From a candidate division WWE3 bacterium (lineage in GTDB: Bacteria > Patescibacteriota > WWE3 > UBA101185 > UBA10185): DNA of 64,000 nucleotides. The stretch is taken from NCBI GenBank assembly GCA_014729135.1, contig WJKK01000001.1:629407-693406 (forward strand), written 5' to 3'. The notes beneath the pieces are model-generated. The model had not been told where the DNA came from. It saw nothing but the letters and a program-made list of their open reading frames with translations, and did not search any database. Positions within the stretch are counted from its first letter, which is position 1, and each line of letters begins with the position of its first letter. The position numbers and the translations under genes were made by a program. Below are positions 1-64,000 of this stretch, piece by piece.

Positions 1-47
1 ATTCAGAAGGAGACAAAAGATCAAATATCATACAACTAGGTGACGTT

Positions 48-341
48 TTGCTTGGAATTTTCAAAGACCTACACTGTGGAGTGAATTTAGATACTTATCC
101 AGAAAATAAAAAAGAAATATTAGAAACAGAGTTTGTACGTAAATTATTAGTTAGAAGAATAATCAGAAATCCTTCTAATATAAACAGTAGCTATGGGTAT
201 TTCAACCGATTTAGTATCAGCCTTTTCCCCAAATACAGCTCCGTGCACAGATCGCTCTACCGTAAAATAGATAATTATTATGACTTAAGCAAGATCACCC
301 TTGGCTATTACTACCAAAGAAACCCAAGACTGTTTCCTTGA
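48..341 (+). CDS. hypothetical protein
   Basis: ORF of 97 aa near the window start; no recognisable motif; moderate coding-like composition. Confidence 0.25.
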   Translation: MLGIFKDLHCGVNLDTYPENKKEILETEFVRKLLVRRIIRNPSNINSSYGYFNRFSISLFPKYSSVHRSLYRKIDNYYDLSKITLGYYYQRNPRLFP

Positions 342-403
342 ATTCTACATATTTAAAATGCTATAACTTCCTATAAGTGGTACCTAAGGTTTAAACCCCA
401 GGA

Positions 404-679
404 GTGTTAAAAGGTATATATATGAATAAAAATAATATAACTAAAGAAACGAGGATAAAAATAGCTACGGAAATATCTGTTTTTTTGTTACCCGTTCTTC
501 TTCAACAACACTGCTATAAAGAAGAAAATGCAAGAAAGCAAGTTTGCATGGGGTATGCCTTTAGTGAAGAATCTATCCAAGCTTCCTTTTCAACGACTCA
601 ATTAAACCACACCCAAGAGGAGGTAACGACTACCTCTGGAACACAAAGTGAGTATGGAAAATTAATAGAAAATTTATAA
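404..679 (+). CDS. hypothetical small protein
   Basis: 91-aa ORF directly upstream of and co-oriented with the 683..2197 gene. Confidence 0.25.
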   Translation: MLKGIYMNKNNITKETRIKIATEISVFLLPVLLQQHCYKEENARKQVCMGYAFSEESIQASFSTTQLNHTQEEVTTTSGTQSEYGKLIENL

Positions 680-682
680 TAA

Positions 683-2197
683 ATGACCCAAAAAATAACC
701 CTATCCAAATCAGACTACATGCATTTTTTACGACATCCGGCTTGGTTGTGGCTTAGAAAATTCAAAAAACATAAACTTCCACCAATAGATGAAAACCTTC
801 AAGCCAGGTTCGACGCTAGGCACGAGTTTGAACTATATGCCGAAAAACTCTATCCCGAAGCAATTAAATTAGGTTTTGATAATTACGAGGAATATAGATA
901 TCTACCTGAAGAAACATTATTAGCTTTAGAACAAGGGGCTGAAACAATTTTACAAGGAAGGTTTGAAGCGGATGGCCTTACATGTATTGTAGATATTTTA
1001 GATAGAGTTGATAAAGACACCTTTGACTTAATAGAAATAAAAAGCAGTACAAAGGTTAAACCCGCACATGAATATGATTTGGCTTTTCAGACCATAGTAT
1101 TAGAAAAGGCTGGAATAAATGTTCGTAACATCTCGATTATTCATGTAAATAATAAATATGTAAAAAATGGGAAGATAGACCCTGAAAAGATTACTACTGA
1201 AGTAGATGTTACAGAGTCAGTTCGTGATTTATTAGATTTAACTAAAGAACAGATCAGCAAAGCAAGGGAAGTTCTTGAACGAAAGGAAATGCCGGATCTT
1301 TCGCCAAGATATGCTAATAAACTGGGAATTTCGAGAACACGATGGTTTCATGAGTGGTTAGATGTATACAAACACTTAAACCCAGACTTAGATCCTTACA
1401 GCATTTATTACTTAAGTTATCCCAATGAAGAGCAAATAGCAGAACTTGAAGATAGTAGAATTGAATTTATTAAAGATGTTCCTGAAGAATTAGCTTTAAG
1501 GGATAAACAAAAATTCCAAATAATCTGCACAAGAGATGACAAAAGAATTATAGATAAAGAGAAAATTCAAGAATTTCTTAGTACCTTTGAATACCCCCTA
1601 TACTTTTTTGATTATGAAACAATGTCTTCTGTTATTCCAAAATTTGATGGTTTTCAACCTTATAAAGACTATCCCTTCCAATATTCGCTACATATGCAAA
1701 AAACACCTAATTCAGAAATCACACATGAGGAATATCTGCATATAGAGCCAACAAATCCTATGCCCGGGTTATTGGAAAAACTAAAAAAAGATATTGGAAA
1801 TAAGGGTTCAATAATCACTTGGAATATGAGTTATGAAAAAAGTTGCAATAAATGTATGGCCGAGTTTTATCCCGAATATAAAAAGTTTTTAGATAGTGTA
1901 AACGAGAGAATTGTTGATTTAATGATTCCGTTTTCGAAAATGTGGTTTGTGGATAAAGATTTTTACGGTAGCGCCTCTATTAAAAAGGTACAGCCTGTCT
2001 TAGTCCCAGACAAGAGCTATAAAGAAATGGATGTTTCCGATGGTTTAAAGGCAAGAAGAATGTGGACTGAAACCATTCTTGAGGGAAAAAATGAGGAGCA
2101 AAGAGAAAAGATAATTAATGATCTAAGTGAGTATTGTACTTTGGATACTCTTGCGATGGTGGAAATATTCAAATTCTTTGTAGTAAACATAATCTAA
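683..2197 (+). CDS. DUF2779-like nuclease; N-terminal PD-(D/E)XK (Cas4/RecB-like) domain and C-terminal DnaQ-like D-x-E exonuclease motif
   Basis: The translation contains DILDRV...IEIKSS (a D...E-x-K nuclease motif). The C-terminal half contains YFFDYET, an Exo I-like D-x-E motif. Confidence 0.55.
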   Translation: MTQKITLSKSDYMHFLRHPAWLWLRKFKKHKLPPIDENLQARFDARHEFELYAEKLYPEAIKLGFDNYEEYRYLPEETLLALEQGAETILQGRFEADGLTCIVDILDRVDKDTFDLIEIKSSTKVKPAHEYDLAFQTIVLEKAGINVRNISIIHVNNKYVKNGKIDPEKITTEVDVTESVRDLLDLTKEQISKAREVLERKEMPDLSPRYANKLGISRTRWFHEWLDVYKHLNPDLDPYSIYYLSYPNEEQIAELEDSRIEFIKDVPEELALRDKQKFQIICTRDDKRIIDKEKIQEFLSTFEYPLYFFDYETMSSVIPKFDGFQPYKDYPFQYSLHMQKTPNSEITHEEYLHIEPTNPMPGLLEKLKKDIGNKGSIITWNMSYEKSCNKCMAEFYPEYKKFLDSVNERIVDLMIPFSKMWFVDKDFYGSASIKKVQPVLVPDKSYKEMDVSDGLKARRMWTETILEGKNEEQREKIINDLSEYCTLDTLAMVEIFKFFVVNII

Positions 2198-2258
2198 AAA
2201 AACGGATAAGATTATATGAATTAATATTGAATAGATTTTGTAATCCGCTCATTTAATC

Positions 2259-2564
2259 ATGCTAGAATTTAAACAGATGATCAAAAAGATATTAGTAGTT
2301 CTAGCCATAATTTTAACAATCTTATTTATTAAAAGAATTTTTAAAAAAGATACCTGGCGAGGGTTTTATTACCCTGATGAAAATAATTTGTTTAATTATA
2401 CAGTAAGTCCTTTATTTTCCTCTGCAAAAGAGTGTAGAAATTGGGTTGATAAGCAAATCCGAAAATATAACCCTTCTGGTTATGGATATAATTATGAATG
2501 CGGAAAAAATTGCAAGGCTAGAGAGAGTTCTACGTTATCTATTTGTGAAGAAACGATTAGGTAA
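2259..2564 (+). CDS. hypothetical small membrane-anchored, cysteine-containing protein
   Basis: N-terminal hydrophobic segment ILVVLAIILTILFI, then a soluble Cys-containing domain. Confidence 0.35.
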   Translation: MLEFKQMIKKILVVLAIILTILFIKRIFKKDTWRGFYYPDENNLFNYTVSPLFSSAKECRNWVDKQIRKYNPSGYGYNYECGKNCKARESSTLSICEETIR

Positions 2565-2574
2565 AATTTAGAAA

Positions 2575-2976
2575 ATGAAATTTTTCAAGAACAAAGACAG
2601 ACAAGAAAAAGCCAAAGGTATAGTTAAAAAATTGATATTAGCCTTTCTTTTAGTGCATTTTTTGGCAACTTTTTTGGGGTGGAGAAGAAAATATAAGGGA
2701 AAAACCGCGAAAGATTGGGCACAAGAATATAATTATGCTTTCTCATTATATGAGGAAGAGGTGGCTAGGAGAAGTACCACGGGAGACGACCTTTTACAAT
2801 TAAAAGAATGTGTCGAAAAAAATAGAGAAACCTTTCGTTCAATAGGTCTTGCTTGCCTTAATAAATATGATACCCAAAAGTGCATTGAATTACTCATGCA
2901 AAAAAATAATAAACTCTATGAGACTTGGCAAGAAATAAATTATGCATGTTTTGGTGAGTATTTAGATTCTTTGTAA
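2575..2976 (+). CDS. hypothetical membrane-anchored protein
   Basis: 133-aa ORF with N-terminal hydrophobic helix LILAFLLVHFLATFLGW. Confidence 0.35.
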   Translation: MKFFKNKDRQEKAKGIVKKLILAFLLVHFLATFLGWRRKYKGKTAKDWAQEYNYAFSLYEEEVARRSTTGDDLLQLKECVEKNRETFRSIGLACLNKYDTQKCIELLMQKNNKLYETWQEINYACFGEYLDSL

Positions 2977-2986
2977 GAAAGTCTAC

Positions 2987-3682
2987 TTATAATTTTAACT
3001 CTTCAGGATTACCGGAGGAAAGATCGATAACGCGTTTCTTATAAATCCTGTCAGTCCTATCATTAAATTCAGCAAATTTCTCTTGAATATAAACGTTGTT
3101 AACGATCTCGTAGTGACCTCCCATCAAGGGTTTACGTTCAAACACAACCTCATATCCATCAGTTTCTTTTGCAACCACTATATAACCTTTATAAGCTCCA
3201 TTACCAAAGGCGGAGGATGTTACAACAATCCCTCTTGTTTTCTTATAGCTAAGTAAACCTTCAACATGTGAATCATAAAATAGGTTATAACTAGAGTGAG
3301 TACATGCGTGTCCTGTGTCCGGAAAATTGTAAGTGAAGGTATCTTCAAATTCAGAATCTGTTATTCTTAGAGTTTGAATATTTTTGCTGTTTTCACAGTC
3401 TTGATGTATTTCTATTTGTTCTGATTCTTGGTCACGATCAACATCCAGATATAATAACTCCTTTAAAGAAGAAGGGTTTCGAGATAATCTGTCCCTCTTA
3501 GAGTTTTGTATGGATACAAATGTCCCTTCTCTCACAGCACTCTCTATTTTATTATCTTCAGAATTTACTAATTGAGATTTTTCACCTAGAATGTTTTCCG
3601 ATTTCGAAATATTTCCAAAGCTCAAACTATTAACGGAAGAAATAAATAAAGATAATATTGAAAATAAAACTATTCTTAGCAT
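2987..3682 (-). CDS. secreted hypothetical protein
   Basis: N-terminal signal-peptide-like sequence MLRIVLFSILSLFISSVNS; no catalytic motif recognised. Confidence 0.45.
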   Translation of the reverse strand: MLRIVLFSILSLFISSVNSLSFGNISKSENILGEKSQLVNSEDNKIESAVREGTFVSIQNSKRDRLSRNPSSLKELLYLDVDRDQESEQIEIHQDCENSKNIQTLRITDSEFEDTFTYNFPDTGHACTHSSYNLFYDSHVEGLLSYKKTRGIVVTSSAFGNGAYKGYIVVAKETDGYEVVFERKPLMGGHYEIVNNVYIQEKFAEFNDRTDRIYKKRVIDLSSGNPEELKL

Positions 3683-3889
3683 CTTAAAAACACTTGCTTA
3701 AAATTCATCATTCTTTATCAGAGTAGTAAACGCTAACCCTTTTTATTTCATCTGCCAAATTTGGATCACATCGCTCGATTTCGTGCATAGCGTCTTCATC
3801 ACCCAAACTAGCGGCCCAAACTATTAAAAGTAGAATACCAAAGCCAAAAAACATCGTATAGTAGAGGCAGTATAGCAAAAAAACGAAAA

Positions 3890-4070
3890 AGAAACTCTAA
3901 CCTCAGCCCAAACTCCCAGCCAGGGGCTTTCGCAAAGCGAAAGGCGATGGTTGATCAAAATGCGGGCGCCTTAATGCGAGCATTTTGAACTACCCGAGAA
4001 GTCTGTACTCAGACTTTGAGCTGAGCTGCACCCGAAGCATTTGCCGTAGGCAAATGGTGAGTTGTCTTTT
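3890..4070. other. GC-rich cluster of four or more perfect hairpins (possible structured ncRNA or leader) upstream of mpg
   Basis: Perfect hairpins ctttcgc-aaa-gcgaaag, caaaatgc...gcattttg, agtctg-tact-cagact and catttgcc-gtag-ggcaaatg in a locally GC-rich, non-coding stretch. Confidence 0.3.
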
Positions 4071-4778
4071 CAGCCAAAACAGATAGCGCTAAATAACTCC
4101 CGTAAATCCCAAGCTGATATAATCCCCTCACCCATGATCAACCCCAACCCCAACCTATCCCATCAAAAAGAATACCTAAAACAATACATCCTCCCCAAAG
4201 ACTTCTACTATCAAAAAGACAACAACGCAGTTTCTAAAGCACTATTAGGAAAATACCTCATCCAATTAGATCCCTTTCCTATAGGAGGAGTTATAGTAGA
4301 AACAGAAAGCTACCCCGGAAAGACAGATGTAGCTTCCCATCATCACCATGGAAAAATTACCGACAGAACAAAAGTAATCTTTAATAAAGAAAAAGGCCTT
4401 TTATATGTCTATAAAATTTACGGACTGCATCATTGTTTTGGAATCACTTCCGGAGATGGTGAAGAAAATCATAACGTGACTTTAATTAGAGCCATTAAAC
4501 CAATTTTTGGAATAAAAGAGCTTAAAAAAAGAAGAGGTACAGATAAACTTGCTAATTTATTAAGTGGTCCTGCAAAAATAGCACAGGCTTTAAATATTAC
4601 AAAACAAAATTATGGCCAATGCGTCAGAACTTCCAACATTATTATTTGTGATCTTGAGGACTTTGAAGATTTTGAAATAGAAACGGATACGCGTATAGGC
4701 ATTGAAAACTATGAGAGCGAGCATGAACAAAAGGATTGGCGCTTTTTTGTAAAGGGATGTGAATTTTTGTCACAATAA
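4062..4778 (+). CDS. mpg: DNA-3-methyladenine glycosylase (Mpg/AAG family)
   Basis: VETESYPGKTDVASHHHHGKITDRTKVIF...GLLYVYKIYGLHHCFGITSG...VTLIRAIKP...RIGIEN...WRFFVKG matches the Mpg signature ETEAY..D.ASH....T.R...MF...G..YVY..YG.H.C.N. The true start may be the internal Met at about 4134. Confidence 0.8.
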   Translation: MSFQPKQIALNNSRKSQADIIPSPMINPNPNLSHQKEYLKQYILPKDFYYQKDNNAVSKALLGKYLIQLDPFPIGGVIVETESYPGKTDVASHHHHGKITDRTKVIFNKEKGLLYVYKIYGLHHCFGITSGDGEENHNVTLIRAIKPIFGIKELKKRRGTDKLANLLSGPAKIAQALNITKQNYGQCVRTSNIIICDLEDFEDFEIETDTRIGIENYESEHEQKDWRFFVKGCEFLSQ

Positions 4779-4945
4779 CAGCAAAGGAGATAAAGGAATC
4801 CTTGGATGAAATGTTTAAGTTAGCTGATCCCCGACATAGATTAAGATGGGCTGAAAAAGTTTTAACTGCTCGATGTAGGTTAAGTTAAAACAATTCAAGC
4901 GAGTTTTCTAAAGTCTGAAAAATCCCAAACTGATATAATCTACAA

Positions 4946-6283
4946 ATGATACAGGGCATAGGAGCTTTCCTTAAATCCAACAAAAACATCCTGGGGATAT
5001 TTGCAATAACACTCCTTATCTACCTAATAAACCTACCCATAGACTACTCTAAAAGCTTGCAAACCAAAGTACCCAGGAGACTTCTAACCTCCAACGACGT
5101 AACCTCTGCCACTTTCCTGCCCTACGAAGTAATAAAAAACAAAACACTTCGCTTCTCAAAATCAACTGTAGACGCTATGCAAAGAGCACAAGTCTATGAA
5201 CCCTTTGTATACTCCGTCATTAACAAAAACGGAAAATTCCTCTCAGCGATGCCAATACTAGCAGGCATCATGGCCATCCCCATTTACATAATTCCCATCC
5301 TATTAAACAAAATACCCGCTCTTCAATACTACAAAGATCTCGTAAACATTTTAACCTTAGGACGCATTGCTGCCTCCTTTTATACAGCAATATCCGTAGC
5401 AATCTTTTTTCTAATACTCAAAGAAATCGACAAAATTAAAAACTTCAAAACGAACGCTTGGAATTACGCTTTCGTGGCCTTCTTTGCCTTTGGAACAAAC
5501 GTCTACTCCATTGCCAGTAGAGCCTTATATCAGCACACCTCCTCGCTATTATTTGTAACTTTAATCATTTATTTTGCGTTAAAAAGCCTTAAAGATGACA
5601 ACTATGTAAAGTACTTGGGCCTATTTGCGGGATTTTTATATTTAGCAAGACCTTTAAATTTAGTTTTTGTGGCGCTATTAACTGTATATGTCTTTTTTAT
5701 GCACAAAAAGGAGTTTGTTAAATACTTGCTTTATGCCTTACCGACAGCTTTATTGCTTTTTGCTTATAACATATATGCTTGGGGCAATCCGCTAACAACG
5801 GAGTATGTGGAAAAAAGCGATACAAGTTTTTCAACGCCTTTAATTGTAGGCTTGTCGGGTTACCTTTTTAGTCCGGCAAGAAGCTTTTTATTTGTAACTC
5901 CTCCTTTGGTTGTAGGTTATTTTGCAATGATACGCACCTTTATAAAAAGGAATAAGGAGAAATTGGACATTCTGTTAATTACTTTAAGCGCGACCTTTTT
6001 AATAGTTTTAATACTTTATTCCAAATGGCATGATTGGGAAGGCGGGGATAGGTTTGGATATGGTTTTTTAACGGAGTGGGTTCCTGTAATGGCGGTGCTT
6101 TCGTACATATATATTAAGCCCATGAAAAGGTTGGGAAAGGTTATTATTGGAGTGTTGATGTTGTGGTCAGTGGTAGTACAAACGAATGCCGTATGGATTA
6201 GAAAAAGCAGGTGTAGTGGTGCCTCGCATAATTGGAGTTTTTATTGCATAACACCTCAGTTTTTTAAAAAGCAGAATTACTAA
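4946..6283 (+). CDS. polytopic membrane protein, possible GT-C type glycosyltransferase
   Basis: 445 aa with about 10 or more hydrophobic helices and short loops; no soluble catalytic domain. Confidence 0.4.
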   Translation: MIQGIGAFLKSNKNILGIFAITLLIYLINLPIDYSKSLQTKVPRRLLTSNDVTSATFLPYEVIKNKTLRFSKSTVDAMQRAQVYEPFVYSVINKNGKFLSAMPILAGIMAIPIYIIPILLNKIPALQYYKDLVNILTLGRIAASFYTAISVAIFFLILKEIDKIKNFKTNAWNYAFVAFFAFGTNVYSIASRALYQHTSSLLFVTLIIYFALKSLKDDNYVKYLGLFAGFLYLARPLNLVFVALLTVYVFFMHKKEFVKYLLYALPTALLLFAYNIYAWGNPLTTEYVEKSDTSFSTPLIVGLSGYLFSPARSFLFVTPPLVVGYFAMIRTFIKRNKEKLDILLITLSATFLIVLILYSKWHDWEGGDRFGYGFLTEWVPVMAVLSYIYIKPMKRLGKVIIGVLMLWSVVVQTNAVWIRKSRCSGASHNWSFYCITPQFFKKQNY

Positions 6284-6370
6284 TAGGAATTTTCGGAAAA
6301 ATTGCCAGATTAAAATAATAATGCTTTAATAAAGTTAACTTAACACTGCTTTTTTAAGCAGAATAAACTT

Positions 6371-6865
6371 ATGACTAAGTTCAAACCTAAACCCGAAGAC
6401 TATCAAAATTACATCGAATTATCACCTACGGCAATCTTTGTAGCTAATCCGGAAGGCCAATATATCTATGTTAATCAGGCGGCTATGGATTTGCTGAACT
6501 ATTCCAAGGAGGAACTGTTAAGTATTCGGATTCCGGACATTGTGTTTGAGGAGGATTTAGAAAAGGTAATGAAAGAGTTTGGTCAATTAAAAGAGGAGGG
6601 GAGAATTACACGGGATTACACACTTAAAAGAAAGGATGGTTCGGGTGTTGAGGTTAAACTAAATGCCACTAAGCTTCCTTCAGGAGATGTCTTAGCCTTT
6701 TGTGAGGATATAACTTATTTAAGGAATATGGAGAAAAAACTTAAGGAACGCGTGGATCAGTTAGAAGAGATAAACCGCTACATGGTGGATAGGGAGCTAA
6801 AAATGGTAGAGCTAAAGAAGGAAATCGCCGACCTTAAGGCAGAATTGGATGAAAAGTCTTCCTAG
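6371..6865 (+). CDS. PAS domain protein with C-terminal coiled coil
   Basis: PTAIFVANPEGQYIYVNQAAMDLLNYSKEELLS is a PAS-like sensory fold; the C-terminal part is heptad-like. Confidence 0.5.
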   Translation: MTKFKPKPEDYQNYIELSPTAIFVANPEGQYIYVNQAAMDLLNYSKEELLSIRIPDIVFEEDLEKVMKEFGQLKEEGRITRDYTLKRKDGSGVEVKLNATKLPSGDVLAFCEDITYLRNMEKKLKERVDQLEEINRYMVDRELKMVELKKEIADLKAELDEKSS

Positions 6866-6889
6866 AGGCGCACTTCAAAATAAAACACT

Positions 6890-7288
6890 ATGTATTACAT
6901 AAAACTTCATTTTTTAACTTTTCTTGTTTTTTTAGGGATAGATGCGGTTTGGCTTATTAAAATTGCTCCAAAGTTTTACCAAAAGCATATAGGGCACCTT
7001 CTTGCTGACAAGCCTAACCTTATTCCTGCCTTAGTTTTCTACTTGTTAAACATTATAGGGATTTTGATTTTTGCTGTTAATCCTGCTTTAAAAGAATCCT
7101 CTGTTAAAAAAGCTGTGATTTTTGGGGCTTTATATGGCTTTTTTACATATGCCACTTATGACTTAACAAACCTTGCAACTTTAAAAGGATGGCCTTTGAA
7201 GGTAACTGTGGTGGACATTTGTTGGGGTACTTTTTTAAGTGCTGTGGTGGCTCTTGCCGGGTTTTATATTGGACGAAAGTTCCTTTAA
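6890..7288 (+). CDS. DUF2177-like integral membrane protein
   Basis: 132 aa with four predicted TM helices. Confidence 0.4.
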   Translation: MYYIKLHFLTFLVFLGIDAVWLIKIAPKFYQKHIGHLLADKPNLIPALVFYLLNIIGILIFAVNPALKESSVKKAVIFGALYGFFTYATYDLTNLATLKGWPLKVTVVDICWGTFLSAVVALAGFYIGRKFL

Positions 7289-7296
7289 TTTTACGA

Positions 7297-7542
7297 TTAG
7301 GAATTAAATAGAGCCTTTTTTTGTTTGCGCGAGAGGCTTTTTATTTCAGCCTCACGTTTCATGGCAGATGATCTGGTTTCAAGCTCTTCGGAGTAGACTA
7401 ATTTTACAGGCCTTCTGGATCTGGTGTACTTAGCCCCGTACCTGGAGTTATTGTGCTTTTTAACCCGTTTAGTTAAATCCGTTGTATAGCCGCAGTACAG
7501 GCTGCCATCAGAACATTCCACTAAATAAACGTAGTAAGGCAT
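7297..7542 (-). CDS. GIY-YIG nuclease family protein (UPF0213/YhbQ-like)
   Basis: YYVYLVECSDGSLYCGYTTDLTKRVKKHN is the GIY-YIG signature. Confidence 0.75.
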   Translation of the reverse strand: MPYYVYLVECSDGSLYCGYTTDLTKRVKKHNNSRYGAKYTRSRRPVKLVYSEELETRSSAMKREAEIKSLSRKQKKALFNS

Positions 7543-7584
7543 ATTAAAAGACTAACACAGTAAAAATATGCAGACTAGTAGTTT

Positions 7585-8958
7585 TTGAATTACAATGAAT
7601 ACATGCCTTTGTCATCTATCAAATCTGAAAAGGGGGAGGTAAGCCAGAGGAAAGGGTCTTTGGAGATTATAAAAAGCATTGAGTTGGATGAGGAAACGAA
7701 GTCTTGCACTTTTTCTTATGAGGAAGATGGAGAAAAAGTATCAGGTAGTTTTGAATATCATGCCAAAAAAACCACATTGCGGGAGGAGCTAACAGGAGAG
7801 TTAGCTAAAACAAAGGGGGCGGAATTTAGAGAGTTCGGGCGAAAGTTTGAGCAGTTAGGTTTGGCTGATATGGGCTTTGCTATATACACAAGGAGAAATC
7901 AAAGAGAGGCGGCGCTGGAAAAAGGGGAGAAAATGGACCCTCCTAACGTCTACATTTTAGGACACGGCTGGACAGGCACTAAAGATATTTACTCCGAAAT
8001 CCCTATGGAAACTCAAATGAGCATGGTGGAAGCTATTATGGAGCAGGATCCAGATGCAATTGTGGTAACGATGGATGGAAATGGTTTTGGAGACTCTCCT
8101 TTTAGAACGGAAGTACTTGAGGATGAGGCTCTTTTGAAAGAAAAGATTCGTCCGGAAAGTTATGCAGATCAAATTCAGTTTTTAAGTGAGGAAGTTCTAG
8201 GAGTTCCCTTAGAGGAGGTTTCTTACGTGGGGCACTCAATGGGAGGGGCAGCAGCTTTTGAACTTTCTACAAGAGGGTGCGGTTCTTGTGTTGCTTTGTC
8301 TCCGGCAGCATTTCCCACGGAGGAGCTTTTAGGAGAGGCTGAGGTAATTTCTCGAAAATCGAAAAATCTTTTACAGGAAGCGTTAAATAAACTGGGAAGC
8401 ATAAAGGGGTTGAATCTTTCCACACTTGTTTATGAAGTTTTAGGTACAAGTGTTCGCTTTGGGGAAGCATTTGGACAAATAAGTTCCCAGGCTGAAAAAA
8501 TCTCTGAAGCAGTAGTGGGTCAAGTTTTTGAACTTCTTAGTAATTATCTTCTAGGAGCAGAATTGGATCCGGAAACAAGAAAAGCCTTAGTAGGCATTCA
8601 CAAGTCACAGTTGACCGCTCAACGATTTCCAGCAGTTTCAAATGCAATTTTAGAACTAAAAGAGGGTATGCCTTTGGAGGATTTTGCCGAAAACAGTGAA
8701 AACCTAATTGTCTTTCAAGGAGAAAGTGATGTTCTAGTTCGTCCGGAAGACCTTAAAAGAACAGCTGCTTCTGTACTTGTAAAAACTTTGGAAAGTAGTC
8801 AATGGGATGAAAATGACCCTGCAGTTAAAAAAATAGTTGTATTGGTAGAACAACTTTTGGATGAATCTCAAATAGTTACAGGGGGACACTATGCTCAGGT
8901 ATATAACCCAACAGTTCCAAAAGTGGTGGCCTCCATGCATCCTAATAAGAGAAGTTGA
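7585..8958 (+). CDS. alpha/beta hydrolase fold protein (esterase/lipase-like)
   Basis: YILGHGWTG oxyanion-like segment and a GHSMGG nucleophile elbow (G-x-S-x-G). Confidence 0.55.
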   Translation: MNYNEYMPLSSIKSEKGEVSQRKGSLEIIKSIELDEETKSCTFSYEEDGEKVSGSFEYHAKKTTLREELTGELAKTKGAEFREFGRKFEQLGLADMGFAIYTRRNQREAALEKGEKMDPPNVYILGHGWTGTKDIYSEIPMETQMSMVEAIMEQDPDAIVVTMDGNGFGDSPFRTEVLEDEALLKEKIRPESYADQIQFLSEEVLGVPLEEVSYVGHSMGGAAAFELSTRGCGSCVALSPAAFPTEELLGEAEVISRKSKNLLQEALNKLGSIKGLNLSTLVYEVLGTSVRFGEAFGQISSQAEKISEAVVGQVFELLSNYLLGAELDPETRKALVGIHKSQLTAQRFPAVSNAILELKEGMPLEDFAENSENLIVFQGESDVLVRPEDLKRTAASVLVKTLESSQWDENDPAVKKIVVLVEQLLDESQIVTGGHYAQVYNPTVPKVVASMHPNKRS

Positions 8959-9006
8959 ACAAAAAAGCTTAGATAACAGCGAGAAGAAAGTGCTATCATA
9001 TAAACC

Positions 9007-10764
9007 ATGAACCCAACCTCAAATCCCTCAGAAGAACAAGGACAGGTAGAAGCACGTCAAGAAGAAGCTCGCGAGAAACTCAAAGTAGTGGAGGGACTTT
9101 ATCCGGATGAAGTATTCCAAAAACACCCGGAACTTTTAAGAAATGAAGTAGTAACTTTAGAGGGTCAATCCGCCATAGCTGTAGACTTTCCCAAATTTTC
9201 AACACTGATGAGCACTCCAGAAACAGCCTCAATAGGCGTGGGATTTTTAAATGAGTTTTATCAAAAAGTAGGAGAAATAAGAGAGCAATACGAGGGAATA
9301 ACACTTATAAAATCCGCGGGAGATGAGCTTTTATTTGTAAGCGAGGAGAACGGACTCGTGGACATTCTGTTTTCCTTAGAGATCCAGGAAGCTTTGGATG
9401 AAATGCTTGTTCAAGAAGAGTACCATGCAGTAAGGGAAGTTTTAAAGGACCCCATAACCGGAGAAGACCCCGAAATACACATAGGAATTGACTCTCCGCT
9501 GTCAGATTCTAATGAAAGGCTAAAGTTAAAGTTAATAGAATTTCAGGATGATGAAGGTAACGTAAGCCGCACAGATTTAATGACCATGTGTAAAGTTTTG
9601 CAATGTAAAAAATTGGCTAAGGAATTTATTGTGGATTCTGATGTGGTGTTTCCTCAAGAGGGGGAGGCTAGGAATGTCGTTGAAACCCTGAGGAGAGTTG
9701 GTTATGAACTAGAGGAATTGACGGAGGATGAGAAAGGGCACTTGGGGGTACAAAACCCGCAAAAAACTTATTTTAATTTAAGAAGACTAACGCAAGAGGA
9801 AAGAGAAGAGCGCCAAGAACAGGGGGTGCAGCATAAGAAAGATCGTCGAATTGAAGAGCTAAAAAGGGCTGTTGAGGAACAGGAACTTAGAGAAAAGCCG
9901 GTGCAAAGAGTAGCCTATGCATACACTCCGGAAGAAGCCGAGAAACTTAGAAAAATGGCACCTGTATATGCAAGAGAAGGAGGAGCTCAGTATCCAACAA
10001 ATTCCGAAACACAACAAGTTGAAGCGGCAGAACGACAAACAAAAGGAGAAGCAGCTTTTCTACGAATTCAAGGTCTTGATGAATTTATACAGGCTTTAGA
10101 TGAGCAGCAGGAAATCCCGCGGGATCTGGCAGAAAAACTGGCTATTAGAGTAGGTGCATATGTTGCAAGAAAAGCTACTCGCCCTATGCTTAATGAAAAG
10201 TGGCATATAAAAGAAACTGAACTTGGAGGGGATCACACAATGAATTTAGTTTTGCTAAATGACGTTTATGAAGCGCATGACTTTACAGATGAACAGTTTG
10301 AGGCTTTGCTAGAGTCGTACGATGAGATAAATTCGGGAAGGTTTAAACAGGATATGTTGGAAGCTTTACGGGAGGATCCGGATTTATTGGGAGAATTAGA
10401 AGAAGCTCAGGTTGATCTTAGCGTGATAGAGGAACTTGTTGAGAGTGCTCAATTTTCTGTTATCTCTGCCTTAACAAGATGTGGGAAGCTCGATGAAGAA
10501 ACTCCTGAGTTAGCGTGGATATTAAACGAAGGTGAAGAGGCAAAGACACATTATGCCGGAACAGAGCTTGTTGGAGGAGAGCCTATTAGTTTGGGGGCTC
10601 GGCTGGCATATAAAAATGCTTGGGGACCGGGAATAAGATTTCAGGCAGCAGAAGCTCGTAGATTAAGTGAGGCTGGTAAATTGGATCTTGCTAAGGGTAA
10701 ATTTCAAGAGGTTACAGTAAAAGGATTTGAAGATCCCATATCGATATTTGTATACCAGCCCTAA
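9007..10764 (+). CDS. highly acidic hypothetical protein
   Basis: 585 aa, E/D-rich, no recognisable motif. Confidence 0.4.
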   Translation: MNPTSNPSEEQGQVEARQEEAREKLKVVEGLYPDEVFQKHPELLRNEVVTLEGQSAIAVDFPKFSTLMSTPETASIGVGFLNEFYQKVGEIREQYEGITLIKSAGDELLFVSEENGLVDILFSLEIQEALDEMLVQEEYHAVREVLKDPITGEDPEIHIGIDSPLSDSNERLKLKLIEFQDDEGNVSRTDLMTMCKVLQCKKLAKEFIVDSDVVFPQEGEARNVVETLRRVGYELEELTEDEKGHLGVQNPQKTYFNLRRLTQEEREERQEQGVQHKKDRRIEELKRAVEEQELREKPVQRVAYAYTPEEAEKLRKMAPVYAREGGAQYPTNSETQQVEAAERQTKGEAAFLRIQGLDEFIQALDEQQEIPRDLAEKLAIRVGAYVARKATRPMLNEKWHIKETELGGDHTMNLVLLNDVYEAHDFTDEQFEALLESYDEINSGRFKQDMLEALREDPDLLGELEEAQVDLSVIEELVESAQFSVISALTRCGKLDEETPELAWILNEGEEAKTHYAGTELVGGEPISLGARLAYKNAWGPGIRFQAAEARRLSEAGKLDLAKGKFQEVTVKGFEDPISIFVYQP

Positions 10765-10835
10765 AAACGAAACTTAAGGCTAAAAATTAGACCTACTGAG
10801 TAAGTAAAATAACGACGTTAAACCAAGGTGTTTAG

Positions 10836-11354
10836 ATGACACAAAAAAGACCTAAAAAAATCACAGTTAACGACAAAATGCAGGTTAACTACACCTACAC
10901 TTTAACCGAGCCTGCCGGAAAAAACTTTAATCCTGAATTTAAACCCGACCTTACACCTAAAGAAATGCTGGAATTGGGCGTGTTTTGCGGAAAATATATG
11001 ACAGATTGTAAGGCGGAGTTTCCAAAAAGTTGGTTTAAAAACGCAAAGCTTTCACCTAAAAAGCGAGATTGTAGTTTGAATTTTTTTGAAGTGGATGCAA
11101 GTCAGCCTTTAAACGTTTGGCAGGATAAGGGTTGGATTTATGAGGAGGATCCCAGGGGATGGTTTCAGTGGTATTGTAGGTACTATAGGGGGCGGCGCCT
11201 ACCGGAGGAGGATTTACGCCAAATTAAGCGGTGGAAGGCAATGAAACGGCATATAGCTCAAGTTGAAAAGAATTGCTCAAAAGGTGATTTAAGTTGTAGA
11301 AGAAGGCAGCGGCAGGCTTTGTTGCACTGGGCGTATGACAGTAGAAATCTATAA
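10836..11354 (+). CDS. hypothetical protein
   Basis: 172-aa ORF with Trp/Arg-rich C-terminal half (GWFQWYCRYYRGRR); family not recognised. Confidence 0.4.
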   Translation: MTQKRPKKITVNDKMQVNYTYTLTEPAGKNFNPEFKPDLTPKEMLELGVFCGKYMTDCKAEFPKSWFKNAKLSPKKRDCSLNFFEVDASQPLNVWQDKGWIYEEDPRGWFQWYCRYYRGRRLPEEDLRQIKRWKAMKRHIAQVEKNCSKGDLSCRRRQRQALLHWAYDSRNL

Positions 11355-11387
11355 TTTAGTAACATAACTGTTTGTTAAAATACCTCC

Positions 11388-12413
11388 ATGGAGCAAAGAG
11401 AAATCCTCAAAACACTAAGACAATTTCAAATAAACCCCTCCCAAATAAAAAGTATTACAGACCTGAAAACACAACAAGGATGGAGTTCCAGGTACCTCTA
11501 CAAAATAGAAATCCAAGAAAACGCCTTACTACTAAAAGGTAAAACCAGAGATCAAATAAAAGGCTACCAAAAAGCCATAAAAACAGCAAAATTCCTCCTA
11601 ACGCATGAAATCCCCGCTAGAAAGTCCCACACCACCTTAAAGGGTACATATCAACACAAAGACTCAAAAGGAATTACATGGCTTCTTAGCACCTACATTC
11701 CCGGAGCAGACTTTAGAGAAATTCAAGCCACAGCCCAAACATACAAAACACTTGCAAAGTACATGCGCCGGTACATTTCGCTTACTTTAGAAAATCCTAA
11801 GATAGTTAACAAACTAGGATTAGCAGAAAAGAGATCCCGGATCGGTGTCCGGAATGACGCTTTGACGGATAACGCATTTGAAACTCTAACAAAAAACGCA
11901 CAAAAACTTAAAGACCATCATAAAATCTTTAGCAACCTCATTCCACAAGAAACAAAAGAATTTGCTAACTTTCTTAAAGCCTTTCAAAAAACATCGCCAA
12001 AATTTCAAAACCTAAAAAAATCTCTAATCCATAACGACATAAGCAATAAAAACATCGTTGTGGATCCTAAAACTAAAAAGGTTAGGGCAATAATTGATTG
12101 GGATCACGCCACATACAACTTTGCTCTAAAGGATTTAACCTATGTAATGTTTTTAATAAGGGAAGCTCCGGAAGAAAAACAGACGGATCTAAAAACGGCT
12201 TTTCTAAAACCCCTCCAAAAAGAGTTAGATCTTAGATATGACCTGCTGGATGAACTTTACATCATTTACAAAACTAATTACGTGTGGGATACGATTATTT
12301 TTCATGCCGATTTAATAGGGATGTTGGGCAACTCTACAAATGAGCTTGAAAAGTTTGAGACTATAATTAAGGAGGAGGCGCAAAAATGGCTAGAAACTTT
12401 TGGCAACAATTAG
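11388..12413 (+). CDS. phosphotransferase family kinase (APH/choline-kinase-like fold)
   Basis: LIHNDISNKNIVVD is a Brenner HxDxxxxN motif, followed by IIDWDHA, a DxD Mg-binding motif. Confidence 0.5.
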   Translation: MEQREILKTLRQFQINPSQIKSITDLKTQQGWSSRYLYKIEIQENALLLKGKTRDQIKGYQKAIKTAKFLLTHEIPARKSHTTLKGTYQHKDSKGITWLLSTYIPGADFREIQATAQTYKTLAKYMRRYISLTLENPKIVNKLGLAEKRSRIGVRNDALTDNAFETLTKNAQKLKDHHKIFSNLIPQETKEFANFLKAFQKTSPKFQNLKKSLIHNDISNKNIVVDPKTKKVRAIIDWDHATYNFALKDLTYVMFLIREAPEEKQTDLKTAFLKPLQKELDLRYDLLDELYIIYKTNYVWDTIIFHADLIGMLGNSTNELEKFETIIKEEAQKWLETFGNN

Positions 12414-13366
12414 ATACTCCTTTCACAGTGTTAGCCCCTATGGAAGACGTAACAGATTTTGTCTTTCGTGAAATTATTGCTCAGACGGCACCTCCCAATG
12501 TATTTTTTACAGAATTTACAAATGTAGCCGGCTTGATGTCAGAGGGAAGGAAAGTTGTAGCTCAAAGATTAAAGTTTTCAGAAAAGCAACGGCCTATTGT
12601 TGCTCAAATTTGGGGGACTGATCCTAAAAACTATTATGAAGGGGCTAAATTAGTTGCTGAAATGGGTTTTGATGGCGTGGATATAAACATGGGATGTCCT
12701 CAGAGAAATGTGGTTAAACAAGGAGCGGGGGCGGGGTTAATTGAGACGCCTAAGTTAGCTGCGGAAATTATTGAGTCTACAAAGGAGGGGGTGTTGGCGG
12801 CGGAAGGCGCTGAAAAAATTCCGGTTAGCGTGAAAACTCGGCTAGGATTTAAAAAAATAATTACAAAAGAATGGGCGGAGTTTTTGTTAAAACAAGATAT
12901 TGCTGCATTAACTATGCATGGAAGAACTCAAGGGCAAATGTCAAAGGTTCCTGCTAATTGGGATGAAATTAAAAAGGTTGTTAAAGCGCGGGACGAGATT
13001 GCTCCGGAAACAGTGATTATAGGAAATGGAGATGTAGCCGATCATAAAGAAGCGGTGAAAAAAGCGAAAAAATACGGAGTTGATGGTGTAATGATAGGTC
13101 GCGGAATCTTTACCAATCCCTGGGCTTTTGAGAAAGCTCCAATTGAGCATACGCCAAAAGAACATTTGGATCTGCTTCTTAAACACACTAAGCTTTTTGT
13201 CGATACTTGGGAAACTAAGAAAAACTTTGCAATTATGAAAAAGTTTTTTAAGGTGTATGTTCGTGGATTTGAAGGTGCTAGTACTTTAAGAGCTGGTTTA
13301 ATGGGATGCGAGAGTCTGGAAGAGGTTGAAACTATAGTAGAAAAGTTTATGAATAAAAATTTCTAG
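12386..13366 (+). CDS. dus: tRNA-dihydrouridine synthase
   Basis: LAPMEDVTDFVFREI and GVDINMGCPQRNV are conserved Dus FMN-binding and catalytic Cys motifs. Confidence 0.8.
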   Translation: MARNFWQQLDTPFTVLAPMEDVTDFVFREIIAQTAPPNVFFTEFTNVAGLMSEGRKVVAQRLKFSEKQRPIVAQIWGTDPKNYYEGAKLVAEMGFDGVDINMGCPQRNVVKQGAGAGLIETPKLAAEIIESTKEGVLAAEGAEKIPVSVKTRLGFKKIITKEWAEFLLKQDIAALTMHGRTQGQMSKVPANWDEIKKVVKARDEIAPETVIIGNGDVADHKEAVKKAKKYGVDGVMIGRGIFTNPWAFEKAPIEHTPKEHLDLLLKHTKLFVDTWETKKNFAIMKKFFKVYVRGFEGASTLRAGLMGCESLEEVETIVEKFMNKNF

Positions 13367-13430
13367 ACAAGCTTTTTAACTTCTAGAAGTAGGCACTTAC
13401 AAAAAGTCCCAATTACTCTATAATAAATCT

Positions 13431-13643
13431 ATGTTTAATGTAATAAGTCTAATAGTTCTAGCACTTTTGGTTTTAATGATAGATGCAGCAGCCATAATGG
13501 ATTTGACAGGAAGCGTGGAACCAAGTTATGTGCTTGAAGTTGGCTTTTTAATTGCAAGTCCTTTTATTTTAGGGATTTTGCTGGTGGTTTACTTGCGCTT
13601 AAGAAAAAAGGAACAAAGCAAAAAACCTCGGGGAAGATTTTAA
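13431..13643 (+). CDS. small membrane protein
   Basis: 70 aa with two hydrophobic helices. Confidence 0.3.
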   Translation: MFNVISLIVLALLVLMIDAAAIMDLTGSVEPSYVLEVGFLIASPFILGILLVVYLRLRKKEQSKKPRGRF

Positions 13644-13698
13644 AGACAGCCCGTGACCAATAGCACAGTTAGAACCGGACGGGCTGCCCTTATTTCCT

Positions 13699-14379
13699 TT
13701 ATGAGTAAGTTATGGTTAGCTGATCTTCAACATCAACAACACCGGCAGTATAACGTGCCGAGTCGTATGCCTCAGACCAGGCGGTGAATGTAGGAACTGT
13801 TCCCGAGAGAGTAACCTCACCATTTTCTACCTCTACAGTAACATTTTCAGCATTAACTGCTGCCTTTCTGTCCATTGAATCCGTAATGTCGGTGGCGATA
13901 TCTTTGTCGATATAACTTTCTGTAGGCACAACAGCCAAAAGGTTCTCTACGCTAAGCACACCAACCACATCGGAAGCGAGCTCTTCAGCTCGAAGCTTCT
14001 TCCAGAACGAATCTACAGTTCCCTCTAGGGTTACGATTCCAGCCTCTACAAAGACTTCTACATCTGTGGAGTCAATAGCCGAATTCCAAAGAAGTACGTT
14101 TTCAATGTTAGACTTAACTTCTTCGTCAGAAGGAATTGTTACAACTGTGGGGTATTTAACAGTTAGGTTATTCTCAACGGAAGTTACACCCCAAACACTC
14201 CAAGCATCTGTTTCAGCTGCCCTTTTTGCAGAAAAGGAGGGGACTGTTCCCGAAAGAGTAACCGCCCCATCACCTGTTACCAAAACGTTTACATCACTTG
14301 AAATAACTTGTGTGTCCCATACCAACTGATCTTTAATGTCGTTTAAAATCTGATCGTTTGTTTTTTTCATTTTATTCAC
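13699..14379 (-). CDS. BON domain protein (OsmY-like), three BON repeats
   Basis: Repeated G.V.L.G.V.S...AAE blocks such as VTLSGTVPSFSAKRAAE. Confidence 0.6.
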   Translation of the reverse strand: MNKMKKTNDQILNDIKDQLVWDTQVISSDVNVLVTGDGAVTLSGTVPSFSAKRAAETDAWSVWGVTSVENNLTVKYPTVVTIPSDEEVKSNIENVLLWNSAIDSTDVEVFVEAGIVTLEGTVDSFWKKLRAEELASDVVGVLSVENLLAVVPTESYIDKDIATDITDSMDRKAAVNAENVTVEVENGEVTLSGTVPTFTAWSEAYDSARYTAGVVDVEDQLTITYS

Positions 14380-14558
14380 CTCCTCTGCTAATAACTTAAT
14401 TACCTTGTATCTTAAAGATAGGATCTTCTTTTAAGGAAGGGGTGAAAGGCGTGTAAGAAATTTATTAAAGGTGCTCTGTAAAAAGAGGAGAGGGGAAGGC
14501 ATTTCCAAATCGGAATAGCAAGTTTAATAGCCGTCATCCTGAACTCGATTCAGGATCA

Positions 14559-15230
14559 CTAGTAACGAATAGAAAGATTATCAACAATATCCTTAACACC
14601 GGCAGTAGACTCCGCTGCACGCTTAGCAGCATTTTTAGCAATCCAAGAAGACACGACACCGTCAAAAACGACCCTCCCATTGTCCACATGCACATCAATC
14701 TGATCAATATCCGCACTTATATCCCTGTCTAAGGTAGCCAAAACATCCAGCGCAATTTGCTCATCAGTACTCCCGCGGGTAGGAACAACCGCCAGTTCAT
14801 CAACAACGTTTTTAACACCGCGAACTTGAGTTGCCAATTCCAGAGCCCTGGATTTTTTCCAGTAGTCACTGACACTCCCCAAAAGGGTTACAACGCCCTC
14901 TCTAACTTCAACATCTATGTTATCCTCTTGAAGAACAGAGCTTAGAAAAAGCGCCTCCCTAACATCTGCTTCCAAATTCTCATCCGCATAACTACTAAAA
15001 GGTTCCACATGAACTACCTCCAGATTATTCTCTACCTCCCTTACACCAAAAACGCGCTTTGTTACCTCTGTTACTGCCTGTTTTGCGCTTAAATAAGGAA
15101 CGGAACCTTCCAAAATCACCTTCCCCCCATCATCTGCAACTTCAACCGAAACATTGCTAGCCTCAACTTGTGTATTTGACTGCAACTGCTGCTCTACTTT
15201 TTTCTTAATTAATTCTTTTGATTCAACCAT
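14559..15230 (-). CDS. BON domain protein (OsmY-like), paralogue of the 13699..14379 gene
   Basis: VILEGSVPYLSAKQAV, VTLLGSVSDYWKKSRALE and VVFDGVVSSWIAKNAAKRAAE repeats. Start trimmed to the ATG at 15230 (the ORF track extends it to 15281). Confidence 0.6.
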   Translation of the reverse strand: MVESKELIKKKVEQQLQSNTQVEASNVSVEVADDGGKVILEGSVPYLSAKQAVTEVTKRVFGVREVENNLEVVHVEPFSSYADENLEADVREALFLSSVLQEDNIDVEVREGVVTLLGSVSDYWKKSRALELATQVRGVKNVVDELAVVPTRGSTDEQIALDVLATLDRDISADIDQIDVHVDNGRVVFDGVVSSWIAKNAAKRAAESTAGVKDIVDNLSIRY

Positions 15231-15333
15231 AAATTTTTTCCCTAGTATCAGAATAACCGAAAATCGTATAAATCCTTTCAAATAATTTTAAGAAAGCTGT
15301 AAGAAATTCTAGAGTCGTCAGCCTAAATAGTGC

Positions 15334-15341
15334 GGTATAAT
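15334..15341 (+). promoter_or_regulatory. candidate -10 box (GGTATAAT) upstream of the response regulator gene
   Basis: ggtataat lies 19-26 nt upstream of the ATG at 15360. Confidence 0.3.
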
Positions 15342-15359
15342 GGTTCTAACTCACTTTTT

Positions 15360-16037
15360 ATGAAAAAAATACTCATTTTGGAAAAAGACAAAGATCACAG
15401 GGAGCATCTGAAAAGAATGCTTGAGAATGAAGGTTATGAAATCATTCAAGCTAAAAAAAGTATGAGCGCTTTTAATAAACTGGATAAACAAAAGGTTGAT
15501 CTAATAATTTCAGATTACTATCTGCCAACTATTCGCGGGGAAAAGTTTTATGAAGAGATTAGCACAGTCTTTGAAAACACCCCTATTATTTTCCTAAGCA
15601 ACAGGGCAGATTCAAAAACCATAGCAAAAATCCTTCAGCATCCTAATGCAGATTATATGGTAAAGCCGGTAGTAATGGAGGAGTTGATAGCTCGAATTAA
15701 AGCCTTTATTGATGCAGACTTGAAGGATAATCCCTCTTTAAAAACGGGGGGCTTGATTTTAAACACAAAAAACTATCGGGTTTTACGTAATGACAGAGAA
15801 ATAGACCTATCGCCAACAGAATTTAAATTATTGAAATACCTAATGCAAAACAAAGGAGTGGTATTAACCCGACGGATGATTTTAAATAAGGTTTGGGGAT
15901 ACTCTTATGATGTGTCTTCAAGAATTGTTGATGTTTACATCGGGTATCTTAGGGAAAAAATTGATAAGGGAGAAAAGCAGAAATTGATAGAAACGATTCC
16001 GGGTTTTGGCTATAAAATTTTTAATTCAAAGGATTAG
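15360..16037 (+). CDS. OmpR/PhoB-type response regulator (receiver plus winged-helix), orphan
   Basis: Receiver segment ...DLIISDYYLP... and C-terminal LSPTEFKLLKYLMQNKGVVLTRRMILNKVWG...VDVYIGYLREKI. No histidine kinase is adjacent. Confidence 0.7.
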   Translation: MKKILILEKDKDHREHLKRMLENEGYEIIQAKKSMSAFNKLDKQKVDLIISDYYLPTIRGEKFYEEISTVFENTPIIFLSNRADSKTIAKILQHPNADYMVKPVVMEELIARIKAFIDADLKDNPSLKTGGLILNTKNYRVLRNDREIDLSPTEFKLLKYLMQNKGVVLTRRMILNKVWGYSYDVSSRIVDVYIGYLREKIDKGEKQKLIETIPGFGYKIFNSKD

Positions 16038-18161
<2,124 letters not shown>

Positions 18162-18175
18162 ACTAGTAATAAAGC

Positions 18176-19366
18176 CTAGAAACGTAAGATTGCGCCCAAA
18201 TCATCCTTGAGATTAAGCTCGGTGGACATAGCATCCGTCAACGGCACAATCTCTCCACCTGATAAAAGCGTCTTAACGACAAGAAAGTTCACTAAATCCC
18301 GGTTAGTAAAACCTCTCTCTTCTTCTACTATTGCGCCTCTGTTTTCAACGGAATAGTTGCCCCAAATTGTACGGGACGGATTCACAAACAGCACACTTAT
18401 TTTCTCCTCAAAAGCTGCGGGAGCCACCTTTTCCAGCCCTTCCACAACTTGTTCGGATGCCTTATGCTCCTTATAAGAATCTACAAAGTCCATCCGCTTT
18501 TCATCTATGCGATCTTTAACGATCTTCCAGGCTTCTTTAAGAATGTCCTCTGCAGCAGCTTCCTCCGGATTACCTTCAACATAGTCATCGGCTAAATTCG
18601 GATACTTGCCGAAATCTGAAAACTTGTTGTAAAGCTCTGTATCTGCAGCCAAAATCACTAGAGGCCTCTTATCATCTTCGATATCTGTGACAAAATGGTT
18701 CAGAGCCCAATCTACCTCATCCAGAAAAACCTTCTGCTGTTCATCAATAGCAGACTCCTGACTACCGTGTCCGTGTGCTCTTTGTGTCGGCTTTTCTCCC
18801 GGACGCGCTCCTCCCGCGGGATGTCTCTGAAGCTGGCTCTGAATATCATGAGTCCTTAGGGTTTCTTCTATATCTTCGGGCATTACGGTAGGCTCTTTTT
18901 TCTCCCAGTTGCGATTAACGCCTCTGTAAAGGGTAATGTGAGAATAACTAAGCGCTAAAACGTAATAAGTGGAGGATCCAAAGACGTAGGGGACTAGGGG
19001 CTTAACATTGGGAATGTCACTCACATAAAATTGTGCATCTACATTTTTGGGGAACTTGATCATTTCAGTGTAAGTTTCTGATCTAAAGATTGCTAAGCCG
19101 TCTTTTTGCTCCTGCCAAAAGGTAGTGTTTTGTTGTATTTTTTTGAGGGGTTTTAGCAAGTCATTTATTTTTGAAGCCGGCAGCGTCGACTTTTTAAGGA
19201 GTTTTTCTATTTCGTCGGTTTTATTTTTGAGGTGAATTTGTGCCTTTTCGTTGTTTTGCCAAACCGGACTCGTCGGAATGTAAAGAGAAATAACAGGAGG
19301 TTTGACCTGCCGCTGTAAAAGATTTTTAAGACGTTTTCTGGGATTCTGCTGTTTGGTAATTTTCAT
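18176..19366 (-). CDS. hypothetical protein (possible eRF1/Pelota-like fold)
   Basis: 396 aa. Central Gly/His-rich loop HPAGGARPGEKPTQRAHGHGSQE between two mixed alpha/beta regions; family not securely recognised. Confidence 0.4.
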   Translation of the reverse strand: MKITKQQNPRKRLKNLLQRQVKPPVISLYIPTSPVWQNNEKAQIHLKNKTDEIEKLLKKSTLPASKINDLLKPLKKIQQNTTFWQEQKDGLAIFRSETYTEMIKFPKNVDAQFYVSDIPNVKPLVPYVFGSSTYYVLALSYSHITLYRGVNRNWEKKEPTVMPEDIEETLRTHDIQSQLQRHPAGGARPGEKPTQRAHGHGSQESAIDEQQKVFLDEVDWALNHFVTDIEDDKRPLVILAADTELYNKFSDFGKYPNLADDYVEGNPEEAAAEDILKEAWKIVKDRIDEKRMDFVDSYKEHKASEQVVEGLEKVAPAAFEEKISVLFVNPSRTIWGNYSVENRGAIVEEERGFTNRDLVNFLVVKTLLSGGEIVPLTDAMSTELNLKDDLGAILRF

Positions 19367-19437
19367 AAATTCTTATGTTTATGGTTGCAAAGAGTTTTTA
19401 GAACTTCTTTAAATTGTTGTATGTTTTTTGTAAGAGA

Positions 19438-19465
19438 GGGGACAGTCCTCTTAGAGGACTGTCCC
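19438..19465. promoter_or_regulatory. perfect 13-bp-arm palindrome GGGACAGTCCTCT-TA-AGAGGACTGTCCC abutting a TATAAT box upstream of xseA
   Basis: Inverted repeat read directly from the sequence; TATAAT lies at 19467-19472 and the xseA ATG at 19479. Confidence 0.5.
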
Positions 19466-19478
19466 TTATAATAAATCC

Positions 19479-20816
19479 ATGGAAGATCACAGCGAAAAAA
19501 TCTTAACGGTTGGAGAATACCTTGAAGTTCTCAACGAATACATCAAACCTGTCAACTTCAGCATAATTGGGGAAGTTAGCTCCGTAACCGACAGAAGCGG
19601 AGGAGCTGTATTTTTCTCAGTCTCCGATGAGGAAGAACAGGCAGTATTAAACTGCGTCATCTGGAGAAATGTTTACAGAGGGCTTGGATTTAAACTCGAA
19701 GAAGGCATGAAAATCAAAATGACAGGTCATCCCAACATCTACAAACCCCGCGGAAGCCTCTCCTATGTTGCACGATCCATAATTCCAACGGGGGAAGGCG
19801 CCCTGTTAAAAGCCTTTGAAAAACTAAAAGAAACCTTAAAAAAAGAAGGATTCTTTGCACCTGAAAGAAAACAAAGACTCCCTAACTACATCACAAAAAT
19901 CGGCTTAATAACAGCAAAACAAAGCGACGCCATAAAAGACTTTGAAACCCACTTAGGCAACTTTGGTGCACAAGTTTATGTCCATGATGTTAGGGTAGAA
20001 GGCTTCTCAGCAGTAGAAAACATTGTAAAAGCCATTAAAGCCTTTAATGAAAGCAGCCTAGCTCGCGAAATAGATGTTTTAGTTTTAACCAGAGGGGGAG
20101 GAAGCTTGGAAAGCCTGCAAGCATTTAACTCAGAAGCAGTTGCTAGAGCAATATACTCCTCGAAAATACCCGTACTATCAGCAATAGGACATGAACGAGA
20201 TGTTACAATTTCCGATCTAGTGGCGGATGTTAGAGGCTCTACTCCAACAGATGCCGGCGAAATTTTATCTAAAGATTGGCGAGAAGCAGAAAGTAAAATC
20301 CAAACTACGCAAGAAAAAATATTTTCAAGATTCAAAAGACAACTTATAACCGATGCTGATTACGTGGCCCACCAAAAGGAGCGCATTATTGATAAATTCG
20401 AAAGACTAATCCAAAACCGGCAAAGTTACGTGAGAAGACTTTCTACAAATCTTTTTATAAATTTTAGAGGAGTTTTTCATAGATTTGGCAAGCTAAGTCA
20501 AAAATTTCAAATGAACTCGATGAGATTTGAAGCTCTTTTAAAGAAGCAAAGATCTACTGTTCAAAGATCCAGGGATTCCTTAATTAGAGGGTATGCTCAA
20601 ATATATAAAATAGCTAAAACCCGGTTAAAACAAGCAGAAAGATTGCTAGAATCAAATGATCCTCAAAAAAAATTGGAGCAAGGCTATTCTATTATGCGAA
20701 ATGAAGAGGGAAAAGTGATTAAGGCTGTTAAAAGCATTACTAAGGGTGATATACTTGTTTCAGAACTAACCGATGGTAAAGTTAAATCTCAGGTGGAGGA
20801 AATTTCGGCATCTTAA
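19479..20816 (+). CDS. xseA: exodeoxyribonuclease VII large subunit
   Basis: N-terminal OB fold, then the catalytic core VLVLTRGGGSLESLQAFNSEAVARAIYSSKIPVLSAIGHERDVTISDLVAD. Confidence 0.8.
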   Translation: MEDHSEKILTVGEYLEVLNEYIKPVNFSIIGEVSSVTDRSGGAVFFSVSDEEEQAVLNCVIWRNVYRGLGFKLEEGMKIKMTGHPNIYKPRGSLSYVARSIIPTGEGALLKAFEKLKETLKKEGFFAPERKQRLPNYITKIGLITAKQSDAIKDFETHLGNFGAQVYVHDVRVEGFSAVENIVKAIKAFNESSLAREIDVLVLTRGGGSLESLQAFNSEAVARAIYSSKIPVLSAIGHERDVTISDLVADVRGSTPTDAGEILSKDWREAESKIQTTQEKIFSRFKRQLITDADYVAHQKERIIDKFERLIQNRQSYVRRLSTNLFINFRGVFHRFGKLSQKFQMNSMRFEALLKKQRSTVQRSRDSLIRGYAQIYKIAKTRLKQAERLLESNDPQKKLEQGYSIMRNEEGKVIKAVKSITKGDILVSELTDGKVKSQVEEISAS

Positions 20817-20884
20817 GAAGGTGCAACGAATAAGACAAAAAGGATGAAAGATTTAGTTAATAAAAGTTAAAAAGAAAGGGAAAA

Positions 20885-21187
20885 ATGGCAAAAAAAGATT
20901 TGGATTTTAAAAAAGCTATAGGGGAATTGGAAGAAATTAATGAGTGGTTTTCAAGTGAAGACATTGATTTGGATGAAGGTTTAGAGAAGCTGAAAAAGGG
21001 AAAGGAGCTGATTCTAGCTTGTCAAGAACGGCTGGATAAGGTTGAAACTGAGTTTATAGACATTAAAGACGAGCTGGAAAATGCAGGAAAAACTTCGGAG
21101 GAGAATCTTGACATGGAGCTTGATGAGATTTTGCAATCCTCTGAGAATGCCGAAAACGAAGAATCGGAAACAAACCTTTTTGAATAA
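20885..21187 (+). CDS. xseB: exodeoxyribonuclease VII small subunit
   Basis: 100-aa helical protein FKKAIGELEEINEWFSSEDIDLDEGLEKLKKGKELILACQERL immediately downstream of xseA. Confidence 0.7.
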   Translation: MAKKDLDFKKAIGELEEINEWFSSEDIDLDEGLEKLKKGKELILACQERLDKVETEFIDIKDELENAGKTSEENLDMELDEILQSSENAENEESETNLFE

Positions 21188-21348
21188 GTTCTTTTTTAAA
21201 TTTCTTTTAAGTAGACATACATAAAACGCCTACTTGCCAAACCTCTCTATTCTATAGGACGTATTGGGGTTGCTCTTGCTATTTCTCCTTTATTTGACAT
21301 AATGGACAAACTTTTTTCTTTTAAATAAAAGCTAAAGAGACCAACAAG

Positions 21349-22347
21349 ATGTATAAAATACTTTATAAAAACGTAAGAAATACGAAATTAAAAAACCTCG
21401 CTGAATTTAGGCGGGGCAGTTGGATTTATGTTGAAAACCCCACACATGAAACTTTGGAAGATTTGGCGGAAAAATTTCAACTGGACTTAGGTCTTCTAGG
21501 GGACTCGCAAGACCTCTATGAAATGCCTCGAATAGAAAGGGAGGAGGGCATGATCTACATATACACACGTTTTGTTCTCGAGGAAAAACTGGAACAACCT
21601 CCCCAAACTAGAAAAAGGAAGAAACTTTGGAAACATTCTGAAATTCAGAATAAAAGCCAGCAGAAAGATAAAGTACAAACAGTACCTCTGTTAATAACCA
21701 TAGGAAAAGACTTTCTACTAACAATAACAAATAAAGACTGCCTTCCTCTAAAAAAATTTATAAAAAAAACCCAAAACATAAACACTACGCAAAAAACAAA
21801 GTTATTGCTGCAGATTCTTTTGAATATAAATCACGAATATAACATTCAAATTCATGAGATCAGCCGCAAAATCCAAAATTTAGGAACAGAACCTGAAAAA
21901 GTTACAACACAAGATGTTATACAATTTGTAGAATACGAAAGAACTCTAAATGACTTTCTGTCCAGTCTCATTCCCACAAATCTAATTTTTCAACGAATAC
22001 TGCACGGAAAATACCTGGAATTATATGAGGAGGATGAGGAACTCATGGAAGACCTATCTTTGAGCAATGGGCAGCTTATTGAACGTACAAAATCCACTTT
22101 GAAGAACATTGTTAATATTCGAGAGGCTTACTCCACAATAATGTCAGAAAAGTTGAACAAAACCATGAAGGCTTTAACGTCCGTTACGATTTTGCTGACT
22201 ATTCCCACATTAGTTTTCAGTTTTTATGGAATGAATGTGCAATTACCTATAGAGGGAGAACACTTAGCCTACCTATGGATCTTTCTAAGTTCATTGGGAA
22301 TTATGGCTATCTTGGGATGGGTGTTTAAAAAGCGCAATTTAATTTAA
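21349..22347 (+). CDS. corA: CorA-family magnesium transporter
   Basis: C-terminal two TM helices with the YGMNV (GMN) signature. Confidence 0.7.
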   Translation: MYKILYKNVRNTKLKNLAEFRRGSWIYVENPTHETLEDLAEKFQLDLGLLGDSQDLYEMPRIEREEGMIYIYTRFVLEEKLEQPPQTRKRKKLWKHSEIQNKSQQKDKVQTVPLLITIGKDFLLTITNKDCLPLKKFIKKTQNINTTQKTKLLLQILLNINHEYNIQIHEISRKIQNLGTEPEKVTTQDVIQFVEYERTLNDFLSSLIPTNLIFQRILHGKYLELYEEDEELMEDLSLSNGQLIERTKSTLKNIVNIREAYSTIMSEKLNKTMKALTSVTILLTIPTLVFSFYGMNVQLPIEGEHLAYLWIFLSSLGIMAILGWVFKKRNLI

Positions 22348-22396
22348 GGAATTCTGCAGCCTTCATCTAAGGAGAAACTCGCTTAATAAACAATGC

Positions 22397-23836
22397 CTAA
22401 GCAACCGTAAAAACCGACAAAGAATTAGTATTCCCCGGATCCTTAATTCGCTTCCCATGCACCAACAAAATAGTTTCACCTTCCTCCAAAAAACCATCCG
22501 CTTTTAACCGGGCCATTAAAACATCAGGGTCCGTAAAATCCTTCTCCTTAAAATTCAAATAAACCGGAACTACTCCATAAGTCATTGTTAAAGTCTCTAC
22601 AGTTTTTTGCTGATCGCTCAAGGCCAAAATGGGAACCTTAGGGCGATAACTTGAAAAAACACGTGCGGTATAGCCTGTCTGAGTCCCCACCAAAAGCTTA
22701 TCTATGTGAACACCGCTAAAAGGTACCAGCATAGTTAGAGCAGCGCGAACAACTGCATGCGTCCGATCTAACGAGTCGGGAATATAATCTTCTGCAGCCG
22801 TTGTATGCTTTTCATTATGGGCTGCAATACTGGTCATAAAGCGCACTGCCTCCACAGGGTGGGCTCCTACAGCGCTTTCCTCCGAAAGCATTATTGCATC
22901 AGTTCCATCGTAAATAGCACCTGCCACATCGGCTGCCTCCGCTCGAGTAGGCAAAGGATTTTCCACCATCGACTGAAGCATTTGAGTTGCAACTATTACA
23001 GGCTTTGAAGCTTCCCGGCACTTGTTAATGATCTGCTTTTGGTAGTAGGGCAGCTGCTCCAATGGAGTTTCTATACCCAAATCCCCTCGAGCTATCATAA
23101 TTGCGTCAGAAGCTGCTATTACCTCGTCAATGTTATCCAGACCCTTTTGACTTTCTACCTTAGCCACCATTTGCGCGTTTATTTTGCGATCTTTTAGTTC
23201 AGCGCGAAGGGTCTCTAAATCCTTAGCAGAACGAACAAAGGAGAGGGCTACAAAATCCGCTTTAGTTTTTGCTGCAGCATCCAACTTGTCTAGATCGGTA
23301 TCGATAAGGGAGGGGAGAGCTAGATCTTTTCCAACTAGATTTAAGCTTTTGTTATTTTGGATGATTCCTTTGTTTAAAATTTGAGCCTTTATTGTTTGTG
23401 GGGTAAGTTTTTTAGTAACTTTAAAATTATAGAAACCATCTGCAATGCTAAATTTGTCTTCGGGTTCTAAGGCCTCAATAACTGCTTGTTGTGGCAAATA
23501 AATGTAAGGATCCTCGTGTGTTTCTTGACTAGCGTAGTTGGCGTTTGAGGTTAAAGGGATTTCTGCGTTTTTTTCTAGAGGAATCCCTATTCCATTGGAG
23601 GTTTTTATGCGAATTTCCGGACCTTGAAGGTCAATCATGATTCCAATAGGGATTTTAAGTTTGTCGGCTATTTCTTGAACACGATCTATTCTTTCCAAGT
23701 GCCAGTCTGTGACGTTGTGCTTCATGTTAAAGCGAAAAACATTTACACCGGCTTTGATTAAGTTTTCTATTTTATCGGGGGAGTCGGAGGAAGGACCTAT
23801 TGTGGCTACTATTTTGGACAGTTTCTGAAGTTTCAT
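22397..23836 (-). CDS. pyk: pyruvate kinase
   Basis: KIVATIGPSSDSPDKIENLIKAGVNVFRFNMKHN N-terminus; MIARGDLGIE; MLQSMVENPLPTRAEAADVAGAIYDGTDAIMLSEESAVG. Start set to the Met of MKLQKL. Confidence 0.85.
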   Translation of the reverse strand: MKLQKLSKIVATIGPSSDSPDKIENLIKAGVNVFRFNMKHNVTDWHLERIDRVQEIADKLKIPIGIMIDLQGPEIRIKTSNGIGIPLEKNAEIPLTSNANYASQETHEDPYIYLPQQAVIEALEPEDKFSIADGFYNFKVTKKLTPQTIKAQILNKGIIQNNKSLNLVGKDLALPSLIDTDLDKLDAAAKTKADFVALSFVRSAKDLETLRAELKDRKINAQMVAKVESQKGLDNIDEVIAASDAIMIARGDLGIETPLEQLPYYQKQIINKCREASKPVIVATQMLQSMVENPLPTRAEAADVAGAIYDGTDAIMLSEESAVGAHPVEAVRFMTSIAAHNEKHTTAAEDYIPDSLDRTHAVVRAALTMLVPFSGVHIDKLLVGTQTGYTARVFSSYRPKVPILALSDQQKTVETLTMTYGVVPVYLNFKEKDFTDPDVLMARLKADGFLEEGETILLVHGKRIKDPGNTNSLSVFTVA

Positions 23837-23886
23837 TACTTTTTTATGGTAACACAACTGGAAAAGTAACAAAGGGACATAACAAA

Positions 23887-23914
23887 GGGACAGTCCTCTT
23901 AAAGGACTGTCCTC
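23887..23914. promoter_or_regulatory. GGGACAGTCCTCTTAAAGGACTGTCC palindrome (same motif family as at 19438) in the pyk upstream region
   Basis: Inverted repeat ggacagtcct/aggactgtcc read from the sequence. Confidence 0.45.
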
Positions 23915-24050
23915 TTTTGAAATCCTAGTTTAACTAGAATAGGAGAAAATGCCTCGATAGTCCCTCTGAACTCTAGGTAAAACCTTTCCCTGCACAAAAA
24001 CCATATAACAATTTCTACTTATAGTAGATTTACTGAAACAAAATTAGAAA

Positions 24051-24077
24051 GGACTGTCCCCGTAGAGGACTGTCCCC
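24051..24077. promoter_or_regulatory. two direct copies of the GGACTGTCCCC half-site upstream of the Hjc-like gene
   Basis: ggactgtcccc-gtaga-ggactgtcccc. Confidence 0.4.
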
Positions 24078-24123
24078 TCATCCCGATTCCCGCATCCTCC
24101 CACAAGTATGATAGGATTAAAAG

Positions 24124-24468
24124 GTGCCTGGAAGTTACTCACGAAATAAAGGTCGAAGACTTGAACAAGAAATTGTCAACGTACTGAAAGATGCCGGTAT
24201 TGATGCAAAAAGGATTAGCATGGTTGAAACCGGACATCATATGAAAGGCGATATCCTTGTTGCCAATCACTTAAAATGCGAGGTTAAAGGAGGGTCACAC
24301 GTACCCAAGTTTTTATATAACGCTCGAAAAGATGGAGAGGATATTCTGTTTGCGCGCAGGGACCGACAGGATTGGCTTGTTTGCATGGACTTAGAATGGT
24401 TTATTGAAAACTTCCCGGAGGTTTTAAAAAAGAAGATTGCTGAACAACTAGAGGAAGTGGTGGAATAA
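24124..24468 (+). CDS. Hjc-like PD-(D/E)XK nuclease (Holliday junction resolvase-like)
   Basis: NKGRRLEQEIVNVLKDAGI...GDILVANHLKCEVKGG matches the Hjc pattern KGS.FER.LV..L...G...............PDIIA.....IEVKS. Confidence 0.5.
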   Translation: MPGSYSRNKGRRLEQEIVNVLKDAGIDAKRISMVETGHHMKGDILVANHLKCEVKGGSHVPKFLYNARKDGEDILFARRDRQDWLVCMDLEWFIENFPEVLKKKIAEQLEEVVE

Positions 24469-24502
24469 TGCAAAAACGGGCAAAATCCTCTAAAATAAAA
24501 CC

Positions 24503-25243
24503 ATGCAAAACAAAAAACTTGCCCACAAAATTCCAACGCTTCTATTACTAGGTTCGCTTGCTTTAACTCTCACGGCCTGTACTCCAGCGGAAAAAGTTAA
24601 AAGCCTCCTGCAAAAAACAAACACAAATACAGCTGCCTCAGATCAAAAACCACAGGCAAACAAACCCTCTCCTTTTGGGGGAAATCAAAGTAGTAAGCTT
24701 ACTCAACTCCTTAGTAGAAACCAAAAATTAAAGTGCACCTACAAAAACCAGTTAATGGGCCAAGAAGTTGAAACCGTAATGTACACCGATGGAACTAACA
24801 TCTTTATGGAGGCAGAAGTTCCTCTTCAGCAGGGTCAGGAAAATCAGGTGTCAAATACAATTATTAAGGACGATACAGTTTATTTGTGGACAAAAGGCTC
24901 TAAAGAGGGGATTAAGCTTGAAAAGCAAGAACCTCAACAACAAGCAGAACAAGATATGGAAGCAGATGAAATGGAGCCTATGACGCGGGATCAACGACGT
25001 GAGATTATGGAACAGCTGCAAAATATAGACTACTCCTGTGAGACCTGGGCAGATTTTGATAAATCGGTTTTTGATCTTCCTGAAGGTGTGGAGTTTTCAA
25101 ATCCAATGGAGCAAATTGAATCCATGATGCCCGATCTTGAGGAAATGGAAACACAAATGCCGAGTCAAGAGGAGATAGCAGAAATGGAATCTATGATGGA
25201 GGAGGGCATGCAACAAATGGAGATTCCGGGAACTTCGGAATAA
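24503..25243 (+). CDS. acidic lipoprotein
   Basis: Signal peptide with lipobox LTLTAC; the C-terminal half is Met/Glu/Gln-rich. Confidence 0.5.
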   Translation: MQNKKLAHKIPTLLLLGSLALTLTACTPAEKVKSLLQKTNTNTAASDQKPQANKPSPFGGNQSSKLTQLLSRNQKLKCTYKNQLMGQEVETVMYTDGTNIFMEAEVPLQQGQENQVSNTIIKDDTVYLWTKGSKEGIKLEKQEPQQQAEQDMEADEMEPMTRDQRREIMEQLQNIDYSCETWADFDKSVFDLPEGVEFSNPMEQIESMMPDLEEMETQMPSQEEIAEMESMMEEGMQQMEIPGTSE

Positions 25244-25294
25244 GCCTCCCAAAATAAGAAAAAGAGTATCTCTTAAACCAAAAAATAGACAAAA

Positions 25295-26227
25295 ATGCAG
25301 CAGGATAAAACCAAAAATCTATTAATTCTCCCATTTGATCACAGGTCCTCCTTTTCCAAAAAAATCCTCCAAATTAAAGGAGAGCCAGACGAAAAGCAAA
25401 CCCAACAAATTAAAGATCTTAAACAGCTAATCTTTCAAGCTTTCTTGCAGGTTCAGCAAAATGACAAACATCCGCAAGAACTGGGAATCCTGGTGGATGA
25501 GCAATATGGTAAGGAAATTGTAGATAAGGCTAACGAAAAGGGAATTCCGGTTGCTTCAGGCGTTGAGGCAAGTGGCCATGACGTTTTGCATTTTGAGTAT
25601 GGTCGCAAGTTTGGAAAGCATGTTAAAAAGCTGGATCCGGATTATGTAAAGGTTTTGGTTCGTTATCATCCAGAAAATCCTAAAGGCAATAAAACTCAAA
25701 TTAAACGTCTAAAAAAGTTAAGTAAGTTTTGTAAAAAGGTAAATAAGCCTTTGTTGCTGGAGCTTTTGGTTCCTCCTACCAAAGAAGAGAAGGAGTTGGA
25801 CCACTACGACACTCAAATTCGGCCGCAAAAGACGGCCAAAGCTATTAAGGAGCTTGAAGGTAAAGTGGATGTGGCTATTTGGAAGCTGGAGGGTTTTTCA
25901 GCAAAGGGTTGGAAGGCTGTGCTGGAAGCATTACCTCAGGATGCTAAGGTAGTTGTTCTTGGTCGTGGTGAAGACGCTCAAATGGTTCATTTTTGGCTTA
26001 AAGAAGCTGCACAATTTGAACAGATTATTGGCTTTGCAATAGGTCGCACTATTTTTATGGATCCTTTGCTTAAACTTTTGAAGGAAGAGATTTCAGAGGA
26101 GGCAGCAAAAGACCAGATTGCACAAAACTATAAAGCTTTCATTGATCTTTGGAGAAATGCAAAGCAGGAATCCCAGGAATCCATCGAGTCCGCCAACTCA
26201 AATGAAGAAGAAGAAAAAGCAGCTTAA
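25295..26227 (+). CDS. class I aldolase-like protein (DUF2090/LacD-DeoC-like TIM barrel)
   Basis: KPLLLELLVPP and KVDVAIWKLEG resemble the Schiff-base lysine region of tagatose-bisphosphate/IolC-C family aldolases; weak. Confidence 0.35.
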   Translation: MQQDKTKNLLILPFDHRSSFSKKILQIKGEPDEKQTQQIKDLKQLIFQAFLQVQQNDKHPQELGILVDEQYGKEIVDKANEKGIPVASGVEASGHDVLHFEYGRKFGKHVKKLDPDYVKVLVRYHPENPKGNKTQIKRLKKLSKFCKKVNKPLLLELLVPPTKEEKELDHYDTQIRPQKTAKAIKELEGKVDVAIWKLEGFSAKGWKAVLEALPQDAKVVVLGRGEDAQMVHFWLKEAAQFEQIIGFAIGRTIFMDPLLKLLKEEISEEAAKDQIAQNYKAFIDLWRNAKQESQESIESANSNEEEEKAA

Positions 26228-26243
26228 TTTAATGTCCTCTGAT

Positions 26244-26747
26244 TTATCCTAAAGCTAAAGGAGTTTTGCGCTCAGAATACAAATACCATCCCAAAACCAA
26301 AGCACTTACACCACCCACCAGAGCCAACAACTGACCTACTCCTGTTTCGGGAACTGCAGAGCCTGTTGTTGAAGTAGTTTCAGAAGTGCTCCCCAAATCA
26401 GAAGGCACGCCCTGACCTAAATGCAATGTAAAGGCATAAGTTTCATCCCCCGAAGAAATAGAAATCTCATAATCACCCTCCGTCAAGCTCTCAGAATAAA
26501 AAGTCCAAACACCTGAACCATCAGCAGTTACCGTAGAAGACTCACCATCCACACTTACAACAACCTCCGAAGAAGCTTCAGCTACTCCCTCTAAAACGGG
26601 TTTAGTGCCGGTATACCACCACTCCGTGTAACTTTTACCCGAAGTGTCCAAGGCTCCAATTTTGGTCAAGGAAAGATCTGCTGCTAAAGCAAAAAACAAG
26701 TTGAAACTAACTAAAAAGGCTATAAGTGTTAGGCAGGCTTTTTTCAT
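26244..26747 (-). CDS. secreted surface protein with sortase-type sorting signal (VPETG, TM segment, SERK tail)
   Basis: N-terminal signal peptide MKKACLTLIAFLVSFNLFFALA. C-terminal AVPETG, then the hydrophobic stretch VGQLLALVGGVSALVLGWYLY, then SERK. Confidence 0.5.
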   Translation of the reverse strand: MKKACLTLIAFLVSFNLFFALAADLSLTKIGALDTSGKSYTEWWYTGTKPVLEGVAEASSEVVVSVDGESSTVTADGSGVWTFYSESLTEGDYEISISSGDETYAFTLHLGQGVPSDLGSTSETTSTTGSAVPETGVGQLLALVGGVSALVLGWYLYSERKTPLALG

Positions 26748-27000
26748 AACGTTTTAAGTGTAGCCTAGTTTGGTTTATACTGTCAACAGCGGAATGTGTG
26801 TGGGAATGTGCGCGGACCAACACCACAACTTTAGCAGGATTATCCTTTGTCGAAAAGTAGTTTTGCGCTTTTATAAAGGTAGGAGGTGCTTTTGGATGCA
26901 AGGAGGATCCTTAGTGAAATTACGAGCAGCACTTTTGTAAAAGCAAATCGCAGAAAAAATTAAAGAATTATCCTAGTAAAAAGCCTATAGGACTTAAAAC

Positions 27001-27876
27001 ATGAAAGCAAATTTAGCTAAAAAAGACAAAATATTGCTGCTTTTAGGGGCGGGATTAATGATTCTTGCTTGGGTTGCTCCGGTGGGGATTAAGGCAATTA
27101 AAAGCCGCAAAAAGTCGCCGGAAAAAACAGAGGCGCAGGCAAAAATAGACAAAGATTCTCCTGTTTGGACTGTTCAAGAGTATTTGCAGGATTTGCTTCA
27201 GGCGCCTCAGGAGGAGGTGGAGGAGATTTTGGGAATTTCAAATAGTTTGGTAATGGATTATGCAATCGATCGGGTTTCTTATAATGAGCAGGTAGCTAAG
27301 GTGGAAACTAAGATTTATGTTTTTAATAGTTTTTTGGAGGGGGTTTTTTATTTGGAGCAGGTGGAAGAGATGGGGGAGGGGGGTCAGCCGGAAGGGGGCA
27401 CACCAGAAAAAACTCAGGAATGGCAAATAACAAACATCGAATTTGGGAACACTTTAAATTATAAACATGCAGATGTACTTTTACAGCATGATTTTGAATG
27501 GCAAATTACTCCGCAGCAAATAGAAGGAGAGTTTTTGGCAGCTTGGAAAGCTTATTCTACTAAAGACGAGCTTGAGATTATGTTTTTAGTGGAGGGTTCG
27601 TCGGGGATGTACTCAAAGAGGCTAATGGATTGTTCTTTGGAGCAGGTTTCTAATTGTGGAGTAGAGGAGTGGGGCGATAGGGAAGTGAAAGCGGCTGTTT
27701 TAACGCAGCAGATGTTAAAAATTTTGCTGTTTGAAAGTGGAAAAGAGGATGCAAGCGAAAATGAAGGAGGCACTTTAGAGAAGTCTGTAAATGTGCTTGT
27801 TTTAATCCCAAATGTTCCCGAATATCAAAATAAGAAACAAGCGGTCGATGAACTTCTTACAGGGTTGCAATTATAA
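27001..27876 (+). CDS. membrane-anchored hypothetical protein
   Basis: N-terminal TM helix ILLLLGAGLMILAWVAPVGI; no recognisable motif. Confidence 0.4.
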   Translation: MKANLAKKDKILLLLGAGLMILAWVAPVGIKAIKSRKKSPEKTEAQAKIDKDSPVWTVQEYLQDLLQAPQEEVEEILGISNSLVMDYAIDRVSYNEQVAKVETKIYVFNSFLEGVFYLEQVEEMGEGGQPEGGTPEKTQEWQITNIEFGNTLNYKHADVLLQHDFEWQITPQQIEGEFLAAWKAYSTKDELEIMFLVEGSSGMYSKRLMDCSLEQVSNCGVEEWGDREVKAAVLTQQMLKILLFESGKEDASENEGGTLEKSVNVLVLIPNVPEYQNKKQAVDELLTGLQL

Positions 27877-27880
27877 AAAG

Positions 27881-29386
27881 CTAGTAACAAGAATAAATGA
27901 AAACTAGATCCTCATAAGGATCGGAAAAGACTTTTTCCAAGTTAGCGCAAACATCCACATTCATTCGGGAAGGATCTAATCCATTGGGGCGGTCTATATC
28001 CCTTGAGGTTACAAAATAATCCATTTGAGACTGCCACTCCGCAACTGCCACGCCTTTGTAATAGTAATTAAAACTTTCGATGTTATCAGGAATCCAAACC
28101 GTTTTATCGCGTCCTTTTGTGTTTAAATAATCAGCTGCTTGAGCAAAATATTCCCCGCTATTTTCATAAACTCCTGTTTTTAAGGCTGTGGGAGATCCTC
28201 CAAGAAGGGGAGAGTAGTAAGCGGAGTTCACCGGGAAGTACTGTAGGCAAATGAATCCGGAGAATAAAACTACCAAAGCCAAGATCAGGTTCTTATGGGC
28301 ACGTTTAAGCTGCTCTATATAAAACGCAACTGTCAGCAAGATAAAAGGGAAGAAAACTAGAGCATAACGGTCTATCTTTTTAGTGGATAAAGTTAGAAAA
28401 AGAAGGTAATTTGCAAGGCCGGCAAGAATCCAAAAGGCTTTTTTATTTTGCAGACTCTTTTTTATAGGAACTTGTATTAAAAATCCCACGAACAAGAGCA
28501 AACTAATAGGGGAGAGCTTAAAGACTAGAATAACGGGATAGTAGATATACTTCAATGCTCCGGGGAAAAGGGCGGCACGGGAATCTGTTGCGACGGCTTT
28601 AAAGATAGCGTTGTAGAGATTGGTGAAAACGTAGCCGGGGGCTACCCAAGTTGCGGGAAATAAAACCAGGAAGGTTATTGTGAACCCTGCCAAATAGAGA
28701 AGAAAAGGAGTAAATTTGCGGTTTTGTAGAAAATTACTGACTAATAGAGCCAATAGAATAGGTGCCAGAATTAACGACGTTAGTTTGGAGAGAACAGCAA
28801 GTGCAAAAAAGACCGCTGAAATTAGGAGAAATTTAGTTTTTTTGGAAGGTTCCACAGGTGGCGCAGCGAAATTAAAACGCCAATGCAGAAGAGACAAAAA
28901 AGCAGTAAAAGCAAAATACGTCTCCATGGAAGTTAGATGGAACCAGCGATCAATGCCTATTAAATAAGGTTCTGCGGTAATTAGGACTGCATAAATTAGA
29001 GCTATCTTGTTACTAAAAAGCTTTGAAATTAGGTGGATTTGGAAAAGTAAGAGGCCTGCTAAGACGAGATTAAGTTGAATCTTTGAAAGCATGTGGATGG
29101 TGGGGTAATAATCGGCATTTTCAAGCGTTTTGGGGGTTGTTTTTAGAATGTAGCGCTGAAATGAAGTAGCTGCTTGTTTTAGGGGAGCGTTTAGAAGCAT
29201 GAGTGTAACCCCCGGCTGGTAGTGCTGATAAGTGGATTTGAGATCGCCCGTTTTTATAGCTTGTAGAAAGTTGAGGCTACGCCGGTGCCAACGGGCTGCA
29301 TCAGAGTTGGAAATGTCGTTACCTGTACCTAAAACGCGAAGAAGTAGAAACATACATGCAATAAGAATGTAGACCTGCTTTTTCAT
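27881..29386 (-). CDS. GT-C fold glycosyltransferase (ArnT/PMT-like, GT39/GT83-like)
   Basis: 501 aa polytopic. N-terminal loop GTGNDISNSDAARWHRRS...GDLKSTYQHYQPGVTLM resembles the first periplasmic loop of ArnT/PMT proteins. Confidence 0.55.
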   Translation of the reverse strand: MKKQVYILIACMFLLLRVLGTGNDISNSDAARWHRRSLNFLQAIKTGDLKSTYQHYQPGVTLMLLNAPLKQAATSFQRYILKTTPKTLENADYYPTIHMLSKIQLNLVLAGLLLFQIHLISKLFSNKIALIYAVLITAEPYLIGIDRWFHLTSMETYFAFTAFLSLLHWRFNFAAPPVEPSKKTKFLLISAVFFALAVLSKLTSLILAPILLALLVSNFLQNRKFTPFLLYLAGFTITFLVLFPATWVAPGYVFTNLYNAIFKAVATDSRAALFPGALKYIYYPVILVFKLSPISLLLFVGFLIQVPIKKSLQNKKAFWILAGLANYLLFLTLSTKKIDRYALVFFPFILLTVAFYIEQLKRAHKNLILALVVLFSGFICLQYFPVNSAYYSPLLGGSPTALKTGVYENSGEYFAQAADYLNTKGRDKTVWIPDNIESFNYYYKGVAVAEWQSQMDYFVTSRDIDRPNGLDPSRMNVDVCANLEKVFSDPYEDLVFIYSCY

Positions 29387-29413
29387 AAACCCATTCTACC
29401 AAGGTTGGGGGTA

Positions 29414-29439
29414 GGGGACAGTCCTCTTAAAGGAATGTC
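29414..29439. promoter_or_regulatory. GGGGACAGTCCTCTTAAAGGAATGTC motif copy in the divergent promoter region
   Basis: Same motif family as at 19438 and 23887, with a degenerate right arm. Confidence 0.4.
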
Positions 29440-29541
29440 AAGTGTAGCGAAGCTACCTTGACTTCTTAGGTAAATGAGAGCGAAGCGATCATTTAGCTAT
29501 GCTGTCCCCTTCCCTCTCATCGAACCTGCTATACTAAAAGT

Positions 29542-30504
29542 ATGCAAAAAATCGTCGATTGGATTAAATCCAACAAACTCACCACCGTACTCATTTTGGC
29601 CATCGCCTTTCTACTCCTGGGAAACACACCTAAAAGAGGGCTACTCAACCAACTAAGCGCCTCCCCCACACGCTCGAAATCCTCCTGGAATGGAGGGCTT
29701 TCCAACATGGCCTTAGAAACAGCCGACTATGCTGCACCCACCTCCATGGAATCCCGAAGCATGCCCGGCATCCCGACACCTCCGGCAGACGCCGCCCCAC
29801 AACCCGAAGTAAAAGACCGAATGAAAGTCATGAACGCCTCAATCTCCCTACACGTTGAAGACGTCAGAAAAACTATAGATGCAATTGAAACCTACGTCAC
29901 AAACATTGGGGGCTACACAATCAACCAACACATAAACACTCCACAAGAATCCTCCGGCGGCTCCATTAACGTGAGAGTCCCAACAGAAAAATTGGATGAA
30001 ACCCTGGCCTATTTTAGAGAGCGCGCCGTTAACGTAGTTTATGAAAGCAAAAACGGGCGAGATATAACTGATGAATACATGGATGCAGAAGCTCGTCTAG
30101 AGACTTTGCAAAAAACCAAGGCGATCTTTGAGAATATGCTGGATGAGGCCACCGAATTTGACGACATTTTAAGGGCGCAAAAGGAAATTCTAAATGTGCA
30201 AAATCAAATCGACAGAATAAAAGGTCAATTGGAGTACATGAAAGGAACTGCGGAAACAGCCCGAATTTCAGTGAATCTTTCAACGGATGAGCTGGAACTG
30301 GGATATGCTCCTGCTAATGCATGGCGACCCAAAGTGGTGTTTAGGAAAGCTGTAAGACAACTGGTTATTAATTTGAGAAGTTTAGGCAATGGTGTAATTT
30401 GGCTGGCGGTTTACAGTGTAATTTGGGCTCCTGTTGTGGCAATAGTAATCTTTATCAAAAAGAGAAAATCCAAGAAGTCAACAACCAAAAAAAGCAAGAA
30501 ATAA
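29542..30504 (+). CDS. DUF4349 domain membrane-anchored protein
   Basis: N-terminal TM helix, then the soluble helical/beta domain ...ISLHVEDVRKTIDAIETYV...IDRIKGQLEYMKG..., then a C-terminal TM helix and a Lys-rich tail. Confidence 0.45.
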   Translation: MQKIVDWIKSNKLTTVLILAIAFLLLGNTPKRGLLNQLSASPTRSKSSWNGGLSNMALETADYAAPTSMESRSMPGIPTPPADAAPQPEVKDRMKVMNASISLHVEDVRKTIDAIETYVTNIGGYTINQHINTPQESSGGSINVRVPTEKLDETLAYFRERAVNVVYESKNGRDITDEYMDAEARLETLQKTKAIFENMLDEATEFDDILRAQKEILNVQNQIDRIKGQLEYMKGTAETARISVNLSTDELELGYAPANAWRPKVVFRKAVRQLVINLRSLGNGVIWLAVYSVIWAPVVAIVIFIKKRKSKKSTTKKSKK

Positions 30505-30566
30505 GAAAGCACAGAAATGAGAATACTGCCCAAAACTAAAAAACAGGAAACTTAATCACTGTCCAT

Positions 30567-31811
30567 ATGCTTTTTAAACGCAAAAAACTAATCATCACAA
30601 TAAGCAGAGAAAAGCTCGGTTTAGCTCTTGTGGACACTGCAAATAAACAAATCCTAAACAGAGCGGAAGAAAATTGGAATCCGGAGGAAACGGAAAAACT
30701 TAAAGGAATTCTGGATGACCTTTTTGCAACAGTAGGTAAAAGAAAAGTTCGAATCCTCTTGCGAAAAGACCTTTATTACCTGGCAAACTTTGAATTTGAC
30801 ACACCTCCCGATCGACAAGACGTCCTAAGTAAAGCAGCTGCAAAATTTCCCGAAAACCTGGATGAATATAGTTGGGATTTTAGAATCGAGAATCAAAACG
30901 CCAAAAAGACGCAATTTACAAAGCCCACTCAAGAAGAAAAAATCCAAGTAACCGCTTTTGCTCCGGTTAAGGAAATTTACCAAAAAATTGTTAAGCCTAT
31001 TCAAGCTGCAGGCATAAACATTGAAGCAGTTGAACCCGAAGAGCTGGCTAAAAAACGCCACGTAATTCCTGAAATCGGGCTTGCATTAAAAAAGGATATT
31101 AAAGGTAAAGACGCTAAGGTGCTTAATTTGAAAATGGATAAATCTGTTGCAAAGAAAGCTAAAAAAGAGGGTCTAAAAACTTTAAGTGAAGAGGATTCTT
31201 TTGTAGAGCGTGTGGTTTCAATTGAGAATGGTCCAAAAAAGACAATTAAGTTTGCGCTCTTGGCTGCCTTAGTTGCTTTTGTTTTTGGGATAGGTGTTTA
31301 TTTTCTTTTTTTGCGGGATTCGGGAGAAGCTGATTTAATGGAAACTTTGGAAACAAGCGAAAGTACTTCTGTTGAGGTTGAAGAGGTAGCAACAGAAACC
31401 CAGGAGGAAACAGGGGAGGAGACTAGTGAGGCGGCGGCAGAATCCTCTGAGGAAAATGAGGAAACCACAGAAACCCAGGAAGAGGTTGAAGAAACGGCAC
31501 CAACTCCTGCGGAGACGCTTTTAGAGGAGGTGGCTTTGCAGATACTAAACGGATCAGGTGTAGCGGGCGAGGCAGGAGCTACTCAGGAAATACTGGAAGC
31601 AGAAGGGTTTGAGGACATTTCTGTTGGAAATGCTGATAATTTTGATTACACAAAAACGCAGGTGCAGGTTAAAGCCTCAGTAGGAAGCAACGTTTATGAA
31701 ACTATAGAACGCGCTTTAAATAGTGAGTTTGAAGTGGGGCAAGCTGCAGAAACTTTGGATGCTACAGCGGATTATGATGTAATATTAATTGTAGGTGAAA
31801 GGCTTGAGTAG
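30567..31811 (+). CDS. membrane protein with C-terminal LytR_C-like domain and an acidic Glu/Thr-rich linker
   Basis: C-terminal LQILNGSGVAGEAGATQEILEAEGFEDISVGNADNFDYTKTQV resembles the LytR C-terminal domain. Confidence 0.4.
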   Translation: MLFKRKKLIITISREKLGLALVDTANKQILNRAEENWNPEETEKLKGILDDLFATVGKRKVRILLRKDLYYLANFEFDTPPDRQDVLSKAAAKFPENLDEYSWDFRIENQNAKKTQFTKPTQEEKIQVTAFAPVKEIYQKIVKPIQAAGINIEAVEPEELAKKRHVIPEIGLALKKDIKGKDAKVLNLKMDKSVAKKAKKEGLKTLSEEDSFVERVVSIENGPKKTIKFALLAALVAFVFGIGVYFLFLRDSGEADLMETLETSESTSVEVEEVATETQEETGEETSEAAAESSEENEETTETQEEVEETAPTPAETLLEEVALQILNGSGVAGEAGATQEILEAEGFEDISVGNADNFDYTKTQVQVKASVGSNVYETIERALNSEFEVGQAAETLDATADYDVILIVGERLE

Positions 31812-31868
31812 GCTGCATAAAAGGCGGCCAATTTGAGCAAGTATTAAATATTTTTAGTAAAGGAAATT

Positions 31869-32317
31869 ATGACTAAATTAAAACTGCCCAATTTTAAAAA
31901 GGGCGCAGAGACGGAGGTTTTACACTTATTGAGCTTCTATTAGTTATTTCAATTATTGCTGTTTTGGCAACGGTGGTTTTTGTCTCGCTGGATCCTGTTA
32001 AGCGGCTGGCTGATGGTAGAAATTCACGTCGATGGAATGATGTGAATAATATTTTAACAGCGGTGCATTCGTGCATTATTGATAATGACGGTGTTTTAGC
32101 GGATTGTGGTATTACTGATACAAGTTCTCATGTTTTAGGTACGGGAGATTTGGATTTGTCAACGGATCTGGCTAAGTATTTGAAGTCTATGCCACAGGAT
32201 CCTAAGACGGGAACTGCTGCGGATACGGGTTATTCGATTCAGGCGGATGCTAATAATATTGTGACGGTTACGGCGGATGACGCTGAGAATGGTGAGACGG
32301 TGGAGGTTTCTAGGTAG
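31869..32317 (+). CDS. type IV pilin/pseudopilin-like protein with a start-site defect (apparent frameshift between the leader and GFTLIELL)
   Basis: An ATG at 31869 encodes MTKLKLPNFKKG in frame 1. A classic prepilin segment GFTLIELLLVISIIAVLATVVF is encoded in the +2 frame from 31898, which has no start codon. The longest called ORF starts at a TTG inside the hydrophobic helix (31964). Confidence 0.45.
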
Positions 32318-32405
32318 GAACAGCGGGTAGAAGGAAATTTCTGGTAATGGAATGTGAAGTGGGAGTGGAAGACCCCGCGCGAGATCTTCCACTCAGTATG
32401 ATTAA

Positions 32406-32582
32406 TCAAGCCTTGGTCCAGTAACCCTTCCGGCAGGAAAACCCGCCGGACTGAAGATATGCATTGAGATCCGTGCGAGAAACAGTCTCGCCCGCTCGAC
32501 TCAAGGCCGACAAGATACCTCGAAAGGTAACTTCTTCTCCAGCCAGTAAACTATCCACCAGACTTCTCTGCTTTTCTGTCAT
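32406..32582 (-). CDS. small ORF (58 aa), possible DUF433-like antitoxin component
   Basis: Reverse-strand translation MTEKQRSLVDSLLAGEEVTFRGILSALSRAGETVSRTDLNAYLQSGGFSCRKGYWTKA, within a GC-rich islet. Confidence 0.25.
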   Translation of the reverse strand: MTEKQRSLVDSLLAGEEVTFRGILSALSRAGETVSRTDLNAYLQSGGFSCRKGYWTKA

Positions 32583-32597
32583 GTCTCTCTCCCTTAC

Positions 32598-32801
32598 CTA
32601 TTGACGCACAAACCAAAGAGTACCGCTTCGAGTCGAATGGCCATAAAACGTTTCGGAAGACCTCAGGTAATCGAGGAGTTTCGAGACTGTAATGCCTTGA
32701 TCACCCAAGGACATATGCAAATCAACTACGAGAATGCCTGAAGCGTCCTGTACGGCCTTCAGAATCCTCTTCTTCTGACCAAGAGTAAACAACGTCATCA
32801 C
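32598..32801 (-). CDS. small ORF (67 aa), possible DUF5615-like PIN-type toxin component
   Basis: MTLFTLGQKKRILKAVQDASGILVVDLHMSLGDQ loosely fits the DUF5615 pattern LF...L...L...G..V.HV.DLG....SD; within the same GC-rich islet. Confidence 0.3.
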   Translation of the reverse strand: MMTLFTLGQKKRILKAVQDASGILVVDLHMSLGDQGITVSKLLDYLRSSETFYGHSTRSGTLWFVRQ

Positions 32802-32872
32802 CTCCTTAATGAAAGGTTGTCAACTTAAAAAAGATAATAAAGGGAATTGCGGGCTTTGTAAAGTCCTATAAC

Positions 32873-34504
32873 CTAATCTACCAGATCCTTCCGCTTTAGA
32901 ACCGCCACAAAAGGATCCAAACCACAATGAGAACAAGGGTAATCCAACAAAGAAGCAGGCGGAGAAAAAGCCTTAACCGAAACATAATGCTTCAAAAACT
33001 CCTCTGAAGGAAACTTAAACTCATGACTAGCCTGCACCAACACATAATACTGCGGCAAAAAATTGGATCCGGGGGCCACCACATCATAAGCGCGAAGATA
33101 ATGCTCCGCTACAGTAGCATTATCATTTGTGTAAACCGTCCTAACACCCTCCAGTGAATACAGATAATCACGAACCTGCTTCCATTGCCTATTATAAGGA
33201 AAGCCGTACAAAAATAGATGGTTTTCTTCTTTGTTAGCATGCTCCAGGTGGAAACGTCCTAGCGACACATCTTTCCAGGGATATCCCAAATGAAGTTGCG
33301 GAACATAAATAAACAGGTCGCAAAGGAAGATAAATCCAAGGGTCAAAGTTGCAAGCACTGTTAAAAGGAGTTGTTTTATGCGTGAAGAGGCAAAGGTTTC
33401 ATAAAAACTTTGGAGGCCTAGTGCTGCAAGGATTATAGCCGTAATAAGATAATTGTGAATGTGGGTCCCGGGATTAGAAAAAAGCAGCTCAAAAGTAAGG
33501 AGGCCTATTATTAGCCAAAGCATGAAGGGGGAGGTGTCTTGGGTAAGTGCAGGGGGCTGGTTGGTTGTAGACTCTTTTGTTGCGGGAATCAAACTGCCTA
33601 TGATTACAAATGAAAAACTTAAAAGCAAGTAATAGGGGAGAAAGGGGGTGTAAGTTAGCATTGTATATAGGCTGTTGTTGCGGGCAAAAGTTCCTCCATT
33701 GAGACGCCGGGAAATGTAGCCTGCTGTGTGTTCTGTGAAGTATCCGTTAAGAAAGTAGGGAAGATAAAACGTGCTAAGAATAAGGAGGAGGGGGATTAAA
33801 AAGAGGAATATTTGTGGGAGGATCTTTTTTAGGAACCTTTTAGGGGTGGGGGATTTTAAATTGGGATCAGTAGGAATAAGTTGTTTTAGAAAGCCATAAA
33901 AAATTGGAATGGCAAGAAAGGCGGCATCCCAATGGGAAAGAAAAGCTAGTCCTAGGAAAGCTCCGGAAAGGATTAAGACTAATTTTGATTTTTTGGTGGA
34001 GACTTCCTCTGTAGAGTCAAGCGCATAAGAAAAGCACAAATTTGATAAAAATCCAAAAAGTAATAAGAAACTTTGGTATTGGATAGTGCGCGAAAAGGCA
34101 ATGTAAAAACCTGTTAGAGAAAGGAGAAAAGCTGCTAAGGCAGCTACTTTTTGGTTGTAAATTTTGCGGATCCAAAAGTAGAGGGCAAAAACGGCAAGTG
34201 TTCCTGCTATGGCAAAGGGAAGTCGGGTGTAAAACTCGTGAAAACCGGGATTTGGAATTTGAGGGTTGCTTGAGGGGATATTTGTTTGAAGGAGAATCTG
34301 TTGAGTAACCCAAACTACAAGAAATTGCACAGGTCCTTTGCGCTGGTTTAAGAGAAATTGTTTTGCAGGAACTGTTTTATCCCAATAAAAAGTTTTTGTT
34401 TCGTCACCATAAAAGTTAGAATAACCCAAACCTAAAAATCGGGGAGTTACCGTAACAACAAACAGGAGGGCCAAAACAAACCATTCTTTTTTTGTAACCC
34501 GCAT
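32873..34504 (-). CDS. GT-C fold glycosyltransferase (ArnT/PMT-like)
   Basis: Polytopic. First loop YGDETKTFYWDKT...QRKGPVQF resembles the DE-containing loop 1 of PMT/ArnT. Paralogous to the 39030..40631 gene. Start trimmed to the Met of MRVTKKEW. Confidence 0.6.
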   Translation of the reverse strand: MRVTKKEWFVLALLFVVTVTPRFLGLGYSNFYGDETKTFYWDKTVPAKQFLLNQRKGPVQFLVVWVTQQILLQTNIPSSNPQIPNPGFHEFYTRLPFAIAGTLAVFALYFWIRKIYNQKVAALAAFLLSLTGFYIAFSRTIQYQSFLLLFGFLSNLCFSYALDSTEEVSTKKSKLVLILSGAFLGLAFLSHWDAAFLAIPIFYGFLKQLIPTDPNLKSPTPKRFLKKILPQIFLFLIPLLLILSTFYLPYFLNGYFTEHTAGYISRRLNGGTFARNNSLYTMLTYTPFLPYYLLLSFSFVIIGSLIPATKESTTNQPPALTQDTSPFMLWLIIGLLTFELLFSNPGTHIHNYLITAIILAALGLQSFYETFASSRIKQLLLTVLATLTLGFIFLCDLFIYVPQLHLGYPWKDVSLGRFHLEHANKEENHLFLYGFPYNRQWKQVRDYLYSLEGVRTVYTNDNATVAEHYLRAYDVVAPGSNFLPQYYVLVQASHEFKFPSEEFLKHYVSVKAFSPPASLLDYPCSHCGLDPFVAVLKRKDLVD

Positions 34505-34532
34505 TTTATTTAACATACACATACATACTAAC

Positions 34533-34669
34533 AAGGATTATCCTTCGATAGAAACGAGCATCTCCCTTAGGTAGAATGTCCTCGCTGATTCGAACAAGGA
34601 TTATCCTTCAAAAAATTAGATAATTCCCTTAGATAGAACACTCCCGCAGATTTTAGTAAGGATAATCCT
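34533..34669. promoter_or_regulatory. three spaced copies of the palindrome AAGGATTATCCTT (third copy AAGGATAATCCT) within ~45-nt direct repeats, upstream of the GT-C gene
   Basis: Copies at 34533-34545, 34596-34608 and 34658-34669, each followed by TCCCTTAGRTAGAA about 25 nt downstream. Confidence 0.45.
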
Positions 34670-34671
34670 CA

Positions 34672-35643
34672 CTATTCATGTGCGGCAAGGAAGCGCTCCA
34701 AATCCAGGGCAGCCATAGTCCCCAAACCCGCCGCCGTCACCGCCTGTCGATACTTAAAATCCGCAACATCACCCGCCACAAAAACACCCTCCTTAGAAGT
34801 GTGCGTTCGTTCAAAAACCTTCACGTAACCCTTTTCATCAAACTCCACAAACCCCTCCAAAAAAGCTGTATTAGGCCGATGACCAATAGCAATAAACACT
34901 CCTTCTACCTGAGGCATTTCCGCAATCTCATTAGTCTGATTATTCAAAACCTTAATCCCTGTAACAGAGGCATTCCCCAACACCTCCACCAACTCCGTAT
35001 TAAAGTGAAAATTAATTTTCTCGTTCTTAAAGGCGCGCTCCTGCATAATCTTGCTAGCTCGCAAACCCTCACGATCCTTGCGCACCAAAACATGCACCTT
35101 AGTAGCAAATCGCGTCAAAAAAGTAGCCTCTTCCATGGCAGAATCGCCTCCACCAATAACCGCAACCTCCTTGCCCTTAAAGAAGAAACCATCACAAGTG
35201 GCACAAGCCGAAACGCCCTTACCGCGCATCTTCTGCTCACTTTCTAAACCTAGCCAACGGGCAGAAGCTCCGGTAGCAATTAAAACGGTTCGCGCATGAT
35301 ACTCATTGCCTTCCTCCGAAGTAACCTTAAAACCCTCCTCAAAAGTGCCTGAAACTGAGGCAACATTTTCATCAACAAGCCGAGTCCCAAAACGCTCCGC
35401 CTGATCTCGCGCTCGCTGCACCAAAGTAGGTCCATCTATCCCTTCAGGGAAGCCGGGAAAATTCTCCACTTCTGTAGTAGTCATCAGCTGCCCTCCCGGA
35501 GGACTTCCCGCTATAACCAAAGTCTCAAGCTGAGCCCGCGACGTGTAAATTGCTGCAGTTAATCCTGCCGGGCCTCCCCCCAAAATTGCCACGTCATAAA
35601 TTGGATTTGCTTCTGTTTTTTTGTTGTTTTTGTTATTTGGCAT
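34672..35643 (-). CDS. trxB: thioredoxin-disulfide reductase
   Basis: YDVAILGGGPAGLTAAIY (FAD GxGxxG), the redox-active site SACATCDGFFF, and GGGDSAMEEATFL (NADPH site). Start set to MPNNKNN. Confidence 0.85.
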   Translation of the reverse strand: MPNNKNNKKTEANPIYDVAILGGGPAGLTAAIYTSRAQLETLVIAGSPPGGQLMTTTEVENFPGFPEGIDGPTLVQRARDQAERFGTRLVDENVASVSGTFEEGFKVTSEEGNEYHARTVLIATGASARWLGLESEQKMRGKGVSACATCDGFFFKGKEVAVIGGGDSAMEEATFLTRFATKVHVLVRKDREGLRASKIMQERAFKNEKINFHFNTELVEVLGNASVTGIKVLNNQTNEIAEMPQVEGVFIAIGHRPNTAFLEGFVEFDEKGYVKVFERTHTSKEGVFVAGDVADFKYRQAVTAAGLGTMAALDLERFLAAHE

Positions 35644-35656
35644 AGTAGTTTCTTTT

Positions 35657-36493
35657 TTAGTTTCCTTTCTTGGAGGCGGTTTTTGAGGCTCCATTTGCAG
35701 CAGCGCCACCACCGCCAGCATCGCCGGAAGACTTAGCGTTACCTCCAAATCGCCTCTCCCTGCCTGCAAAATCAATTAATGCTTTTTTAAATTCAGCTTC
35801 TTTAAAGTCAGGCATGTGCACGTCAGCAAAGTAGAATTCGCTGTAAGCCGATTGCCATGATAAATATCCGCTTAATCGTTGTTCTCCGGAGGTTCTGATG
35901 ATTAAATCAGGGTAGGGATAGGGTTGGCCGGCTGTGTCTAAGTAGTCGGCAAATTTGTAGATTGGGTATTTTCCTTTGTACTTGGCGACTTCTTGGGTGA
36001 GCTCTTGAGGAGTTAGTTTTCCGGATTCTATGTCTTTGGTGGCTTTGGTAACTGCACGGAGGATCTCGTCGTGTCCGCCGTAGTCTAGGGCTATGTTTAA
36101 GATGTGTTTTGTGAAGTGGGCGGTTTTTTGTTCGGCTTCTTTTAAGATTTCTTGAAGTCCTCCGGGGATTCTATCTTTTCTCCCAAGATGAACAATTCGG
36201 GCCTCACTCTTAAGTGCTTCCTCCAAGTTTTTAGAAATGTTTTCTTCATACAAACGCATCAAATAATTAACCTCTGTTTCTGATCGATTCCAATTTTCTG
36301 TAGAAAACGCCCAAAGCGTAAAAGTATGAATCCCTAAATCACGTGCCTGTCTAATCACGGCATTAGCAGCTTGAAATCCTTTTGTGTGACCGCGTAATGT
36401 AGGAAGATTGCGAGAGTGAGCCCATCTTCGGTTGCCATCAGGAATAATAGCCACGTGTTTAGGTAATTTAGTTTTATCAACTGAGAAAGTCAT
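35657..36493 (-). CDS. uppS: undecaprenyl diphosphate synthase
   Basis: HVAIIPDGNRRWA and TLWAFSTENWNR are cis-prenyltransferase signatures. Gly/Ala-rich C-terminal tail. Confidence 0.85.
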   Translation of the reverse strand: MTFSVDKTKLPKHVAIIPDGNRRWAHSRNLPTLRGHTKGFQAANAVIRQARDLGIHTFTLWAFSTENWNRSETEVNYLMRLYEENISKNLEEALKSEARIVHLGRKDRIPGGLQEILKEAEQKTAHFTKHILNIALDYGGHDEILRAVTKATKDIESGKLTPQELTQEVAKYKGKYPIYKFADYLDTAGQPYPYPDLIIRTSGEQRLSGYLSWQSAYSEFYFADVHMPDFKEAEFKKALIDFAGRERRFGGNAKSSGDAGGGGAAANGASKTASKKGN

Positions 36494-36569
36494 GAGATTA
36501 GTATATCACTAGTAGAGTAAACCCAGAGGAAGGGATGACTCCAAAAGTATGATAAAATCGTAGACGTCT

Positions 36570-36646
36570 GCGAGAGTAGCTCAGCTGGCTAGAGCATCTC
36601 CCTTCCAAGGAGAGGGTCGCGGGTTCGAATCCCGTCTCTCGCTCCA
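36570..36646 (+). tRNA. tRNA-Gly (anticodon TCC)
   Basis: Manual cloverleaf: acceptor gcgagag/ctctcgc, D-arm gctc..gagc, anticodon stem tctcc/ggaga with loop cttccaa, T-arm gcggg-ttcgaat-cccgt, 3' tcca. Confidence 0.85.
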
Positions 36647-36962
36647 TTTGTGTTCGCAACGCGAACCCAAATGGCTGATCATCCGCCTACGGCGGATGAA
36701 CTGCCTAACAAGTCCGTAGGACTTGTTACATCCATCGAAATGCTCGCGTTCGCTCGCATTTGCGATGGCCCGTACAACTTTTGACAAAGTTGTACGGTCG
36801 CAAACAAGAGTAATTAGCATTTCGATGACTCAGGTAAATAGGAGCGTACTAAAGCGACTATTTAGCTGTGCCTAACAAGTCGCAATGCGACTTGTTATAG
36901 TCTACAACTTTTAGCAAAGTTGTACGGTCACAAACAAAAATAACTAGCATTTCGATGACTTA
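36647..36962. repeat. block of consecutive hairpins with an internal ~95-135 nt tandem duplication, immediately downstream of tRNA-Gly
   Basis: Hairpins gttcgc-aac-gcgaac, catccgcc-tac-ggcggatg, taacaagtcc-gta-ggacttgtta, ccgtacaacttt-tga-caaagttgtacgg. The second unit repeats taacaagtcgc-aat-gcgacttgtta and acaacttt-tag-caaagttgt. Both units end with aaacaa..ta..tagcatttcgatgact. Confidence 0.5.
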
Positions 36963-37016
36963 ACAAAATGAAAAAAAGTTGAGAGGCTACTATAAAAATT
37001 TATAAAACACAAAAAT

Positions 37017-37481
37017 ATGACAGAAACACTATTCGACAAAATAATAAACAACGAAATAGAAAATTGGAAAGTATGGGAAAGCAAAACACATCTAGCCTTT
37101 TTAACTCCCTTTCCTAACACCCTAGGACTAACTATTGTGATACCAAAGAAAAACATTGGAGATTACGTGTTTTCTTTAGAGCAGAAGGATTATCAAGAAC
37201 TCCTGGATGCTACAAAAGAAGTAGCCAAAGTCCTGGAAAAAGCTTTCGAGACTACCCGCGTAGCTATGATCTTTGAAGGAACAGGAGTAGCTCACGTACA
37301 CGCAAAACTGTATCCTCTGCATGGAGAACTTGCAAATGCCACAGATGTTTGGAGTCATCATCAGGAATTTTACCCAGAATATCTAGGATACTTAAGTACT
37401 GTAGAGGGCCCTAAAATGCCTAAAGAGAAGCTAGATGAAATTCAAAAGAAAATACTAAAGGTGCAAGAGAATATAGTTTAG
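37017..37481 (+). CDS. HIT-like family protein with atypical H-x-H-x-K motif
   Basis: LAFLTPFPNTLGLTIVIPKK...MIFEGTGVAHVHAKLYP aligns to the HIT core, but the third His is replaced by Lys. Confidence 0.5.
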   Translation: MTETLFDKIINNEIENWKVWESKTHLAFLTPFPNTLGLTIVIPKKNIGDYVFSLEQKDYQELLDATKEVAKVLEKAFETTRVAMIFEGTGVAHVHAKLYPLHGELANATDVWSHHQEFYPEYLGYLSTVEGPKMPKEKLDEIQKKILKVQENIV

Positions 37482-38647
37482 ACCCCAATCTCCCCAATAC
37501 TTCTCCAATTAACAAGACTATTATCACTAAAATCACTCTCCATATCCCCCGTATAAACCACAAAACCATTACCTACCTTAAACTGCTCACTCTCTAAACC
37601 CTTAAAGTAACGTAAACCCCCCAAAAACTCCGTATTAAAAGTAGCGCTAGACTTAATTTCAATAGGAGTTATTTCGGAACCCTTATCCAAAAGTAGATCA
37701 ACCTCATTACCGCTGCTATCCCTGAAAAAATAAACCTTAGAGCTGGAACCTATATTAAGTTTTTGCTTATACAAATCCATGACCACCATATTCTCAAAAA
37801 GGCCTCCCAGAGCAAAATGATTCTGCAGCTCCTTAACCGAGTCAATCCCTAAAAGGTAAGCAAGCAAGCCTACATCAGTAAAGTAAATTTTAGGGGACTT
37901 AATTATGCGCTTCCCAAAATTATCATAGTAGGGCTGCAAACGAAAAATTATATAACTTGCCTCCAAAATGGAAAGCCATGCTTCAACTGTTTTATGAGAA
38001 ACTCCTGCAACATTGCCCAACTGAGTTAAATTAACTAGCTGACCAACACGTCCTGCCAAAAGCTGCAGAAACCTCTCAAAGCTCGCCAAATCGCCAATGT
38101 TTTTAATATTGCGAACGTCACGCTCAACATAGGTTCTAACATATCCGGAGTAATAAGTTCTGACGTCCTGCTTTTTGTCATGCAGACCCGGATAAAATCC
38201 TTTTAGTAGGGCTTCTCTGTAATCGGTTGGAAGAATTTTATGATCCTGCATCTCATCTATTGTTAAAGGAAAAAGCGTTAAAACTGCCACCCTTCCGGCC
38301 AAACTTTGACTTACTTTTTCCGAGAGCAGGAGGTTTTGCGATCCCGTAATTATGAATTTACCCGGCTTAAAATCCTCATCTATTGAAACTTGAATATAGG
38401 AAAGGAGTTCCGGATACTTTTGTACCTCGTCTATTATAATTCCACCCTCTACGTTGTTAATAAAGGAAGCAGGATCCTCTCTAATAGCATTAAGCTCTAC
38501 TAGGTTTTCCAGGTTGACGTATTGGTGGTTTGGAAATGTATCTTTTACAAGAGTGGTTTTACCCGATTGGCGTGGGCCTGTTAAGGAAACTACTCCAAAT
38601 TCTTTGGCTGCTTTTTTTAGGTAGGGGGTTATTGAGCGTTTTATCAT
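37478..38647 (-). CDS. AAA+ ATPase (AAA_14 plus DUF4143 type)
   Basis: Walker A GPRQSGKTTL near the N-terminus and a Walker B-like IIIDEVQ; typical length for this family. Confidence 0.65.
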   Translation of the reverse strand: MIKRSITPYLKKAAKEFGVVSLTGPRQSGKTTLVKDTFPNHQYVNLENLVELNAIREDPASFINNVEGGIIIDEVQKYPELLSYIQVSIDEDFKPGKFIITGSQNLLLSEKVSQSLAGRVAVLTLFPLTIDEMQDHKILPTDYREALLKGFYPGLHDKKQDVRTYYSGYVRTYVERDVRNIKNIGDLASFERFLQLLAGRVGQLVNLTQLGNVAGVSHKTVEAWLSILEASYIIFRLQPYYDNFGKRIIKSPKIYFTDVGLLAYLLGIDSVKELQNHFALGGLFENMVVMDLYKQKLNIGSSSKVYFFRDSSGNEVDLLLDKGSEITPIEIKSSATFNTEFLGGLRYFKGLESEQFKVGNGFVVYTGDMESDFSDNSLVNWRSIGEIGV

Positions 38648-38815
38648 GGTTTTATTTTATCAACGGAGGGGCTTATTTGCAAATTGGAAGCGGGATTCCC
38701 AGATTGCAAAGATAGAGGGAAAGGCAGGAGCGTGTTCAAAAGGGGTTACTATTGGGTTTTTAGGACAGGTAGTTTATAATGAAAACCGCCTTACAAAAAG
38801 ATGGAAGCAACTTTT

Positions 38816-38891
38816 GCCCCAGTAGCTCAGAGGATAGAGCAGTTCCCTTCTAAGGAAAAGGCCGGGGGTTCGATTCCCTCCTGGGGCGCCA
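38816..38891 (+). tRNA. tRNA-Arg (anticodon TCT)
   Basis: Manual cloverleaf: acceptor gccccag/ctggggc, D-arm gctc-agaggata-gagc, anticodon stem gttcc/ggaaa with loop cttctaa, T-arm ggggg-ttcgatt-ccctc, 3' gcca. Confidence 0.85.
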
Positions 38892-38918
38892 AAAAGATTC
38901 CGCTTCGCGGAACTTTTT
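38892..38918 (+). terminator. hairpin with T-run directly after tRNA-Arg (aaaaagattccgc-ttc-gcggaacttttt)
   Basis: Near-perfect 12-bp stem ending in a T5 run. Confidence 0.4.
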
Positions 38919-38926
38919 GGTCCAAG

Positions 38927-38956
38927 CAAATACGAGCGTACTAACGCGAGTATTTG
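38927..38956. repeat. CAAATACGAGCG-TACTAA-CGCGAGTATTTG hairpin element (family shared with 41243..41274 and 3956..3987)
   Basis: Near-identical sequence in inverted orientation at 41243-41274; related arms at 3956-3987. Confidence 0.45.
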
Positions 38957-39029
38957 TTTGTTACCTCACAAGTTGTACTCAACTTGTGAAAGGCGAACTT
39001 TACAAAGCTCAAAGCATTGCTTTAACACC

Positions 39030-40631
39030 TCACTCAACAACATCCCCCGAAAAAAACAAAAAACCATCCCCCTTAGCCAACACCTCTCCACTAGGACACT
39101 CCATAGAACTTAAACTCTGCGGATCCTCTATATAAATAAAAACTTCAGGATCCTCATTCCAACCAAATCCCTGCATGTAATACTTGGCCAAGCGATACTT
39201 CTCATTAGAATAGTAAGTTTCAACTCCCAAATCCAAAGCCACCTTACGAACATCCTTCCAGTTACGACTATAAGGAAATCCAAAAATGCCCTCCACACGT
39301 TCACCGGAACTAATATTTGCAGGCATAAAACCCAAAATGTACTTTTTAGCATGCCAAGGATATTCGGGAGTAGTGTCAATAAATGCCTGAAAATTAAAGG
39401 AGGTTGTAGTAAAAAGCACTAAAACAAGCAGTGCAAAAAGAAAATTGCGAACAATACCTTTTTCCTTTAAAACAGCAGCCAGCTGACTAGCAAACAAAAT
39501 ACTAGCCGGTATAAAAACCACATAAATATGTGTCAACGCCTTTTCCATAACAAAAAAGTAGGCTACTAAACTTAATACAAACCAGCCCACAATTAAATTG
39601 TTAAAATTAAACTCCCGGCCAAAAAAGTAACTAACAAGCACGGCCAAACCAAAAACCAAACTAGATATATATAGCAGTTCATTACCCGCTCCCCGGAAAT
39701 ACCGAAAAAGACCTAACAAAAACAAGCCAATAACTAAAATACCACGATGCTTGCTAATAATTTGCTGCCGATAAATCCATAGGAAGCAGCCCACCAAGGA
39801 CAAAATCAAAAACTCCAAGGGATGATACATTTTTAAGATCTTTATCGAATAAAAAATGTTGTCATAAATGAAATCTGATTGAATTCGAGCAAAAAGCAAA
39901 TAGCGAATTATTTCCGAGGGTTCCGGCGTTCTCAGGAAAAGCACAGTAAAGTAAATTGCGGGCATTATAAGAGTAGTAGCAATGTATATGAAAGCAGGCT
40001 TAAAGCGCTTTGAAGCCATTAAAAGGAAGAGTATGGGAAGTATGAAGCTAAAAGAGTCGTAGTGAAACAGAAGGCCAACTCCGGAAAATACGCCGGATAA
40101 AATTAGGAGTCTTTTCTGTTTGGATTTAGCGGGAGCGGCTAACCCATCCAACTGAGCATATTTCAGCATTAGCCAACAAACGATAACTGAAATTAAAATT
40201 ACAAAGACTTGATACTGCACTATTCGAGAAAAAGCTATCATTAAGCCGGATAAAGAAATTAAGGAAGTGGCCAAAAGGGCCGTCATTTTATCTTTATGTT
40301 TCCTTACAAAAAAGTAAAGAAGAGGCAATAAAGCGATACCGGTTAAAGCAAAAGGTAAGCGAACATAAAGTTCAATGTTTTTTAGGTTCTCTACGTTGAA
40401 ATCATAGGCAAAGATGTTTGCCAAAGCTGAAACCGCATATTGTCCGGGGCCCTTCGTTCGCGTAAAGATGAACTTAAAAAATTCCTGCTCCCCGAAGAGG
40501 TAGTTTTGGGCAGCCACTTCATCCCCTTGAAAATCTGAATAGCCTAATTTTGCCAATCTGAAATAAGCGCCTAATAAGATAATGAGAATTATAAAAATTT
40601 TTTCGGCTGATTGAGGAAATTTCTTATTCAC
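39030..40631 (-). CDS. GT-C fold glycosyltransferase (ArnT/PMT-like)
   Basis: 533 aa polytopic. Loop 1 QGDEVAAQNYLFGEQEFFKFIFTRTKGPGQYAV carries a DE motif. Paralogue of the 32873..34504 gene. Confidence 0.6.
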   Translation of the reverse strand: MNKKFPQSAEKIFIILIILLGAYFRLAKLGYSDFQGDEVAAQNYLFGEQEFFKFIFTRTKGPGQYAVSALANIFAYDFNVENLKNIELYVRLPFALTGIALLPLLYFFVRKHKDKMTALLATSLISLSGLMIAFSRIVQYQVFVILISVIVCWLMLKYAQLDGLAAPAKSKQKRLLILSGVFSGVGLLFHYDSFSFILPILFLLMASKRFKPAFIYIATTLIMPAIYFTVLFLRTPEPSEIIRYLLFARIQSDFIYDNIFYSIKILKMYHPLEFLILSLVGCFLWIYRQQIISKHRGILVIGLFLLGLFRYFRGAGNELLYISSLVFGLAVLVSYFFGREFNFNNLIVGWFVLSLVAYFFVMEKALTHIYVVFIPASILFASQLAAVLKEKGIVRNFLFALLVLVLFTTTSFNFQAFIDTTPEYPWHAKKYILGFMPANISSGERVEGIFGFPYSRNWKDVRKVALDLGVETYYSNEKYRLAKYYMQGFGWNEDPEVFIYIEDPQSLSSMECPSGEVLAKGDGFLFFSGDVVE

Positions 40632-40746
40632 TTTTCCAGTCTATATTAAAAGGAGAGTTGGTTAAAGAATGGAGAGTTTCTAGGATGCCGGAAAATAAAC
40701 GGAGAAGTTGGCACCAACGTGGAGAGTCTTTTGCTACAATAAAGCT

Positions 40747-41157
40747 ATGAAAACAACTACAAAAAAGCCAAATGATTGTATATTCTGCAAAATCGGCAAA
40801 AAAGAAGCTCCCGCTGAAGTAATTTGGGAAAATGACAAGTTTCTAGCCTTTCTAGACATCTTTCCCGTTGTTCCGGGGGCCACTGTAGTAATCCCAAAAA
40901 CTCACCATGAGAGCTATATTAAAAATGTCGATGAAAATACTACATGTGCTTTAATGGAGGCATCAAAGGAGGTTATGGAGCTTTTGGATTCTTCGCTGGA
41001 GGATAGTGTTGGAACGAAGTTGATTTTTGAGGGGCTGGAGGTGCCTCATTTGCATGCAAAGTTGTGGCCAATGTATCCGGGAGTGAGGGAAGCGACTCCG
41101 GAGGAGCGTGTTGATCCTGAGAAGTTGAGGGAAATAGGTGAAAAGATCAGGGGTTGA
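40747..41157 (+). CDS. HIT family protein (second paralogue with H-x-H-x-K)
   Basis: N-terminal CIFCKI motif, then FLAFLDIFPVVPGATVVIPKTHHES...KLIFEGLEVPHLHAKLWP. Start set to the Met of MKTTTKK. Confidence 0.6.
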   Translation: MKTTTKKPNDCIFCKIGKKEAPAEVIWENDKFLAFLDIFPVVPGATVVIPKTHHESYIKNVDENTTCALMEASKEVMELLDSSLEDSVGTKLIFEGLEVPHLHAKLWPMYPGVREATPEERVDPEKLREIGEKIRG

Positions 41158-41242
41158 TGTATAATCTTTTTGCGCTAAACAAGAGAAGTAAGTAAGACGA
41201 GGTTTGTTCGTCAGGGTCGCTCTGCGACACCTGACGGGAGGT

Positions 41243-41274
41243 CAAAATACTCGCGTTAGCACGCTCGTATTTTG
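41243..41274. repeat. inverted copy of the CAAAATACGAGCG...CGCGAGTATTTTG hairpin element, upstream of tRNA-Leu
   Basis: The reverse complement caaaatacgagcgtgctaacgcgagtattttg nearly equals the element at 38927-38956. Confidence 0.45.
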
Positions 41275-41282
41275 ATCACCAT

Positions 41283-41309
41283 AAAAAGTTTTCTGCGAAA
41301 ACTTTTTAA
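41283..41309 (+). terminator. hairpin aaaaagttttc-tgcg-aaaacttttt abutting the tRNA-Leu 5' end (probable terminator of the upstream HIT gene)
   Basis: Perfect 11-bp A/T-rich stem with a T-run. Confidence 0.35.
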
Positions 41310-41398
41310 GGGCGAGTGGCGGAATAGGCATACGCGACAGACTTAAAATCTGTTGAGAGTTAAATCTCGTGTGGGTTCGAGTCCCACCTCGCCCACCA
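41310..41398 (+). tRNA. tRNA-Leu (anticodon TAA), long variable arm
   Basis: Acceptor gggcgag/ctcgccc, anticodon stem acaga/tctgt with loop cttaaaa, extended variable arm tgagagttaaatctcgtg, T-arm tgggttcgagtccca, 3' acca. Confidence 0.85.
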
Positions 41399-41461
41399 GA
41401 GGCTTTTGCAAAGCAAAAGGAGCTGGTTCAAACAAATAACACCATCCGCTATAATAAAACC

Positions 41462-42217
41462 ATGAACCTAAAGAACAAAAACTGCCTAATCACAGGATCC
41501 GCCAAAGGAATCGGCAAAGCCTTTGCTCACACATTTGCGGAAAAAGGCACCAATCTACTCCTTTTGGATATAAATAAGACAAAACTTGAAAAGCTTAAAG
41601 AGCAACTCCTCCAAAAACATCCAAAACTAATAATTGAAACCATAAAAATCGACTTAACCAATGCCCAAAAAATTAAAGACTTAGCAGAAGCCTTTAACAA
41701 AGAGAACTTACCCATTCATGTTTTAATTAACAATGCCGGAATAGGGATTTACAAAGATTTAGAGGAGCAGGATTTAGCCTCTTGGGAAAAGGCTTGGCAA
41801 TTAAATGTAACAGCTCCTTTTTTGTTGACAAAGTACTTGTTGCCTAATTTGGGGGCAGCTGGCAAATCGGAAAAAAACGAAAGGCCATATGTGCTAAACA
41901 CCGGATCAGGTTGCGGTCTTAAGGGAAAGGCAGGAAGAGCTTCCTATTGCACCACTAAATTTGCTTTACGGGGGCTGTCTTTAACGCTTGCAAAAGAGCT
42001 TGAAAAAAAAGCACAAGTAGTACATTTGGCTTTGGGCAGTGTATTGACGGAGTTTGGTCCCCTGGAGGTTACCGATAAAAAAGATTTATGCCAAAAGGGG
42101 AAGTGTTATTTATCTCCAAGAGAGGTGGCAGAAAAAGTAGTAGAACTTATTGAGAAAGACTATGCCCGCCCTGAGTTTGAAATGTATCCCAAAGGCTACT
42201 GGGAGAGTTTTGATTAA
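41462..42217 (+). CDS. short-chain dehydrogenase/reductase (SDR)
   Basis: ITGSAKGIGKAF (TGxxxGIG Rossmann) and YCTTKFAL (YxxxK). Start moved to the ATG at 41462 because the longer ORF begins inside tRNA-Leu. Confidence 0.75.
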   Translation: MNLKNKNCLITGSAKGIGKAFAHTFAEKGTNLLLLDINKTKLEKLKEQLLQKHPKLIIETIKIDLTNAQKIKDLAEAFNKENLPIHVLINNAGIGIYKDLEEQDLASWEKAWQLNVTAPFLLTKYLLPNLGAAGKSEKNERPYVLNTGSGCGLKGKAGRASYCTTKFALRGLSLTLAKELEKKAQVVHLALGSVLTEFGPLEVTDKKDLCQKGKCYLSPREVAEKVVELIEKDYARPEFEMYPKGYWESFD

Positions 42218-42224
42218 AACCAAA

Positions 42225-43460
42225 ATGAAAGTCTCCCAAGATCAGCAAAAAGCACTCAAAAAAATCATAAGTTGGTATCAAAACCTGCAAAAAGAAAAAC
42301 AACAACGCCTCCAAAAAAACCTCCCGCCACTAAGAGACCAATACGTCACCCTAGGAGGCTACGCCGGAACAGGCAAAACCACCCTCATAAGCGTCTTTCG
42401 ACACATCCTCTACAAGATAAGCCCACAACTAAAAGTAGGCTTCATTAGCTACACCGGAAAAGCCACACGCATCCTAAAAAACAAACTTCAAGAAAATCAA
42501 GCCATCTTTGGCGACGACTCCGTTACAACCATTCACTCCCTAATTTACTCGCCTCTAACAAACAACAAAGAGGAGATTATCGGCTGGCAAATTAAGGACG
42601 AAATCGACAAGGACTTTTTAATAATTGACGAAGCCTCCATGGTAACAAGAGAAATTTGGCAGGATCTGCAAGCCTATAAAAAGCCGATTCTAGCAGTAGG
42701 CGATCACGGGCAGCTCCCTCCAATTGGGGGAAACTTTAATTTAATGCAAAATCCCGATGTGAAACTAACAAAAATCCATAGGCAAGCACGTGGAAATCCT
42801 ATTATAGAAGTGGCAACCTTGGCTAGAGAAAAAGGGGAGATTCCCGTCAAAAAGTATGGCAAGGGCATCATGAAAATGGATCGCACCTCATGGGAAACGC
42901 AAGAAACCGTTACACAACTTTTGGAAGAATACGACGAAAATACGATAATTCTTTGTGGCTACAACAATACACGTGTTCGGATTAATCAACAAATTAGAGG
43001 CTTTTTAGGTTATCACACCCCGCATCCTGAGGTCGGAGACCGCGTTATTTGCCTTCGTAATAACCATGAAAAGGGAATTTTTAATGGAATGTTGGGTCAA
43101 ATTAAACATATTGAGCCTCACAATAAGAAATGGCTTTTTGCGCGTATCGAAATGGAGGATGGTTTTGATTTTGAGGGCCTTATTTTAAAGGAGCAGTTTA
43201 ATGCTAAGGAAGCTCTAAATTTTAGTAAGCGTCGGCGCGAAACTCTGGAAGGCGATTTGTTTGACTTTGGGTACGCTATGACGGTGCATAAAGCGCAGGG
43301 CAGTCAGGCAAAGCGGGTCATTTTGTTTGAGGAGCGTTTTAAGCAGATGGATGATGAGGCTTGGCGGAGGTGGCTTTATACGGGGGTTACGCGTGCGGAG
43401 GAGGAGCTTTTTGTGATAGGAGATTCGCAACCGCTTAATAAGCAAAATAAAGTCCTCTAA
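42225..43460 (+). CDS. RecD-like ATP-dependent DNA helicase (AAA_30/UvrD_C_2 type)
   Basis: Walker A GGYAGTGKTT, Walker B IIDEASMV, and C-terminal MTVHKAQGSQAKRVILFE. Confidence 0.6.
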   Translation: MKVSQDQQKALKKIISWYQNLQKEKQQRLQKNLPPLRDQYVTLGGYAGTGKTTLISVFRHILYKISPQLKVGFISYTGKATRILKNKLQENQAIFGDDSVTTIHSLIYSPLTNNKEEIIGWQIKDEIDKDFLIIDEASMVTREIWQDLQAYKKPILAVGDHGQLPPIGGNFNLMQNPDVKLTKIHRQARGNPIIEVATLAREKGEIPVKKYGKGIMKMDRTSWETQETVTQLLEEYDENTIILCGYNNTRVRINQQIRGFLGYHTPHPEVGDRVICLRNNHEKGIFNGMLGQIKHIEPHNKKWLFARIEMEDGFDFEGLILKEQFNAKEALNFSKRRRETLEGDLFDFGYAMTVHKAQGSQAKRVILFEERFKQMDDEAWRRWLYTGVTRAEEELFVIGDSQPLNKQNKVL

Positions 43461-43500
43461 GCAATTGTACGCATAAAAATAAGCATGTTAAAATACCAAA

Positions 43501-45345
43501 GTGCAAATAATCACCGCTGTTAAAGAAAAAAGCTATAAAAAGTATTTCGAGGATATCAGAAAAATCTCAAAAGGAACGCTGAGATTGTTGAAGTTTGTAT
43601 ATAAAGCACTGCCGGGATATACACTAACCTTCATAATCACTGCCGTTTTTATAAATTTAATTCCTTTCGTAACAACCTGGGTGAATAGCCTTTTTATAGA
43701 CACTCTAGTTGATTCCATTGGTAACGGCATCGATCAAAACCTTCAAAGGTTCACTTTGTTAATTGGTGCGGGGGTTTTAATATCCGCACTAAACAACCTA
43801 ATAAACCATCTGTCAACTATGGCGGAAACAAAAATTTGGTACGGAATGGAACGCGATTTCACCCTGGAAATAACGAAAAAATACGCCTATCTAGATACAG
43901 AACATTATGACAATCCCGAGATGAGAGATCTACTGAACAAAGTTTCTCAAAACTCAAATAAAGCGCAGCTCTTTGTTAGCCAAATTGGCTACATGATTGG
44001 CGATCTAGTTACTATTATTTCAGCAATAACAATTCTAGTGGTTTTCTCTCCCTGGATAATCCTGCTTATGTTAGTAACCTCCATACCCTCCCTAGTAGCT
44101 AACTTAGTGCATGGAAGACGTCTCTGGGGAATATGGAATGCCAAGGGCGAAAAGGGAAGAGATTTTTTCTGGACACGACACTATTTAACAAGAGAAAACT
44201 CCTTAATGGAACTACGAATTTTTAGAACAAGGGAGTACCTGCTAGAAAGAATGAATAAGCTACACACTCAATTCCAACAAGCACAGATGGAAATAGAAGA
44301 GAGCAAGAGAGTGCAGTTATTTTTATTCTCGTTGTTAAGGATTGTAGGTAGAACAGGAGCCTACATAATGATTGCATTGGCCACAATAGCCCAGAAAATT
44401 ACAATAGGACAATTTAATTTCTATGTGAGTGCAACCGGAAGACTTCAGATGGGTTTGGGCGGACTTGTTAGAAGGTTCTCCAGAATGTATGAATATGGTC
44501 TTTACATAGTGGACATTTTTGAATTTTTAGATCTAGAAGAAAAGATTATTTCAGGAAACATCTGTTTAGAAGAAAACAAGCTTCCTGTTAAAGTGGAATT
44601 TAAAGATGTTTCTTTTGAGTACCCGGGGAGAGAAGATAAAGAATGGGGCATCAAGAACTTGAATCTCACAATAAATCCGGGAGAACATATAGCTATAGTA
44701 GGGGAAAATGGAGCAGGAAAAACAACTTTGATAAAGCTTTTATTGAGATTCTACGACCCAACAAAGGGGGAAATTTTAGTTAATGAAGTGGATTTGAAAA
44801 AAATTGATTTGGACTGCTGGTATAAAAAGATCGGCGCTCTATTCCAGGAATTTAATTTCTACCATTTCACTGCAAAGGAAAACATCGGTGTAGGCAATCC
44901 TGAAAACGTGGAGGATTTGGAAAAAATAATTAAAGCAGCAAAAAAGTCAGAAGCGCACAACTTTATAGAGAAGTACGAAAAGGAATACGATCAAGTTCTG
45001 GATAAAGCGTTTAAAGAGGGAGTAACGCCATCTTCGGGACAAAAACAAAAAATAGCCTTGGCACGGGCATTTTTTAAGGACCCTGCAATTTTGATTCTGG
45101 ATGAACCAACAAGTGCTATAGATCCGAAAGCGGAGTATGAGATTTTTGAGAGATTGTTTGAGTTTGCGGCTGAAAAAACAGTAATCATCATTTCACATCG
45201 ATTTTCCACTGTGCGCAATGCCGATAGAATTTTAGTCCTTGAAGATGGCCGAATTGTAGAAGATGGAAGTCACGAGGAGCTTATGGCAATAGAGGAGGGC
45301 AAGTATAAAACAGCCTTTGAGTTGCAGCGAAAAGGTTATGAATAA
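43501..45345 (+). CDS. ABC transporter, fused permease/ATP-binding protein (exporter type)
   Basis: Six N-terminal TM helices; Walker A GENGAGKTTL; signature SSGQKQKIALARAF; Walker B ILILDEPTSAIDP. Confidence 0.8.
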   Translation: MQIITAVKEKSYKKYFEDIRKISKGTLRLLKFVYKALPGYTLTFIITAVFINLIPFVTTWVNSLFIDTLVDSIGNGIDQNLQRFTLLIGAGVLISALNNLINHLSTMAETKIWYGMERDFTLEITKKYAYLDTEHYDNPEMRDLLNKVSQNSNKAQLFVSQIGYMIGDLVTIISAITILVVFSPWIILLMLVTSIPSLVANLVHGRRLWGIWNAKGEKGRDFFWTRHYLTRENSLMELRIFRTREYLLERMNKLHTQFQQAQMEIEESKRVQLFLFSLLRIVGRTGAYIMIALATIAQKITIGQFNFYVSATGRLQMGLGGLVRRFSRMYEYGLYIVDIFEFLDLEEKIISGNICLEENKLPVKVEFKDVSFEYPGREDKEWGIKNLNLTINPGEHIAIVGENGAGKTTLIKLLLRFYDPTKGEILVNEVDLKKIDLDCWYKKIGALFQEFNFYHFTAKENIGVGNPENVEDLEKIIKAAKKSEAHNFIEKYEKEYDQVLDKAFKEGVTPSSGQKQKIALARAFFKDPAILILDEPTSAIDPKAEYEIFERLFEFAAEKTVIIISHRFSTVRNADRILVLEDGRIVEDGSHEELMAIEEGKYKTAFELQRKGYE

Positions 45346-45418
45346 AAACCTTTGCGTACTGTGCTTGAAGCGCTAAAAGCCTCCATTGTAGAGAACAAGA
45401 AACCTGTATAATTGACCC

Positions 45419-46093
45419 ATGAAAATCACACTCCCTAAAATAATTCTAGTAGCAACTCTCTTTACATTTATCGGGGGAGGCGTCTACTTGAATCTGCAGG
45501 AAAAAGCTTCCATAGACAACTCCAAAATCCCTCAGAAACTAGAGGAGGAACGCGGTTTTCAACGCTGGATAACTAACGCTAAAAATAAAGATATTTTGGT
45601 AGAGGCGGATGAATTCAGACTTCTTGAAGAAAACGAGATTTATAACACGCGATGGATGCAGGTTTATTCGCTGGATGAGCCCGGTAGAAAAGAGGAGTTT
45701 GAGGCTAATTTAGAGGCGCATAAAAATGTGGATCATGTGATTTTTTCGCCAAGTGATCGCATATTTTTAGATTATAGAAATATGGCTAGAGACAGATATG
45801 CTCCTAATGAAGTGCATTTGTATGGGCAAAAAGAGGATAAGATTTTGGATGCGCGTGTGCTGGAGTGTGTAAATGGAAATAATTGTTATTTTGATCGCGC
45901 TTATTTTTTGGATAATGATGTTTTTGTTGTGCATGAGGTTTCTTTGGCAGATCCTGCAAATTTGTGTAAACCGGATGAGACTTGTGCTTATACTTTTAAA
46001 GTTCATTTGGTGGATTTGATTAATAATAAGCGGTGGATTTATGAGTCGGAAGAAAAGCCCATGGAGTTTACCTGGGCCAAACGGGAGTTGTAA
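45419..46093 (+). CDS. membrane-anchored hypothetical protein
   Basis: N-terminal TM helix IILVATLFTFIGGGVYL; Cys-containing soluble domain. Confidence 0.4.
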   Translation: MKITLPKIILVATLFTFIGGGVYLNLQEKASIDNSKIPQKLEEERGFQRWITNAKNKDILVEADEFRLLEENEIYNTRWMQVYSLDEPGRKEEFEANLEAHKNVDHVIFSPSDRIFLDYRNMARDRYAPNEVHLYGQKEDKILDARVLECVNGNNCYFDRAYFLDNDVFVVHEVSLADPANLCKPDETCAYTFKVHLVDLINNKRWIYESEEKPMEFTWAKREL

Positions 46094-46127
46094 AGGCGCT
46101 TTTGTTAGGTTTAAAGCGAGCCTAAGT

Positions 46128-47456
46128 TTAAATAGGGTGCCAAATGTGAAACCCATCTTTCCATTGGGCTAGATACCAATAGCAAGATATCCAATATAAA
46201 ACGGTTACCAAATAAAACTTCCAATTATTAAAAGGGACAGTCCTTGGAGGGGACAGCACATCGAAATCCTCCTTTGTCGGATTGTCGATGAGTTGTCGAA
46301 GTAGCAACTTCGACACTCCTTTGAAAGGACTGTCCTCTGATTTCAATGTGCTGTCCCTTAAAACACCTATAAGAAATATGGGAAAACCCCACAACAAGTA
46401 CGTGCGATTTAGAACTGGTGTTAGGAGATAGAAGGATAGAAAGGGGAGTGACGCAATGGAAAATTTGTTTTTTATGTGCAAACGCCCTGTTAGATTTTTA
46501 ACCTTACCTTCTTTACAGAAGTTATTTACGAACTGCAACAACTTATTGGCAGTTATTAAAATCCACCCGGAGAAGATGCTGCCTAAAGAATAAAATCCAA
46601 ATGGAATAATCCTAAAAAGCTCTACTGAATAATAGTAACTAATGTAATACAAAAAAGGACGGCCTTGAACAAAGCGATCTCCATGAACAAGGAGAGCTCC
46701 TTGAATGTAAGTCCAAAAATCCTGAAAATTTGTCATAAAGGGCAAACTAAAAGCAAAGGCAGTAATAAATCCGGCAGTCAAAAACTTTAGAGGTTTTTTA
46801 GACCGGAACAAAAACAACGGAAAAGTTATAACTGCAAAGGTCTTAAACAAAACAGAAAGCGCAAAGAAAAGCCCGGTCAAAACGTCATCCTCTTCCAAGT
46901 GATAAAGTGCTAAAAGCAAAAATAAAATAGGCACTGAATCGAAACCGGCCAGAGAATTTTTCAAAACCAAATAAAAATTAAACATCCAGGCTGTAACTGC
47001 AAAAAGAGCAGCCAACCTATCCTTTTTAGACAGGTACCACCAAAGAAAAATTCCAACCCCTAAATTAGCTAAGATTCCCGGCAAATGCAGCAGAAAAAAC
47101 GGAGAACACCAGTTAAAATCCAGCTTTAAAATCAAAGTGCAAATTACCGAAAACACATACAAAAAAGTATTTACATATAAAATCCCCGGAAAATAAGCAT
47201 AACCCTTGTTTGTGGGATCGTTTTCCAAGTTGGCATAAGAAGTTAGCGTCCATTCATAGGGATTTTTCCCTGCAACTAAATCGTAAATGGCTTTTTTATG
47301 TGTGGTGTAATCCCCTCCGGAGGTGGCTTGAAGCGCAAGATTTAAGCGCTTTATAGACCCAAATCCTAAAACTAAAATTGCAAATAAGGATAACAATTTA
47401 GGAACATAAACTTTTAAAACAGTTGAGGACCTTTTATTACAAGGAAACAAACACAT
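46128..47456 (-). CDS. GT-C fold glycosyltransferase, GT87/DUF2029-like (paralogue of the 50144..51445 gene). The C-terminus is uncertain because it reads through a large palindrome
   Basis: Shared blocks with the paralogue: DLVAGKNPYEWT, YAYFPGILYVNTF, HGDRFVQGRPFLYY, PVLNRTYLLWGFPIFLIGVL. The 3' ~110 codons overlap the GGACAGTCC composite palindrome at 46234-46358. Confidence 0.5.
   Translation of the reverse strand: MCLFPCNKRSSTVLKVYVPKLLSLFAILVLGFGSIKRLNLALQATSGGDYTTHKKAIYDLVAGKNPYEWTLTSYANLENDPTNKGYAYFPGILYVNTFLYVFSVICTLILKLDFNWCSPFFLLHLPGILANLGVGIFLWWYLSKKDRLAALFAVTAWMFNFYLVLKNSLAGFDSVPILFLLLALYHLEEDDVLTGLFFALSVLFKTFAVITFPLFLFRSKKPLKFLTAGFITAFAFSLPFMTNFQDFWTYIQGALLVHGDRFVQGRPFLYYISYYYSVELFRIIPFGFYSLGSIFSGWILITANKLLQFVNNFCKEGKVKNLTGRLHIKNKFSIASLPFLSFYLLTPVLNRTYLLWGFPIFLIGVLRDSTLKSEDSPFKGVSKLLLRQLIDNPTKEDFDVLSPPRTVPFNNWKFYLVTVLYWISCYWYLAQWKDGFHIWHPI
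46234..46358. repeat. ~125-nt composite palindrome built from GGACAGTCC-family arms plus an inner GTCGAAGT hairpin
   Basis: gggacagtccttggaggggacagcacatcgaaatcc ... gttgtcgaagtagcaacttcgacac ... ggactgtcctctgatttcaatgtgctgtccc; the outer arms are near-perfect reverse complements. Confidence 0.5.
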
Positions 47457-47541
47457 AAAAACATTCTAGCACCTCTAAAAACAAAACACTTTAGATGGAA
47501 GCTCAAAGAAAAAGGATAAAAAGAAATGTTATAATAACAGC

Positions 47542-47739
47542 ATGTACAATTGGTCAACGGATGAAAAGAAGCTTAAAAATCACCCTCAAAAACACAAACT
47601 CTGGAAACTGGAGCAACTAATCAACTTTGGCCTTGGAAAAGAAAGGTTAAACCGAAAAGATCTTAAAAGAAATCTGAAAAAACTAACAATAGACCCTCAA
47701 AAAAAGAAATATCTTCAATTCCTACTAAAAAAGGCCTAA
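47542..47739 (+). CDS. small basic protein, possible cognate partner (antitoxin-like) of the downstream AbiEii-like gene
   Basis: 65-aa Lys-rich ORF ending at the ATG of the 47739 gene (4-nt overlap ATGA). Confidence 0.25.
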   Translation: MYNWSTDEKKLKNHPQKHKLWKLEQLINFGLGKERLNRKDLKRNLKKLTIDPQKKKYLQFLLKKA

Positions 47740-48410
47740 TGAGTCTACTTACAAAGCAACAGAAAAAGTTTTTACACTTATTTTCGCAGGAGAAACTTTT
47801 AACAAAAAGGTTCTACCTTACAGGAGGAACCGCCCTTATAGAGTATTACATTCCCTATAGATACTCAGATGACTTGGACTTTTTTTCCGAGGCAGAAATC
47901 AACATCGACGCCGTTTTAACTTTTTTTAAATCAATCAAAAAAGAACTAGGCTATAAAGAATTCGATTACAACACTTCGTATAACCGAAATTTAATCTTCT
48001 TAAACTTTGGAGATTATGTTCTAAAAACCGAATTCACATACTTTCCTTTTCCGCCAATTCAGATAAATAAGCCTAAAGAAGGCATCCAAATAGATAGTCT
48101 CATTGATATAGCTGTAAACAAACTCTTTACTATATATCAAAACCCAAGGGGGCGTGATTTCATGGATTTATATATGATTCAAGAGAAAGAGAATTTTGAC
48201 ATGGAGCTTTTAATATCGCGTGCTCGTGCTAAATTTGACTGGCATGTTGATCCATTAAAACTGGGGGCGCAATTTATGTTAGCTAAGGAAACTAAGGACG
48301 AGCCCGTTTTGGTAAAAGATCTAAAAAGAGAGAATTGGGAAGACTATTTCATTGAAGCTGCAAAAAGCTTAGAGAGTGAAATTTTCGAAAGTAAGGATTC
48401 CCAGACTTAG
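47739..48410 (+). CDS. AbiEii/AbiGii-like nucleotidyltransferase (type IV TA toxin family fold)
   Basis: FYLTGGTALIEYYIPYRYSDDLDFF matches the GGTAL....HR.S.DLDF nucleotidyltransferase motif. Confidence 0.55.
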   Translation: MSLLTKQQKKFLHLFSQEKLLTKRFYLTGGTALIEYYIPYRYSDDLDFFSEAEINIDAVLTFFKSIKKELGYKEFDYNTSYNRNLIFLNFGDYVLKTEFTYFPFPPIQINKPKEGIQIDSLIDIAVNKLFTIYQNPRGRDFMDLYMIQEKENFDMELLISRARAKFDWHVDPLKLGAQFMLAKETKDEPVLVKDLKRENWEDYFIEAAKSLESEIFESKDSQT

Positions 48411-48448
48411 GGAATGAGCACAATTGCCTCTTAAGTGAAGACAACAGC

Positions 48449-50074
48449 TTATTTACACTTATAAATTTTCCAATAGGGGAGGGATCTAAAGCGTATTTTT
48501 GTTTCAAGTGTGCAGTGGGAATAGTCGGGAGGTAGTTCTTCATGATTTGCAGCCACTAAATATTCCACAGTCCAACCGTTAGGTAAATCCTGATTTAACG
48601 TGTAGATCTTTCCTTTTACAAAAGGACGCAGCCGATGCACCTTGTTAGATGTAATTACTATTTTAAGATCAGAGGGATTGTCTTTGGAGTTTAAGTAATC
48701 ACCAACATTACTACATAACGAACAGCCAAACTGATCTTTCCCTTTGATGCTAGGATATAAAAGATAATTTGGAAAATAATAGGCAGTAGTGGAAACGGCA
48801 AGTAAAAAACTTGCTAATAAAAAGTATTTTTTATTCTTATTGGAGAAGGTTTTTTTTATTTGAACTAAAAGATACCCTCCAAAAAAAGCTAAAAAGGGAA
48901 TCAAAGGCAAAAGATAGCGATCCATTTTTTGAGCAACTAAAGACATCTGTACAAAATAGAAAAGTGCATAACAAAGAATTAAAATTGCTGATTTCTCGCG
49001 CGAGAAAACTTTATTAAAACTTCTTAATAATTCCTTAATATTCCTAGAGGATAAGTCAAACGAAGTAAAAATGTCACTAAGAAAATTACGAATATAAAGA
49101 GCAATACCTAAAAAAGCAGAAACCAGAAATACAAGAGTTAAATCTCTATACAGGGGCTCAAAGTAATCAAAAAACCCATTAAAAATTTCGGAGGAGGCAT
49201 CAGCACCATCGCGACCAACTCGCGCTAAAAACAATCCCTCGTTAATAAAAATAATTTTAAGGTTTTCCAGCGGTTCTATCCACATATCAGGGAAAACTGC
49301 TACAAAAGTAAAAGCACATGTAAAAAACCAAATTAAAACCGCTTTAAGATAAAACCAGAAATTACGACGTTGTGTAATGAAATCCGAAAAAAGTGCTAAA
49401 ACAAAATAAGGCAGTAAAAAAATAGCGGAGGATTTAGAAAGCAATGCCAATCCTGCGAAAACTCCCGAAAAAATAAGCCATTTCCATTTAGGTACTTCAG
49501 AAGAACTCAAAAAAAGTAAAAGCAAAAGTGCGGAAATTCCCATAAACGCCGTAACAGTGCTGTCTGCATGAAAATTCCGGGAAAGGCCAATATAAAAGGG
49601 TTGCAAACCGAACAACAAAACCGAGAAAAAAGCTAACTTCTTAGAAAAAAGCTTAGAAACAACTAAATAGTAAACCAAAATAAATCCCAAACTAACAAGA
49701 ATTAAAGGAGCAATTACAGCCGTATGAACCAAATGGAAAGTGTCGTAAGTCCATATTTGAGGGCGAAAACCATAATGCCACTCGTATAAATTCAAGAACG
49801 TCTCCAAACTTAACCCGGAAAGCCAATGAACCGTAATTCCCGGCTTGGGATTTTGCAAAGTTTCGCCCCAATCATGATCCTGAATTTCGGAAATAAACTC
49901 CTCTGTACGGGAATACCAAAACTGGGCATCATTGTTTATGGAGGCGCGTCCCAAACGATAGAAACTAAAGAAGGTTATTAAGAGGAAAAGAACAACAAAG
50001 AGTTTGTCGTAAAAGGAAAATTGAGATGCAAAAGTACTGACATTTTCCTTAAAGTTTTTGCAAAAAGAAACCAT
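48449..50074 (-). CDS. GT-C fold glycosyltransferase (ArnT/PMT-like)
   Basis: 541 aa polytopic with an ArnT-like N-terminal loop; C-terminal soluble domain of ~100 aa. Confidence 0.55.
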   Translation of the reverse strand: MVSFCKNFKENVSTFASQFSFYDKLFVVLFLLITFFSFYRLGRASINNDAQFWYSRTEEFISEIQDHDWGETLQNPKPGITVHWLSGLSLETFLNLYEWHYGFRPQIWTYDTFHLVHTAVIAPLILVSLGFILVYYLVVSKLFSKKLAFFSVLLFGLQPFYIGLSRNFHADSTVTAFMGISALLLLLFLSSSEVPKWKWLIFSGVFAGLALLSKSSAIFLLPYFVLALFSDFITQRRNFWFYLKAVLIWFFTCAFTFVAVFPDMWIEPLENLKIIFINEGLFLARVGRDGADASSEIFNGFFDYFEPLYRDLTLVFLVSAFLGIALYIRNFLSDIFTSFDLSSRNIKELLRSFNKVFSREKSAILILCYALFYFVQMSLVAQKMDRYLLPLIPFLAFFGGYLLVQIKKTFSNKNKKYFLLASFLLAVSTTAYYFPNYLLYPSIKGKDQFGCSLCSNVGDYLNSKDNPSDLKIVITSNKVHRLRPFVKGKIYTLNQDLPNGWTVEYLVAANHEELPPDYSHCTLETKIRFRSLPYWKIYKCK

Positions 50075-50143
50075 AAACTTAGTATACAGGACGCTTCTAA
50101 CAAGGAGAATTTAAAGAAAACAAACATGGTATAAAAGTATAGT

Positions 50144-51445
50144 ATGTTTAAAAAGGCAACATCTAAAATACCTCCTAAAAAGAACCTGGAAAAATCCACA
50201 AAAATCAAAAAAAGCGAACTTACAAAAAGCATAAGCATCACTCTTTTAATAACAACAATTCTAATTTCCTTAATCTTACGCCTAGTAATCTTTCAAGAAG
50301 AGGGAGGCGACCACCTAATCTATAAAAAAGCCGTTCTCGACTTTTGCGCCGGGGAAAATCCATACACCTACACATACAAATCCTTTACAAACAAACAAGC
50401 AAATTTGGACCGCGGCTATGCATACTTCCCAACGCTTTTGTACATTCTTACCTTTATGTGGAAGATTAACACCATCACTGCAACAGAAATGCCAACCGCC
50501 ATTCTCTGGAAAATTCCGGTACTTTTGGCAGATATGGGGATTGCTGCTCTCTTATACAACTACTTTGCTAAACGAAAAAAACATCTCTTGGCAACGCTAG
50601 CAACAAGCATTTGGCTCTTAAACCCCCACTTTTTAACCCGCTATGAATATACATTACTTGATCCCATTCAAGTCCTTTTCACATTTTTAGCCCTAAAATC
50701 CTTAAGCAAAAACTCTTACAAAACGGGAATCTTATATGCTCTGGCGGTAAGCACAAAGTTGATTCCGGCAATACTTTTTCCAATATTTTTCATTAAAACC
50801 AAAAATAAAGTGAAATTCCTAATGGTATTTGGCCTGGTATTTCTTCTAATCAGTTTGCCCTTTCTTACAAGTAGAAGCAATATTTTCTATTACATACAAG
50901 GAACGTTTCTGGTTCATGGAGAGAGATTTATACAAGGCAGGCCTTTCCTTTCTTTTCTGACACTTTTTACTCAGAAGGCAGGTCTATCTTTTTATCAGGA
51001 AAAATTTACAAGTCTTTTCTCTAAAATTGCTCTTTTATCAGGACCTATGTTAACAACGATTCTTCTCCTTAAAGACAAAAACAAGAACAAGTATTTATTA
51101 ACCGCAACTTCGTTTGCTCTTTATTTCCTTTTAACACCGGTTTTTAATAGGACGCATTTTTTATGGGGATTTCCTTTCTTTTTAATAGCCCTTTATCGAT
51201 TAACTAAGATAAAAAAACCAATGTGGACTTATGTTTCATGGGGAGGGCTTTACGCGGCGTTTTTCTTTTACCTTCTTTTTTGGTCAAAGGGTCTAAAGCC
51301 CCCTTCACAAGAACATCCTTATGTTTGGATGGATAATGCAGACTCCCTGGAGTTGGAGTGGCCCCTAAAACAGAGGAGCCGGCAAAAGTTTTATGAGTAT
51401 CGTGGGAAATTTTACAGATGGACTAATAGAGAAGAAAAGTTGTAA
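50144..51445 (+). CDS. GT-C fold glycosyltransferase, GT87/DUF2029-like
   Basis: DFCAGENPYTYTY, YAYFPTLLYILTF, HGERFIQGRPFLSF and PVFNRTHFLWGFPFFLIALY are shared with the 46128..47456 gene. Confidence 0.5.
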   Translation: MFKKATSKIPPKKNLEKSTKIKKSELTKSISITLLITTILISLILRLVIFQEEGGDHLIYKKAVLDFCAGENPYTYTYKSFTNKQANLDRGYAYFPTLLYILTFMWKINTITATEMPTAILWKIPVLLADMGIAALLYNYFAKRKKHLLATLATSIWLLNPHFLTRYEYTLLDPIQVLFTFLALKSLSKNSYKTGILYALAVSTKLIPAILFPIFFIKTKNKVKFLMVFGLVFLLISLPFLTSRSNIFYYIQGTFLVHGERFIQGRPFLSFLTLFTQKAGLSFYQEKFTSLFSKIALLSGPMLTTILLLKDKNKNKYLLTATSFALYFLLTPVFNRTHFLWGFPFFLIALYRLTKIKKPMWTYVSWGGLYAAFFFYLLFWSKGLKPPSQEHPYVWMDNADSLELEWPLKQRSRQKFYEYRGKFYRWTNREEKL

Positions 51446-51449
51446 ACCT

Positions 51450-53306
51450 TTAATCAGTAACGCAATAACCGCCAATAACAGGAGTCTTACCAAGTAAACT
51501 GTAAATTGGAGAAAAGTAAGAATTCTTGTAACTAAAATCCTCCTCATGCCACTCCAAAGGTTCAACGCCTGCCGTAGCTTTATTCTCAAACACCTCCGGG
51601 TTCTTATAGAAATAATTAAAGGTTCTACTGTTTTCTGTGCGATTTAAAAATGACAGTAAAATTCCGGGATTTTCCGGTTCAATTACATCTTTTTGAACAA
51701 AACATTCATAATTCAAGCCTCCCGGAATTGCTTCCATTACATCCGCGGGATTATCAAACCTGCCAACATGCATGTAACGCGTAAAGGAACCGCGAACAAA
51801 GACATTAGTAACAAGATTATGCTCCTCCTGAAATTTATAACCCAGCTTCCAGCGCAACTCCTCTTCGGTGTAAAAATCCCAAGTTAAAAACACTGTTACT
51901 ATAGCCAAGAAAGAAAGAGCAATAAACCCGCAGCTACGAGCATAAAAACCCTTTAGATCTACCAACAAACCACTCCTTGATAAGTAAACACCCACTAGAA
52001 GCGTCAAAAAAGGAAAGGCAGCAATAAAATAACGATCATAAAAATCGCTGGTTAAAAGGCTCCCAACAAAAACAACTCCAAAAAGGCCAAGAACAGTTAA
52101 ACTTAAAGAAAGCATTTGTAAATCAAAATCCTTGCGACAACAAGAGGCAATAAAACCTTCCAGCCAGTCAATAAATAAGTAAACTCCCAACAAAAAAGTG
52201 AATGATAAGTAAACGCTTAGACCCAACTTAAAAGGGATGTTGTCAAAAAGGCTAATCCAGTGGGTGAAATCGGATTTTGTGTAAAAACCTTCAATGTAAA
52301 AGACGTTGCCAACCGCAAAAATATCCTTTTGATAAAAAAGCGGAAAAATTAACAAAGCGGCAACAAGACTAATCCATTTAACTTTTACAGGAATCTTTTT
52401 GTAAGCCACATAAACAAGTGGTGAAAGGAAAAAGGCCACATAAGGAATTAAATAGGGATACATCTTAATTTGCTTATAGAAATTTTCTAAATCAACGGGA
52501 TTGCCTAAAATACGCGTTTCTGAAGCTTCAACATATTGTGGCCATTTTGTGTACAAGAACAAAAGGCTTATAAAAGGCACTACTAAAATAACGAGCTCCT
52601 TCCACTTAAACTTTTTTGTGTGAAATTGATCATGTGCCAAAACTAAAAAGTAGGCTATTAAAAAGACGAGGCCAAATTGGCGGATATAAAGACTAGCGCC
52701 TGCTAAAAGACTTGCTACTAAGAGGTGGGTAATATTTCGTTTTTCTAAATAGTGAAGGAAAAGGTAAAGACTCCAGATGGCAAAGGTTAAAAAGTAGATT
52801 TCGGTCATGTAGGAAAGAGCAGAGGTGAAAAAGAGGGGATTAAAGATGATTGTTAGTAGTGTTAGGGCTGTTAGGGTTTTTTTAGTTTTTTTGGGCTGCA
52901 GTTTTTGGAGGGTTTTGTAGGCACCAAATAAGAAAGCAAAGCTAAAAAGGATGGTTAAAATGCGGAGGGACAGGAAGCTAAATCCAAAAAGTTTTGTCCA
53001 GAGAATTCCTAAAAGGCCTTGCAGAACAAAGGCTGTGTCAATTAGGCGGTTTTTTGCAAAGATGCCCTGTGAAAAGAGGCGGGTGTGAATGTAGAAGTCC
53101 CAATCGTCGTTTACAGCGTGGTTTCCCCAAGGGCTTACAAGGAGGATGGCTAGGATGTAGAGAGCGAGGGTTATGGTTAAGGGGTTTTTGAGGATTGGGG
53201 GGAGGGAGGAGGTTTTTGGGATTTTGACTTTATGGAGAATTCTACAAAGGGGGTTTTGTGATTTTTGAAAGATTTTCATTTTTTTTAGTTTTGCAGGAAG
53301 TTTCAT
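51450..53306 (-). CDS. large polytopic membrane protein, GT-C-like
   Basis: 618 aa with 12 or more TM helices and a C-terminal soluble domain; loop HAVNDDWDFYIHTRLF near the N-terminus. Confidence 0.5.
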   Translation of the reverse strand: MKLPAKLKKMKIFQKSQNPLCRILHKVKIPKTSSLPPILKNPLTITLALYILAILLVSPWGNHAVNDDWDFYIHTRLFSQGIFAKNRLIDTAFVLQGLLGILWTKLFGFSFLSLRILTILFSFAFLFGAYKTLQKLQPKKTKKTLTALTLLTIIFNPLFFTSALSYMTEIYFLTFAIWSLYLFLHYLEKRNITHLLVASLLAGASLYIRQFGLVFLIAYFLVLAHDQFHTKKFKWKELVILVVPFISLLFLYTKWPQYVEASETRILGNPVDLENFYKQIKMYPYLIPYVAFFLSPLVYVAYKKIPVKVKWISLVAALLIFPLFYQKDIFAVGNVFYIEGFYTKSDFTHWISLFDNIPFKLGLSVYLSFTFLLGVYLFIDWLEGFIASCCRKDFDLQMLSLSLTVLGLFGVVFVGSLLTSDFYDRYFIAAFPFLTLLVGVYLSRSGLLVDLKGFYARSCGFIALSFLAIVTVFLTWDFYTEEELRWKLGYKFQEEHNLVTNVFVRGSFTRYMHVGRFDNPADVMEAIPGGLNYECFVQKDVIEPENPGILLSFLNRTENSRTFNYFYKNPEVFENKATAGVEPLEWHEEDFSYKNSYFSPIYSLLGKTPVIGGYCVTD

Positions 53307-53435
53307 CCTTTTTAATATACTATATTGTACTTATGTTTAGGGGCTAGTGAGATGTATGATTTTTGTTTAAACCTGCGAATGCTTTAAGAAGGTGATAAAA
53401 TTGCAAGTGCTTTGGAAACATGTGATTCCTTGTAG

Positions 53436-53512
53436 CGGGGTGTAGCTCAGTTGGCTAGAGTGCGCGCTTTGGGAGCGTGAGGTCCCGGGTTCGAGTCCCG
53501 GCACCCCGACCA
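53436..53512 (+). tRNA. tRNA-Pro (anticodon TGG)
   Basis: Acceptor cggggtg/caccccg, D-arm gctc-agttggcta-gagt, anticodon stem cgcgc/gcgtg with loop tttggga, T-arm ccggg-ttcgagt-cccgg, 3' acca. Confidence 0.8.
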
Positions 53513-53579
53513 GGGTTTTTAGTAGCTTGTTATTCCCATAACGGTAATAAATAATGCGGTTCTAAACCTTGATAACCAA

Positions 53580-53600
53580 ACAGGACAACTCGAACTTTTT
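53580..53600. repeat. Repeat B copy (ACAGGACAACTCGAACTTTTT) at the left edge of the GNAT cassette
   Basis: Identical core to 54299-54320; a related copy lies at 59994-60018. Confidence 0.55.
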
Positions 53601-53618
53601 CAGTGTTAAAATTAGTGT

Positions 53619-54215
53619 ATGGACATAAAATCACCGCAAAACTTAATGGAACTAACAGATGTATTCAGGTTTGTCGAAAAGGTGCTAAAATTGGAACCAG
53701 GCCATATAAGGGATCTCAGCTTTTACAAGAAGCAATTTGAAACAACACCCTACTTTTCTATTTATGTCGAAAAAGACAACGAAGTATTAGGGGCATTGCT
53801 GGCAGTGCCTCAGGGAAACGATGGACTGTTAGTAGGTGAAGTAGCTGTATCAGAAAAGGCTAGGGGAAAAGGAATAGGTTCCTTGTTACTTACCGAAATT
53901 GAAAAAAGAGCCAAGAAATACAAAAAGAAGAATGTCCTATTGGGATCACTAGAGACTGCAGAAGAATTTTACTTAAAGCACCAATATAAACCCAAATTAT
54001 TCATTCAGCTACAAGGTACCAATAGATTAAAAGAACTAAAGAATTTCGCCAAAGATAATTCTTATGAAAAAGATATTATTTGGGAAAATGAAGGAGATGG
54101 ATTTAGCAAAATAATAATCGAAACTTCAACCATAGACAAAAAACTTCAGGATAAGGCTAAGACATTATCTGGTGCACACACACAATACCTATTTTCAAAA
54201 AAGTTGCAAACATAG
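53619..54215 (+). CDS. GNAT family N-acetyltransferase
   Basis: VAVSEKARGKGIGSLLLTEIEKRAKK is the acetyl-CoA binding motif A (R/Q-x-x-G-x-G/A). Confidence 0.7.
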   Translation: MDIKSPQNLMELTDVFRFVEKVLKLEPGHIRDLSFYKKQFETTPYFSIYVEKDNEVLGALLAVPQGNDGLLVGEVAVSEKARGKGIGSLLLTEIEKRAKKYKKKNVLLGSLETAEEFYLKHQYKPKLFIQLQGTNRLKELKNFAKDNSYEKDIIWENEGDGFSKIIIETSTIDKKLQDKAKTLSGAHTQYLFSKKLQT

Positions 54216-54320
54216 TCCGCTATGGTCGACCAGGATTACAAACATTATTTCCTTACTGTAGCAACAATGAATACCGAGTTCTAAATTTTGGAGACCTAAC
54301 AGGACAACTCGAACTTTTTT
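54202..54320. repeat. composite attC-like junction: 31-nt Repeat A (AGTTGCAAACATAGTCCGCTATGGTCGACCA), a 66-nt spacer, and 22-nt Repeat B (ACAGGACAACTCGAACTTTTTT)
   Basis: Repeat A overlaps the GNAT stop codon. Repeat B overlaps the stop of the minus-strand 54319 gene. The outer termini AAAAAGTT..GTCC and GGAC..AACTTTTT are inverted. Confidence 0.55.
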
Positions 54321-55263
54321 ATTCAATAGTGGTAATTGGCCTACTCTGAGTTATATAAAATGTATTATCCCTATAAGCCCACTCAATATCTTGGGGCTTG
54401 TCGTAAAATGATTCTACTGTTGTACATATCCTTGCTAATTCCTGAATACGTCTATAATCCAACTTTTGACTATACTCTTCTTCGATTTCTTCCCATTCCA
54501 AGCCTTTTAGATCTTTGGGTAAAGCTAACTTTCTATCTTGTTCGGCAATATCAACACGCAAAACTACATCGTATTCCTTGTTATACTCATAAGAATCGGG
54601 GGTCAATTGGCCAGAAACTATACCCTCACCAAGTCCATATACTGCTTCAATAAGCATAATGTTCTTTTGCATTGAAATTGGATGAACTGTAAAGCATATG
54701 CCAGAAATGTCGCTTTGAACCATCTCTTGTACTACAACTGCCACCGCTCCATCTTTTGGTTTTATTTTCCTTTCTAAAGCATAAGTTATCGCTCTGGGGG
54801 AATAAAGAGATGCCCAACATTTTTTTATGTTGTCTATCAGATCTTCTTTAGTAGTGTTTAAATACGTTTCAAGTTCACCCGCCCAAGAATCTGTATCCGA
54901 ATCCTCAGAAGTGGCGGAACTACGGACAGCAACCAAATTCAGGTTTAGTGTATCGTACTGTGTCAAAATTTCATTCTTGAGCTTGTCGGCAATGCTTCCT
55001 TTTGTTATGGCCGCTTGGATTCTTTCACTGGCCTTGTTTATACCATCAAGATTACTTACAGTAACTTTTTCTAAAGAACTACTAATTACCTTTTCTAGTT
55101 CGTTAGTACTCAAAAACTTTTCAAAAGCTCTCGTTGTAACAACAAAACCTTGAGGTATAGGAATACCATACTGATACATCTTTGCCAGGGAAGCTCCCTT
55201 ACCACCAGTAAGTTTATTGTCTGTACACTTTGAATTTTCGAATATAAGAACTAGATCTTCCAT
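54319..55263 (-). CDS. PEP-utilising enzyme, N-terminal ATP-grasp (PPDK_N-like) domain protein
   Basis: KLTGGKGASLAKMYQYGIPIPQGFVVTTRAFEKFL matches the PEP synthase/PPDK nucleotide-binding N-domain. Confidence 0.65.
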   Translation of the reverse strand: MEDLVLIFENSKCTDNKLTGGKGASLAKMYQYGIPIPQGFVVTTRAFEKFLSTNELEKVISSSLEKVTVSNLDGINKASERIQAAITKGSIADKLKNEILTQYDTLNLNLVAVRSSATSEDSDTDSWAGELETYLNTTKEDLIDNIKKCWASLYSPRAITYALERKIKPKDGAVAVVVQEMVQSDISGICFTVHPISMQKNIMLIEAVYGLGEGIVSGQLTPDSYEYNKEYDVVLRVDIAEQDRKLALPKDLKGLEWEEIEEEYSQKLDYRRIQELARICTTVESFYDKPQDIEWAYRDNTFYITQSRPITTIE

Positions 55264-55265
55264 AT

Positions 55266-56768
55266 TTACTCCACAACCTCAACAATACCTTTTACGGCAT
55301 TAACTTTAACTTTATCTCCTGTTTTTATAATTTTTGTAGCGGATTTTGTACCTATTACACAAGGTATTTTAAGCTCCCTGGATACTATAGCTGCATGACT
55401 AGTAATACCACCCTCATTAGTAACTATCGCAGATGATTTTCTTATAGCAGGCATCAAACTTGGCCTAGTATTTCCAATAACTAGAATTGCACCTTCGGGC
55501 ATGCTTTTAACCTTCTTGTTAAAATCTTTATCTCCCCAGTTCATACAATAAGCTTTTCCTTCCACAACACCAGGAAAGGCAGTATTGCCCTCAATTTCTT
55601 TAATGGCATCGTAATTAGGCTTAGGTACTAGTTTGTTGAATTCAGCTATTGCACTGTCTCCATAAACAGACTTAGTAAGAACATCATTCTTTACTAAGAA
55701 TAGGTAGGCTTTGTAGCGATCCTTTGTCTTAAAGCTATCTTCAATATCTTCTTTACTAAAATCAATCTGAACTAGTTCACCAGGAGATAACGCCAACAGT
55801 GTATATGCAGGGATTTGCGTTAGCCTGGAAATTTTATAAACGAGTTCTCTCAACATCCTAAAGTACGCTGACCAAAGAATTCGTAGCTCAAGACGGTAGC
55901 GACCTAAATTTGCTAAACAGTCAGCTACATAAACTGTAGGCATTTCCAAACGGTGCTTATTTATAAATTCTTCTTTATTCACTCTGGCATTCTCGACAGC
56001 TTTGCTAAGCTCTGTTACTTTCTCGGACAAATTAACCTTAGAATCCAAACAATCCCTAAGAAGACCTATATAGTGCTGCAAATCCCAGTGGTCTGCTCCT
56101 TCATTTCCACTTAAGTGGCCATATTTTTTTATATGACTGTCTAGGGCATCTTTAAATTCCTTATAATCGGTAATCGTTTCTAGATTTATATCAGGCAAAA
56201 CATCTTCATATTTAAGTAGCAGTTTAAAAAAATCCTCCTCTTCATGATGCAACATAGATTTCTCCACAGGCGCTGTTAAAACAGCCACTGCTTCAGATAA
56301 ATCATCCTGTTCTAAATCATTAGCTAGATGATCTTCCAATCCTTTTGTAAATTGTGGGTTGGTCATGTTAAAAAAGGCAAACACATCAATTAGGGCCTGG
56401 GAAATATTAGCTAGAAGTTTTTGAATCACCGCCAAATCTTCCACATCATCAAACTGGGTCCTGAACAAGATTTGATCTTCCTTCAACTTCTTCTGTTTTT
56501 TCTTTACAGAATTAATAAATTCTCTATATTGTTCTTTATCCTGAAAATAGCTATAACCAAACTTCCCAGCTGCCTCCAAATCCTCTGGGGAGTGATAGGC
56601 TTCCAATACCTCATTCCTTGCAAATAGCAGCATACCTTTTGAAAAATACCCAAACAACTCTTTTTGCCTATCTACACAAAAAATTGTCCCATGTCCCATT
56701 TCAAATACGGGCGCATCTGCAACTTCCCAGATTTTTTCCCATTTTAGTGGCTCCTTTTTATCTACCAT
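55266..56768 (-). CDS. PEP-utilising enzyme mobile (phosphohistidine swivel) domain protein with a ~370-aa unknown N-terminal region
   Basis: C-terminal GGITSHAAIVSRELKIPCVIG is the phospho-His swivel-domain signature. It is separated by 2 nt from the downstream PPDK_N gene. Confidence 0.65.
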   Translation of the reverse strand: MVDKKEPLKWEKIWEVADAPVFEMGHGTIFCVDRQKELFGYFSKGMLLFARNEVLEAYHSPEDLEAAGKFGYSYFQDKEQYREFINSVKKKQKKLKEDQILFRTQFDDVEDLAVIQKLLANISQALIDVFAFFNMTNPQFTKGLEDHLANDLEQDDLSEAVAVLTAPVEKSMLHHEEEDFFKLLLKYEDVLPDINLETITDYKEFKDALDSHIKKYGHLSGNEGADHWDLQHYIGLLRDCLDSKVNLSEKVTELSKAVENARVNKEEFINKHRLEMPTVYVADCLANLGRYRLELRILWSAYFRMLRELVYKISRLTQIPAYTLLALSPGELVQIDFSKEDIEDSFKTKDRYKAYLFLVKNDVLTKSVYGDSAIAEFNKLVPKPNYDAIKEIEGNTAFPGVVEGKAYCMNWGDKDFNKKVKSMPEGAILVIGNTRPSLMPAIRKSSAIVTNEGGITSHAAIVSRELKIPCVIGTKSATKIIKTGDKVKVNAVKGIVEVVE

Positions 56769-56841
56769 AGGAACATTCTACACCAATAAGTAACAAGCTA
56801 GATAGAAATAACACTTTTCATGTATGTATTTTGACTGAAAA

Positions 56842-56872
56842 AGTTGCAAACATAGTCCGCTATGGTCGACCA
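56842..56872. repeat. Repeat A copy (AGTTGCAAACATAGTCCGCTATGGTCGACCA), identical to 54202-54232
   Basis: 31/31 nt identity read from the sequence, plus a shared AAAAAG prefix. Confidence 0.6.
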
Positions 56873-57031
56873 TACTTGATGGTTTTTTCTTCAGCATCCT
56901 TTAAAACCTTATATAACGGACTAATCTCGCAGTTCGCAAAAATGATCAAAAACAAGGCAAATAACACTTTGCAACCAAAAATCTATATATAACACTAATA
57001 AATTGGTTCTAGTCTTGGGTAGCGTTTCTTT

Positions 57032-57727
57032 TCAGAGAGGACTTTTAATATTTCTTAATTTCGGATTTGTAACTTGAGTATATCTTTGTGTGGTTCTAAT
57101 ATTTTGATGACCGAGTAATTCTTGAACATACCTAATATCAACTCCGTTTTCTAATAAGTGAGTTGCAAAACTATGTCGTAGTGAATGAAATGTCGCCTCC
57201 TTCTTAATTTCGGCGTTTCTCATAGCATTAGTAAAAATTTTTTGTGCTGTACGAGTTGTAAGTTTTCCCCCTCGTTCACTTGGAAAAACATATTCGTTTG
57301 GCTTCCCAGAATTAATTATCATTTTTAGATCATTTTTAATCTTCTCTGGGATAATTGTTATTCTATCCTTTTTCCCCTTGGCTTTCTTAATATGAAGTGT
57401 AAGATTATTAATATCTACGTCTTTGACTTTTAAGTTGACAACTTCACTAACTCTTAATCCTGCTCCATATGCTACGGAAAGGATCAATCTATGCTTATTA
57501 TTATTTGTTACTTCAGTCAATCTTTTGATTTCTTTACGATTTAGTATTACTGGAAGACTTTTGTTGTGTTTCGCAGATTTAATATCTATTTTGGAGGAAG
57601 TTTTTACAACGTTATAGTAATAAAACTTAATTGAATTCAAATATAGATTCCTTGTCTTAGCAGAGAGTCCTTTATCTGAACAGGTGAGTAGAAAGTTTCG
57701 TATGTTATCGATATCTAACTGCTTCAA
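57032..57727 (-). CDS. tyrosine-type site-specific recombinase/integrase (short, 231 aa)
   Basis: GLRVSE (catalytic Arg), HSLRHSFATHLL (H-x-x-R) and LGHQNIRTTQRYTQV (Tyr nucleophile). TTG start. Much shorter than IntI/XerC. Confidence 0.75.
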   Translation of the reverse strand: MKQLDIDNIRNFLLTCSDKGLSAKTRNLYLNSIKFYYYNVVKTSSKIDIKSAKHNKSLPVILNRKEIKRLTEVTNNNKHRLILSVAYGAGLRVSEVVNLKVKDVDINNLTLHIKKAKGKKDRITIIPEKIKNDLKMIINSGKPNEYVFPSERGGKLTTRTAQKIFTNAMRNAEIKKEATFHSLRHSFATHLLENGVDIRYVQELLGHQNIRTTQRYTQVTNPKLRNIKSPL

Positions 57728-58024
57728 ATTGGTTTTCTTGAACTGAAAGTATTTTTGAATTCCATTCGTGTAGCTTTTGATTGTTTTTTGGCTGTAATTG
57801 CGAATTTTTAACTCTCGTACAGTTGCTGTTGTTTCTTTTTTGATCTTTTTGTTTCTTATGTTATGATGTCGATAATTAATTTAGAGTGTTATATTAGAAG
57901 CAGTTCGCATAGTATATGAAATTCTGTACACATTACAAAAATACTTCGGATAGTAACGAGTTAAATGAAATATTCTTCTGAAAATTATTTTTATTCTGTA
58001 TTTTTGACACTTTTTTTAACCTAA

Positions 58025-59116
58025 ATGACGGCCGAAGTGATAAGACCAACCCAAGATTTTTCCGATATCCTCAATATTCCTAAAGATGAACTGGAAGACT
58101 CAGTTTGGAGAAACTTTTGGGGTGGCTTGTATGCTGTACGAGAAGAATCTCCAAATATAGCTCGGTTATTCCAAGAAGCTTTAGTCAATCGTAACAAATT
58201 TATTCCAACATCCATTGCTAACTATAGACACCTGATACCACGACCATTCAACTATCTCTTATTGCAAGAAGATCTTGATATAGAAATCGACCGTCTTTCA
58301 GCTATTGATTGGCAAAAGCATATCCGTCGTATTACAACTACCAAATCACGAGAACTATCCAACCTACTCGAGACAAAAACCTTGGCAGTATTTAACAGCA
58401 AACGCTATCTTCCAATATTGTTTTTGAGAGATATGTTAGGTTTTAACACAAATCGATGTGCTGATTTAGGATGCAGTGTGAACTTTGGTTTCACTAAATT
58501 AACCCAAATAACCCCCGATGCGTTCGATACCATTGTAAACCAATTAGACCATAATACTACACCCCAGCCTCTTGATGTTCCTGAATACGAGATTGGTTTT
58601 GACTATCAACAAAGAGATTTGTTATGGACTCAAGCATGTTATTTCCCTCAATATATTCAACATATGCGAAAGAAATTAGGTGAGCTTGAGGACGTATATC
58701 AATCTCAGAATAATCATTTTGAAGCTGTCGATTTGACAAAAAATATTGTTAGTCAAAAACCATCTCTTGAAGAAATTATCGGAACGATGGATGTAGTACA
58801 TGCAAGTCTTGTTTTTTACTTACTTGATGAAGAAGGTCGGAAAGCTTTTACTGATAACGCTTTGAGATTGTTAAAAGAAGGTGGTGCATTTATTCAGACC
58901 GACATGTTTGATCCAGATCTTAAACTAGATAGTGCACGCTCTGTTAGAACTGTAGTGAAATTTAAAGAAAGTGACTATAAATTCTCCCATGGATTAGAAC
59001 TGATTGAGTATGCACACTCAGCTACCAAAGACCATGGACCGTCTGATAGTTGCAATGTGTGGTATCCAGGAAAAGACTGGAACGAACTTAAAAAAAGTGT
59101 CAAAAATACAGAATAA
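58025..59116 (+). CDS. hypothetical protein (possible methyltransferase-like C-terminal region)
   Basis: 363 aa. ALRLLKEGGAFIQTDMF resembles a SAM-MTase LLKPGG segment, but no clear motif I. Confidence 0.35.
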   Translation: MTAEVIRPTQDFSDILNIPKDELEDSVWRNFWGGLYAVREESPNIARLFQEALVNRNKFIPTSIANYRHLIPRPFNYLLLQEDLDIEIDRLSAIDWQKHIRRITTTKSRELSNLLETKTLAVFNSKRYLPILFLRDMLGFNTNRCADLGCSVNFGFTKLTQITPDAFDTIVNQLDHNTTPQPLDVPEYEIGFDYQQRDLLWTQACYFPQYIQHMRKKLGELEDVYQSQNNHFEAVDLTKNIVSQKPSLEEIIGTMDVVHASLVFYLLDEEGRKAFTDNALRLLKEGGAFIQTDMFDPDLKLDSARSVRTVVKFKESDYKFSHGLELIEYAHSATKDHGPSDSCNVWYPGKDWNELKKSVKNTE

Positions 59117-59573
59117 AAATAATTTTCAGAAGAATACATCATTTATTTTTCTCTCTATTGGATTAGTCATAGTACTAATTTATATTGTAGGAGCTATATT
59201 GATAAATCTCGCATTTAAACCGGAAGATAATCCTTATAATTGGAATATAGAAAATTGCACTAAAATAGTAAATCAATACAAAAACGAGAAAAATAAAATT
59301 GATAATTTTGAAGATGGATTCCGTGTTGATCCAGGTCCTCCATTCAGAATCGTTTTCATTAACTATAGAGGTGTAGTTGATAATTGGAATGGTATTATCT
59401 ATGATCCTTCTAAAGAGATAGAAAAAATTATCAATTACGATCAGGTTGGTTGGGAAAGTTGGTGGAATGATCCAAATCTAAACTCATTAAAAAGTATATT
59501 TGGCGGAGATGTTGCTGGTTGTAAAAAAATGGATGATTGGGGTGATGACTGGTATTTTTGCTCATTCACCTGA
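59004..59573 (+). CDS. small membrane-anchored hypothetical protein (true start probably downstream of the overlap with the 58025 ORF)
   Basis: TM helix FIFLSIGLVIVLIYIVGAILINLAF, then a Trp/Asn-rich soluble part. Confidence 0.3.
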   Translation: MSMHTQLPKTMDRLIVAMCGIQEKTGTNLKKVSKIQNKNNFQKNTSFIFLSIGLVIVLIYIVGAILINLAFKPEDNPYNWNIENCTKIVNQYKNEKNKIDNFEDGFRVDPGPPFRIVFINYRGVVDNWNGIIYDPSKEIEKIINYDQVGWESWWNDPNLNSLKSIFGGDVAGCKKMDDWGDDWYFCSFT

Positions 59574-59808
59574 TAATACAAAATTCTTCAACAAAATAAA
59601 TAAGGATGAGGCGGATATAGAAAAAGTAGTGGATTGGATTACACAGAGAGGCTATGGGGAAGATAGGGAATTTCAATTTCACTCATCTACAGACTTAATA
59701 CAACGCAGACAAAACGGTTATTATTTAGAAGAGACCCTAACTTCCTGAAAAAATGCAGAGACGGTACATATAGATGAAAAGGGTAGAATTATCTAGCAAT
59801 CATGTAAA

Positions 59809-60018
59809 AGTTACAAACATAGTCCGCTATGGCCGACCATTTGTCGTTGCGAAGCAACTACAAATGCTTAACAAAATACAAGCACCCTTCCTTTTCTTTA
59901 AAATGGGGGCGTAGTATTTTGTTATGCCTGCAAGTGTTGCAAAGCAACCTTGCAGAACATCGATTAAGAGCAAAGCATTTTTGACGAGCTAATCAGAACA
60001 ACCCAAACTTTTTCAATG
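59809..60018. repeat. attC-like junction: Repeat A variant (AGTTACAAACATAGTCCGCTATGGCCGACCA), two GTTGC-NNN-GCAAC palindromes, and a Repeat B variant (CAGAACAACCCAAACTTTTTCAATG)
   Basis: 29/31 identity to Repeat A; palindromes gttgcgaagcaac (59846-59858) and gttgcaaagcaac (59936-59948). Confidence 0.5.
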
Positions 60019-60031
60019 ATAAACTGTAAAT

Positions 60032-60802
60032 ATGAAAATAACACCTAACAGAATTAGAAAACTGGTGGAAATAGCTTATGTAATAGAGCCACTCTTGGAT
60101 AAAGAGGACTGTACAACAAGGTTTATAGATCTTCCTGGTAAGACAATATATGACTTCATACTTGCTGGATTAAATGTGGGGGAAGTATTTGAAGATTACG
60201 CAAGAAGTGTTCAAGAGCATAATAACAAGGAACTTTTATCCCATTTTGAGAGAGCAGTAAAACTTAGCAATGAATACAAGCATGAAAAGCTAATCAACAT
60301 AGGACTCTTAGAATTTATGTTCGTTGCAGTCAAATCCCGACTTATCTCAAATACATTAGAAAAAAGTTTAGACAACATTAAAAAGGTGCTACAGGATACT
60401 TCTAATGAGGATGTACGAAATGAATACAAGGTCTTTGTTGGCGCACTATCTACATCGGAAAAAGACACAAAAAAATCCTTATGGATTGAAACATATAAAG
60501 ATTTTTTGGGGTTTAATAATCTTCACGAGTACTATTTACACGCTGAAGAAGCACTCTCTAAGGATAAGACTACTGCTAATTACCAGGTAGCTCATGAGTT
60601 TACAGAGGGATTTCCTATATTGAAACAATATGTGAACAGCATTGAAAAAAGTAAGGGACTAATAAAAAGTATTGAAAACACGTATGAAAAACTCCATAAA
60701 GAGAACCCCCAAGTTAAAATAGGTATACTGGCAGATTTTAGTGCTGTAGCAATATTTTTGTACTTAAGCTACCAAGACCCCTCAACATACGTCCTTAACT
60801 AA
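60032..60802 (+). CDS. hypothetical protein
   Basis: 256-aa ORF bounded by junction repeats; no motif recognised. Confidence 0.35.
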   Translation: MKITPNRIRKLVEIAYVIEPLLDKEDCTTRFIDLPGKTIYDFILAGLNVGEVFEDYARSVQEHNNKELLSHFERAVKLSNEYKHEKLINIGLLEFMFVAVKSRLISNTLEKSLDNIKKVLQDTSNEDVRNEYKVFVGALSTSEKDTKKSLWIETYKDFLGFNNLHEYYLHAEEALSKDKTTANYQVAHEFTEGFPILKQYVNSIEKSKGLIKSIENTYEKLHKENPQVKIGILADFSAVAIFLYLSYQDPSTYVLN

Positions 60803-60820
60803 AGTAGAGTTGCCAAAAAA

Positions 60821-60853
60821 AGTTGCAAGCATAATCAGCTATAGGCGATCAAA
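60821..60853. repeat. degenerate Repeat A copy (AGTTGCAAGCATAATCAGCTATAGGCGATCAAA)
   Basis: Shares AAAAAGTTGCAA..CATA.TC.GCTAT.G.CGA..A with Repeat A. Confidence 0.4.
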
Positions 60854-60886
60854 TCTTCACTTTTACTTTTTGTTATAATTTTTAAT

Positions 60887-61318
60887 ATGAAGTACGAATT
60901 TTACATAGCCGCCAGATGGAGAAATAAGGAAAACGTTTTAAAGCTTGCCCGAGGGTTAGAATCACGCAAGAAAATCGCCTACAATTTTATTGAAGGTGAT
61001 GGCGAACAATATGAATTCAAAGAACAAGAAAAAATTTTAGAACCTGAGGAATTAATGGAAAAATTTGAGAGCATTCCTAATTGGAAAAATGATTCAAAAG
61101 TAAAAGAGATATTTGAGGTAGACATACAAGCTATTAAAAATTCCGAGAAGTTGATCCTTTTGCTTCCTGCAGGAAAATCTGCTCACATAGAGGCTGGAAT
61201 AGCCTATGGAATGGGTAAAGAGTGTATTGTTATCGGGGAACAAAAAGAAGCGGAAAGTTTGTACCTCATATTCTCCAAATTTTACGAAACTATCGAAGAT
61301 TTTGTTAAATCAGTATAG
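60887..61318 (+). CDS. hypothetical protein (possibly nucleoside 2-deoxyribosyltransferase-like fold)
   Basis: 143 aa; LILLLPAGKSAHIEAGIAYGMGKECIVIG weakly resembles NDT-family C-terminal motifs. Confidence 0.3.
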   Translation: MKYEFYIAARWRNKENVLKLARGLESRKKIAYNFIEGDGEQYEFKEQEKILEPEELMEKFESIPNWKNDSKVKEIFEVDIQAIKNSEKLILLLPAGKSAHIEAGIAYGMGKECIVIGEQKEAESLYLIFSKFYETIEDFVKSV

Positions 61319-61373
61319 TTGTAAACACAACCCATTGTACTACATGGTGTCGTGAAACAACCCCAACTCCTCC
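61318..61373. repeat. short degenerate junction (AGTTGTAAACACAACCC ... AAACAACCCCAACTCCTCC) resembling Repeat A + Repeat B
   Basis: Partial matches to both repeat cores between two cassette genes. Confidence 0.3.
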
Positions 61374-61390
61374 AATGCTAAAATCAACGC

Positions 61391-61960
61391 ATGTCAGAAA
61401 AAATCCAAAAACTAGAAAACAAACTAACCGAAATAATGTCTCGATGGGGCGGTTTAGATCATGGTCAAGAAACAAGAGAATGGCTCTTAAAGATCGATCC
61501 TCAATCCCCTTGGCAATTACAAATAGCTGCTTTTGCTCATGATATTGAAACTGCAATACCCTACATTGAAGGCATGACTCCAAAAAGGTTCTCTAGAGAA
61601 GATTGTGAAAACTACGACGAGTACAAGGGAAGACATGCTAAAAGAAGCGCACAAGTAATTGAACACATAATGACAACCTACAACTTTCCTAAGGAAGATA
61701 TTAAAAAAGTCTGCAATGCAATAGAAAAACGTGAGGTAGGAGGAGACACAGATAGCGATTTAGTTAGAGACGCCGACAGTATAAGATGGTTCGATAAAAA
61801 AGGACATCCTAAATATATTGAAAATTACGGAATTGATGCTGCTAAAGAGAAAGCTCTGTGGATGTATGAGAGAGCAACGAAAAAAACAAGGGAATTGATT
61901 GATTCGCTACCCTATGATAAAAGAATCAAGAACTACATAGCTCAAAAGGACGCCTCATAA
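61391..61960 (+). CDS. HD domain protein
   Basis: LQIAAFAHDIETAIPY contains the H..HD metal-binding motif. Confidence 0.45.
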   Translation: MSEKIQKLENKLTEIMSRWGGLDHGQETREWLLKIDPQSPWQLQIAAFAHDIETAIPYIEGMTPKRFSREDCENYDEYKGRHAKRSAQVIEHIMTTYNFPKEDIKKVCNAIEKREVGGDTDSDLVRDADSIRWFDKKGHPKYIENYGIDAAKEKALWMYERATKKTRELIDSLPYDKRIKNYIAQKDAS

Positions 61961-62001
61961 AAAGTGCTGTGACGGTATGCATTACAGTCAACCAGTAGAT
62001 A

Positions 62002-62538
62002 TCAAACTTCAATCAAACTTTTCCAATTGTTCTTATAATACTCATAACGCTCCTCAAAAACATCTCGCTTAGTTATGGAAATGCCTAATTTTTCAAACTT
62101 TTTTCTTAATACACCTAAGGTCTTGTCCTTTAAATCCGCAGAAACCATCTTTTCAATCTCAATGATATAACCATAACCTTCCGTATAATCCAAAAACATC
62201 TTGGTACCTTCCCACATATAAACAAGTCTGTTCCTTTTCCATACAATCTCAACAGAAAAACCTAAAGCTTCAAAAAGCCTCTTTAAATTCTCAAAATCCT
62301 TCTTCTTGCATACAATTTCAATTTCTTCTCTAGCCTCATCATGAATTGCTCCTTTTTTAAGCCAGACTTTAGAACCTGAATTATTTAGCTGTATTCTTAG
62401 ATCTTGTTTAGTATCAAAATAATGGGTGATTTGTGTGTCTTGTTTTAAAAACTTTCCATTTTCGTCTAGAAATTTTTTTAAATCATGGTATTTTTTCTCG
62501 TCGATAAAACTGCGAAGTTCGACCTCAACATTTCCCAT
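62002..62538 (-). CDS. CYTH domain protein (class IV adenylyl cyclase / triphosphate tunnel family)
   Basis: N-terminal VEVELRSF is the ExExK/R tunnel motif; ~178 aa is typical of the family. Confidence 0.45.
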   Translation of the reverse strand: MGNVEVELRSFIDEKKYHDLKKFLDENGKFLKQDTQITHYFDTKQDLRIQLNNSGSKVWLKKGAIHDEAREEIEIVCKKKDFENLKRLFEALGFSVEIVWKRNRLVYMWEGTKMFLDYTEGYGYIIEIEKMVSADLKDKTLGVLRKKFEKLGISITKRDVFEERYEYYKNNWKSLIEV

Positions 62539-62647
62539 GGTTTGATTTTAGCAGAGAAGAATTGAAGACAGGCGCTGCTTAGGTTCAGCAAATAAAAACA
62601 GCGCTCTAACAGCACAGCCCGGATTTCTCTAATGTTAAAATGGCAAC

Positions 62648-63199
62648 ATGAACACCAAAATAAAAGACTACACACGGAAAGAAGTGGAAAAAATACTAAA
62701 TGAAAAAAACATGACTTTAAAACAATTTCTTAAACAAATTCAAAAACAAGGGTACCTTTTACACGGTTCCCCTAATTGCAACATAGAAAAATTTGAACCC
62801 AAAGAGCCGGGAGACCTTAGAGGGGGATGGACAACACAAAAAGGAGTATATGCAACTTCCTCAGAACAACCAATTATTTTTTCGCTCATTCACAGAGACA
62901 AAGTTAAAGGTGAGTTTTACTTTGAGTCCGGAAAGACTTCAGATGGGAAAATACTTTACGGAATCTCTAAAGATATTAAAGAAAGCAATGCTATACAACC
63001 CGGGTGCATGTATATATTTGAAAATGAGGGCTTTATAGAAAATCCAAACAATCCCGGAGAATGGATGAATCCGAATCCTGTTAGACCTGTGGGAAAGATA
63101 CCGACTGAATTGGAGGATATAGATGCAGTTATCAGAGTTGTGGAGATTCCACCGGAAGATCAGGACTGGGAAAATTACGAACCAAAGTTTTTAGATTGA
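62648..63199 (+). CDS. hypothetical protein
   Basis: 183-aa ORF; no recognisable motif. Confidence 0.35.
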   Translation: MNTKIKDYTRKEVEKILNEKNMTLKQFLKQIQKQGYLLHGSPNCNIEKFEPKEPGDLRGGWTTQKGVYATSSEQPIIFSLIHRDKVKGEFYFESGKTSDGKILYGISKDIKESNAIQPGCMYIFENEGFIENPNNPGEWMNPNPVRPVGKIPTELEDIDAVIRVVEIPPEDQDWENYEPKFLD

Positions 63200-63235
63200 G
63201 GACCTCACACATATAAAAAGCACGGGGAAACTCCA

Positions 63236-64000
63236 CTACACCACAAAATCAATATACTTAGGCAGATACTCCTTATAAGAATCAATAAAACCCTCCAAAA
63301 CAGCCGGCGACTCCAACAGAGGCTCCAAATCCTTATATAGAAATTCGCTATCAATAACCAACACCTTCTCCTTAAAATCCTCTAGTGCTTTGGAAAGCGT
63401 CTTATCTGCTAACAATACCTTTAAACGCTCAATATTCATTTTCAACTCGAAAGAAGACTTAGAAGACAACTGCAAAAACCAATAAAGATCATATACATCA
63501 CGCCCTTTAAACGGAATCTTCTGAAACTTTCCTTTAAAGAAGGAACGGTTTAAAAATGCTACAAACTTATTAGCAAAAAGCGTAGGTAAGTCATAAGAAG
63601 TAACGAAAAACTGAAACTTACCCGCCGTAATAAGGTTTTTATCCGTATCATAAACTCCTGCGGTCTCCTGTGAAACATCCACACGCACAAATATATCCTC
63701 GGGAATACGATCCTCATAAAATTCAAGCTCCTTAAGAAGAGGAAATTTGAAGTAAACTGTATTCCTATTACCCGAGATAGAATAGTCAATTGTTTTATAC
63801 TGAACTTTTGAACGAAAATACGTCAGCACATCCTTGCTAAACTGCTCAATGTCAAAACTACCTAAAAAGTCAAAATCGAGATCTTCAGACAGGCGATTTA
63901 AACCGTAAACCTTGCGCAAACATGTGCCCCCTGTAAAAAGCAGTTCATTATAGTCGGTGCTTGTAAAAACAAAATTTAAAATGTAATTTTGGATCTCTTC
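63236..64000 (-). CDS. AbiEii/AbiGii-like nucleotidyltransferase, 5' end beyond the window
   Basis: The called ORF starts at a TTG at 63919. The frame stays open upstream to the window edge and encodes ...NELLFTGGTCLRKVYGLNRLSEDLDFDF, the canonical GGTxL...R.SEDLDF motif. So the gene continues past position 64000. Confidence 0.5.
   Translation of the reverse strand, partial: EEIQNYILNFVFTSTDYNELLFTGGTCLRKVYGLNRLSEDLDFDFLGSFDIEQFSKDVLTYFRSKVQYKTIDYSISGNRNTVYFKFPLLKELEFYEDRIPEDIFVRVDVSQETAGVYDTDKNLITAGKFQFFVTSYDLPTLFANKFVAFLNRSFFKGKFQKIPFKGRDVYDLYWFLQLSSKSSFELKMNIERLKVLLADKTLSKALEDFKEKVLVIDSEFLYKDLEPLLESPAVLEGFIDSYKEYLPKYIDFVV

Follow-up and report, generated by a model that had tools for sequence, protein, structure and literature searches.

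The sequence analysed here is a 64-kb stretch of a WWE3 genome, referred to below as the window, with a GC content of about 0.39 and with ORFs covering 91% of the DNA. A Pfam search of about 60 of the ORFs identified housekeeping and cell-envelope genes, and the sole gene of a recombinase or transposase type is that of a tyrosine recombinase, located near 57 kb in an unrelated region rich in repeats. Two of the encoded proteins, the xseA product and a membrane protein of 442 aa, match NCBI proteins from a candidate division WWE3 bacterium with 100% identity. Six short palindromic doublets of 25-27 nt each are situated at four places in the window. They are built from a 9-nt unit, GGAC(A/T)GTCC, which is itself a palindrome centred on A or T, and within the doublets the distance from unit to unit is constant at 16 nt. 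On either strand the doublets fold into a hairpin of 12-13 bp, with DNA folding energies of -6.6 to -13.7 kcal/mol, and the single-strand folding of the elements was well above that of shuffled sequences (z -5.5 to -7.2). Five of the six doublets are located in non-coding DNA, which makes up about 9% (8.8%) of the window. Larger forms are also present, namely two diverged long-form copies of about 95 nt and REPIN-like composites in which two doublets surround a spacer.

The motif GGACAGTCC has 9 exact matches in the window against 0.21 expected, and none of 100 shuffles reached 9, in agreement with an earlier sequence-only reading of this DNA that had put the recurrence of the palindrome far beyond chance. 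With up to 2 mismatches allowed, GGGACAGTCCTCT gave 13 matches where 0.66 were expected, and a scan for paired units, defined as two GGACWGTCC units 16 nt apart with a score of at least 14 out of 18, yielded 7 matches compared with 0.2 in Markov simulations. GGGGACAG is found at 19438, 29414 and 46249, and in inverted form, CTGTCCCC, at 24070 and 29502. A search of Rfam at the gathering thresholds returned four tRNAs only, the sub-threshold matches being chance miRNA-like ones, and literature searches for the strings GGACAGTCC, GGGACAGTCCC and GGGACTGTCCC retrieved only primers and eukaryotic sequences. The core site of a tyrosine recombinase, which has a 9-7-9 layout, was dropped as a candidate, as were parS-like sites, restriction sites and sequencing-adapter artefacts, since no feature supported any of them.

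Individual copies

Doublet a (19438-19465) reads (G)GGGACAGTCCTCT-T-AGAGGACTGTCCC and is a perfect 13+1+13 palindrome with arms that are 100% complementary (DNA fold -13.7 kcal/mol, z -5.5). It is located in a 112-nt divergent gap between a gene of baeRF family 3 (18176-19366, - strand) and xseA (+ strand), and is directly adjoined by a TATAAT box (19466-19471) that precedes the xseA ATG at 19479, as first described. The second place contains two doublets, for which the earlier descriptions also held apart from small changes in extent. One of these, the copy noted upstream of pyk, is doublet b (23887-23915; GGGACAGTCCTCTTAAAGGACTGTCCTCT), which is palindromic (DNA fold -12.6 kcal/mol, z -5.6) and lies upstream of pyk, at a distance of 15 nt from the longest ORF of this gene (22397-23872, - strand). 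The other, doublet c (24048-24077; AAAGGACTGTCCCCGTAGAGGACTGTCCCC), had been recorded as two direct half-sites at 24051-24077, and both of its units, which are 16 nt apart, indeed have a central T and hence the same orientation. Doublet c folds with a central mismatch (-6.6 kcal/mol), contains CGTAG in its spacer, and is situated upstream of a 114-aa ORF (24124-24468, + strand).

Doublets b and c are inverted relative to each other and form a REPIN-like composite, E2 (23887-24077), with arms of 27 nt that are 81% complementary and flank 136 nt. The gap between pyk and orf114 measures 251 nt and is largely taken up by E2.

The third place holds a long-form element of 96 nt, E3 (29414-29509, + strand), which begins with GGGGACAG and ends with CTGTCCCC (29502-29509). 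It consists of doublet d (29414-29441; GGGGACAGTCCTCTTAAAGGAATGTCA), in which the second unit is degenerate, followed by two internal hairpins and the terminal inverted CTGTCCCC, and has a folding energy of -28.9 kcal/mol (z -7.2). E3 is located in the divergent gap between a gene for a 501-aa protein (27881-29386, - strand) and a DUF4349 gene (starting at 29542, + strand). The sequence-only reading had placed a copy in this gap correctly, and its end at 29439 should be moved to 29509.

The fourth copy, E4 (46234-46357, - strand), is a composite of 124 nt, and the earlier description of a composite at 46234-46358 stands with a small change in extent; E4 is not intergenic but lies inside the ORF at 46128-47456 (- strand). 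It combines two doublets, e (46234-46260) and f (46311-46336), with an inverted repeat of 19 nt (46250-46268 and 46339-46357), folds with -32.5 kcal/mol (z -7.1), and has the hexamer TTAAAA on both sides (46228-46233 and 46358-46363). The host gene, of the GT87/DUF2029 type, encodes a 442-aa multi-pass membrane protein; the identical (100%) protein at NCBI is named DUF2029 domain-containing and homologues are annotated as glycosyltransferase 87 family. E4 is read through in frame as approximately R367-P408, corresponding to about 36-42 residues. This block is missing from all nine aligned homologues (44-62% identity, 356-425 aa), each of which retains both of the flanking segments, TPVLNRTYLLWG.P.FL.G and FY...YW.FCYWYLAQWKDGFHIWHPI. 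Together with one TTAAAA, E4 amounts to 124+6 nt, which is no multiple of three, and the frame of the host gene is nonetheless kept.

E3 and the core of E4 (46246-46341, - strand) can be aligned pairwise over their full length with about 64% identical columns. The termini are conserved, as AG(G/A)GGACAGTCCT at one end and TGCTGTCCCCT at the other, and the internal hairpins co-vary, GTCAAG..CTTGAC in one corresponding to GTCGAAGT..ACTTCGAC in the other. Conserved termini and co-varying hairpins indicate that E3 and the E4 core are diverged copies of one longer element.

Comparison with syntenic relatives

Synteny with different segments of the window was seen in three loci from the WWE3 lineage, which together amount to about 50 kb. 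L113 (21 kb) and L143 (14.8 kb) encode xseA orthologues that are 67% and 59% identical, respectively, while L141 (14.5 kb) contains orthologues of the GT87 gene and of the gene for the 501-aa protein that are 57-58% identical. No doublets were found in these 50 kb, and L141 holds one lone AAGGACCGTCCTT. In the gap between the baeRF gene and xseA in L113, the TATAAT-N7-ATG geometry is kept and the palindrome is absent. At the place of E2 the relatives carry dinB, a gene that L113 has and the window lacks; the identity of the orf113 orthologue is 76%. Between the DUF4349 gene and the gene for the 501-aa protein, the divergent gap is 24 nt in L141 versus 155 nt in the window; the block CTTTTAGTATA.CA on the DUF4349 side is common to both, and the extra DNA in the window consists of the 96-nt E3 and short flanks. 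As judged from these alignments, two of the copies (E3 and E4) are insertional in nature, although at 57-67% protein identity the comparison with the relatives is too distant to date or orient the insertion events.

These comparisons bear on the suggestion in the sequence-only reading that the palindrome is a global operator. Such an operator would bind one dimeric HTH protein per 9-mer, with two dimers 16 bp apart, and the regulon would include xseA, pyk, the orf114 operon and the DUF4349 gene. Operators of the CIRCE type have a layout resembling the 9-N7-9 arrangement, three of the four sites in the window are in divergent promoter gaps, and doublet a adjoins the -10 box of xseA; yet the motif is not kept at the orthologous promoters of the three relatives, and the position with respect to the -10 box is different at each site, adjoining at xseA and 15 nt away at the gene for the 501-aa protein, for example. 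The neighbouring genes have no common functional theme, and the long forms and composites add about 60-130 nt of structured DNA. Furthermore, a random distribution that takes in coding regions at equal density had been named beforehand as speaking against a promoter-specific role, and E4 in the GT87 gene is a copy inside a coding region. Palindromic units, in pairs with centre bases that in other genomes are not necessarily complementary, are what recognition of double-stranded DNA would predict. On balance, we consider a global operator highly improbable, and effects on neighbouring promoters, such as that of doublet a at the -10 box of xseA, may be an incidental by-product rather than the reason for the motif.

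Occurrence in other phyla

We searched 596 Gb of sequence, taking one genome per species, for the pattern GGACAGTCC-N7-GGACTGTCC and obtained at least 112 matching loci from many phyla. Chance terminator hairpins were first suspected, because a stem of 9 bp makes a weak pattern in so much sequence. This was dropped because, among the matches listed, 43 of the 57 in genomes matched once have an arm of the self-palindromic form GGGAC-W-GTCCC and none of these 57 has the opposite arrangement of G and C, and because several MAGs contain many copies, including Gaiella F1F2.bin.157 with at least 12 and a Planctomycetota MAG with at least 6. The 16-nt phase was also seen in neighbouring units of the same orientation, which the search pattern did not demand. 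By these sequence criteria the cross-phylum matches are a sequence family and not random hairpins.

Among the matches listed, 72% of the copies were outside ORFs as crudely called, with ORFs covering 72% of the DNA. Copies for which both neighbours were called, among the matches listed, were located between convergent genes in 28 cases and between divergent genes in 4, and the doublets listed from other phyla were mostly between convergent or co-directional genes. The window sites contrast with this, three of four being in divergent 5' gaps while the cross-phylum copies listed are mostly at the 3' ends of genes. A crude test revealed no dominant flank in the cross-phylum set among the matches listed, and all-versus-all clustering of 5,234 ORFs from the at least 112 loci listed identified no recurrent protein family beside the motif. 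A scan of viral contigs gave 0 matches and thereby no sign of phage carriage.

The location near gene ends, together with the stability of the hairpins and the A and T tracts that accompany some of the listed doublets as in intrinsic terminators, might suggest structures of the host that selection has maintained where they stand and that only resemble repeats, for instance terminators acting in both directions, hairpins that stabilise mRNA or binding sites of nucleoid proteins. Within the window, a terminator scan flagged 23912-23888; the promoter and terminator consensus scan as a whole gave fewer sites than shuffled sequences and was uninformative. The window copies are mostly upstream rather than downstream of genes and are without T tracts, and terminators of independent origin would not share an arm of 11-13 nt within and across genomes. 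This reading also leaves unexplained both the intragenic copy and the association with a transposase described below, and it is the one to which we give the least credence.

A Y1 transposase gene bracketed by palindromes

The link to a transposase emerged from inspection of a single locus, L005 from Ca. Microgenomates, and not from the clustering of ORFs. At this locus, two identical doublets, CAAGGACAGTCCTTATCAAGGACTGTCCTTG, are located 844 bp apart and bracket an ORF of 234 aa, which matches the Pfam domain Y1_Tnp with 35.1 bits (cut-off 23 bits) and has the REP-associated tyrosine transposase as its best, sub-threshold NCBIfam match (44 versus 80 bits). Pfam Y1_Tnp matched all 20 aligned members of the CPR family, in which the HUH motif H95-x-H97 and Y155-x-H-x-N-P are invariant. 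In these 20 homologues Pfam detected Y1_Tnp only and no C-terminal DnaA_C or HTH domain at E values up to 5; in an AlphaFold model for which 20 homologues were used (pLDDT 88.9), the C-terminus forms a helical extension of about 75 aa. The top Foldseek match of the model in the PDB was 4ER8, in which the RAYT of E. coli is complexed with a REP hairpin (E 2e-7), followed by the structures of ISDra2 and IS608 TnpA from the IS200/IS605 group. A single-sequence search of the PDB with the CPR protein found nothing, and a profile search gave only a weak match to ISDra2 (E 0.06), so that the comparison of folds was the decisive one.

The protein has over 7,600 homologues with a length of about 234 aa, and the few of these with an organism name were labelled Patescibacteria. 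We fetched seven further distinct homologue loci, and all seven were bracketed by lineage-specific palindromes of the same build. In L140 the core is exactly GGACAGTCC, as it is in L005, and the 3' side of L140 has an A-A-T triple. The palindromes are AAAGACAGTCTT..AAGACTGTCTTT with the core AGACAGTCT in L130 and L136, L132 and L134 have GGGTCAGTCC..GGACTGACCC with the cores GGTCAGTCC/GGACTGACC, and L138 and L139 have palindrome variants of their own. An ORF from Gaiella (Actinomycetota), picked out with the family HMM and matching Y1_Tnp with 37.6 bits, is bracketed by GGGGACAGTCCCC-TGT-GGGGACTGTCCCC and GGGGACCGTCCCC-TCG-GGGGACTGTCCCC, with doublets of the form GGGGAC(A/C)GTCCCC, which brings the bracketed loci to eight distinct ones in Patescibacteria and one in Gaiella. 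That palindromes of this architecture, with the very core of the window copies at two CPR loci, bracket transposase genes elsewhere is a further argument against an operator.

The upstream palindrome usually adjoins the ATG of the transposase gene. The surroundings of the gene recur, with dnaE and ATP synthase genes in L130 and L136 and an M23 peptidase/TPR gene in L005, L138 and L140, and such conserved housekeeping neighbourhoods are as expected for single-copy, vertically inherited RAYTs. In most of the RAYT-bearing CPR loci examined, the palindromes were present only beside the gene and not dispersed, which makes a proliferation like that in the WWE3 window the exception. Neither Pfam, applied to about 60 ORFs, nor the family HMM, applied to all six-frame ORFs, identified a Y1 transposase in the window itself.

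The nature of the bracketed gene also weighs on a third alternative, in which the repeats are a MITE family moved by a cut-and-paste transposase of the DDE type. Here GGGGACAG and CTGTCCCC would be the ends, the 27-nt palindromes would be minimal end-to-end remnants, and the parent DDE transposon would end in GGGGACAGTCC. Both E3 and E4 do end in inverted repeats of 8-9 nt, at 96-124 nt they have the usual size of MITEs, and E4 is flanked by TTAAAA as a perfect 6-nt direct repeat. However, a direct repeat was present around no other copy, and a duplication would have added 124+6 nt, no multiple of three, to a gene that has kept its frame. No DDE transposase was identified in the window or near the at least 112 loci listed, around which ORF clustering gave no other recurrent neighbour, and the sole protein found bracketed by these repeats is the Y1 HUH enzyme. 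A length of 27 nt is, moreover, too short for a transposition complex on double-stranded DNA and normal for HUH enzymes that recognise hairpins, as those of IS200/IS605 and of REPs do with hairpins of such short size. A DDE-type MITE family is thus very unlikely, and even jointly the operator, the MITE family and the selected terminators remain improbable explanations.

Interpretation

The palindromes in the window form a repeat family with hairpin potential that is absent from syntenic relatives, and palindromes of the same build bracket a RAYT-like gene in other genomes. We conclude that they probably constitute a non-autonomous repeat family of the REP/TIR type in the WWE3 genome, most likely mobilised as single-stranded hairpins by a RAYT-class enzyme. 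The second suggestion of the sequence-only reading, a REP-like mobile palindrome, is borne out by the bracketing of the RAYT-like gene elsewhere, by the absence from relatives, by the in-frame insertion in the GT87 gene and by the difference in gap length from 24 to 155 nt.

We infer that the genome of the window, 864 kb in size, encodes an enzyme of this class outside the window and, from the analogy to TnpA_REP of E. coli and to IS200/IS605, that this enzyme moves the window copies. The proposed enzyme would be a Y1 HUH tyrosine transposase of the RAYT/TIRYT class, present as a single-copy gene, that recognises the hairpin on single-stranded DNA. It would cut beside the hairpin and re-ligate it elsewhere, slowly seeding copies where these are tolerated, which would be in the few roomy intergenic gaps of a compact genome and in a surface loop of a membrane protein. 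The proposal predicts a Y1 gene elsewhere in the genome bracketed by GGGACAGTCC doublets.

Some observations fit the REP reading poorly. A GTAG tag, looked for at every copy, was found immediately 5' of E3 only (29410-29413); apart from the CGTAG in the spacer of doublet c, the other copies have flanks unrelated to it. Target-site duplications were also sought at every copy, and the only direct repeat, the TTAAAA at E4, resembles one; to our knowledge, HUH enzymes make no target-site duplications. The lack of a C-terminal HTH domain detectable by Pfam in the CPR homologues is a third such observation, and the confinement of the palindromes to the surroundings of the transposase gene in most CPR loci is a fourth.

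Thousands of lineages have a member of the 234-aa Y1 family, at 55-70% identity, as a single-copy gene in housekeeping neighbourhoods that always has its own palindromes on both sides, and the position of the upstream palindrome next to the start codon of the Y1 gene suggests autoregulation. Its recognition core has remained GGAC-W-GTCC (GGGGWSAS) across groups that range from the CPR to Actinomycetota, Planctomycetota and others. It is conceivable, if rather doubtful, that the enzyme is no parasite's transposase but an ancient, domesticated component of the Patescibacteria that processes hairpins in single-stranded DNA at the level of the host. If so, the dispersed WWE3 copies, several of them next to -10 boxes of the leaderless type, would be recruited sites, with a role for example in promoter remodelling or in replication-coupled regulation.

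The reading as REP/TIR-type repeats is of particular interest since the genomes of CPR bacteria, or Patescibacteria, are tiny and gene-dense and are usually called repeat-poor, and a hairpin family of the REP type has here been found in one of them. RAYT/TIRYT repeat systems, known mainly from Proteobacteria, would thereby extend to a large uncultured radiation. The family includes a copy that is translated in a membrane glycosyltransferase-like protein and copies that have rebuilt promoter gaps. For annotators, it offers an explanation for palindromes of the GGGGACAG type that might otherwise be mistaken for operators or terminators. The 234-aa protein and the 27-nt hairpin also make a compact candidate pair of enzyme and substrate.

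Relation to known repeat systems

RAYT group 1, a grouping attributed to Bertels et al. 2017, is said to correspond to the TIRtrons, or TIRYT repeats. GGGGACAG fits the consensus sequences GGGGWSAS and GGGG[AT][CG]A[CG], and so does GGGTCAG. The former motif is shared by the inverted repeats that flank the RAYT-like TIRYT genes (Di Nocera et al. 2013, PMC3733652), and the latter is given by Quentin et al. 2018 (PMC6006769) as the consensus for subclass 2.1 of TnpA_Y1, the equivalent of RAYT group 1. Some TIRYT repeats are self-complementary, they occur as dimers or clusters in moderately abundant families, and intragenic REP dimers encoding 20-30 residues are known (PMC3733652). What defines the REPIN-RAYT system is a RAYT present in single copy between repeats of its own (bioRxiv 10.1101/2021.07.10.451892; PMC3337134), and RAYT group 1, or subclass 2.1, is held not to be associated with REPINs (bioRxiv 10.1101/2021.07.10.451892; PMC6006769), Quentin et al. 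having reported no REP-like sequences beside subclass 2.1 genes (PMC6006769). The present data tie the published GGGGWSAS motif to a doublet architecture of self-palindromic units of 9-11 nt in a 16-nt phase. Our literature searches retrieved no work with a relevant connection between RAYT or REPIN and the Patescibacteria, and as far as this literature goes, TIRYT-type repeats have not previously been described in this group.

Among systems of other kinds, the CIRCE operators of HrcA resemble the window sites in having inverted arms of 9 nt around a short spacer and, in some cases, in overlapping promoters. CIRCE is, however, conserved at orthologous heat-shock promoters across phyla, unlike the window sites, one of which is in addition located inside a gene. 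The Rickettsia palindromic elements (RPEs) are similar to E4 in that an in-frame palindromic insert adds a peptide to a loop that tolerates it and leaves the remainder of the protein conserved; they differ in that their repeat sequence is unrelated and in that the window contains one intragenic copy only. We know of no link between RPEs and a transposase.

IS200/IS605 elements and the transposase-less PATEs share with the CPR loci the chemistry of a Y1 HUH enzyme, sub-terminal hairpins at both ends of the gene and single-stranded DNA substrates. In contrast to IS200/IS605, the CPR gene is single-copy and syntenic, has no TnpB partner, and it is the hairpins that have multiplied and not the gene.

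The REP/BIME sequences of E. coli and the REPIN-RAYT systems of Pseudomonas are, like the repeats described here, short, dispersed and mostly extragenic palindromes. With BIMEs they share inverted doublets that form a long hairpin (E2, E3 and E4), and with REPIN-RAYT systems the CPR loci share a single-copy Y1 HUH gene with repeats of its own, vertical inheritance and a fixed context. The best structural match of the CPR protein, 4ER8, is also from a REP/RAYT system. The window repeats differ from classical REPs in having no conserved 5' GTAG (or CGTC) tag, in arms that are each self-palindromic and set at a fixed 16-nt phase, and in the location of most copies in divergent 5' gaps, and the density of copies in the window is far below the hundreds of copies in Proteobacteria. 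Compared with classical RAYTs, the CPR protein is longer and scores below the NCBIfam RAYT cut-off.

In TIRtrons, or TIRYT repeats, inverted repeats bracket a single-copy RAYT-like Y1 gene in many phyla, as they do at the CPR loci, and some of the repeats are self-complementary, arranged in dimers or clusters and dispersed as moderately abundant families, as they are here. Subclass 2.1 is defined by a C-terminal HTH-like domain (Bac_DnaA_C/HTH_23/HTH_28), whereas the 234-aa CPR protein has none that Pfam detects. Finally, the work on TIRYTs described few dispersed copies, whereas the WWE3 window combines six doublets in 64 kb with long forms and an intragenic copy.

Gene order around the doublets and start-codon context

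In two syntenic relatives from the WWE3 lineage, dinB, which encodes a Y-family polymerase (IMS/IMS_C), is located directly 5' of the orf113 orthologue (L113 13098-14705; L143 5254-6537). A tblastn search gave no match to dinB anywhere in the window. Its place is taken by a gap of 251 nt (23873-24123) composed of two doublets, each a pair of 9-nt self-palindromic units 16 nt apart, that flank 136 nt, which may represent a repeat-associated deletion. The gene for a baeRF family 3 protein (bacterial archaeo-eukaryotic release-factor-like protein; E 2e-29), which is divergent from xseA in the window (18176-19366, minus strand), is conserved beside xseA in L113 but absent in L143.

Several genes contain a -10-like hexamer 6-7 nt 5' of the start codon, without Shine-Dalgarno spacing, as observed for xseA (TATAAT-N7-ATG; 19466-19479), the 501-aa gene (TAGAAT-N6-ATG; 29387-29400, minus strand) and the DUF4349 gene (TATACT-N6-ATG; 29527-29544). 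This geometry is also present in relatives (for example L113 9985-10003). The placement of the hexamers suggests that leaderless transcripts are common in the WWE3 lineage to which the window belongs.

Other repeats in the window

A repeat-rich stretch is located 3' of the gene for tRNA-Pro (53436-53512), in the region 53436-63919. A 35-nt block, AAAAAGTTGCAAACATAGTCCGCTATGGTCGACCA, occurs in it four times (54198, 56838, 59805 and 60817), and there are also conserved blocks of about 40-50 nt (AACAGGACAACTCGAACTTTTT...) that each end at a gene start (53559, 54278, 59991 and 62607). Genes for a tyrosine recombinase of 231 aa (57032-57727) and an AbiEii toxin (63236-63919) are located inside this stretch, a second AbiEii gene (47739-48410) is located outside it, and several of its ORFs had no Pfam match. 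The stretch looks like an integrated island or a cassette-like array with promoter and 3' modules in common.

A 67-nt direct repeat, with copies that are 85% identical and placed 130 nt apart, is located 3' of the tRNA-Gly gene (36773-36969). Each copy opens with the palindrome TACAACTTTT..AAAGTTGTA, and the repeat is unrelated to the GGACAGTCC family of REP-like palindromes.

Doublets and Y1 transposase genes in other genomes

Among the loci of the cross-phylum search, the self-palindromic unit forms tandem arrays with periods of 27 nt or 30 nt in Planctomycetota MAGs (L093 1704-1870; L054 536-640), for example GGGGACAGTCCCCGAAGGAGATCGAAAGG x4, which shows that the unit can expand by slippage. 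Four Cohnella species (L014, L056, L069 and L091) carry a different hairpin, TGGACAGTCCGCG(G/A)AACGGACTGTCCA, conserved at an orthologous locus. This hairpin has no GGGAC/GTCCC extension; the search pattern probably picked up a conserved structure of another kind, unrelated to the doublets.

The Gaiella MAG locus (L103) contains a direct repeat of about 31 nt, CGTCGATCCGGCCGGGCCGGAGCGCCGACGG, at 156-186 and 997-1027, enclosing a complete unit of the Y1 transposase gene and both doublets. Judged from this arrangement, it looks as if the complete unit was inserted or duplicated there.

Distantly related RAYT loci from Patescibacteria (L130, L132, L134 and L136) share a conserved block, TTTTGTAGGTTATAAGCG(G/A)T(A/T)GAC, which is placed near 9930-9960, about 40-70 nt before the Y1 gene begins, and 5' of the upstream palindrome. 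The palindrome itself has a TTGAC-like hexamer on its 5' side and the ATG of the Y1 gene on its 3' side, an arrangement which suggests that the predicted binding hairpin of the enzyme overlaps the promoter of its own gene at these loci.

One patescibacterial assembly, GCA_040960175.1, contains two paralogous Y1 genes (234-239 aa) on separate contigs (L134 and L138), bracketed by distinct palindromes, GGGTCAGTCC..GGACTGACCC versus GGACGGACCC..GGGTCCGTCC. Unless the bin is mixed, this is the one-enzyme-one-repeat pairing that has been described for REPIN-RAYT systems.

What the first reader, a model, noticed from the sequence alone, without database searches (positions are those of the whole stretch)
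31869..32317. Type IV pilin-like gene with the leader and mature N-terminus in different frames
The ATG at 31869 encodes MTKLKLPNFKKG, a typical basic prepilin leader ending in Gly. The hallmark mature N-terminus FTLIELLLVISIIAVLATVVF is encoded in the +2 frame. The two are separated by a 14-nt stretch (gcagagacggaggt) and a TAA at 31895 in the pilin frame. A single extra G in the ggagg/tttt run would give ...KKGAETEG|FTLIELL. This is a homopolymer sequencing error, a recent pseudogenisation, or programmed frameshifting. The GC-rich 3' end of the gene also differs in composition from the surrounding sequence.
Basis: seen in the sequence. Interest (0 to 1): 0.5.

Follow-up and report, generated by a model that had tools for sequence, protein, structure and literature searches.

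The report
Frameshifted type IV pilin gene
This is an ordinary type IV pilin gene of a tiny uncultured (WWE3/CPR) bacterium that is one base short inside its signal-leader, so the start codon and the pilin body are out of frame; relatives have the gene intact, so this is a sporadic mutation or assembly error, not a programmed recoding signal.

Summary
ATG 31869 has a Shine-Dalgarno-like AAGGA upstream and opens a genuine prepilin leader, MTKLKLPNFKKG. The mature pilin, G|FTLIELL... to stop 32317, lies in the -1 (+2) frame. A TAA at 31895 and the absence of any ATG/GTG/TTG block that frame upstream.

Orthologues are overwhelmingly single ORFs: 45 of 46 evaluable metagenome loci and most of the top 120 protein clusters. 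There is no slippery heptamer and no stimulatory structure (z = -0.43). Conserved programmed frameshifting is therefore rejected.

One base is missing between 31896 and 31918, in the A5G3 run or the GGAGG run. Similar one-base-short leaders occur sporadically in three other lineages. One of them is identical in seven contigs from seven different samples, so real alleles of this kind exist.

Most likely this is a recent real frameshift (an off or pseudogene allele). An assembly error is the main rival, and only reads can separate the two. Interest is low.

The parts
30567..31811 (+). Upstream gene for a 414-aa LytR_C-domain protein. It is the conserved upstream neighbour of this pilin family and probably shares an operon with the pilin.
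   Evidence: Pfam LytR_C E=1.6e-9. The same neighbour sits upstream in L001, L008, L089, L095 and L147. In L001 and L089 its stop overlaps the pilin ATG (ATGA). No sigma-70-like promoter was found in the 57-nt gap.
31860..31864 (+). Shine-Dalgarno-like AAGGA, 4 nt upstream of the ATG.
   Evidence: Read directly from the sequence.
31869..31904 (+). Prepilin leader coding segment in frame 0: MTKLKLPNFKKG.
   Evidence: LPNFKKG matches the in-frame leaders MLPNIKKGTKG|F (L147, with different codons) and VKYLPNIKKGLTAVRRG|F (L124).
31895..31897 (+). TAA stop in the pilin frame. It closes that frame upstream of the mature part.
31896..31918 (+). The 23-nt interval in which one base must be missing. 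It contains the runs A5 (31896-31900), G3 (31901-31903) and GGAGG (31913-31917). It also contains the A_AAG tetranucleotide (31898-31901), the only conceivable -1 slip site.
   Evidence: The spacer between the KKG codons and the F+1 codon is 14 nt here, against 9 nt in L147 and 21 nt in L124.
31941..31943 (+). TAG that ends the frame-0 reading after 24 codons.
31916..32317 (+). G-1 codon, the 132-codon mature pilin (F+1 at 31919 to R at 32312-32314) and the TAG stop, all in the -1 frame relative to the ATG.
31928..32317 (+). The CDS implied by the NCBI protein GF360_03340 (MBD3366346.1, 129 aa, MELLLVIS...), which would have to start at ATT. This start lacks the leader and F1-T-L-I, so the product could not be a processed pilin.
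   Evidence: Sequence of P0001. The coordinates and the ATT start are inferred by comparing P0001 with the window translation; no NCBI feature table was read.
32363..32394 (.). Perfect 10-bp inverted repeat GAGTGGAAGA / TCTTCCACTC (14 bp with G-U pairs on the - strand), 46 nt after the pilin stop. It may be a terminator hairpin between convergent units. No U-tract follows it.
   Evidence: Folds. The terminator scan did not flag it.

Best explanation
The locus is a bona fide type IV pilin gene of a candidate division WWE3 (CPR/Patescibacteria) bacterium. It belongs to a widespread CPR pilin family that sits downstream of a LytR_C-domain gene.

In this genome the leader-coding segment is one nucleotide short, somewhere in 31896-31918. 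The A5G3 run is the most plausible site. Ribosomes that start at ATG 31869 therefore make a 24-residue peptide and terminate at TAG 31941. The G|FTLIELL mature pilin is not translated as a processable prepilin.

The deletion is a sporadic, lineage-specific event and is probably real. The rest of the gene is undamaged and the leader is still recognisable, so the event is recent. The state is that of a young pseudogene or an OFF allele of the pilin, not a programmed recoding site.

Shown: pilin identity, the frame structure, intact orthologues, and the absence of frameshift signals. Inferred: that the missing base is in the genome rather than only in the assembly, and that the event is recent.
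For: 1. Frame structure and lack of any in-frame start.
3. There are 253 homologues. The listed orthologues are mostly single ORFs with short basic leaders ending in G|FTLIELL.
4. An unbiased DNA-level survey seeded on the C-terminal domain found an in-frame ATG or GTG leader in 45 of 46 evaluable loci.
5. The window sequence keeps all invariant and nearly invariant residues of the family and has no other stop or frameshift in 133 codons.
6. The frame-0 leader LPNFKKG is conserved at the amino-acid level with different codons in L147. The ATG frame is therefore the ancestral coding frame.
7. Real alleles of the same kind exist. The P0033 lineage has atgAAAAAAAtaaagg, one base short of an in-frame MKKNKG-type leader; the closest intact lineage, L089, reads MKRNKG. 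That allele is identical over up to 4 kb in seven contigs, L001-L007, from seven different samples. L095 and L102 are further one-base-short leaders.
8. Leader-coding DNA of the family is 44% A on average, and 23 of 43 distinct leaders contain an A-run of 5 or more. It is an indel-prone target.
9. No other split gene was seen in the 64-kb window, which argues against an error-prone assembly.
Against: No reads and no second assembly of this strain were available. Exact look-ups failed, and no pilin more than 90% identical other than the genome's own was found. A consensus error at A5/G3 therefore cannot be excluded.

Recency is inferred only from the lack of further damage. A5 and G3 are short runs, so neither mutation nor sequencing error is especially favoured there.
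Confidence: 0.55

Rival explanations
1. Assembly or sequencing artefact. The organism's real gene has one more A or G in 31896-31918 and is a simple intact 149-codon prepilin gene, MTKLKLPNFKKGRRDGG|FTL... or ...KKGAETEG|FTL....
For: The defect is exactly one base and sits next to short homopolymers. Everything else in the gene is perfect and all family-invariant residues are kept. Orthologues are intact. Only one assembly of this strain exists.
Against: Runs of 5 A or 3 G are not typical error sites for short-read consensus. The window holds 293 A5 runs and 160 longer A runs, yet no other split gene was seen. An equivalent one-base-short leader in another lineage is reproduced in seven contigs from seven different samples, so real alleles of this kind occur.
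Confidence: 0.27
2. Leaky or corrective -1 ribosomal frameshifting. tRNA-Lys on AAG (31899-31901) slips back to AAA (31898-31900). A fraction of ribosomes then read GGG CGC AGA GAC GGA GGT TTT and produce full-length prepilin MTKLKLPNFKK-GRRDGG|FTL. The gene would stay functional at a reduced level.
For: An A_AAG tetranucleotide is in the right frame and position. A_AAG is the minimal -1 shift-prone motif in E. coli, and indels compensated by low-level frameshifting are documented (PMC5009743). The downstream ORF is undamaged. L001 also has A_AAG before the G-1 codon.
Against: There is no X_XXY_YYZ heptamer; the sequence is T_AAA_AAG, so the P-site tRNA would re-pair to UAA. There is no SD-like element upstream of the site. 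The downstream 98 nt fold no better than shuffles (z=-0.43). The two-frame layout is not conserved. An 'AAG G' in frame 0 arises automatically whenever an AAA-GGN (Lys-Gly) junction is read one base out of phase, so its recurrence is not independent evidence. L095 has C_AAG instead.
Confidence: 0.08
3. Reversible phase variation. The Lys-codon A-tract or G-tract of the leader gains and loses a base at high frequency, switching pilin expression ON and OFF in the population. Neisseria pilC does this with a homopolymer in its coding region.
For: Four independent lineages carry one-base-short leaders, three of them at or next to A-runs: window A5G3, L001 A7 and L102 A8. Four of the five disruptions seen in the family fall in the leader, which is about 10% of the gene. 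Leaders are A-rich. The same leader nucleotides (CTGCCCAAT) are read in different frames in different lineages, so frame changes recur in evolution.
Against: The tract here is only A5/G3, whereas recognised contingency loci use about 7-9 or more repeats (pilC G9-20; PMC5953494). The seven L001-type contigs show no tract-length variation. L095 has no homopolymer at all. The protein-database route favours leader disruptions, because those leave near-full-length ORFs.
Confidence: 0.07
4. A truncated, unprocessed membrane-anchored protein is made from an internal non-canonical start. This is the ATT at 31928 implied by the NCBI protein sequence, helped by the GGAGG at 31913-31917.
For: GGAGG lies 10 nt upstream of the ATT. 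The NCBI protein GF360_03340 (MELLLVIS...) matches a start at that codon.
Against: ATT starts are very rare. The product would lack the leader, G-1, F+1 and the first residues needed for prepilin peptidase processing and fibre assembly. In orthologues the corresponding GGA GGT simply encodes Gly residues of the leader.
Confidence: 0.03

Closest known systems
Type IV pilins and type II secretion pseudopilins with a class III signal peptide (Pfam N_methyl PF07963 / TIGR02532). Structural neighbours: Clostridioides difficile PilJ (4ixj), Vibrio cholerae EpsG (4lw9) and Thermus thermophilus PilA4 (6xxd).
   Same: G|FTLIE cleavage/methylation motif with Glu+5, a hydrophobic alpha1-N helix, a long N-terminal helix packed on a small beta-sheet, and a size of about 130 residues.
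Type IV pili of cultivated Patescibacteria (Saccharibacteria), which mediate host binding and twitching (PMC11623550, abstract seen).
   Same: A CPR lineage in which T4P are conserved and presumed central to the episymbiotic lifestyle.
   Different: Different class (WWE3/Katanobacteria). No functional data exist for this pilin. The assembly machinery was not seen in the 64-kb window.
Neisseria pilC phase variation by frameshift in a coding-region homopolymer (Jonsson et al. 1991, as cited in PMC5953494).
   Same: A one-base change in a homopolymer near the 5' end of a pilus gene switches expression off.
   Different: pilC tracts are G9-20 and show tract-length polymorphism. Here the runs are A5/G3 and no polymorphism could be shown.
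E. coli dnaX programmed -1 frameshifting at A_AAA_AAG, and A_AAG tetranucleotide slippage (PMC5009743).
   Same: A Lys AAG codon preceded by A, and a shift direction of -1.
   Different: No full heptamer, no upstream SD-like stimulator, no downstream stem-loop, and no conservation among orthologues.
Transcriptional slippage at long poly(A) runs that rescues frameshifted genes in insect endosymbionts (PMC5009743).
   Same: A small AT-rich genome and a one-base frame defect in an A-run.
   Different: The described cases use long poly(A) runs, whereas the window has only A5. The idea is more relevant to the A7 and A8 alleles of L001 and L102.

Membership tests
Type IV pilin / prepilin (class III signal peptide) | G-1 | F+1 (T/S) L (I/V) E+5 cleavage-methylation motif | tested here: met
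   GGT TTT ACA CTT ATT GAG at 31916-31933. Pfam N_methyl 32.1 bits against a 21.2 cutoff. TIGR02532 29.2 bits against a 16.3 cutoff.
Type IV pilin / prepilin (class III signal peptide) | Hydrophobic alpha1-N segment followed by a long helix packed on an antiparallel beta-sheet (pilin fold) | tested here: met
Type IV pilin / prepilin (class III signal peptide) | Short, basic leader peptide with an initiator Met, contiguous and in frame with the mature sequence | tested here: not met
   The leader MTKLKLPNFKKG is in frame 0. The mature part is in the -1 frame, with TAA 31895 upstream and no start codon in that frame.
Type IV pilin / prepilin (class III signal peptide) | Cognate prepilin peptidase (PilD) and assembly ATPase/platform (PilB/PilC) in the genome | not testable with these tools
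   None of the 43 window proteins scanned with Pfam is one of these. Only 64 kb of the 864-kb contig is available.
Programmed -1 ribosomal frameshift site (dnaX / IS3 type) | Slippery heptamer X_XXY_YYZ in the zero frame | tested here: not met
   The zero-frame codons are TTT AAA AAG. Only T_AAA_AAG is present, that is, the A_AAG tetranucleotide.
Programmed -1 ribosomal frameshift site (dnaX / IS3 type) | Stimulatory elements: an upstream SD-like sequence and/or a downstream stem-loop or pseudoknot | tested here: not met
   No SD-like sequence lies 10-14 nt upstream. The fold of 31893-31990 gives z=-0.43, and 61 of 200 shuffles fold at least as well.
Programmed -1 ribosomal frameshift site (dnaX / IS3 type) | Two-frame organisation conserved among orthologues | tested here: not met
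   45 of 46 evaluable metagenome loci are single ORFs, as are nearly all of the top 120 protein clusters.
Phase-variable contingency locus (homopolymeric simple sequence repeat) | Long homopolymer (about 7-9 or more) in the 5' coding region | tested here: not met
   The window has A5 and G3 only. L001 has A7 and L102 has A8.
Phase-variable contingency locus (homopolymeric simple sequence repeat) | Tract-length polymorphism within a strain or population | tested here: inconclusive
   There are no reads for the window strain. The seven L001-type contigs are identical, all with A7. Assemblies report consensus only.

The most novel reading that the evidence does not exclude
The Lys-rich, A-tract-rich leader of this CPR pilin family may be a recurrent target of one-base deletions that act as a heritable OFF switch. 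The switch could be reversible, or leaky through A_AAG slippage or poly-A transcriptional slippage. That would give ultrasmall episymbiotic bacteria a way to vary pilus expression, for example to escape pilus-dependent phages or to detach from hosts. The window would be one OFF-state example. Supporting this reading, the same leader nucleotides (CTGCCCAAT) are read in different frames in different lineages.
Probability: 0.12. Interest if true: 0.5.

Novelty: new member of a known kind. Interest (0 to 1): 0.2.

Why it matters
The practical value lies mostly in annotation. The deposited protein for this locus (129 aa, MELLLVIS..., which requires an ATT start) hides the fact that it is a frameshifted prepilin gene. 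It should be flagged as a pseudogene or frameshifted CDS, or corrected if reads show an extra base.

Type IV pili are thought to be central to host attachment and DNA uptake in CPR bacteria. Loss or switching of a major pilin in a natural population would therefore be of ecological interest. The sporadic recurrence of one-base-short leaders in four lineages is a modest lead for a population-level study. It is not evidence of a new mechanism.

Tried and rejected
1. Conserved programmed frameshift. Rejected from orthologue comparison and the lack of a heptamer or structure.
2. An alternative in-frame start. There is no ATG, GTG or TTG between TAA 31895 and G-1.
3. A genome-contig scan with the full-length alignment. 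It was swamped by the generic FTLIELL motif and returned hardly any true orthologues. The search was redone on metagenome contigs with a C-terminal-domain alignment.
4. Independent assemblies of the same strain. Exact look-ups of P0001, the 117-aa TTG ORF and the LytR_C protein all found nothing. The P0001 cluster has a single member.
6. Other split genes in the window, as a sign of an error-prone assembly. The candidates 41369/42150 (SDR plus RecD-like helicase), 58025/59004 and 54319/55266 are separate genes or not interpretable as one protein.
7. 'AAG G' at the junction in three disrupted lineages as a shared slip signal. Rejected, because it follows automatically from reading AAA-GGN one base out of phase.
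8. Composition anomaly or horizontal transfer of the gene's 3' end. Rejected: gene GC and GC3 are typical.
9. Rfam found nothing in 31800-32900, even at E<=1.
10. Literature. No paper in the library links pilin frameshifts with CPR.

Full report
**What is in the sequence**

- An AAGGA Shine-Dalgarno-like element (31860-31864) precedes ATG 31869.
- Frame 0 reads MTKLKLPNFKKGAETEVLHLLSFY and stops at TAG 31941.
- The +2 (equivalent to -1) frame reads TAA(31895) KGRRDGG|FTLIELLLVISIIAVLATVVF...VSR and stops at 32315-32317.
- A script that walked upstream from the F+1 codon found no ATG, GTG or TTG between the TAA and the G-1 codon.

The gene is therefore exactly one base short of a single ORF. 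The missing base can lie anywhere in 31896-31918.
- An extra A in the A5 run, or an extra G in the G3 run, gives MTKLKLPNFKKGRRDGG|FTL.
- Both versions keep the KKG.
- A second pilin in L118 has the leader MKRNPKGDGNGG|F. This weakly favours reading the spacer in the pilin frame (..RRDGG).

**Identity**

- The frame-corrected protein passes Pfam N_methyl (E=7.3e-8, 32.1 bits) and NCBIfam TIGR02532.
- A search of the 5.8-billion-protein collection gave 253 homologues. The best intact ones are 74-78% identical. Where a source name exists, it points to CPR/Patescibacteria.
- The 99% hit is the genome's own annotation: hypothetical protein GF360_03340, candidate division WWE3 bacterium, MBD3366346.1, on an 864,248-bp contig. 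Its sequence begins MELLLVIS, which implies a start at ATT 31928.
- An AlphaFold2 model of the mature part has mean pLDDT 94, with a long N-terminal helix and a four-stranded sheet.
- Foldseek against the PDB found nothing significant.
- The window protein keeps every invariant and nearly invariant column of the family alignment.

**Context**

- The upstream gene (30567-31811) encodes a LytR_C-domain protein. The same neighbour precedes the pilin in every related locus examined. In L001 and L089 it overlaps the pilin ATG as ATGA.
- No sigma-70-like promoter was found in the 57-nt gap. Co-transcription is therefore likely.
- No PilB, PilC, PilD or PilM was found among the 43 window proteins scanned with Pfam.
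- The six-frame translation contains only this one GFTLIE motif.

**Is the two-frame layout conserved?**

It is not.
- The leaders of the listed orthologues are short, basic and in frame, for example MKKTKG|F, MRKIGKKAKG|F and MLPNIKKGTKG|F.
- To avoid gene-caller bias, I scanned JGI metagenome contigs with an alignment of the C-terminal domain only. I then inspected the N-terminal region of each locus by script.
- 45 of 46 evaluable loci have an in-frame ATG leader, or a GTG-only leader in 4 of them.
- The frame-0 leader of the window is genuine. LPNFKKG aligns with in-frame LPNIKKG in L124. It also aligns with L147 (ATG CTG CCT AAC ATA AAA AAA GGA ACT AAA GGT|TTT), which uses different codons.
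- The spacer between KKG and F+1 is 9 nt in L147, 21 nt in L124 and 14 nt in the window.

**Signals for recoding**

- The zero-frame codons at the only candidate site are TTT AAA AAG. This is an A_AAG tetranucleotide, not an X_XXY_YYZ heptamer.
- A_AAG is the minimal -1 shift-prone motif in E. coli and gives relatively low-level shifting (PMC5009743).
- No SD-like element lies upstream of the site.
- The 98 nt from the site onward fold no better than shuffles (z=-0.43).
- Transcriptional slippage needs much longer A-runs than A5 (PMC5009743).

**Sporadic recurrence**

Three N-terminally truncated protein clusters in the hit list, and one metagenome locus, turned out to be disrupted orthologues.
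- **P0033 (L001-L007).** The leader reads ATG AAA AAA ATA AAG GTT, with GGT TTC ACA (G F T) in the -1 frame. This is an A7 run one base short of an in-frame MKKNKG-type leader; the closest intact lineage, L089, reads MKRNKG (ATG AAA AGA AAC AAA GGT). The seven fetched contigs come from seven different samples and are identical over up to 4 kb. The allele is therefore real, not a random error.
- **L001 versus the intact L089.** dN=0.033 and dS=0.42, a ratio of 0.08. This shows long-term constraint on the family. It does not date the frameshift.
- **P0112 (L095).** The sequence is AAC AAG GAT TCA, one A short of AAC AAA GGA TTC.
- **L102.** It has an A8 run with the ATG in frame 0 and the transmembrane helix in the -1 frame. 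Its G|FTLIE motif is itself degraded.
- **P0050 (L008).** It carries an in-frame TAG in the transmembrane helix.

All four leader defects are one-base deficits. The 'AAG G' seen at the junction in the window, L001 and L095 arises automatically whenever an AAA-GGN (Lys-Gly) junction is read one base out of phase. It is not an independent slip signal.

Leader DNA in the family averages 44% A, and 23 of 43 distinct leaders carry an A-run of 5 or more. The leader is therefore a plausible mutational soft spot. The protein-database route favours leader disruptions, because they leave near-full-length ORFs. The only unbiased figure is 1 of 46 loci.

**Frame hopping in the leader**

- CTGCCC is the most over-represented hexamer in the 60 nt upstream of F+1: 6 of 48 distinct leaders against 0.25 expected. 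TGCCCAAT occurs 4 times against 0.03 expected.
- The motif is read as CTG CCC AAT (LPN) in the window, L118 and L124.
- It is read as xCT GCY Cxx (TAQ, SAR or TAR) in L096, L106, L134 and L138.
- In L110 it lies in the SD-ATG spacer.
- The leader has therefore changed frame repeatedly during evolution, with compensation by a second indel or a new start.
- The window looks like the uncompensated intermediate.

**Real mutation or assembly error?**

This cannot be settled here.
- No reads are available.
- No second assembly of the strain is on record.
- In favour of a real allele, the window shows no other split gene despite 293 A5 runs and 160 longer A runs.
- Also in favour, equivalent real alleles exist elsewhere.
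- In favour of an error, the defect is a single base next to short homopolymers in an otherwise perfect gene.

My estimates are:

| Explanation | Probability |
|---|---|
| Real, recent frameshift (pseudogene or OFF allele) | ~0.55 |
| Assembly error | ~0.27 |
| Functional leaky -1 frameshifting | ~0.08 |
| Reversible phase variation | ~0.07 |
| Truncated product from the ATT start | ~0.03 |

**Composition**

- The gene's GC (0.427; GC3 0.348) is typical for this window.
- The locally higher GC of its last ~200 nt coincides with the Ala/Thr/Gly/Asp-rich C-terminal segment that is conserved in orthologues.
- The GC-rich block at 32320-32800 is outside the gene.

**Verdict**

This is an ordinary CPR type IV pilin gene carrying a one-base frame defect in its leader. 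The programmed-frameshift reading is not supported. The error-versus-mutation question needs reads. Novelty and interest are low. The modest lead is that the leader of this pilin family is recurrently hit by one-base deletions.

Noticed in passing
window 32318-32870: A GC-rich block (0.47-0.52 against a window mean of 0.387) lies between the pilin stop and the PMT_2 gene. It holds two small minus-strand ORFs (58 and 67 aa) with no Pfam or NCBIfam hit, and they are unrelated to each other. The 58-aa ORF shows no codon-position GC periodicity. The minus-strand RNA of 32318-32600 folds with z=-2.66, including a 14-bp hairpin at 32363-32394. There is no Rfam hit even at E<=1 and no similar stretch in any fetched locus. 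It may be an unannotated structured RNA or a relic.
   Followed up: partly
window 31884-31892; L096, L106, L107, L110, L118, L124, L134, L138, L147 leader regions: The nucleotide motif CTGCCC(AAT) is strongly over-represented in the leader regions of orthologous pilins (6 of 48 against 0.25 expected). It is read in different reading frames in different lineages, or lies in the 5' UTR. This implies repeated frame changes of the leader, or a constraint at the nucleotide level.
   Followed up: partly
L001-L007 (about 2939-2956 in L001): An orthologous pilin has an A7 run one base short of an in-frame leader (ATG AAA AAA ATA AAG GTT / GGT TTC ACA). The allele is identical in seven contigs from seven different samples, so it is a real, stable frameshifted allele. 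The intact sister lineage is L089-L094 (dN/dS 0.08).
   Followed up: yes
L008 2896-3336 (GCA_054920195.1, JBUDQK010000031.1): An orthologous pilin is split by an in-frame TAG inside the transmembrane helix (IIAIL*AVVF). The gene caller reports a 30-aa N_methyl ORF plus a 111-aa ORF.
   Followed up: no
L102 about 1335-1460 (Ga0066639_10024815): A divergent orthologue has an A8 run, with the leader ATG in frame 0 and the transmembrane helix in the -1 frame. Its G|FTLIE motif is degraded to KKSTQTVLLVII. This is either an older pseudogene or a candidate for transcriptional slippage.
   Followed up: partly
window 31928-32317: The NCBI protein for this locus (GF360_03340, MBD3366346.1, 129 aa) begins MELLLVIS, which implies a start at ATT 31928. 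The protein name gives no hint that this is a frameshifted prepilin gene.
   Followed up: yes
window 18176-19366 (-): A 396-aa protein matches the bacterial archaeo-eukaryotic release factor families (baeRF family 3, E=2.2e-29).
   Followed up: no
window 32873-34534, 39030-40631, 48449-50074, 51450-53306 (all -): Four paralogous PMT_2 (GT39-like) membrane glycosyltransferase genes lie within 64 kb. A fifth similar-looking 501-aa membrane protein at 27881-29386 has no Pfam hit. The number is unusually high for such a small genome.
   Followed up: no
window 54319-56768 (-): Two adjacent genes are 2 nt apart in different frames. The upstream 500-aa product ends in a PEP-utilizers swivel domain, and the downstream 314-aa product is a PPDK_N ATP-grasp domain. 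This is the reverse of the usual PpsA or rifampicin-phosphotransferase domain order.
   Followed up: no

Follow-up and report, generated by a model that had tools for sequence, protein, structure and literature searches.

Immediately behind a tRNA-Gly gene of a candidate division WWE3 bacterium, the DNA can be folded into a closely packed row of hairpins, which raises the question of whether the row is a structured RNA, the scar of an integrated element or a family of hairpin repeats. Patescibacteria have tiny, tightly packed genomes, and several hundred bases of conserved hairpin repeats at tRNA genes are therefore an unexpected ballast. The window, by which we mean the whole 64-kb stretch that was analysed, belongs to an 864-kb genome, and the copy counts given for it (six G.A hairpins and ~25 module hairpins) cover that part. 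On balance, and with some reserve, we read the array as a BIME-like mosaic of lineage-specific palindromic repeats that are concentrated at tRNA flanks and that would fold, in the tRNA transcripts, into hairpins protecting or terminating their ends. It is a novel example of a familiar bacterial repeat type, and the findings give no indication of one new RNA gene.

The tRNA-Gly gene (anticodon UCC, with an encoded CCA end) has been placed at 36570-36646 on the plus strand by ARAGORN, and it scores 70.1 bits with the Rfam tRNA model. A divergent UppS gene (35657-36493, minus strand) lies on one side and a HIT-family gene (37017-37481) on the other; besides UppS and HIT, the neighbours include an AAA_14/DUF4143 ATPase. 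The earlier note, made from the sequence alone, had described six or more stable hairpins beginning just after the 3' end of the tRNA. The array on this side consists of eight hairpins and ends at ~36927. It does adjoin the tRNA, but its start is the CCA itself (36644) rather than the nucleotide that follows. Its elements are listed below, where L001 and similar labels denote loci of other genomes and R1 is a covariance model that finds the tandem-G.A hairpins.

36644-36674, plus strand: H1, CCATTTG-T-GTTCGC-aac-GCGAAC-C-CAAATGG, with 14-nt arms and one conserved T.C mismatch; family F1.
36679-36699, extending to 36673-36705, plus strand: H2, 9 bp and perfect; module GGCTGA-(9-bp stem)-ACTGCC.
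36706-36728, plus strand: H3, TAACAAGTCC-gta-GGACTTGTTA; its paralogue is H7.
36732-36768 (entry 36730-36769), minus strand: H4, CATCGAAATGC...GCATTTGCGATG; an imperfect tandem-G.A hairpin, inverted.
36770-36797, plus strand: H5, CCGTACAACTTT-tgac-AAAGTTGTACGG, 12 bp; nearly unchanged in L001 and L150.
36798-36830, plus strand: tail 1, TCGCAAACAAGAGTAATTAGCATTTCGATGACT; complementary to the 5' arm of H4.
36831-36868 (36828-36871 with flanks), plus strand: H6, an imperfect tandem-G.A hairpin with flanks CTCAGG / GCTGTGC; R1 score 52.7 bits.
36873-36897, plus strand: H7, TAACAAGTCGC-aat-GCGACTTGTTA, 11-12 bp; paralogue of H3.
36903-36924, plus strand: H8, TACAACTTT-tagc-AAAGTTGTA, 9 bp; together with tail 2 (36903-36969) it is the second copy of a 67-nt direct repeat.

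The stability of the hairpins has been confirmed by folding. The plus strand of the array has a minimum free energy of -130.9 kcal/mol, compared with -76 +/- 5 for shuffled sequences (z = -11.1), and the minus strand gives an equally good fold (z = -9.8 against shuffles). The window holds 11 perfect hairpins with a stem of at least 9 bp, and five of them sit in the 315-nt stretch behind tRNA-Gly. The hairpins had all been called perfect, which is true of five of the eight; the other three are imperfect. Hairpin loops in the array measure 3-6 nt. The hairpins are 21-44 nt in size and all lie within intergenic gaps; their boundaries are typically CCA...TGG, with a 1-nt linker.

The earlier note had also divided the block into two tandem, related units with a shared tail and an extra hairpin in the first. 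The relationship is real, since a 67-nt direct repeat of 85% identity connects 36773-36839 and 36903-36969; TGCCTAACAAGTC is present twice in the array, and so is the tail, TAGCATTTCGATGACT. On the other hand, the units are not arranged head to tail, because H6 separates them, and Tandem Repeats Finder reported no repeat in the array. Unit 1 is set apart from unit 2 by an insertion of ~37 nt that holds H4. The minus strand of H4 reads CCATCG-C-AAATGC-GA-GCG-AA-CGC-GA-GCATTT-CGATGG and is matched by R1 at 36730 with 55.6 bits (E = 3e-12). Therefore, the extra hairpin is an inverted member of the G.A family. The stretch 36733-36744 is perfectly complementary over 12 nt to both 36816-36827 and 36946-36957. 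Tail 1 is probably a decayed plus-orientation G.A hairpin retaining only its 3' half (GCATTT-CGATGA), and such an origin of the shared tail would explain its perfect 12-nt complementarity to H4.

The array is a mosaic of at least four families of hairpin modules. Members of the F1 family have an apical GC-RAA-GC hairpin and a pyrimidine-pyrimidine mismatch and often begin on the CCA of a tRNA; the 5' arm of H1 opens with that of tRNA-Gly. The tandem-G.A family has the consensus CCAACG-T-AAATRY-GA-GYG-loop-CRC-GA-RYATTT-CGTTGG on its G.A strand. In an alignment of 14 copies its G and A positions show little or no variation, and three core pairs co-vary (AU 8/GC 6; CG 8/GC 2/UA 2/AU 1; CG 10/UA 3). 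The third family is formed by CCCGA-stem-GAG hairpins, which by our reading have a tandem G.A at the base, and the fourth by GGCTGA-stem-ACTGCC hairpins. In H2, of the fourth type, the base, which contains T.T and A.A mismatches, is conserved, and the sequence of the stem varies freely with constant pairing. Its counterpart in L001 has identical flanks and 7 of the 9 stem pairs altered on both sides. Further variants of the H2 module are found in L002, L087 and L185.

The same modules are found elsewhere in the window. R1 identifies six G.A copies, at 3950 (+), 29464 (+), 36730 (-), 36828 (+), 38920 (+) and 41237 (-), that is, four on the plus and two on the minus strand; in four of these six the G.A strand has the same sense as the neighbouring tRNA or the gene downstream. 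Both tRNA-Arg (38816-38891) and tRNA-Leu (41310-41398) are flanked by related hairpins, and three further sites have no tRNA.

38889-38989, plus strand: array behind tRNA-Arg, with a CCA-including H1 (38889-38920), a G.A hairpin (38920-38963) and a TACT-loop hairpin (38966-38989).
41209-41426, plus strand: hairpins around tRNA-Leu; upstream 41209-41236, an inverted G.A hairpin (41237-41280) and 41282-41308; downstream a CCA-including H1 (41396-41426).
3920-4061, plus strand: non-tRNA cluster with an F1-like hairpin starting CCA, followed by a G.A hairpin at 3950-3993 and by CCCGA...GAG hairpins at 3993-4020 and 4031-4061.
29435-29501, plus strand: non-tRNA block of two modules, F1 and a G.A hairpin, inside a GGGGACAGTCC...CTGTCCCC palindrome.
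59837-59955, plus strand: non-tRNA cluster that includes the F1 hairpins CCATTTGT-C-GTTGC-gaa-GCAAC-T-ACAAATG and CTGCAAG-T-GTTGC-aaa-GCAAC-C-TTGCAG.

The GGGGACAGTCC palindrome is split by the two-module block at 29435-29501 and is intact at 19439 and 23888. A paralogue of H6 with compensatory changes lies at 29464-29502. Two of the non-tRNA clusters sit between divergent genes. The distribution of the hairpins is uneven: tRNA-flanking DNA makes up 16% of the intergenic DNA, yet by our own tally it holds ~15 of the ~25 intergenic hairpins (binomial 1e-6). Counted by gaps, hairpins are present in 4 of 8 tRNA-flanking gaps, compared with 5 of 53 others (Fisher 0.013). The 555-nt gap at 32318-32872 was also checked as a possible ncRNA; it gave no credible Rfam match and contains small minus-strand ORFs.

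For comparison with other genomes, a protein-based scan for relatives gave 80 Microgenomates-type loci, and a scan with the 3' end of tRNA-Gly gave 120 metagenome loci. The UppS / tRNA-Gly / tRNA-Arg / tRNA-Leu arrangement is kept in only two of the 80 loci, L001 and L002. Arrays of the same modules have been found in six related Patescibacteria/WWE3 assemblies, namely L001 (identical to L160), L002, L150, L185, L087 and L136. The UppS proteins of the next relatives are only 65-68% identical to that of the window.

A comparison of tRNA-Gly trailers across relatives had been suggested by the earlier note. The trailer of L001 is homologous, hairpin for hairpin, to H1-H5 of the window. Between the window and L001/L150, 60 of 60 pairs in H1-H5 are Watson-Crick in every sequence; in 18 pairs both partners have changed, and in no pair has only one of them changed. 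The orthologue of H1 in L001 has four compensatory pairs and that of H3 has three. The order and linkers of H1-H5 are conserved although the UppS of the compared genomes is only 67% identical. Compared with shuffles, the alignment of the tRNA-Gly trailers reaches z = 20.9; upstream of the tRNA the DNA is unalignable (z = 0.1).

This conservation is accompanied by turnover of whole modules. The flanks of L001 and L150 are 99-100% identical, and an 84-nt indel sets them apart; the segment corresponds exactly to H1-H3, has TCCA at its boundaries and is missing in L150. After this loss H4 rests on the CCA of the tRNA in L150, and a CCA hairpin is thus kept. A near-identical copy of H6 lies behind tRNA-Gly of L002 in a different array context. 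The content of the array differs among L001, L150, L002, L185, L087 and L136. Modules have been duplicated, inverted, decayed, deleted and inserted, and each hairpin remains almost perfectly Watson-Crick paired.

The module families are specific to one WWE3 (Patescibacteria) lineage and lie mostly beside tRNA genes. R1 also finds G.A hairpins in L001, L002, L150 and L160, and a regex match adds L185. No G.A hairpin was found among 78 further Microgenomates loci, L201-L209 and ~95 other tRNA-Gly loci (by R1, with L181-L200 covered by regex only). A search for further copies of the unit was another suggestion of the earlier note. Modules recur in the window and in the clade, where 120 kb of sequence holds 13 copies of F3 and 8 of F1, compared with just 2 doubtful copies of F3 and 1 of F1 in 1.69 Mb of other sequence. 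The first trailer hairpin includes the CCA in 14 of 25 clade tRNAs, compared with 16 of 214 and 1 of 8 elsewhere (~7%). Perfect hairpins of at least 8 bp are absent from the 330 nt of ~95 of 123 trailers, and the window has the highest number, five. The UppS loci of the relatives L201-L209 have neither the tRNA nor the hairpins and are therefore uninformative. In viral contigs, the G.A hairpin pattern and H2 each gave 0 matches; H3 gave 3 matches and H5 gave 8, every one of them with unrelated flanks, so these are chance palindromes. Of the three readings offered by the earlier note, the evidence favours that of a hairpin repeat family, since copies of the modules lie beside other tRNAs, in intergenic gaps of the window that have no tRNA, and in related genomes.

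A second of these readings, that the block is an attachment-site scar of elements integrated at tRNA-Gly, is suggested by the location at the 3' end of a tRNA and by the gene content downstream of tRNA-Gly, which varies among relatives. The defining mark of such a scar is lacking, since no match of at least 11 nt to the 3' part of tRNA-Gly occurs elsewhere in the window. There is no integrase beside the tRNA either; the sole integrase-family gene of the window, an Xer-like one at 57032-57727, is 20 kb away. Modules are also present at sites that have no tRNA. As a result, we regard this origin as highly implausible.

The third reading was that of a structured ncRNA transcribed together with the tRNA. 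It is tenable in part, as a joint transcript is plausible and the structure shows strong conservation. Several observations argue against one discrete RNA gene: the modules are shuffled, inverted, duplicated and deleted between relatives, they have no strand signature, and they match no Rfam family. Searches of Rfam 15 returned only tRNAs, both for the region (gathering threshold and E <= 10) and for six related loci (E <= 1).

The strand signature bears on the broader question of whether selection has acted on RNA or on DNA. Both strands of 19 array regions fold equally well. G.U pairs are rare in either sense (30/918, or 3.3%, in the sense and 50/962, or 5.2%, in the antisense strand), and tests for an RNA signature, in which G.U was compared with A.C and sense with antisense folding energy, showed no bias. 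Given this symmetry and the absence of one-sided changes, the hairpins resemble DNA palindromes and not a structure selected on one RNA strand. According to one report, replication template switching can produce and maintain perfect hairpins without G.U intermediates and without selection (PMC8794818). However, a purely neutral origin does not sit well with non-canonical positions that are invariant, with linkers that are conserved and with a conservation well above that of the neighbouring DNA. The conservation above neutral DNA and the invariant non-canonical positions could instead signal a specific protein partner.

If there were such a partner, the trailer or hairpins excised from it might be functional structured RNAs that bind a specific protein via their tandem G.A or mismatch motifs and act as a regulator, a sponge or a tRNA-like minihelix. 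The very strong fold, the co-variation around invariant non-canonical positions, the conservation far above neutral, the CCA...TGG boundaries with 1-nt linkers and the four of six window G.A copies whose G.A strand follows the sense of the neighbouring tRNA or the gene downstream are consistent with this. We nevertheless consider it rather improbable, since neither stability nor G.U content has a strand bias, two copies, H4 and the one preceding tRNA-Leu, have the inverted orientation, array content varies between relatives, and Rfam has no match in the window or the relatives. A more specific version is a speculation to which we give very little weight. Here the arrays would be the RNA half of a hitherto undescribed, CPR-specific ribonucleoprotein system, in which tRNA processing would free hairpins of the form ...TGG-N-CCA, resembling acceptor minihelices, a dedicated protein would read the G.A and pyrimidine-mismatch motifs, and the variable stems would give specificity. 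Such a system would be kin in spirit to box C/D and TIGR guides, with a different architecture.

A true TIGR-type array, in which tandem palindromic stems carry dual spacers of stem-loop guide RNAs, is a different matter. Like the stem-loop TIGR arrays known from CPR bacteria and phages, the hairpins are tandem, variable and always palindromic stems in CPR genomes with little sequence conservation between units (PMC12045711; 10.64898/2026.09.09.750476), and the letters of their CCA...TG bounds are those of box C and box D (PMC12045711). Unlike those arrays, they lack dual spacers, box C-N9-box D intervals, a large loop and a Nop/Tas gene, and they are scattered at tRNAs and not placed beside one effector gene. 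Loops of 3-6 nt leave no space for two 8-12-nt TIGR spacers, and in the G.A hairpin the segments that would have to serve as spacers are conserved and mutually complementary. The published stem-loop rule (10.64898/2026.09.09.750476), in our own implementation, finds 0 units on either strand, compared with 0-3 in shuffles. Pfam detects no Nop domain in the 59 ORFs, although a divergent Tas may escape Pfam. We consider this reading close to refuted, and it follows as a caution that tandem palindromic stems in CPR genomes need not be TIGR arrays.

The closest known kind is that of the REP/BIME elements. As in REP, BIME and REPIN sequences, the modules are short (20-45 nt), imperfect intergenic palindromes; they form clustered mosaics with copies in either orientation, each copy has a polarity owing to fixed asymmetric positions, and the stems co-vary between lineages. 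There are also differences. The GTAG/CGTC tag that characterises REPs is lacking from most modules, which start with CCA or CCC, others starting with GGCTGA or CTCAGG; only two hairpins start with CGTC, one at 41209 in the window and one in L002. Several unrelated module families are intermixed, the tie to tRNA flanks is strong and the first hairpin sits on the CCA end, all unlike REP/BIME, and the organism is a CPR bacterium whose genome is smaller than 1 Mb. As to copy number, REPs typically exceed 100 per genome, and the six G.A and ~25 module hairpins counted here come from 64 kb. As to orientation, copies alternate in REP clusters; here H4 (-) and H6 (+) are inverted relative to one another, as is the copy preceding tRNA-Leu (-) relative to the one following tRNA-Arg (+), but most arrays are direct and not strictly alternating. 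REPs usually flank a RAYT gene, and no Y1/RAYT (PF01797-type), IS200/IS605 or IS110 transposase has been detected with Pfam among the 59 ORFs of the 64-kb window.

Other repeat systems share the mosaic organisation. Pneumococcal BOX elements, cyanobacterial small dispersed repeats and Rickettsia palindromic elements consist of few module types in variable number and order that form stable hairpins, and one repeat may insert inside another. Their sequences and hosts differ from those of the tRNA-Gly modules, and to our knowledge none of them is tied to tRNA 3' ends or starts on the CCA.

The modules could also be purely selfish palindromic DNA (REP/REPIN-like or similar to the cyanobacterial repeats), non-autonomous and mobile or spread by recombination, that has no host function, builds up wherever an insertion is tolerated and finds permissive or preferred targets at tRNA flanks. 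The G.A copies in both orientations, the block nested in another palindrome at 29435-29501, the whole-module indel between the near-identical L001 and L150 and the decayed half-copies would all be expected of mobile DNA, as would the strand-symmetric Watson-Crick pairing and the clusters in divergent promoter regions. However, the order and linkers of H1-H5 are conserved at 67% UppS identity next to intergenic DNA that is unalignable, the CCA hairpin survives the deletion in L150, the window has no transposase candidate, and the G.A module is absent from IMG/VR. We therefore judge selfishness without a host role to be unlikely, if a serious alternative. Should the modules be mobile, they would constitute a REP-like repeat system, and our searches of the literature uncovered no account of repeats like these in Patescibacteria.

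In the favoured reading of a lineage-specific repeat mosaic, the modules would most likely act at the RNA level. The array would be transcribed as the 3' trailer of tRNA-Gly, and very stable hairpins would form one after another along it, with the CCA end of the tRNA sequestered in the first. The row may then act as transcript punctuation, by which read-through from the strongly transcribed tRNA gene would be stopped or slowed, and it may protect or define RNA ends, blocking exonucleases at those made by excision of the tRNA. Roles proposed for REP/BIME elements include termination and the protection of mRNA 3' ends (PMC3733652, PMC2817692). Against such a role stand the scan of 36300-37200, which gave no canonical terminator, and the two non-tRNA clusters between divergent genes, where termination would be of little use.

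A precedent for a structured trailer exists in Escherichia coli, where 3'ETS-leuZ, the 3' external transcribed spacer of a tRNA, is freed by tRNA processing and serves as an sRNA sponge. The two are alike in being conserved structured sequences directly behind a tRNA. 3'ETS-leuZ is a single short sequence that base-pairs with sRNAs, whereas the array is a multi-hairpin mosaic that also occurs away from tRNAs.

Termination alone is a narrower proposal, in which the hairpins would be a row of factor-dependent or 'I-shaped' terminators of the tRNA gene and nothing more. The array lies directly behind the tRNA, and a putative promoter of the HIT gene, read from the sequence as TTGAGA-16-TATAAA, follows downstream of it. 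The first hairpins of tRNA-Arg in the window and of tRNA-Gly and tRNA-Arg in L002 have A-tract/T-tract arms. By contrast, H1 of tRNA-Gly has no T-run, a scan of 36300-37200 for the terminator pattern of a hairpin followed by a U-tract gave 0 sites, and hairpins are also found upstream of tRNA-Leu and in divergent intergenic regions. We consider this proposal quite improbable. If, as the repeat-mosaic reading has it, the modules punctuate or protect transcripts, they would offer a clue to how termination and tRNA maturation proceed with a reduced RNase and termination toolkit, a question to which the CCA-based first hairpin also belongs. Beside other tRNAs, some of the H1 hairpins do carry T-runs.

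The near-identical strains L001 and L150 (flank identity 99–100%), two of the related Patescibacteria/WWE3 loci that carry the same hairpin module families, differ by an 84-nt indel consisting of exactly H1–H3, the first three of the eight hairpins trailing tRNA-Gly(UCC). This segment is present in L001 (5614–5697, minus strand) and absent in L150, and a 4-nt repeat, TCCA, marks its edges. A small DUF7768 gene of L001 (4997–5413, minus strand), situated between the array and tRNA-Arg, is missing from L150. L001 also contains a run of N at 4765–4866, flanked by duplicated partial tRNA-Arg sequence; the repeats most likely left a gap here in assembly or scaffolding.

Two loop types recur on otherwise unrelated stems throughout the arrays, namely G-TACT-C tetraloops and GC-(A/G)AA-GC triloops, with examples also in L001, L002 and L087. 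The triloop type includes GCGAAGC, which is known as a DNA mini-hairpin of unusual stability. The recurrence hints that the hairpin tips are under selection or of common descent. In an additional module type, a long stem, AACAAAATAC...GTATTTTGTT, surrounds an internal hairpin with a 13–17-nt loop; the window has this type in common with the tRNA-Gly trailers (the DNA directly 3' of the gene) of the related loci L087 and L185.

Module examples in the window
3993–4020, recurrent loop
38966–38989, recurrent loop
59866–59926, long-stem module

The gene neighbourhood of the hairpin-flanked tRNAs has been rearranged. Two HIT-family genes (37017–37481 and 40708–41157) adjoin tRNA genes in the window, whereas L001 and L002 have only one, located between tRNA-Arg and tRNA-Leu. 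In the window, the three tRNAs are also kept apart by genes for a PMT_2 glycosyltransferase and, on the minus strand at 37478–38647, an AAA_14/DUF4143 ATPase.

A separate palindrome of 25–27 nt, GGGACAGTCCTCTTA(G/A)AGGACTGTCCC, is distinct from the array modules and occurs three times in the window, each time between the start points of a divergently transcribed gene pair. The third copy is interrupted by a hairpin-module insertion. The palindrome may be an operator for one regulator common to its sites.

Palindrome copies and adjoining genes
19439–19465, baeRF-family gene and exonuclease VII
23888–23912, pyruvate kinase
29414–29509, unknown 501-aa gene and DUF4349 gene

The window's largest intergenic gap (32318–32872, 555 nt) holds several G+C-rich hairpins and gave no credible match to Rfam; it probably contains small unannotated ORFs on the minus strand. 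Genes for two AbiEii-type toxins, a Cas4-like/DUF2779 nuclease and a member of the bacterial archaeo-eukaryotic release factor (baeRF) family together give this very small genome content of a defence or conflict type. The 64 kb also contain four PMT_2 (dolichyl-phosphate-mannose-type) glycosyltransferase genes that are paralogues of one another.

Other genes in the window
683–2197, Cas4-like/DUF2779 nuclease
18176–19366, baeRF family
32873–34534, PMT_2
39030–40631, PMT_2
47739–48410, AbiEii-type toxin
48449–50074, PMT_2
51450–53306, PMT_2
63236–63919, AbiEii-type toxin

Follow-up and report, generated by a model that had tools for sequence, protein, structure and literature searches.

A composite palindromic repeat within the open reading frame of a GT87-like glycosyltransferase gene from a candidate division WWE3 bacterium

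The host gene and its composite palindrome

The 64-kb window considered here, that is, the whole stretch of DNA that was analysed, contains a GT87-like gene whose open reading frame encloses a composite palindromic element. The features of this locus are as follows.

46128..47456, minus strand: gene for a GT-C fold, GT87/DUF2029-like membrane glycosyltransferase of 442 aa (NCBI MBD3366358.1, candidate division WWE3)
46234..46357, minus strand: composite palindromic element of 124 nt, inside the open reading frame 46128..47456 and translated as R367-P408
46235..46245, plus strand: arm A, GGACAGTCCTT, which pairs with A' at 46325-46335 (11 nt, 100%)
46250..46268, plus strand: arm B, GGGACAGCACATCGAAATC, which pairs with B' at 46339-46357 (19 nt, 95% complementary, 18/19)
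46294..46315, plus strand: inner hairpin, TGTCGAAGT-agca-ACTTCGACA (46294-46302 / 46307-46315, 9 nt, 100%)
46325..46335, plus strand: arm A', AAGGACTGTCC, the partner of arm A
46339..46357, plus strand: arm B', GATTTCAATGTGCTGTCCC, an extra inverted copy of arm B with no counterpart in the intergenic copy described below

The host protein is 100% identical to MBD3366358.1, which carries the NCBI name 'DUF2029 domain-containing protein' and is encoded on a contig of 864,248 bp; it forms a singleton cluster. A search with this protein recovered 105 homologues, many of them carrying PF09594 (GT87), and a Pfam scan of the host protein itself returned no match at E ≤ 0.01. Based on an AlphaFold2 model (mean pLDDT 88.8, pTM 0.89), Foldseek matched the protein to the GT-C enzymes STT3/AglB, ALG3, ALG9, PimE (9dm7; GT87) and ArnT with probabilities of 0.94-1.0. 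Both a GT-C multi-helix membrane fold (from Foldseek) and similarity to the PF09594 family (through the homologues) were found for the host gene, and its description as 'GT87-like' in the original prediction is reasonable on the predicted structure and sequence similarity. Synteny with the closest orthologues is kept, in that a 222-225-aa gene on the other strand lies downstream and is followed by a RecD-like helicase, either directly or with an ABC-transporter gene in between.

The presence of a composite palindrome in this open reading frame, as originally proposed, was confirmed by the sequence, by its inverted repeats and by folding. The sense (mRNA) strand of the element has a predicted RNA fold of -59.6 kcal/mol (z -5.9, with 0 of 200 shuffles as good) and the opposite strand one of -57.7 kcal/mol (z -7.3, again with no shuffle as good), so that both strands fold far better than shuffled sequence. 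The element has a G+C content of 48-50%, the remainder of the gene one of 36% and the window as a whole one of 38.7%. An inner hairpin is present as predicted, and the continuous outer arms of about 35 nt that had been described are absent, their place being taken by interleaved 11-nt and 19-nt pairs in the order A, B ... A', B'. Because they are interleaved, the A/A' and B/B' pairs cannot all form in one simple hairpin; the GGGACAG core common to every unit does, however, allow nested alternatives (A with B', B with A'). The middle of the element contains three direct TTGTCG repeats. In a search against Rfam only tRNAs reached the gathering threshold, and the matches at the element were miRNA/sRNA noise below it.

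Read in the orientation of the host gene, two of the three phases of the element are open. There are 0 in-frame stops across R367-P408, and residues 374-409 correspond to the peptide EDSPFKGVSKLLLRQLIDNPTKEDFDVLSPPRTVPF, exactly as first quoted.

Related elements in the window and in other genomes

The motif GGACAGTCC occurs nine times in the window against an expectation of 0.21, and the 25-nt doublet GGACWGTCC-N7-GGACWGTCC has six sites at ≤3 mismatches against an expectation of 0.02. Four of these six sites (at 19440, 23888, 24051 and 29416) are intergenic, and the other two (46235-46259 and 46311-46335) lie inside the coding element. The family members and the segments of the coding copy that correspond to them are listed here.

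19440..19464, plus strand: solo doublet hairpin, between the divergent genes baeRF and xseA
23888..24075, plus strand: third element, consisting of doublet, 138-nt core and doublet, in the divergent spacer on the 5' side of the pyruvate kinase gene
29412..29512, plus strand: second full copy (also delimited as 29414-29509), in the spacer separating two divergent genes, one of 501 aa and one of the DUF4349 type
46235..46259, plus strand: doublet 1 of the GGACWGTCC-N7-GGACWGTCC family, with 2 mismatches
46311..46335, plus strand: doublet 2 of the same family, with 2 mismatches
46246..46339, minus strand: segment whose whole length is homologous to the intergenic copy at ~29412-29512 (element 'E'; nhmmer E = 2.4e-5)

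In a single-sequence nhmmer comparison the intergenic stretch 29405-29520 aligned with the minus strand of 46339-46246 at E = 2.4e-5. The two copies are identical at 60 of 89 aligned positions (67%) and share the position of the inner hairpin, with a global alignment score 9.5 standard deviations (z) above shuffled sequences and a z of 3.2 for the interior alone. The intergenic copy itself has a predicted RNA fold of -55.6 kcal/mol (z -6.5). Resemblance extends to the solo doublet at 19440, whose 3' flank and the sequence flanking arm A are identical at 19 of 20 nt. The common plan of the family is a doublet, a variable core (51, 59 or 138 nt) and a second doublet, with GGGGACAG / CTGTCCCC as the family-wide termini, and the window holds three such composites and one solo doublet. 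The doublet hairpins measure 25-27 nt, four of the five loci falling within the ~12% of the window that is non-coding, and in the intergenic doublets the arms form perfect inverted repeats of 11 bp separated by 5 nt. The arm B/B' sequence is confined to two sites in the window at ≤3 mismatches. The element had been called the largest copy of a sequence family; membership of the family stands, but the element is, on these alignments, a mosaic of genome-specific repeat-family units, not merely an enlarged small hairpin, and a second full copy is intergenic.

Two simple roles for the doublets were considered and rejected. One copy fits the pattern of an intrinsic terminator, but all sit between divergent gene starts, which argues against a general role of this kind. 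As -35 elements the doublets would be spaced inconsistently from -10-like hexamers, at distances from ~2 to ~30 nt (17 nt at 29416).

Across ~54 kb of relatives' loci, ~47 kb of which (L019-L023) are syntenic orthologue loci, neither GGACWGTCC nor a match to the family profile was found. The motif is likewise absent from the DUF4349 spacer region of one relative (L020), which is syntenic with the 29.4-kb copy. The relatives carry other hairpin families of their own. Taken together, the GGACWGTCC family appears to be lineage-specific, with both the coding copy and the 29.4-kb copy absent at the matching sites in the sampled relatives.

Searches of public sequence collections recovered no convincing further member. 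The 19-nt arm was found in metagenome contigs at 17 loci, approximately the number expected by chance, always as a single arm without its partner and in contexts ranging from 32 to 66% G+C. Neither this arm nor the doublet was found in a viral collection. A gapped scan of genome contigs for both 12-nt termini gave one match, in a Caldilineaceae MAG (L001, 54% G+C), which we treat as chance; its interior is unrelated and it lies among that organism's own nested palindromes. A 233-aa open reading frame adjoining this Caldilineaceae match resembles an integrase-like recombinase by eye only.

At the protein level, an exhaustive HMMER search over 1.84 billion representatives, in which the query consisted of the two open frames joined, revealed no other carrier of the encoded peptide, with the proviso that representatives chosen at 50% identity may lack inserts. 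The sole match of this search (P0106) is a 965-aa tandem-repeat protein with eight matched stretches, aligned across the artificial junction of the two frames, and was dismissed as an artefact. A word-index peptide search also gave no match, and it missed the parent protein too, so its result is uninformative.

The extra segment relative to homologous proteins

The host protein was aligned with its homologues in a set of 17 sequences (16 homologues) and later in a set of 98 sequences (97 homologues). The four closest orthologues have 58-62% identity to it by BLASTP, or 65-68% within the alignment. The loop G364..Y415 is 52 aa long in the host protein and 16 aa in these four orthologues, and across the 97 homologues its modal length is 15 aa with a range from 12 to 31 aa. 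Compared with these closest orthologues the host gene has a net surplus of exactly 36 codons (108 nt), and nucleotide alignment with two orthologue loci (L019 and L020) gave the same net gain of +108 nt. A stretch of this size is delimited by the 19-nt arms.

46250..46357, no strand assigned: 108-nt stretch bounded by the 19-nt inverted arms, equal in size to the net 36-codon excess

With 46250-46357 removed in silico, the loop reads G-VLTPRTVPFNNWK-FY; the 13 aa that then separate G364 from F414 are the orthologue spacing.

The element-encoded peptide is absent from all 97 aligned homologues, in which both flanks are conserved. The original prediction had favoured an in-frame, translated insertion, and this is supported by the 16 and then 97 homologues that keep the flanks without the peptide; it had also named, as an observation that would speak against an inserted element, orthologues conserving the peptide without the palindrome, and none was found among the 97. 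The 29 residues C-terminal to the element (FY...YWYLAQWKDGFHIWHPI) are conserved in homologues, and the final 17 aa ending YWYLAQWKDGFHIWHPI, together with the position of the stop, are identical to those of the closest orthologues. The orthologue alignment thus places the conserved end of the protein beyond the element, and because this C-terminus is conserved, the alternative that the true gene ends earlier and the called reading frame is a read-through artefact is refuted. Insertion had been assigned to the C-terminal tail; the element does lie near the C-terminus, but what it occupies is the loop joining the last two transmembrane helices and not the tail itself. Judging from the K/R-rich orthologue loops and the positive-inside rule, this loop probably faces the cytoplasm.

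In the AlphaFold2 model, residues 371-410 have pLDDT values of 49-55 and the flanking helices (H358-373 and H412-430) values of 93-96, and the predicted structure suggests that the insert is a poorly ordered protrusion which leaves the rest of a tolerant fold intact. A control is available in P0026 (locus L024), where the same loop has independently expanded by 15 aa with no sign of palindromy (z +0.46), from which it follows that the loop tolerates changes in length and that this coding region is not palindromic by nature. The MAFFT pairing of 'FKGVSKLLL' with 'FKRKRLLVL' in the orthologue loop was judged a coincidence, since this DNA gives a much better alignment with the intergenic copy. 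An intein, an intron or translational bypass was also rejected, as the segment encodes 36 aa without splice-junction residues, is too short for a group I/II intron and is simply open in frame.

Origin of the coding copy and comparison with known repeats

The family-typical unit (46235-46335, 101 nt), the composite (46234-46357, 124 nt) and the net gain of 108 nt do not coincide, and because they differ no single clean insertion event can be reconstructed. A possible target-site duplication flanks the composite.

46228..46233, plus strand: TTAAAA direct repeat, found again at 46358-46363, flanking the 124-nt composite

As the sole event, a 124-nt insert with a 6-bp TTAAAA duplication was rejected, since the resulting gain of 130 nt would shift the conserved C-terminus out of frame. 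No direct repeat was found at the edges of the 108-nt and 101-nt units or of the intergenic copies. Among the Pfam-scanned open reading frames of the window neither a transposase nor a RAYT was found, the sole recombinase being a tyrosine recombinase gene at 57032..57727. The other copies lack an equivalent of arm B', which suggests some growth in place, and this arm at least may be its product, for instance through template switching at a quasi-palindrome.

The explanation that we consider probable is that a genome-specific palindromic repeat, REP/BIME- or MITE-like in character, became coding sequence of a tolerant loop in a GT-C glycosyltransferase. A family element would have landed or grown in frame in the loop between the last two transmembrane helices, presumably arriving by the copy-and-insert process that also placed its intergenic relatives. 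Ribosomes would then translate the element and continue into the conserved last helix, since the gain is exactly 108 nt and the frame is without a stop. The survival of the coding copy may be attributed to a length that is a multiple of three, to the two open phases and to a permissive loop near the C-terminus, and the extra peptide would be an excursion of little order that the fold tolerates. The RNA hairpin could in addition affect translation or mRNA stability.

A different emphasis is placed by growth in place, according to which a short family unit present in the loop was enlarged by template switching or inverted duplication at a quasi-palindrome. Consistent with it, B' is a near-perfect inverted copy of B (18/19) that is absent from the intergenic copy, the interleaved arm pairs are left unexplained by a single transposition, no frame-compatible target duplication was found and the middle of the element holds the direct TTGTCG repeats noted above. 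Against it, an independent intergenic copy can be aligned with the core over its full length, and the inner hairpin falls at the same place in both, so that at least ~90 nt is family DNA and not a local invention. As a complete account we judge growth in place unlikely; it partly overlaps the explanation preferred here and could account for the extra arm only. A further reading takes the GGACWGTCC doublet-core-doublet elements of this ultra-small CPR genome to be an active lineage-specific mobile system; the enzyme driving it would be neither a recognised RAYT nor an IS transposase, and might be the resident tyrosine recombinase with the 11-5-11 palindromes as its substrate. Such a system would time and again add new peptide segments to proteins, a route of protein evolution in Patescibacteria like that of the Rickettsia palindromic elements (RPE). 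We put this forward as a speculation that is rather unlikely to hold.

We think it very improbable that the GGACWGTCC doublets are sites for a regulator or a site-specific recombinase, with the intragenic cluster serving as a functional binding or roadblock site and not as selfish DNA. Three divergent spacers, each bearing promoters, hold all four intergenic doublets, the arms are the perfect 11-bp inverted repeats noted above and a tyrosine recombinase gene is at hand (57032..57727), but the adjacent genes (baeRF, xseA, pyruvate kinase, DUF4349) are unrelated in function, the chance that all three loci fall in divergent spacers is only ~0.05 by spacer length, the distances to start codons and -10-like hexamers are inconsistent, and the motif is missing from the relatives' DUF4349 spacer and other sampled syntenic loci. 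That the palindrome is a spurious insertion produced by assembly or sequencing in a metagenome-assembled genome is hardly credible: in its favour is that the host protein is a singleton cluster, but the extra DNA amounts to exactly 36 codons, open in frame and followed by a perfectly conserved C-terminus, a homologous locus lies 17 kb away with the family at four other sites, and the element sits on an 864-kb contig. Least probable of all is an ordinary, selected, lineage-specific loop with incidental palindromy, or a true gene ending before the element. The variation of the loop from 12 to 31 aa across the family would accommodate the former, but the peptide is conserved in no homologue, the 15-aa expansion in P0026 lacks palindromy (z +0.46) and the DNA matches non-coding intergenic copies; the latter is excluded by the conserved C-terminus.

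If a repeat did become coding sequence here, a streamlined (~0.86 Mb) CPR bacterium would join those in which palindromic repeats are domesticated in frame, or at least tolerated. The phenomenon is best known from Rickettsia (PMC10969869), and a limited literature search brought up no paper that connects REP- or MITE-like repeats with CPR bacteria or Patescibacteria. The present example is a single case in the window with a familiar explanation, its outcome being already known from Rickettsia and other bacteria. In practical terms the gene call is correct and should stay untruncated, the extra 36 aa should not be taken for a functional domain, and the repeat family can be used as a marker when strains of this WWE3 lineage are compared and when empty-site alleles are sought in it.

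Three groups of known repeats provide points of comparison. We do not claim membership of the RPE, REP/BIME or MITE families, because no GTAG/CGTC tag common to the units, frame-compatible duplication, recurrent peptide or mobilising enzyme was found and because the host phylum differs. In-frame fusions of MITEs have been documented for Coxiella QMITE1/2, ERIC, BOX and Anabaena MITEs (PMC5896051, PMC10969869). Like these, the present element is small and non-autonomous, has terminal inverted repeats (19-nt, 95%; 11-nt, 100%) and a strong predicted hairpin, and shares with them an occasional overlap or in-frame position in open reading frames, often near 3' ends. It differs in having no unambiguous target-site duplication, the TTAAAA repeat having a 130-nt period, in that a parent IS was not identified, and in cores that vary in size and sequence between copies.

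The REP/BIME/REPIN repeats of proteobacteria are G+C-rich imperfect palindromes of 20-40 nt, mostly extragenic and genome-specific, that form alternating mosaics (PMC3733652, PMC3184786). The over-represented 25-27 nt units described here are similarly for the most part extragenic and are arranged in mosaics of ~100-200 nt with variable spacers. In contrast to REPs, however, the GTAG/CGTC tag is found at only one of five units (GTAG at 29410-29413, with AGAG, GGAG, CAAA or TGAG elsewhere), a RAYT was not found among the scanned open reading frames of the window, and the copies occupy divergent (5') spacers and not 3' ends, with one copy intragenic and translated.

Rickettsia palindromic elements are ~100-150 bp long and occur both in intergenic regions and in frame in unrelated genes, where the extra peptide is tolerated (Ogata et al. 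2000 via PMC10969869). The host here belongs to Patescibacteria/WWE3 and not to Rickettsia, and sequence kinship is not expected. Further differences are that one in-frame copy is seen in the 64-kb window, that an element peptide recurring in unrelated proteins was not found in the HMMER search, which has limited power over 50%-identity representatives, and that the present element is a mosaic of short 9-bp units. The likeness lies in a palindromic repeat of 108-124 nt with strong predicted hairpin folds (-58 to -60 kcal/mol), represented both by intergenic copies and by an in-frame copy that adds 36 codons to a gene that is otherwise intact and whose C-terminus is conserved.

The glycosyltransferase cluster around the host gene

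The GT87-like gene that carries the element (a 124-nt palindromic composite at 46234-46357, in frame) is one of five clustered genes for membrane glycosyltransferases of the GT-C type. Three of the five are PMT_2 genes; the other two are GT87-like paralogues that share 34% identity with one another:
39030-40631
46128-47456 (minus strand; element-bearing gene)
48449-50074
50144-51445
51450-53306
The cluster is broken up by an AbiEii toxin gene (47739-48410), which is preceded by a 65-aa ORF with a one-base overlap; a second AbiEii gene of the window lies at 63236-63919. When proteins were searched by word index with a query of 100 aa, 50 residues of which were identical to the database protein that matches the element-bearing gene's product at 100% identity (MBD3366358.1), that protein was not returned, and negatives for short or artificial queries in this type of search are untrustworthy.

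Palindromes in other genomes

The contig of the closest orthologue (L019) has its own 27-nt hairpin, TGAGAACTCTTCT-c-AGAAGAGTTCTCA, repeated in two intergenic spacers:
2076-2102 (L019), 27-nt hairpin
4051-4077 (L019), 27-nt hairpin
Two more hairpins (L019 1255-1316) lie immediately 3' of the orthologous GT87 gene. The small palindrome family seems to differ from one WWE3 lineage to another. Nested palindromes in a Caldilineaceae MAG (JAGNDO010000041.1; L001 5440-5640), with GTGGCGAGTGCCAGCACAT...ATGTGCTGGCACTCGCCAC around GGGACAGCACAT...ATGTGCTGTCCC, adjoin a 233-aa ORF read by eye as a putative integrase-like recombinase. These were judged unrelated to the element, having in common with it only the 12-nt termini of the search pattern.

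A hairpin-rich spacer behind a tRNA

At least six different hairpins, perfect or near-perfect, are densely placed in the spacer 36644-37016, which follows a tRNA:
36570-36643, tRNA
The spacer also holds a 67-nt direct repeat (36773-36839 and 36903-36969; 85%, 130-nt spacing) and a module at 36829-36872 (AGGTAAAT..GAGCG..AGCGA..ATTTAGCT) that is similar to 29466-29500, the core of the element's intergenic copy (nhmmer E 0.025). Rfam gave no match in this region except the tRNA. Because its CCGTACAACTT hairpin also adjoins a tRNA in a relative (L020, 8757-8782), part of 36644-37016 may be a conserved structured RNA.

Intergenic doublets and their spacers

All intergenic doublets (GGACWGTCC-N7-GGACWGTCC, the family's repeat unit; four of four) lie in divergent, start-to-start spacers, 5' of unrelated genes:
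19367-19478, baeRF/xseA, doublet
23873-24123, pyruvate kinase/114-aa ORF, doublets
29387-29541, 501-aa ORF/DUF4349, doublet
The gene at 18176-19366, divergent from xseA, codes for a member of baeRF family 3 (bacterial archaeo-eukaryotic release-factor-like protein; E 2e-29). Between pyruvate kinase and the 114-aa ORF, two doublets enclose a 138-nt core (23913-24050) whose content is unrelated to the cores of other element copies. Judged by spacer length, the chance of all intergenic doublets falling in divergent spacers is ~0.05, and the preference is suggestive only. REP-like elements usually lie at 3' ends, whereas the doublets here occupy divergent spacers, which is unusual for that class.
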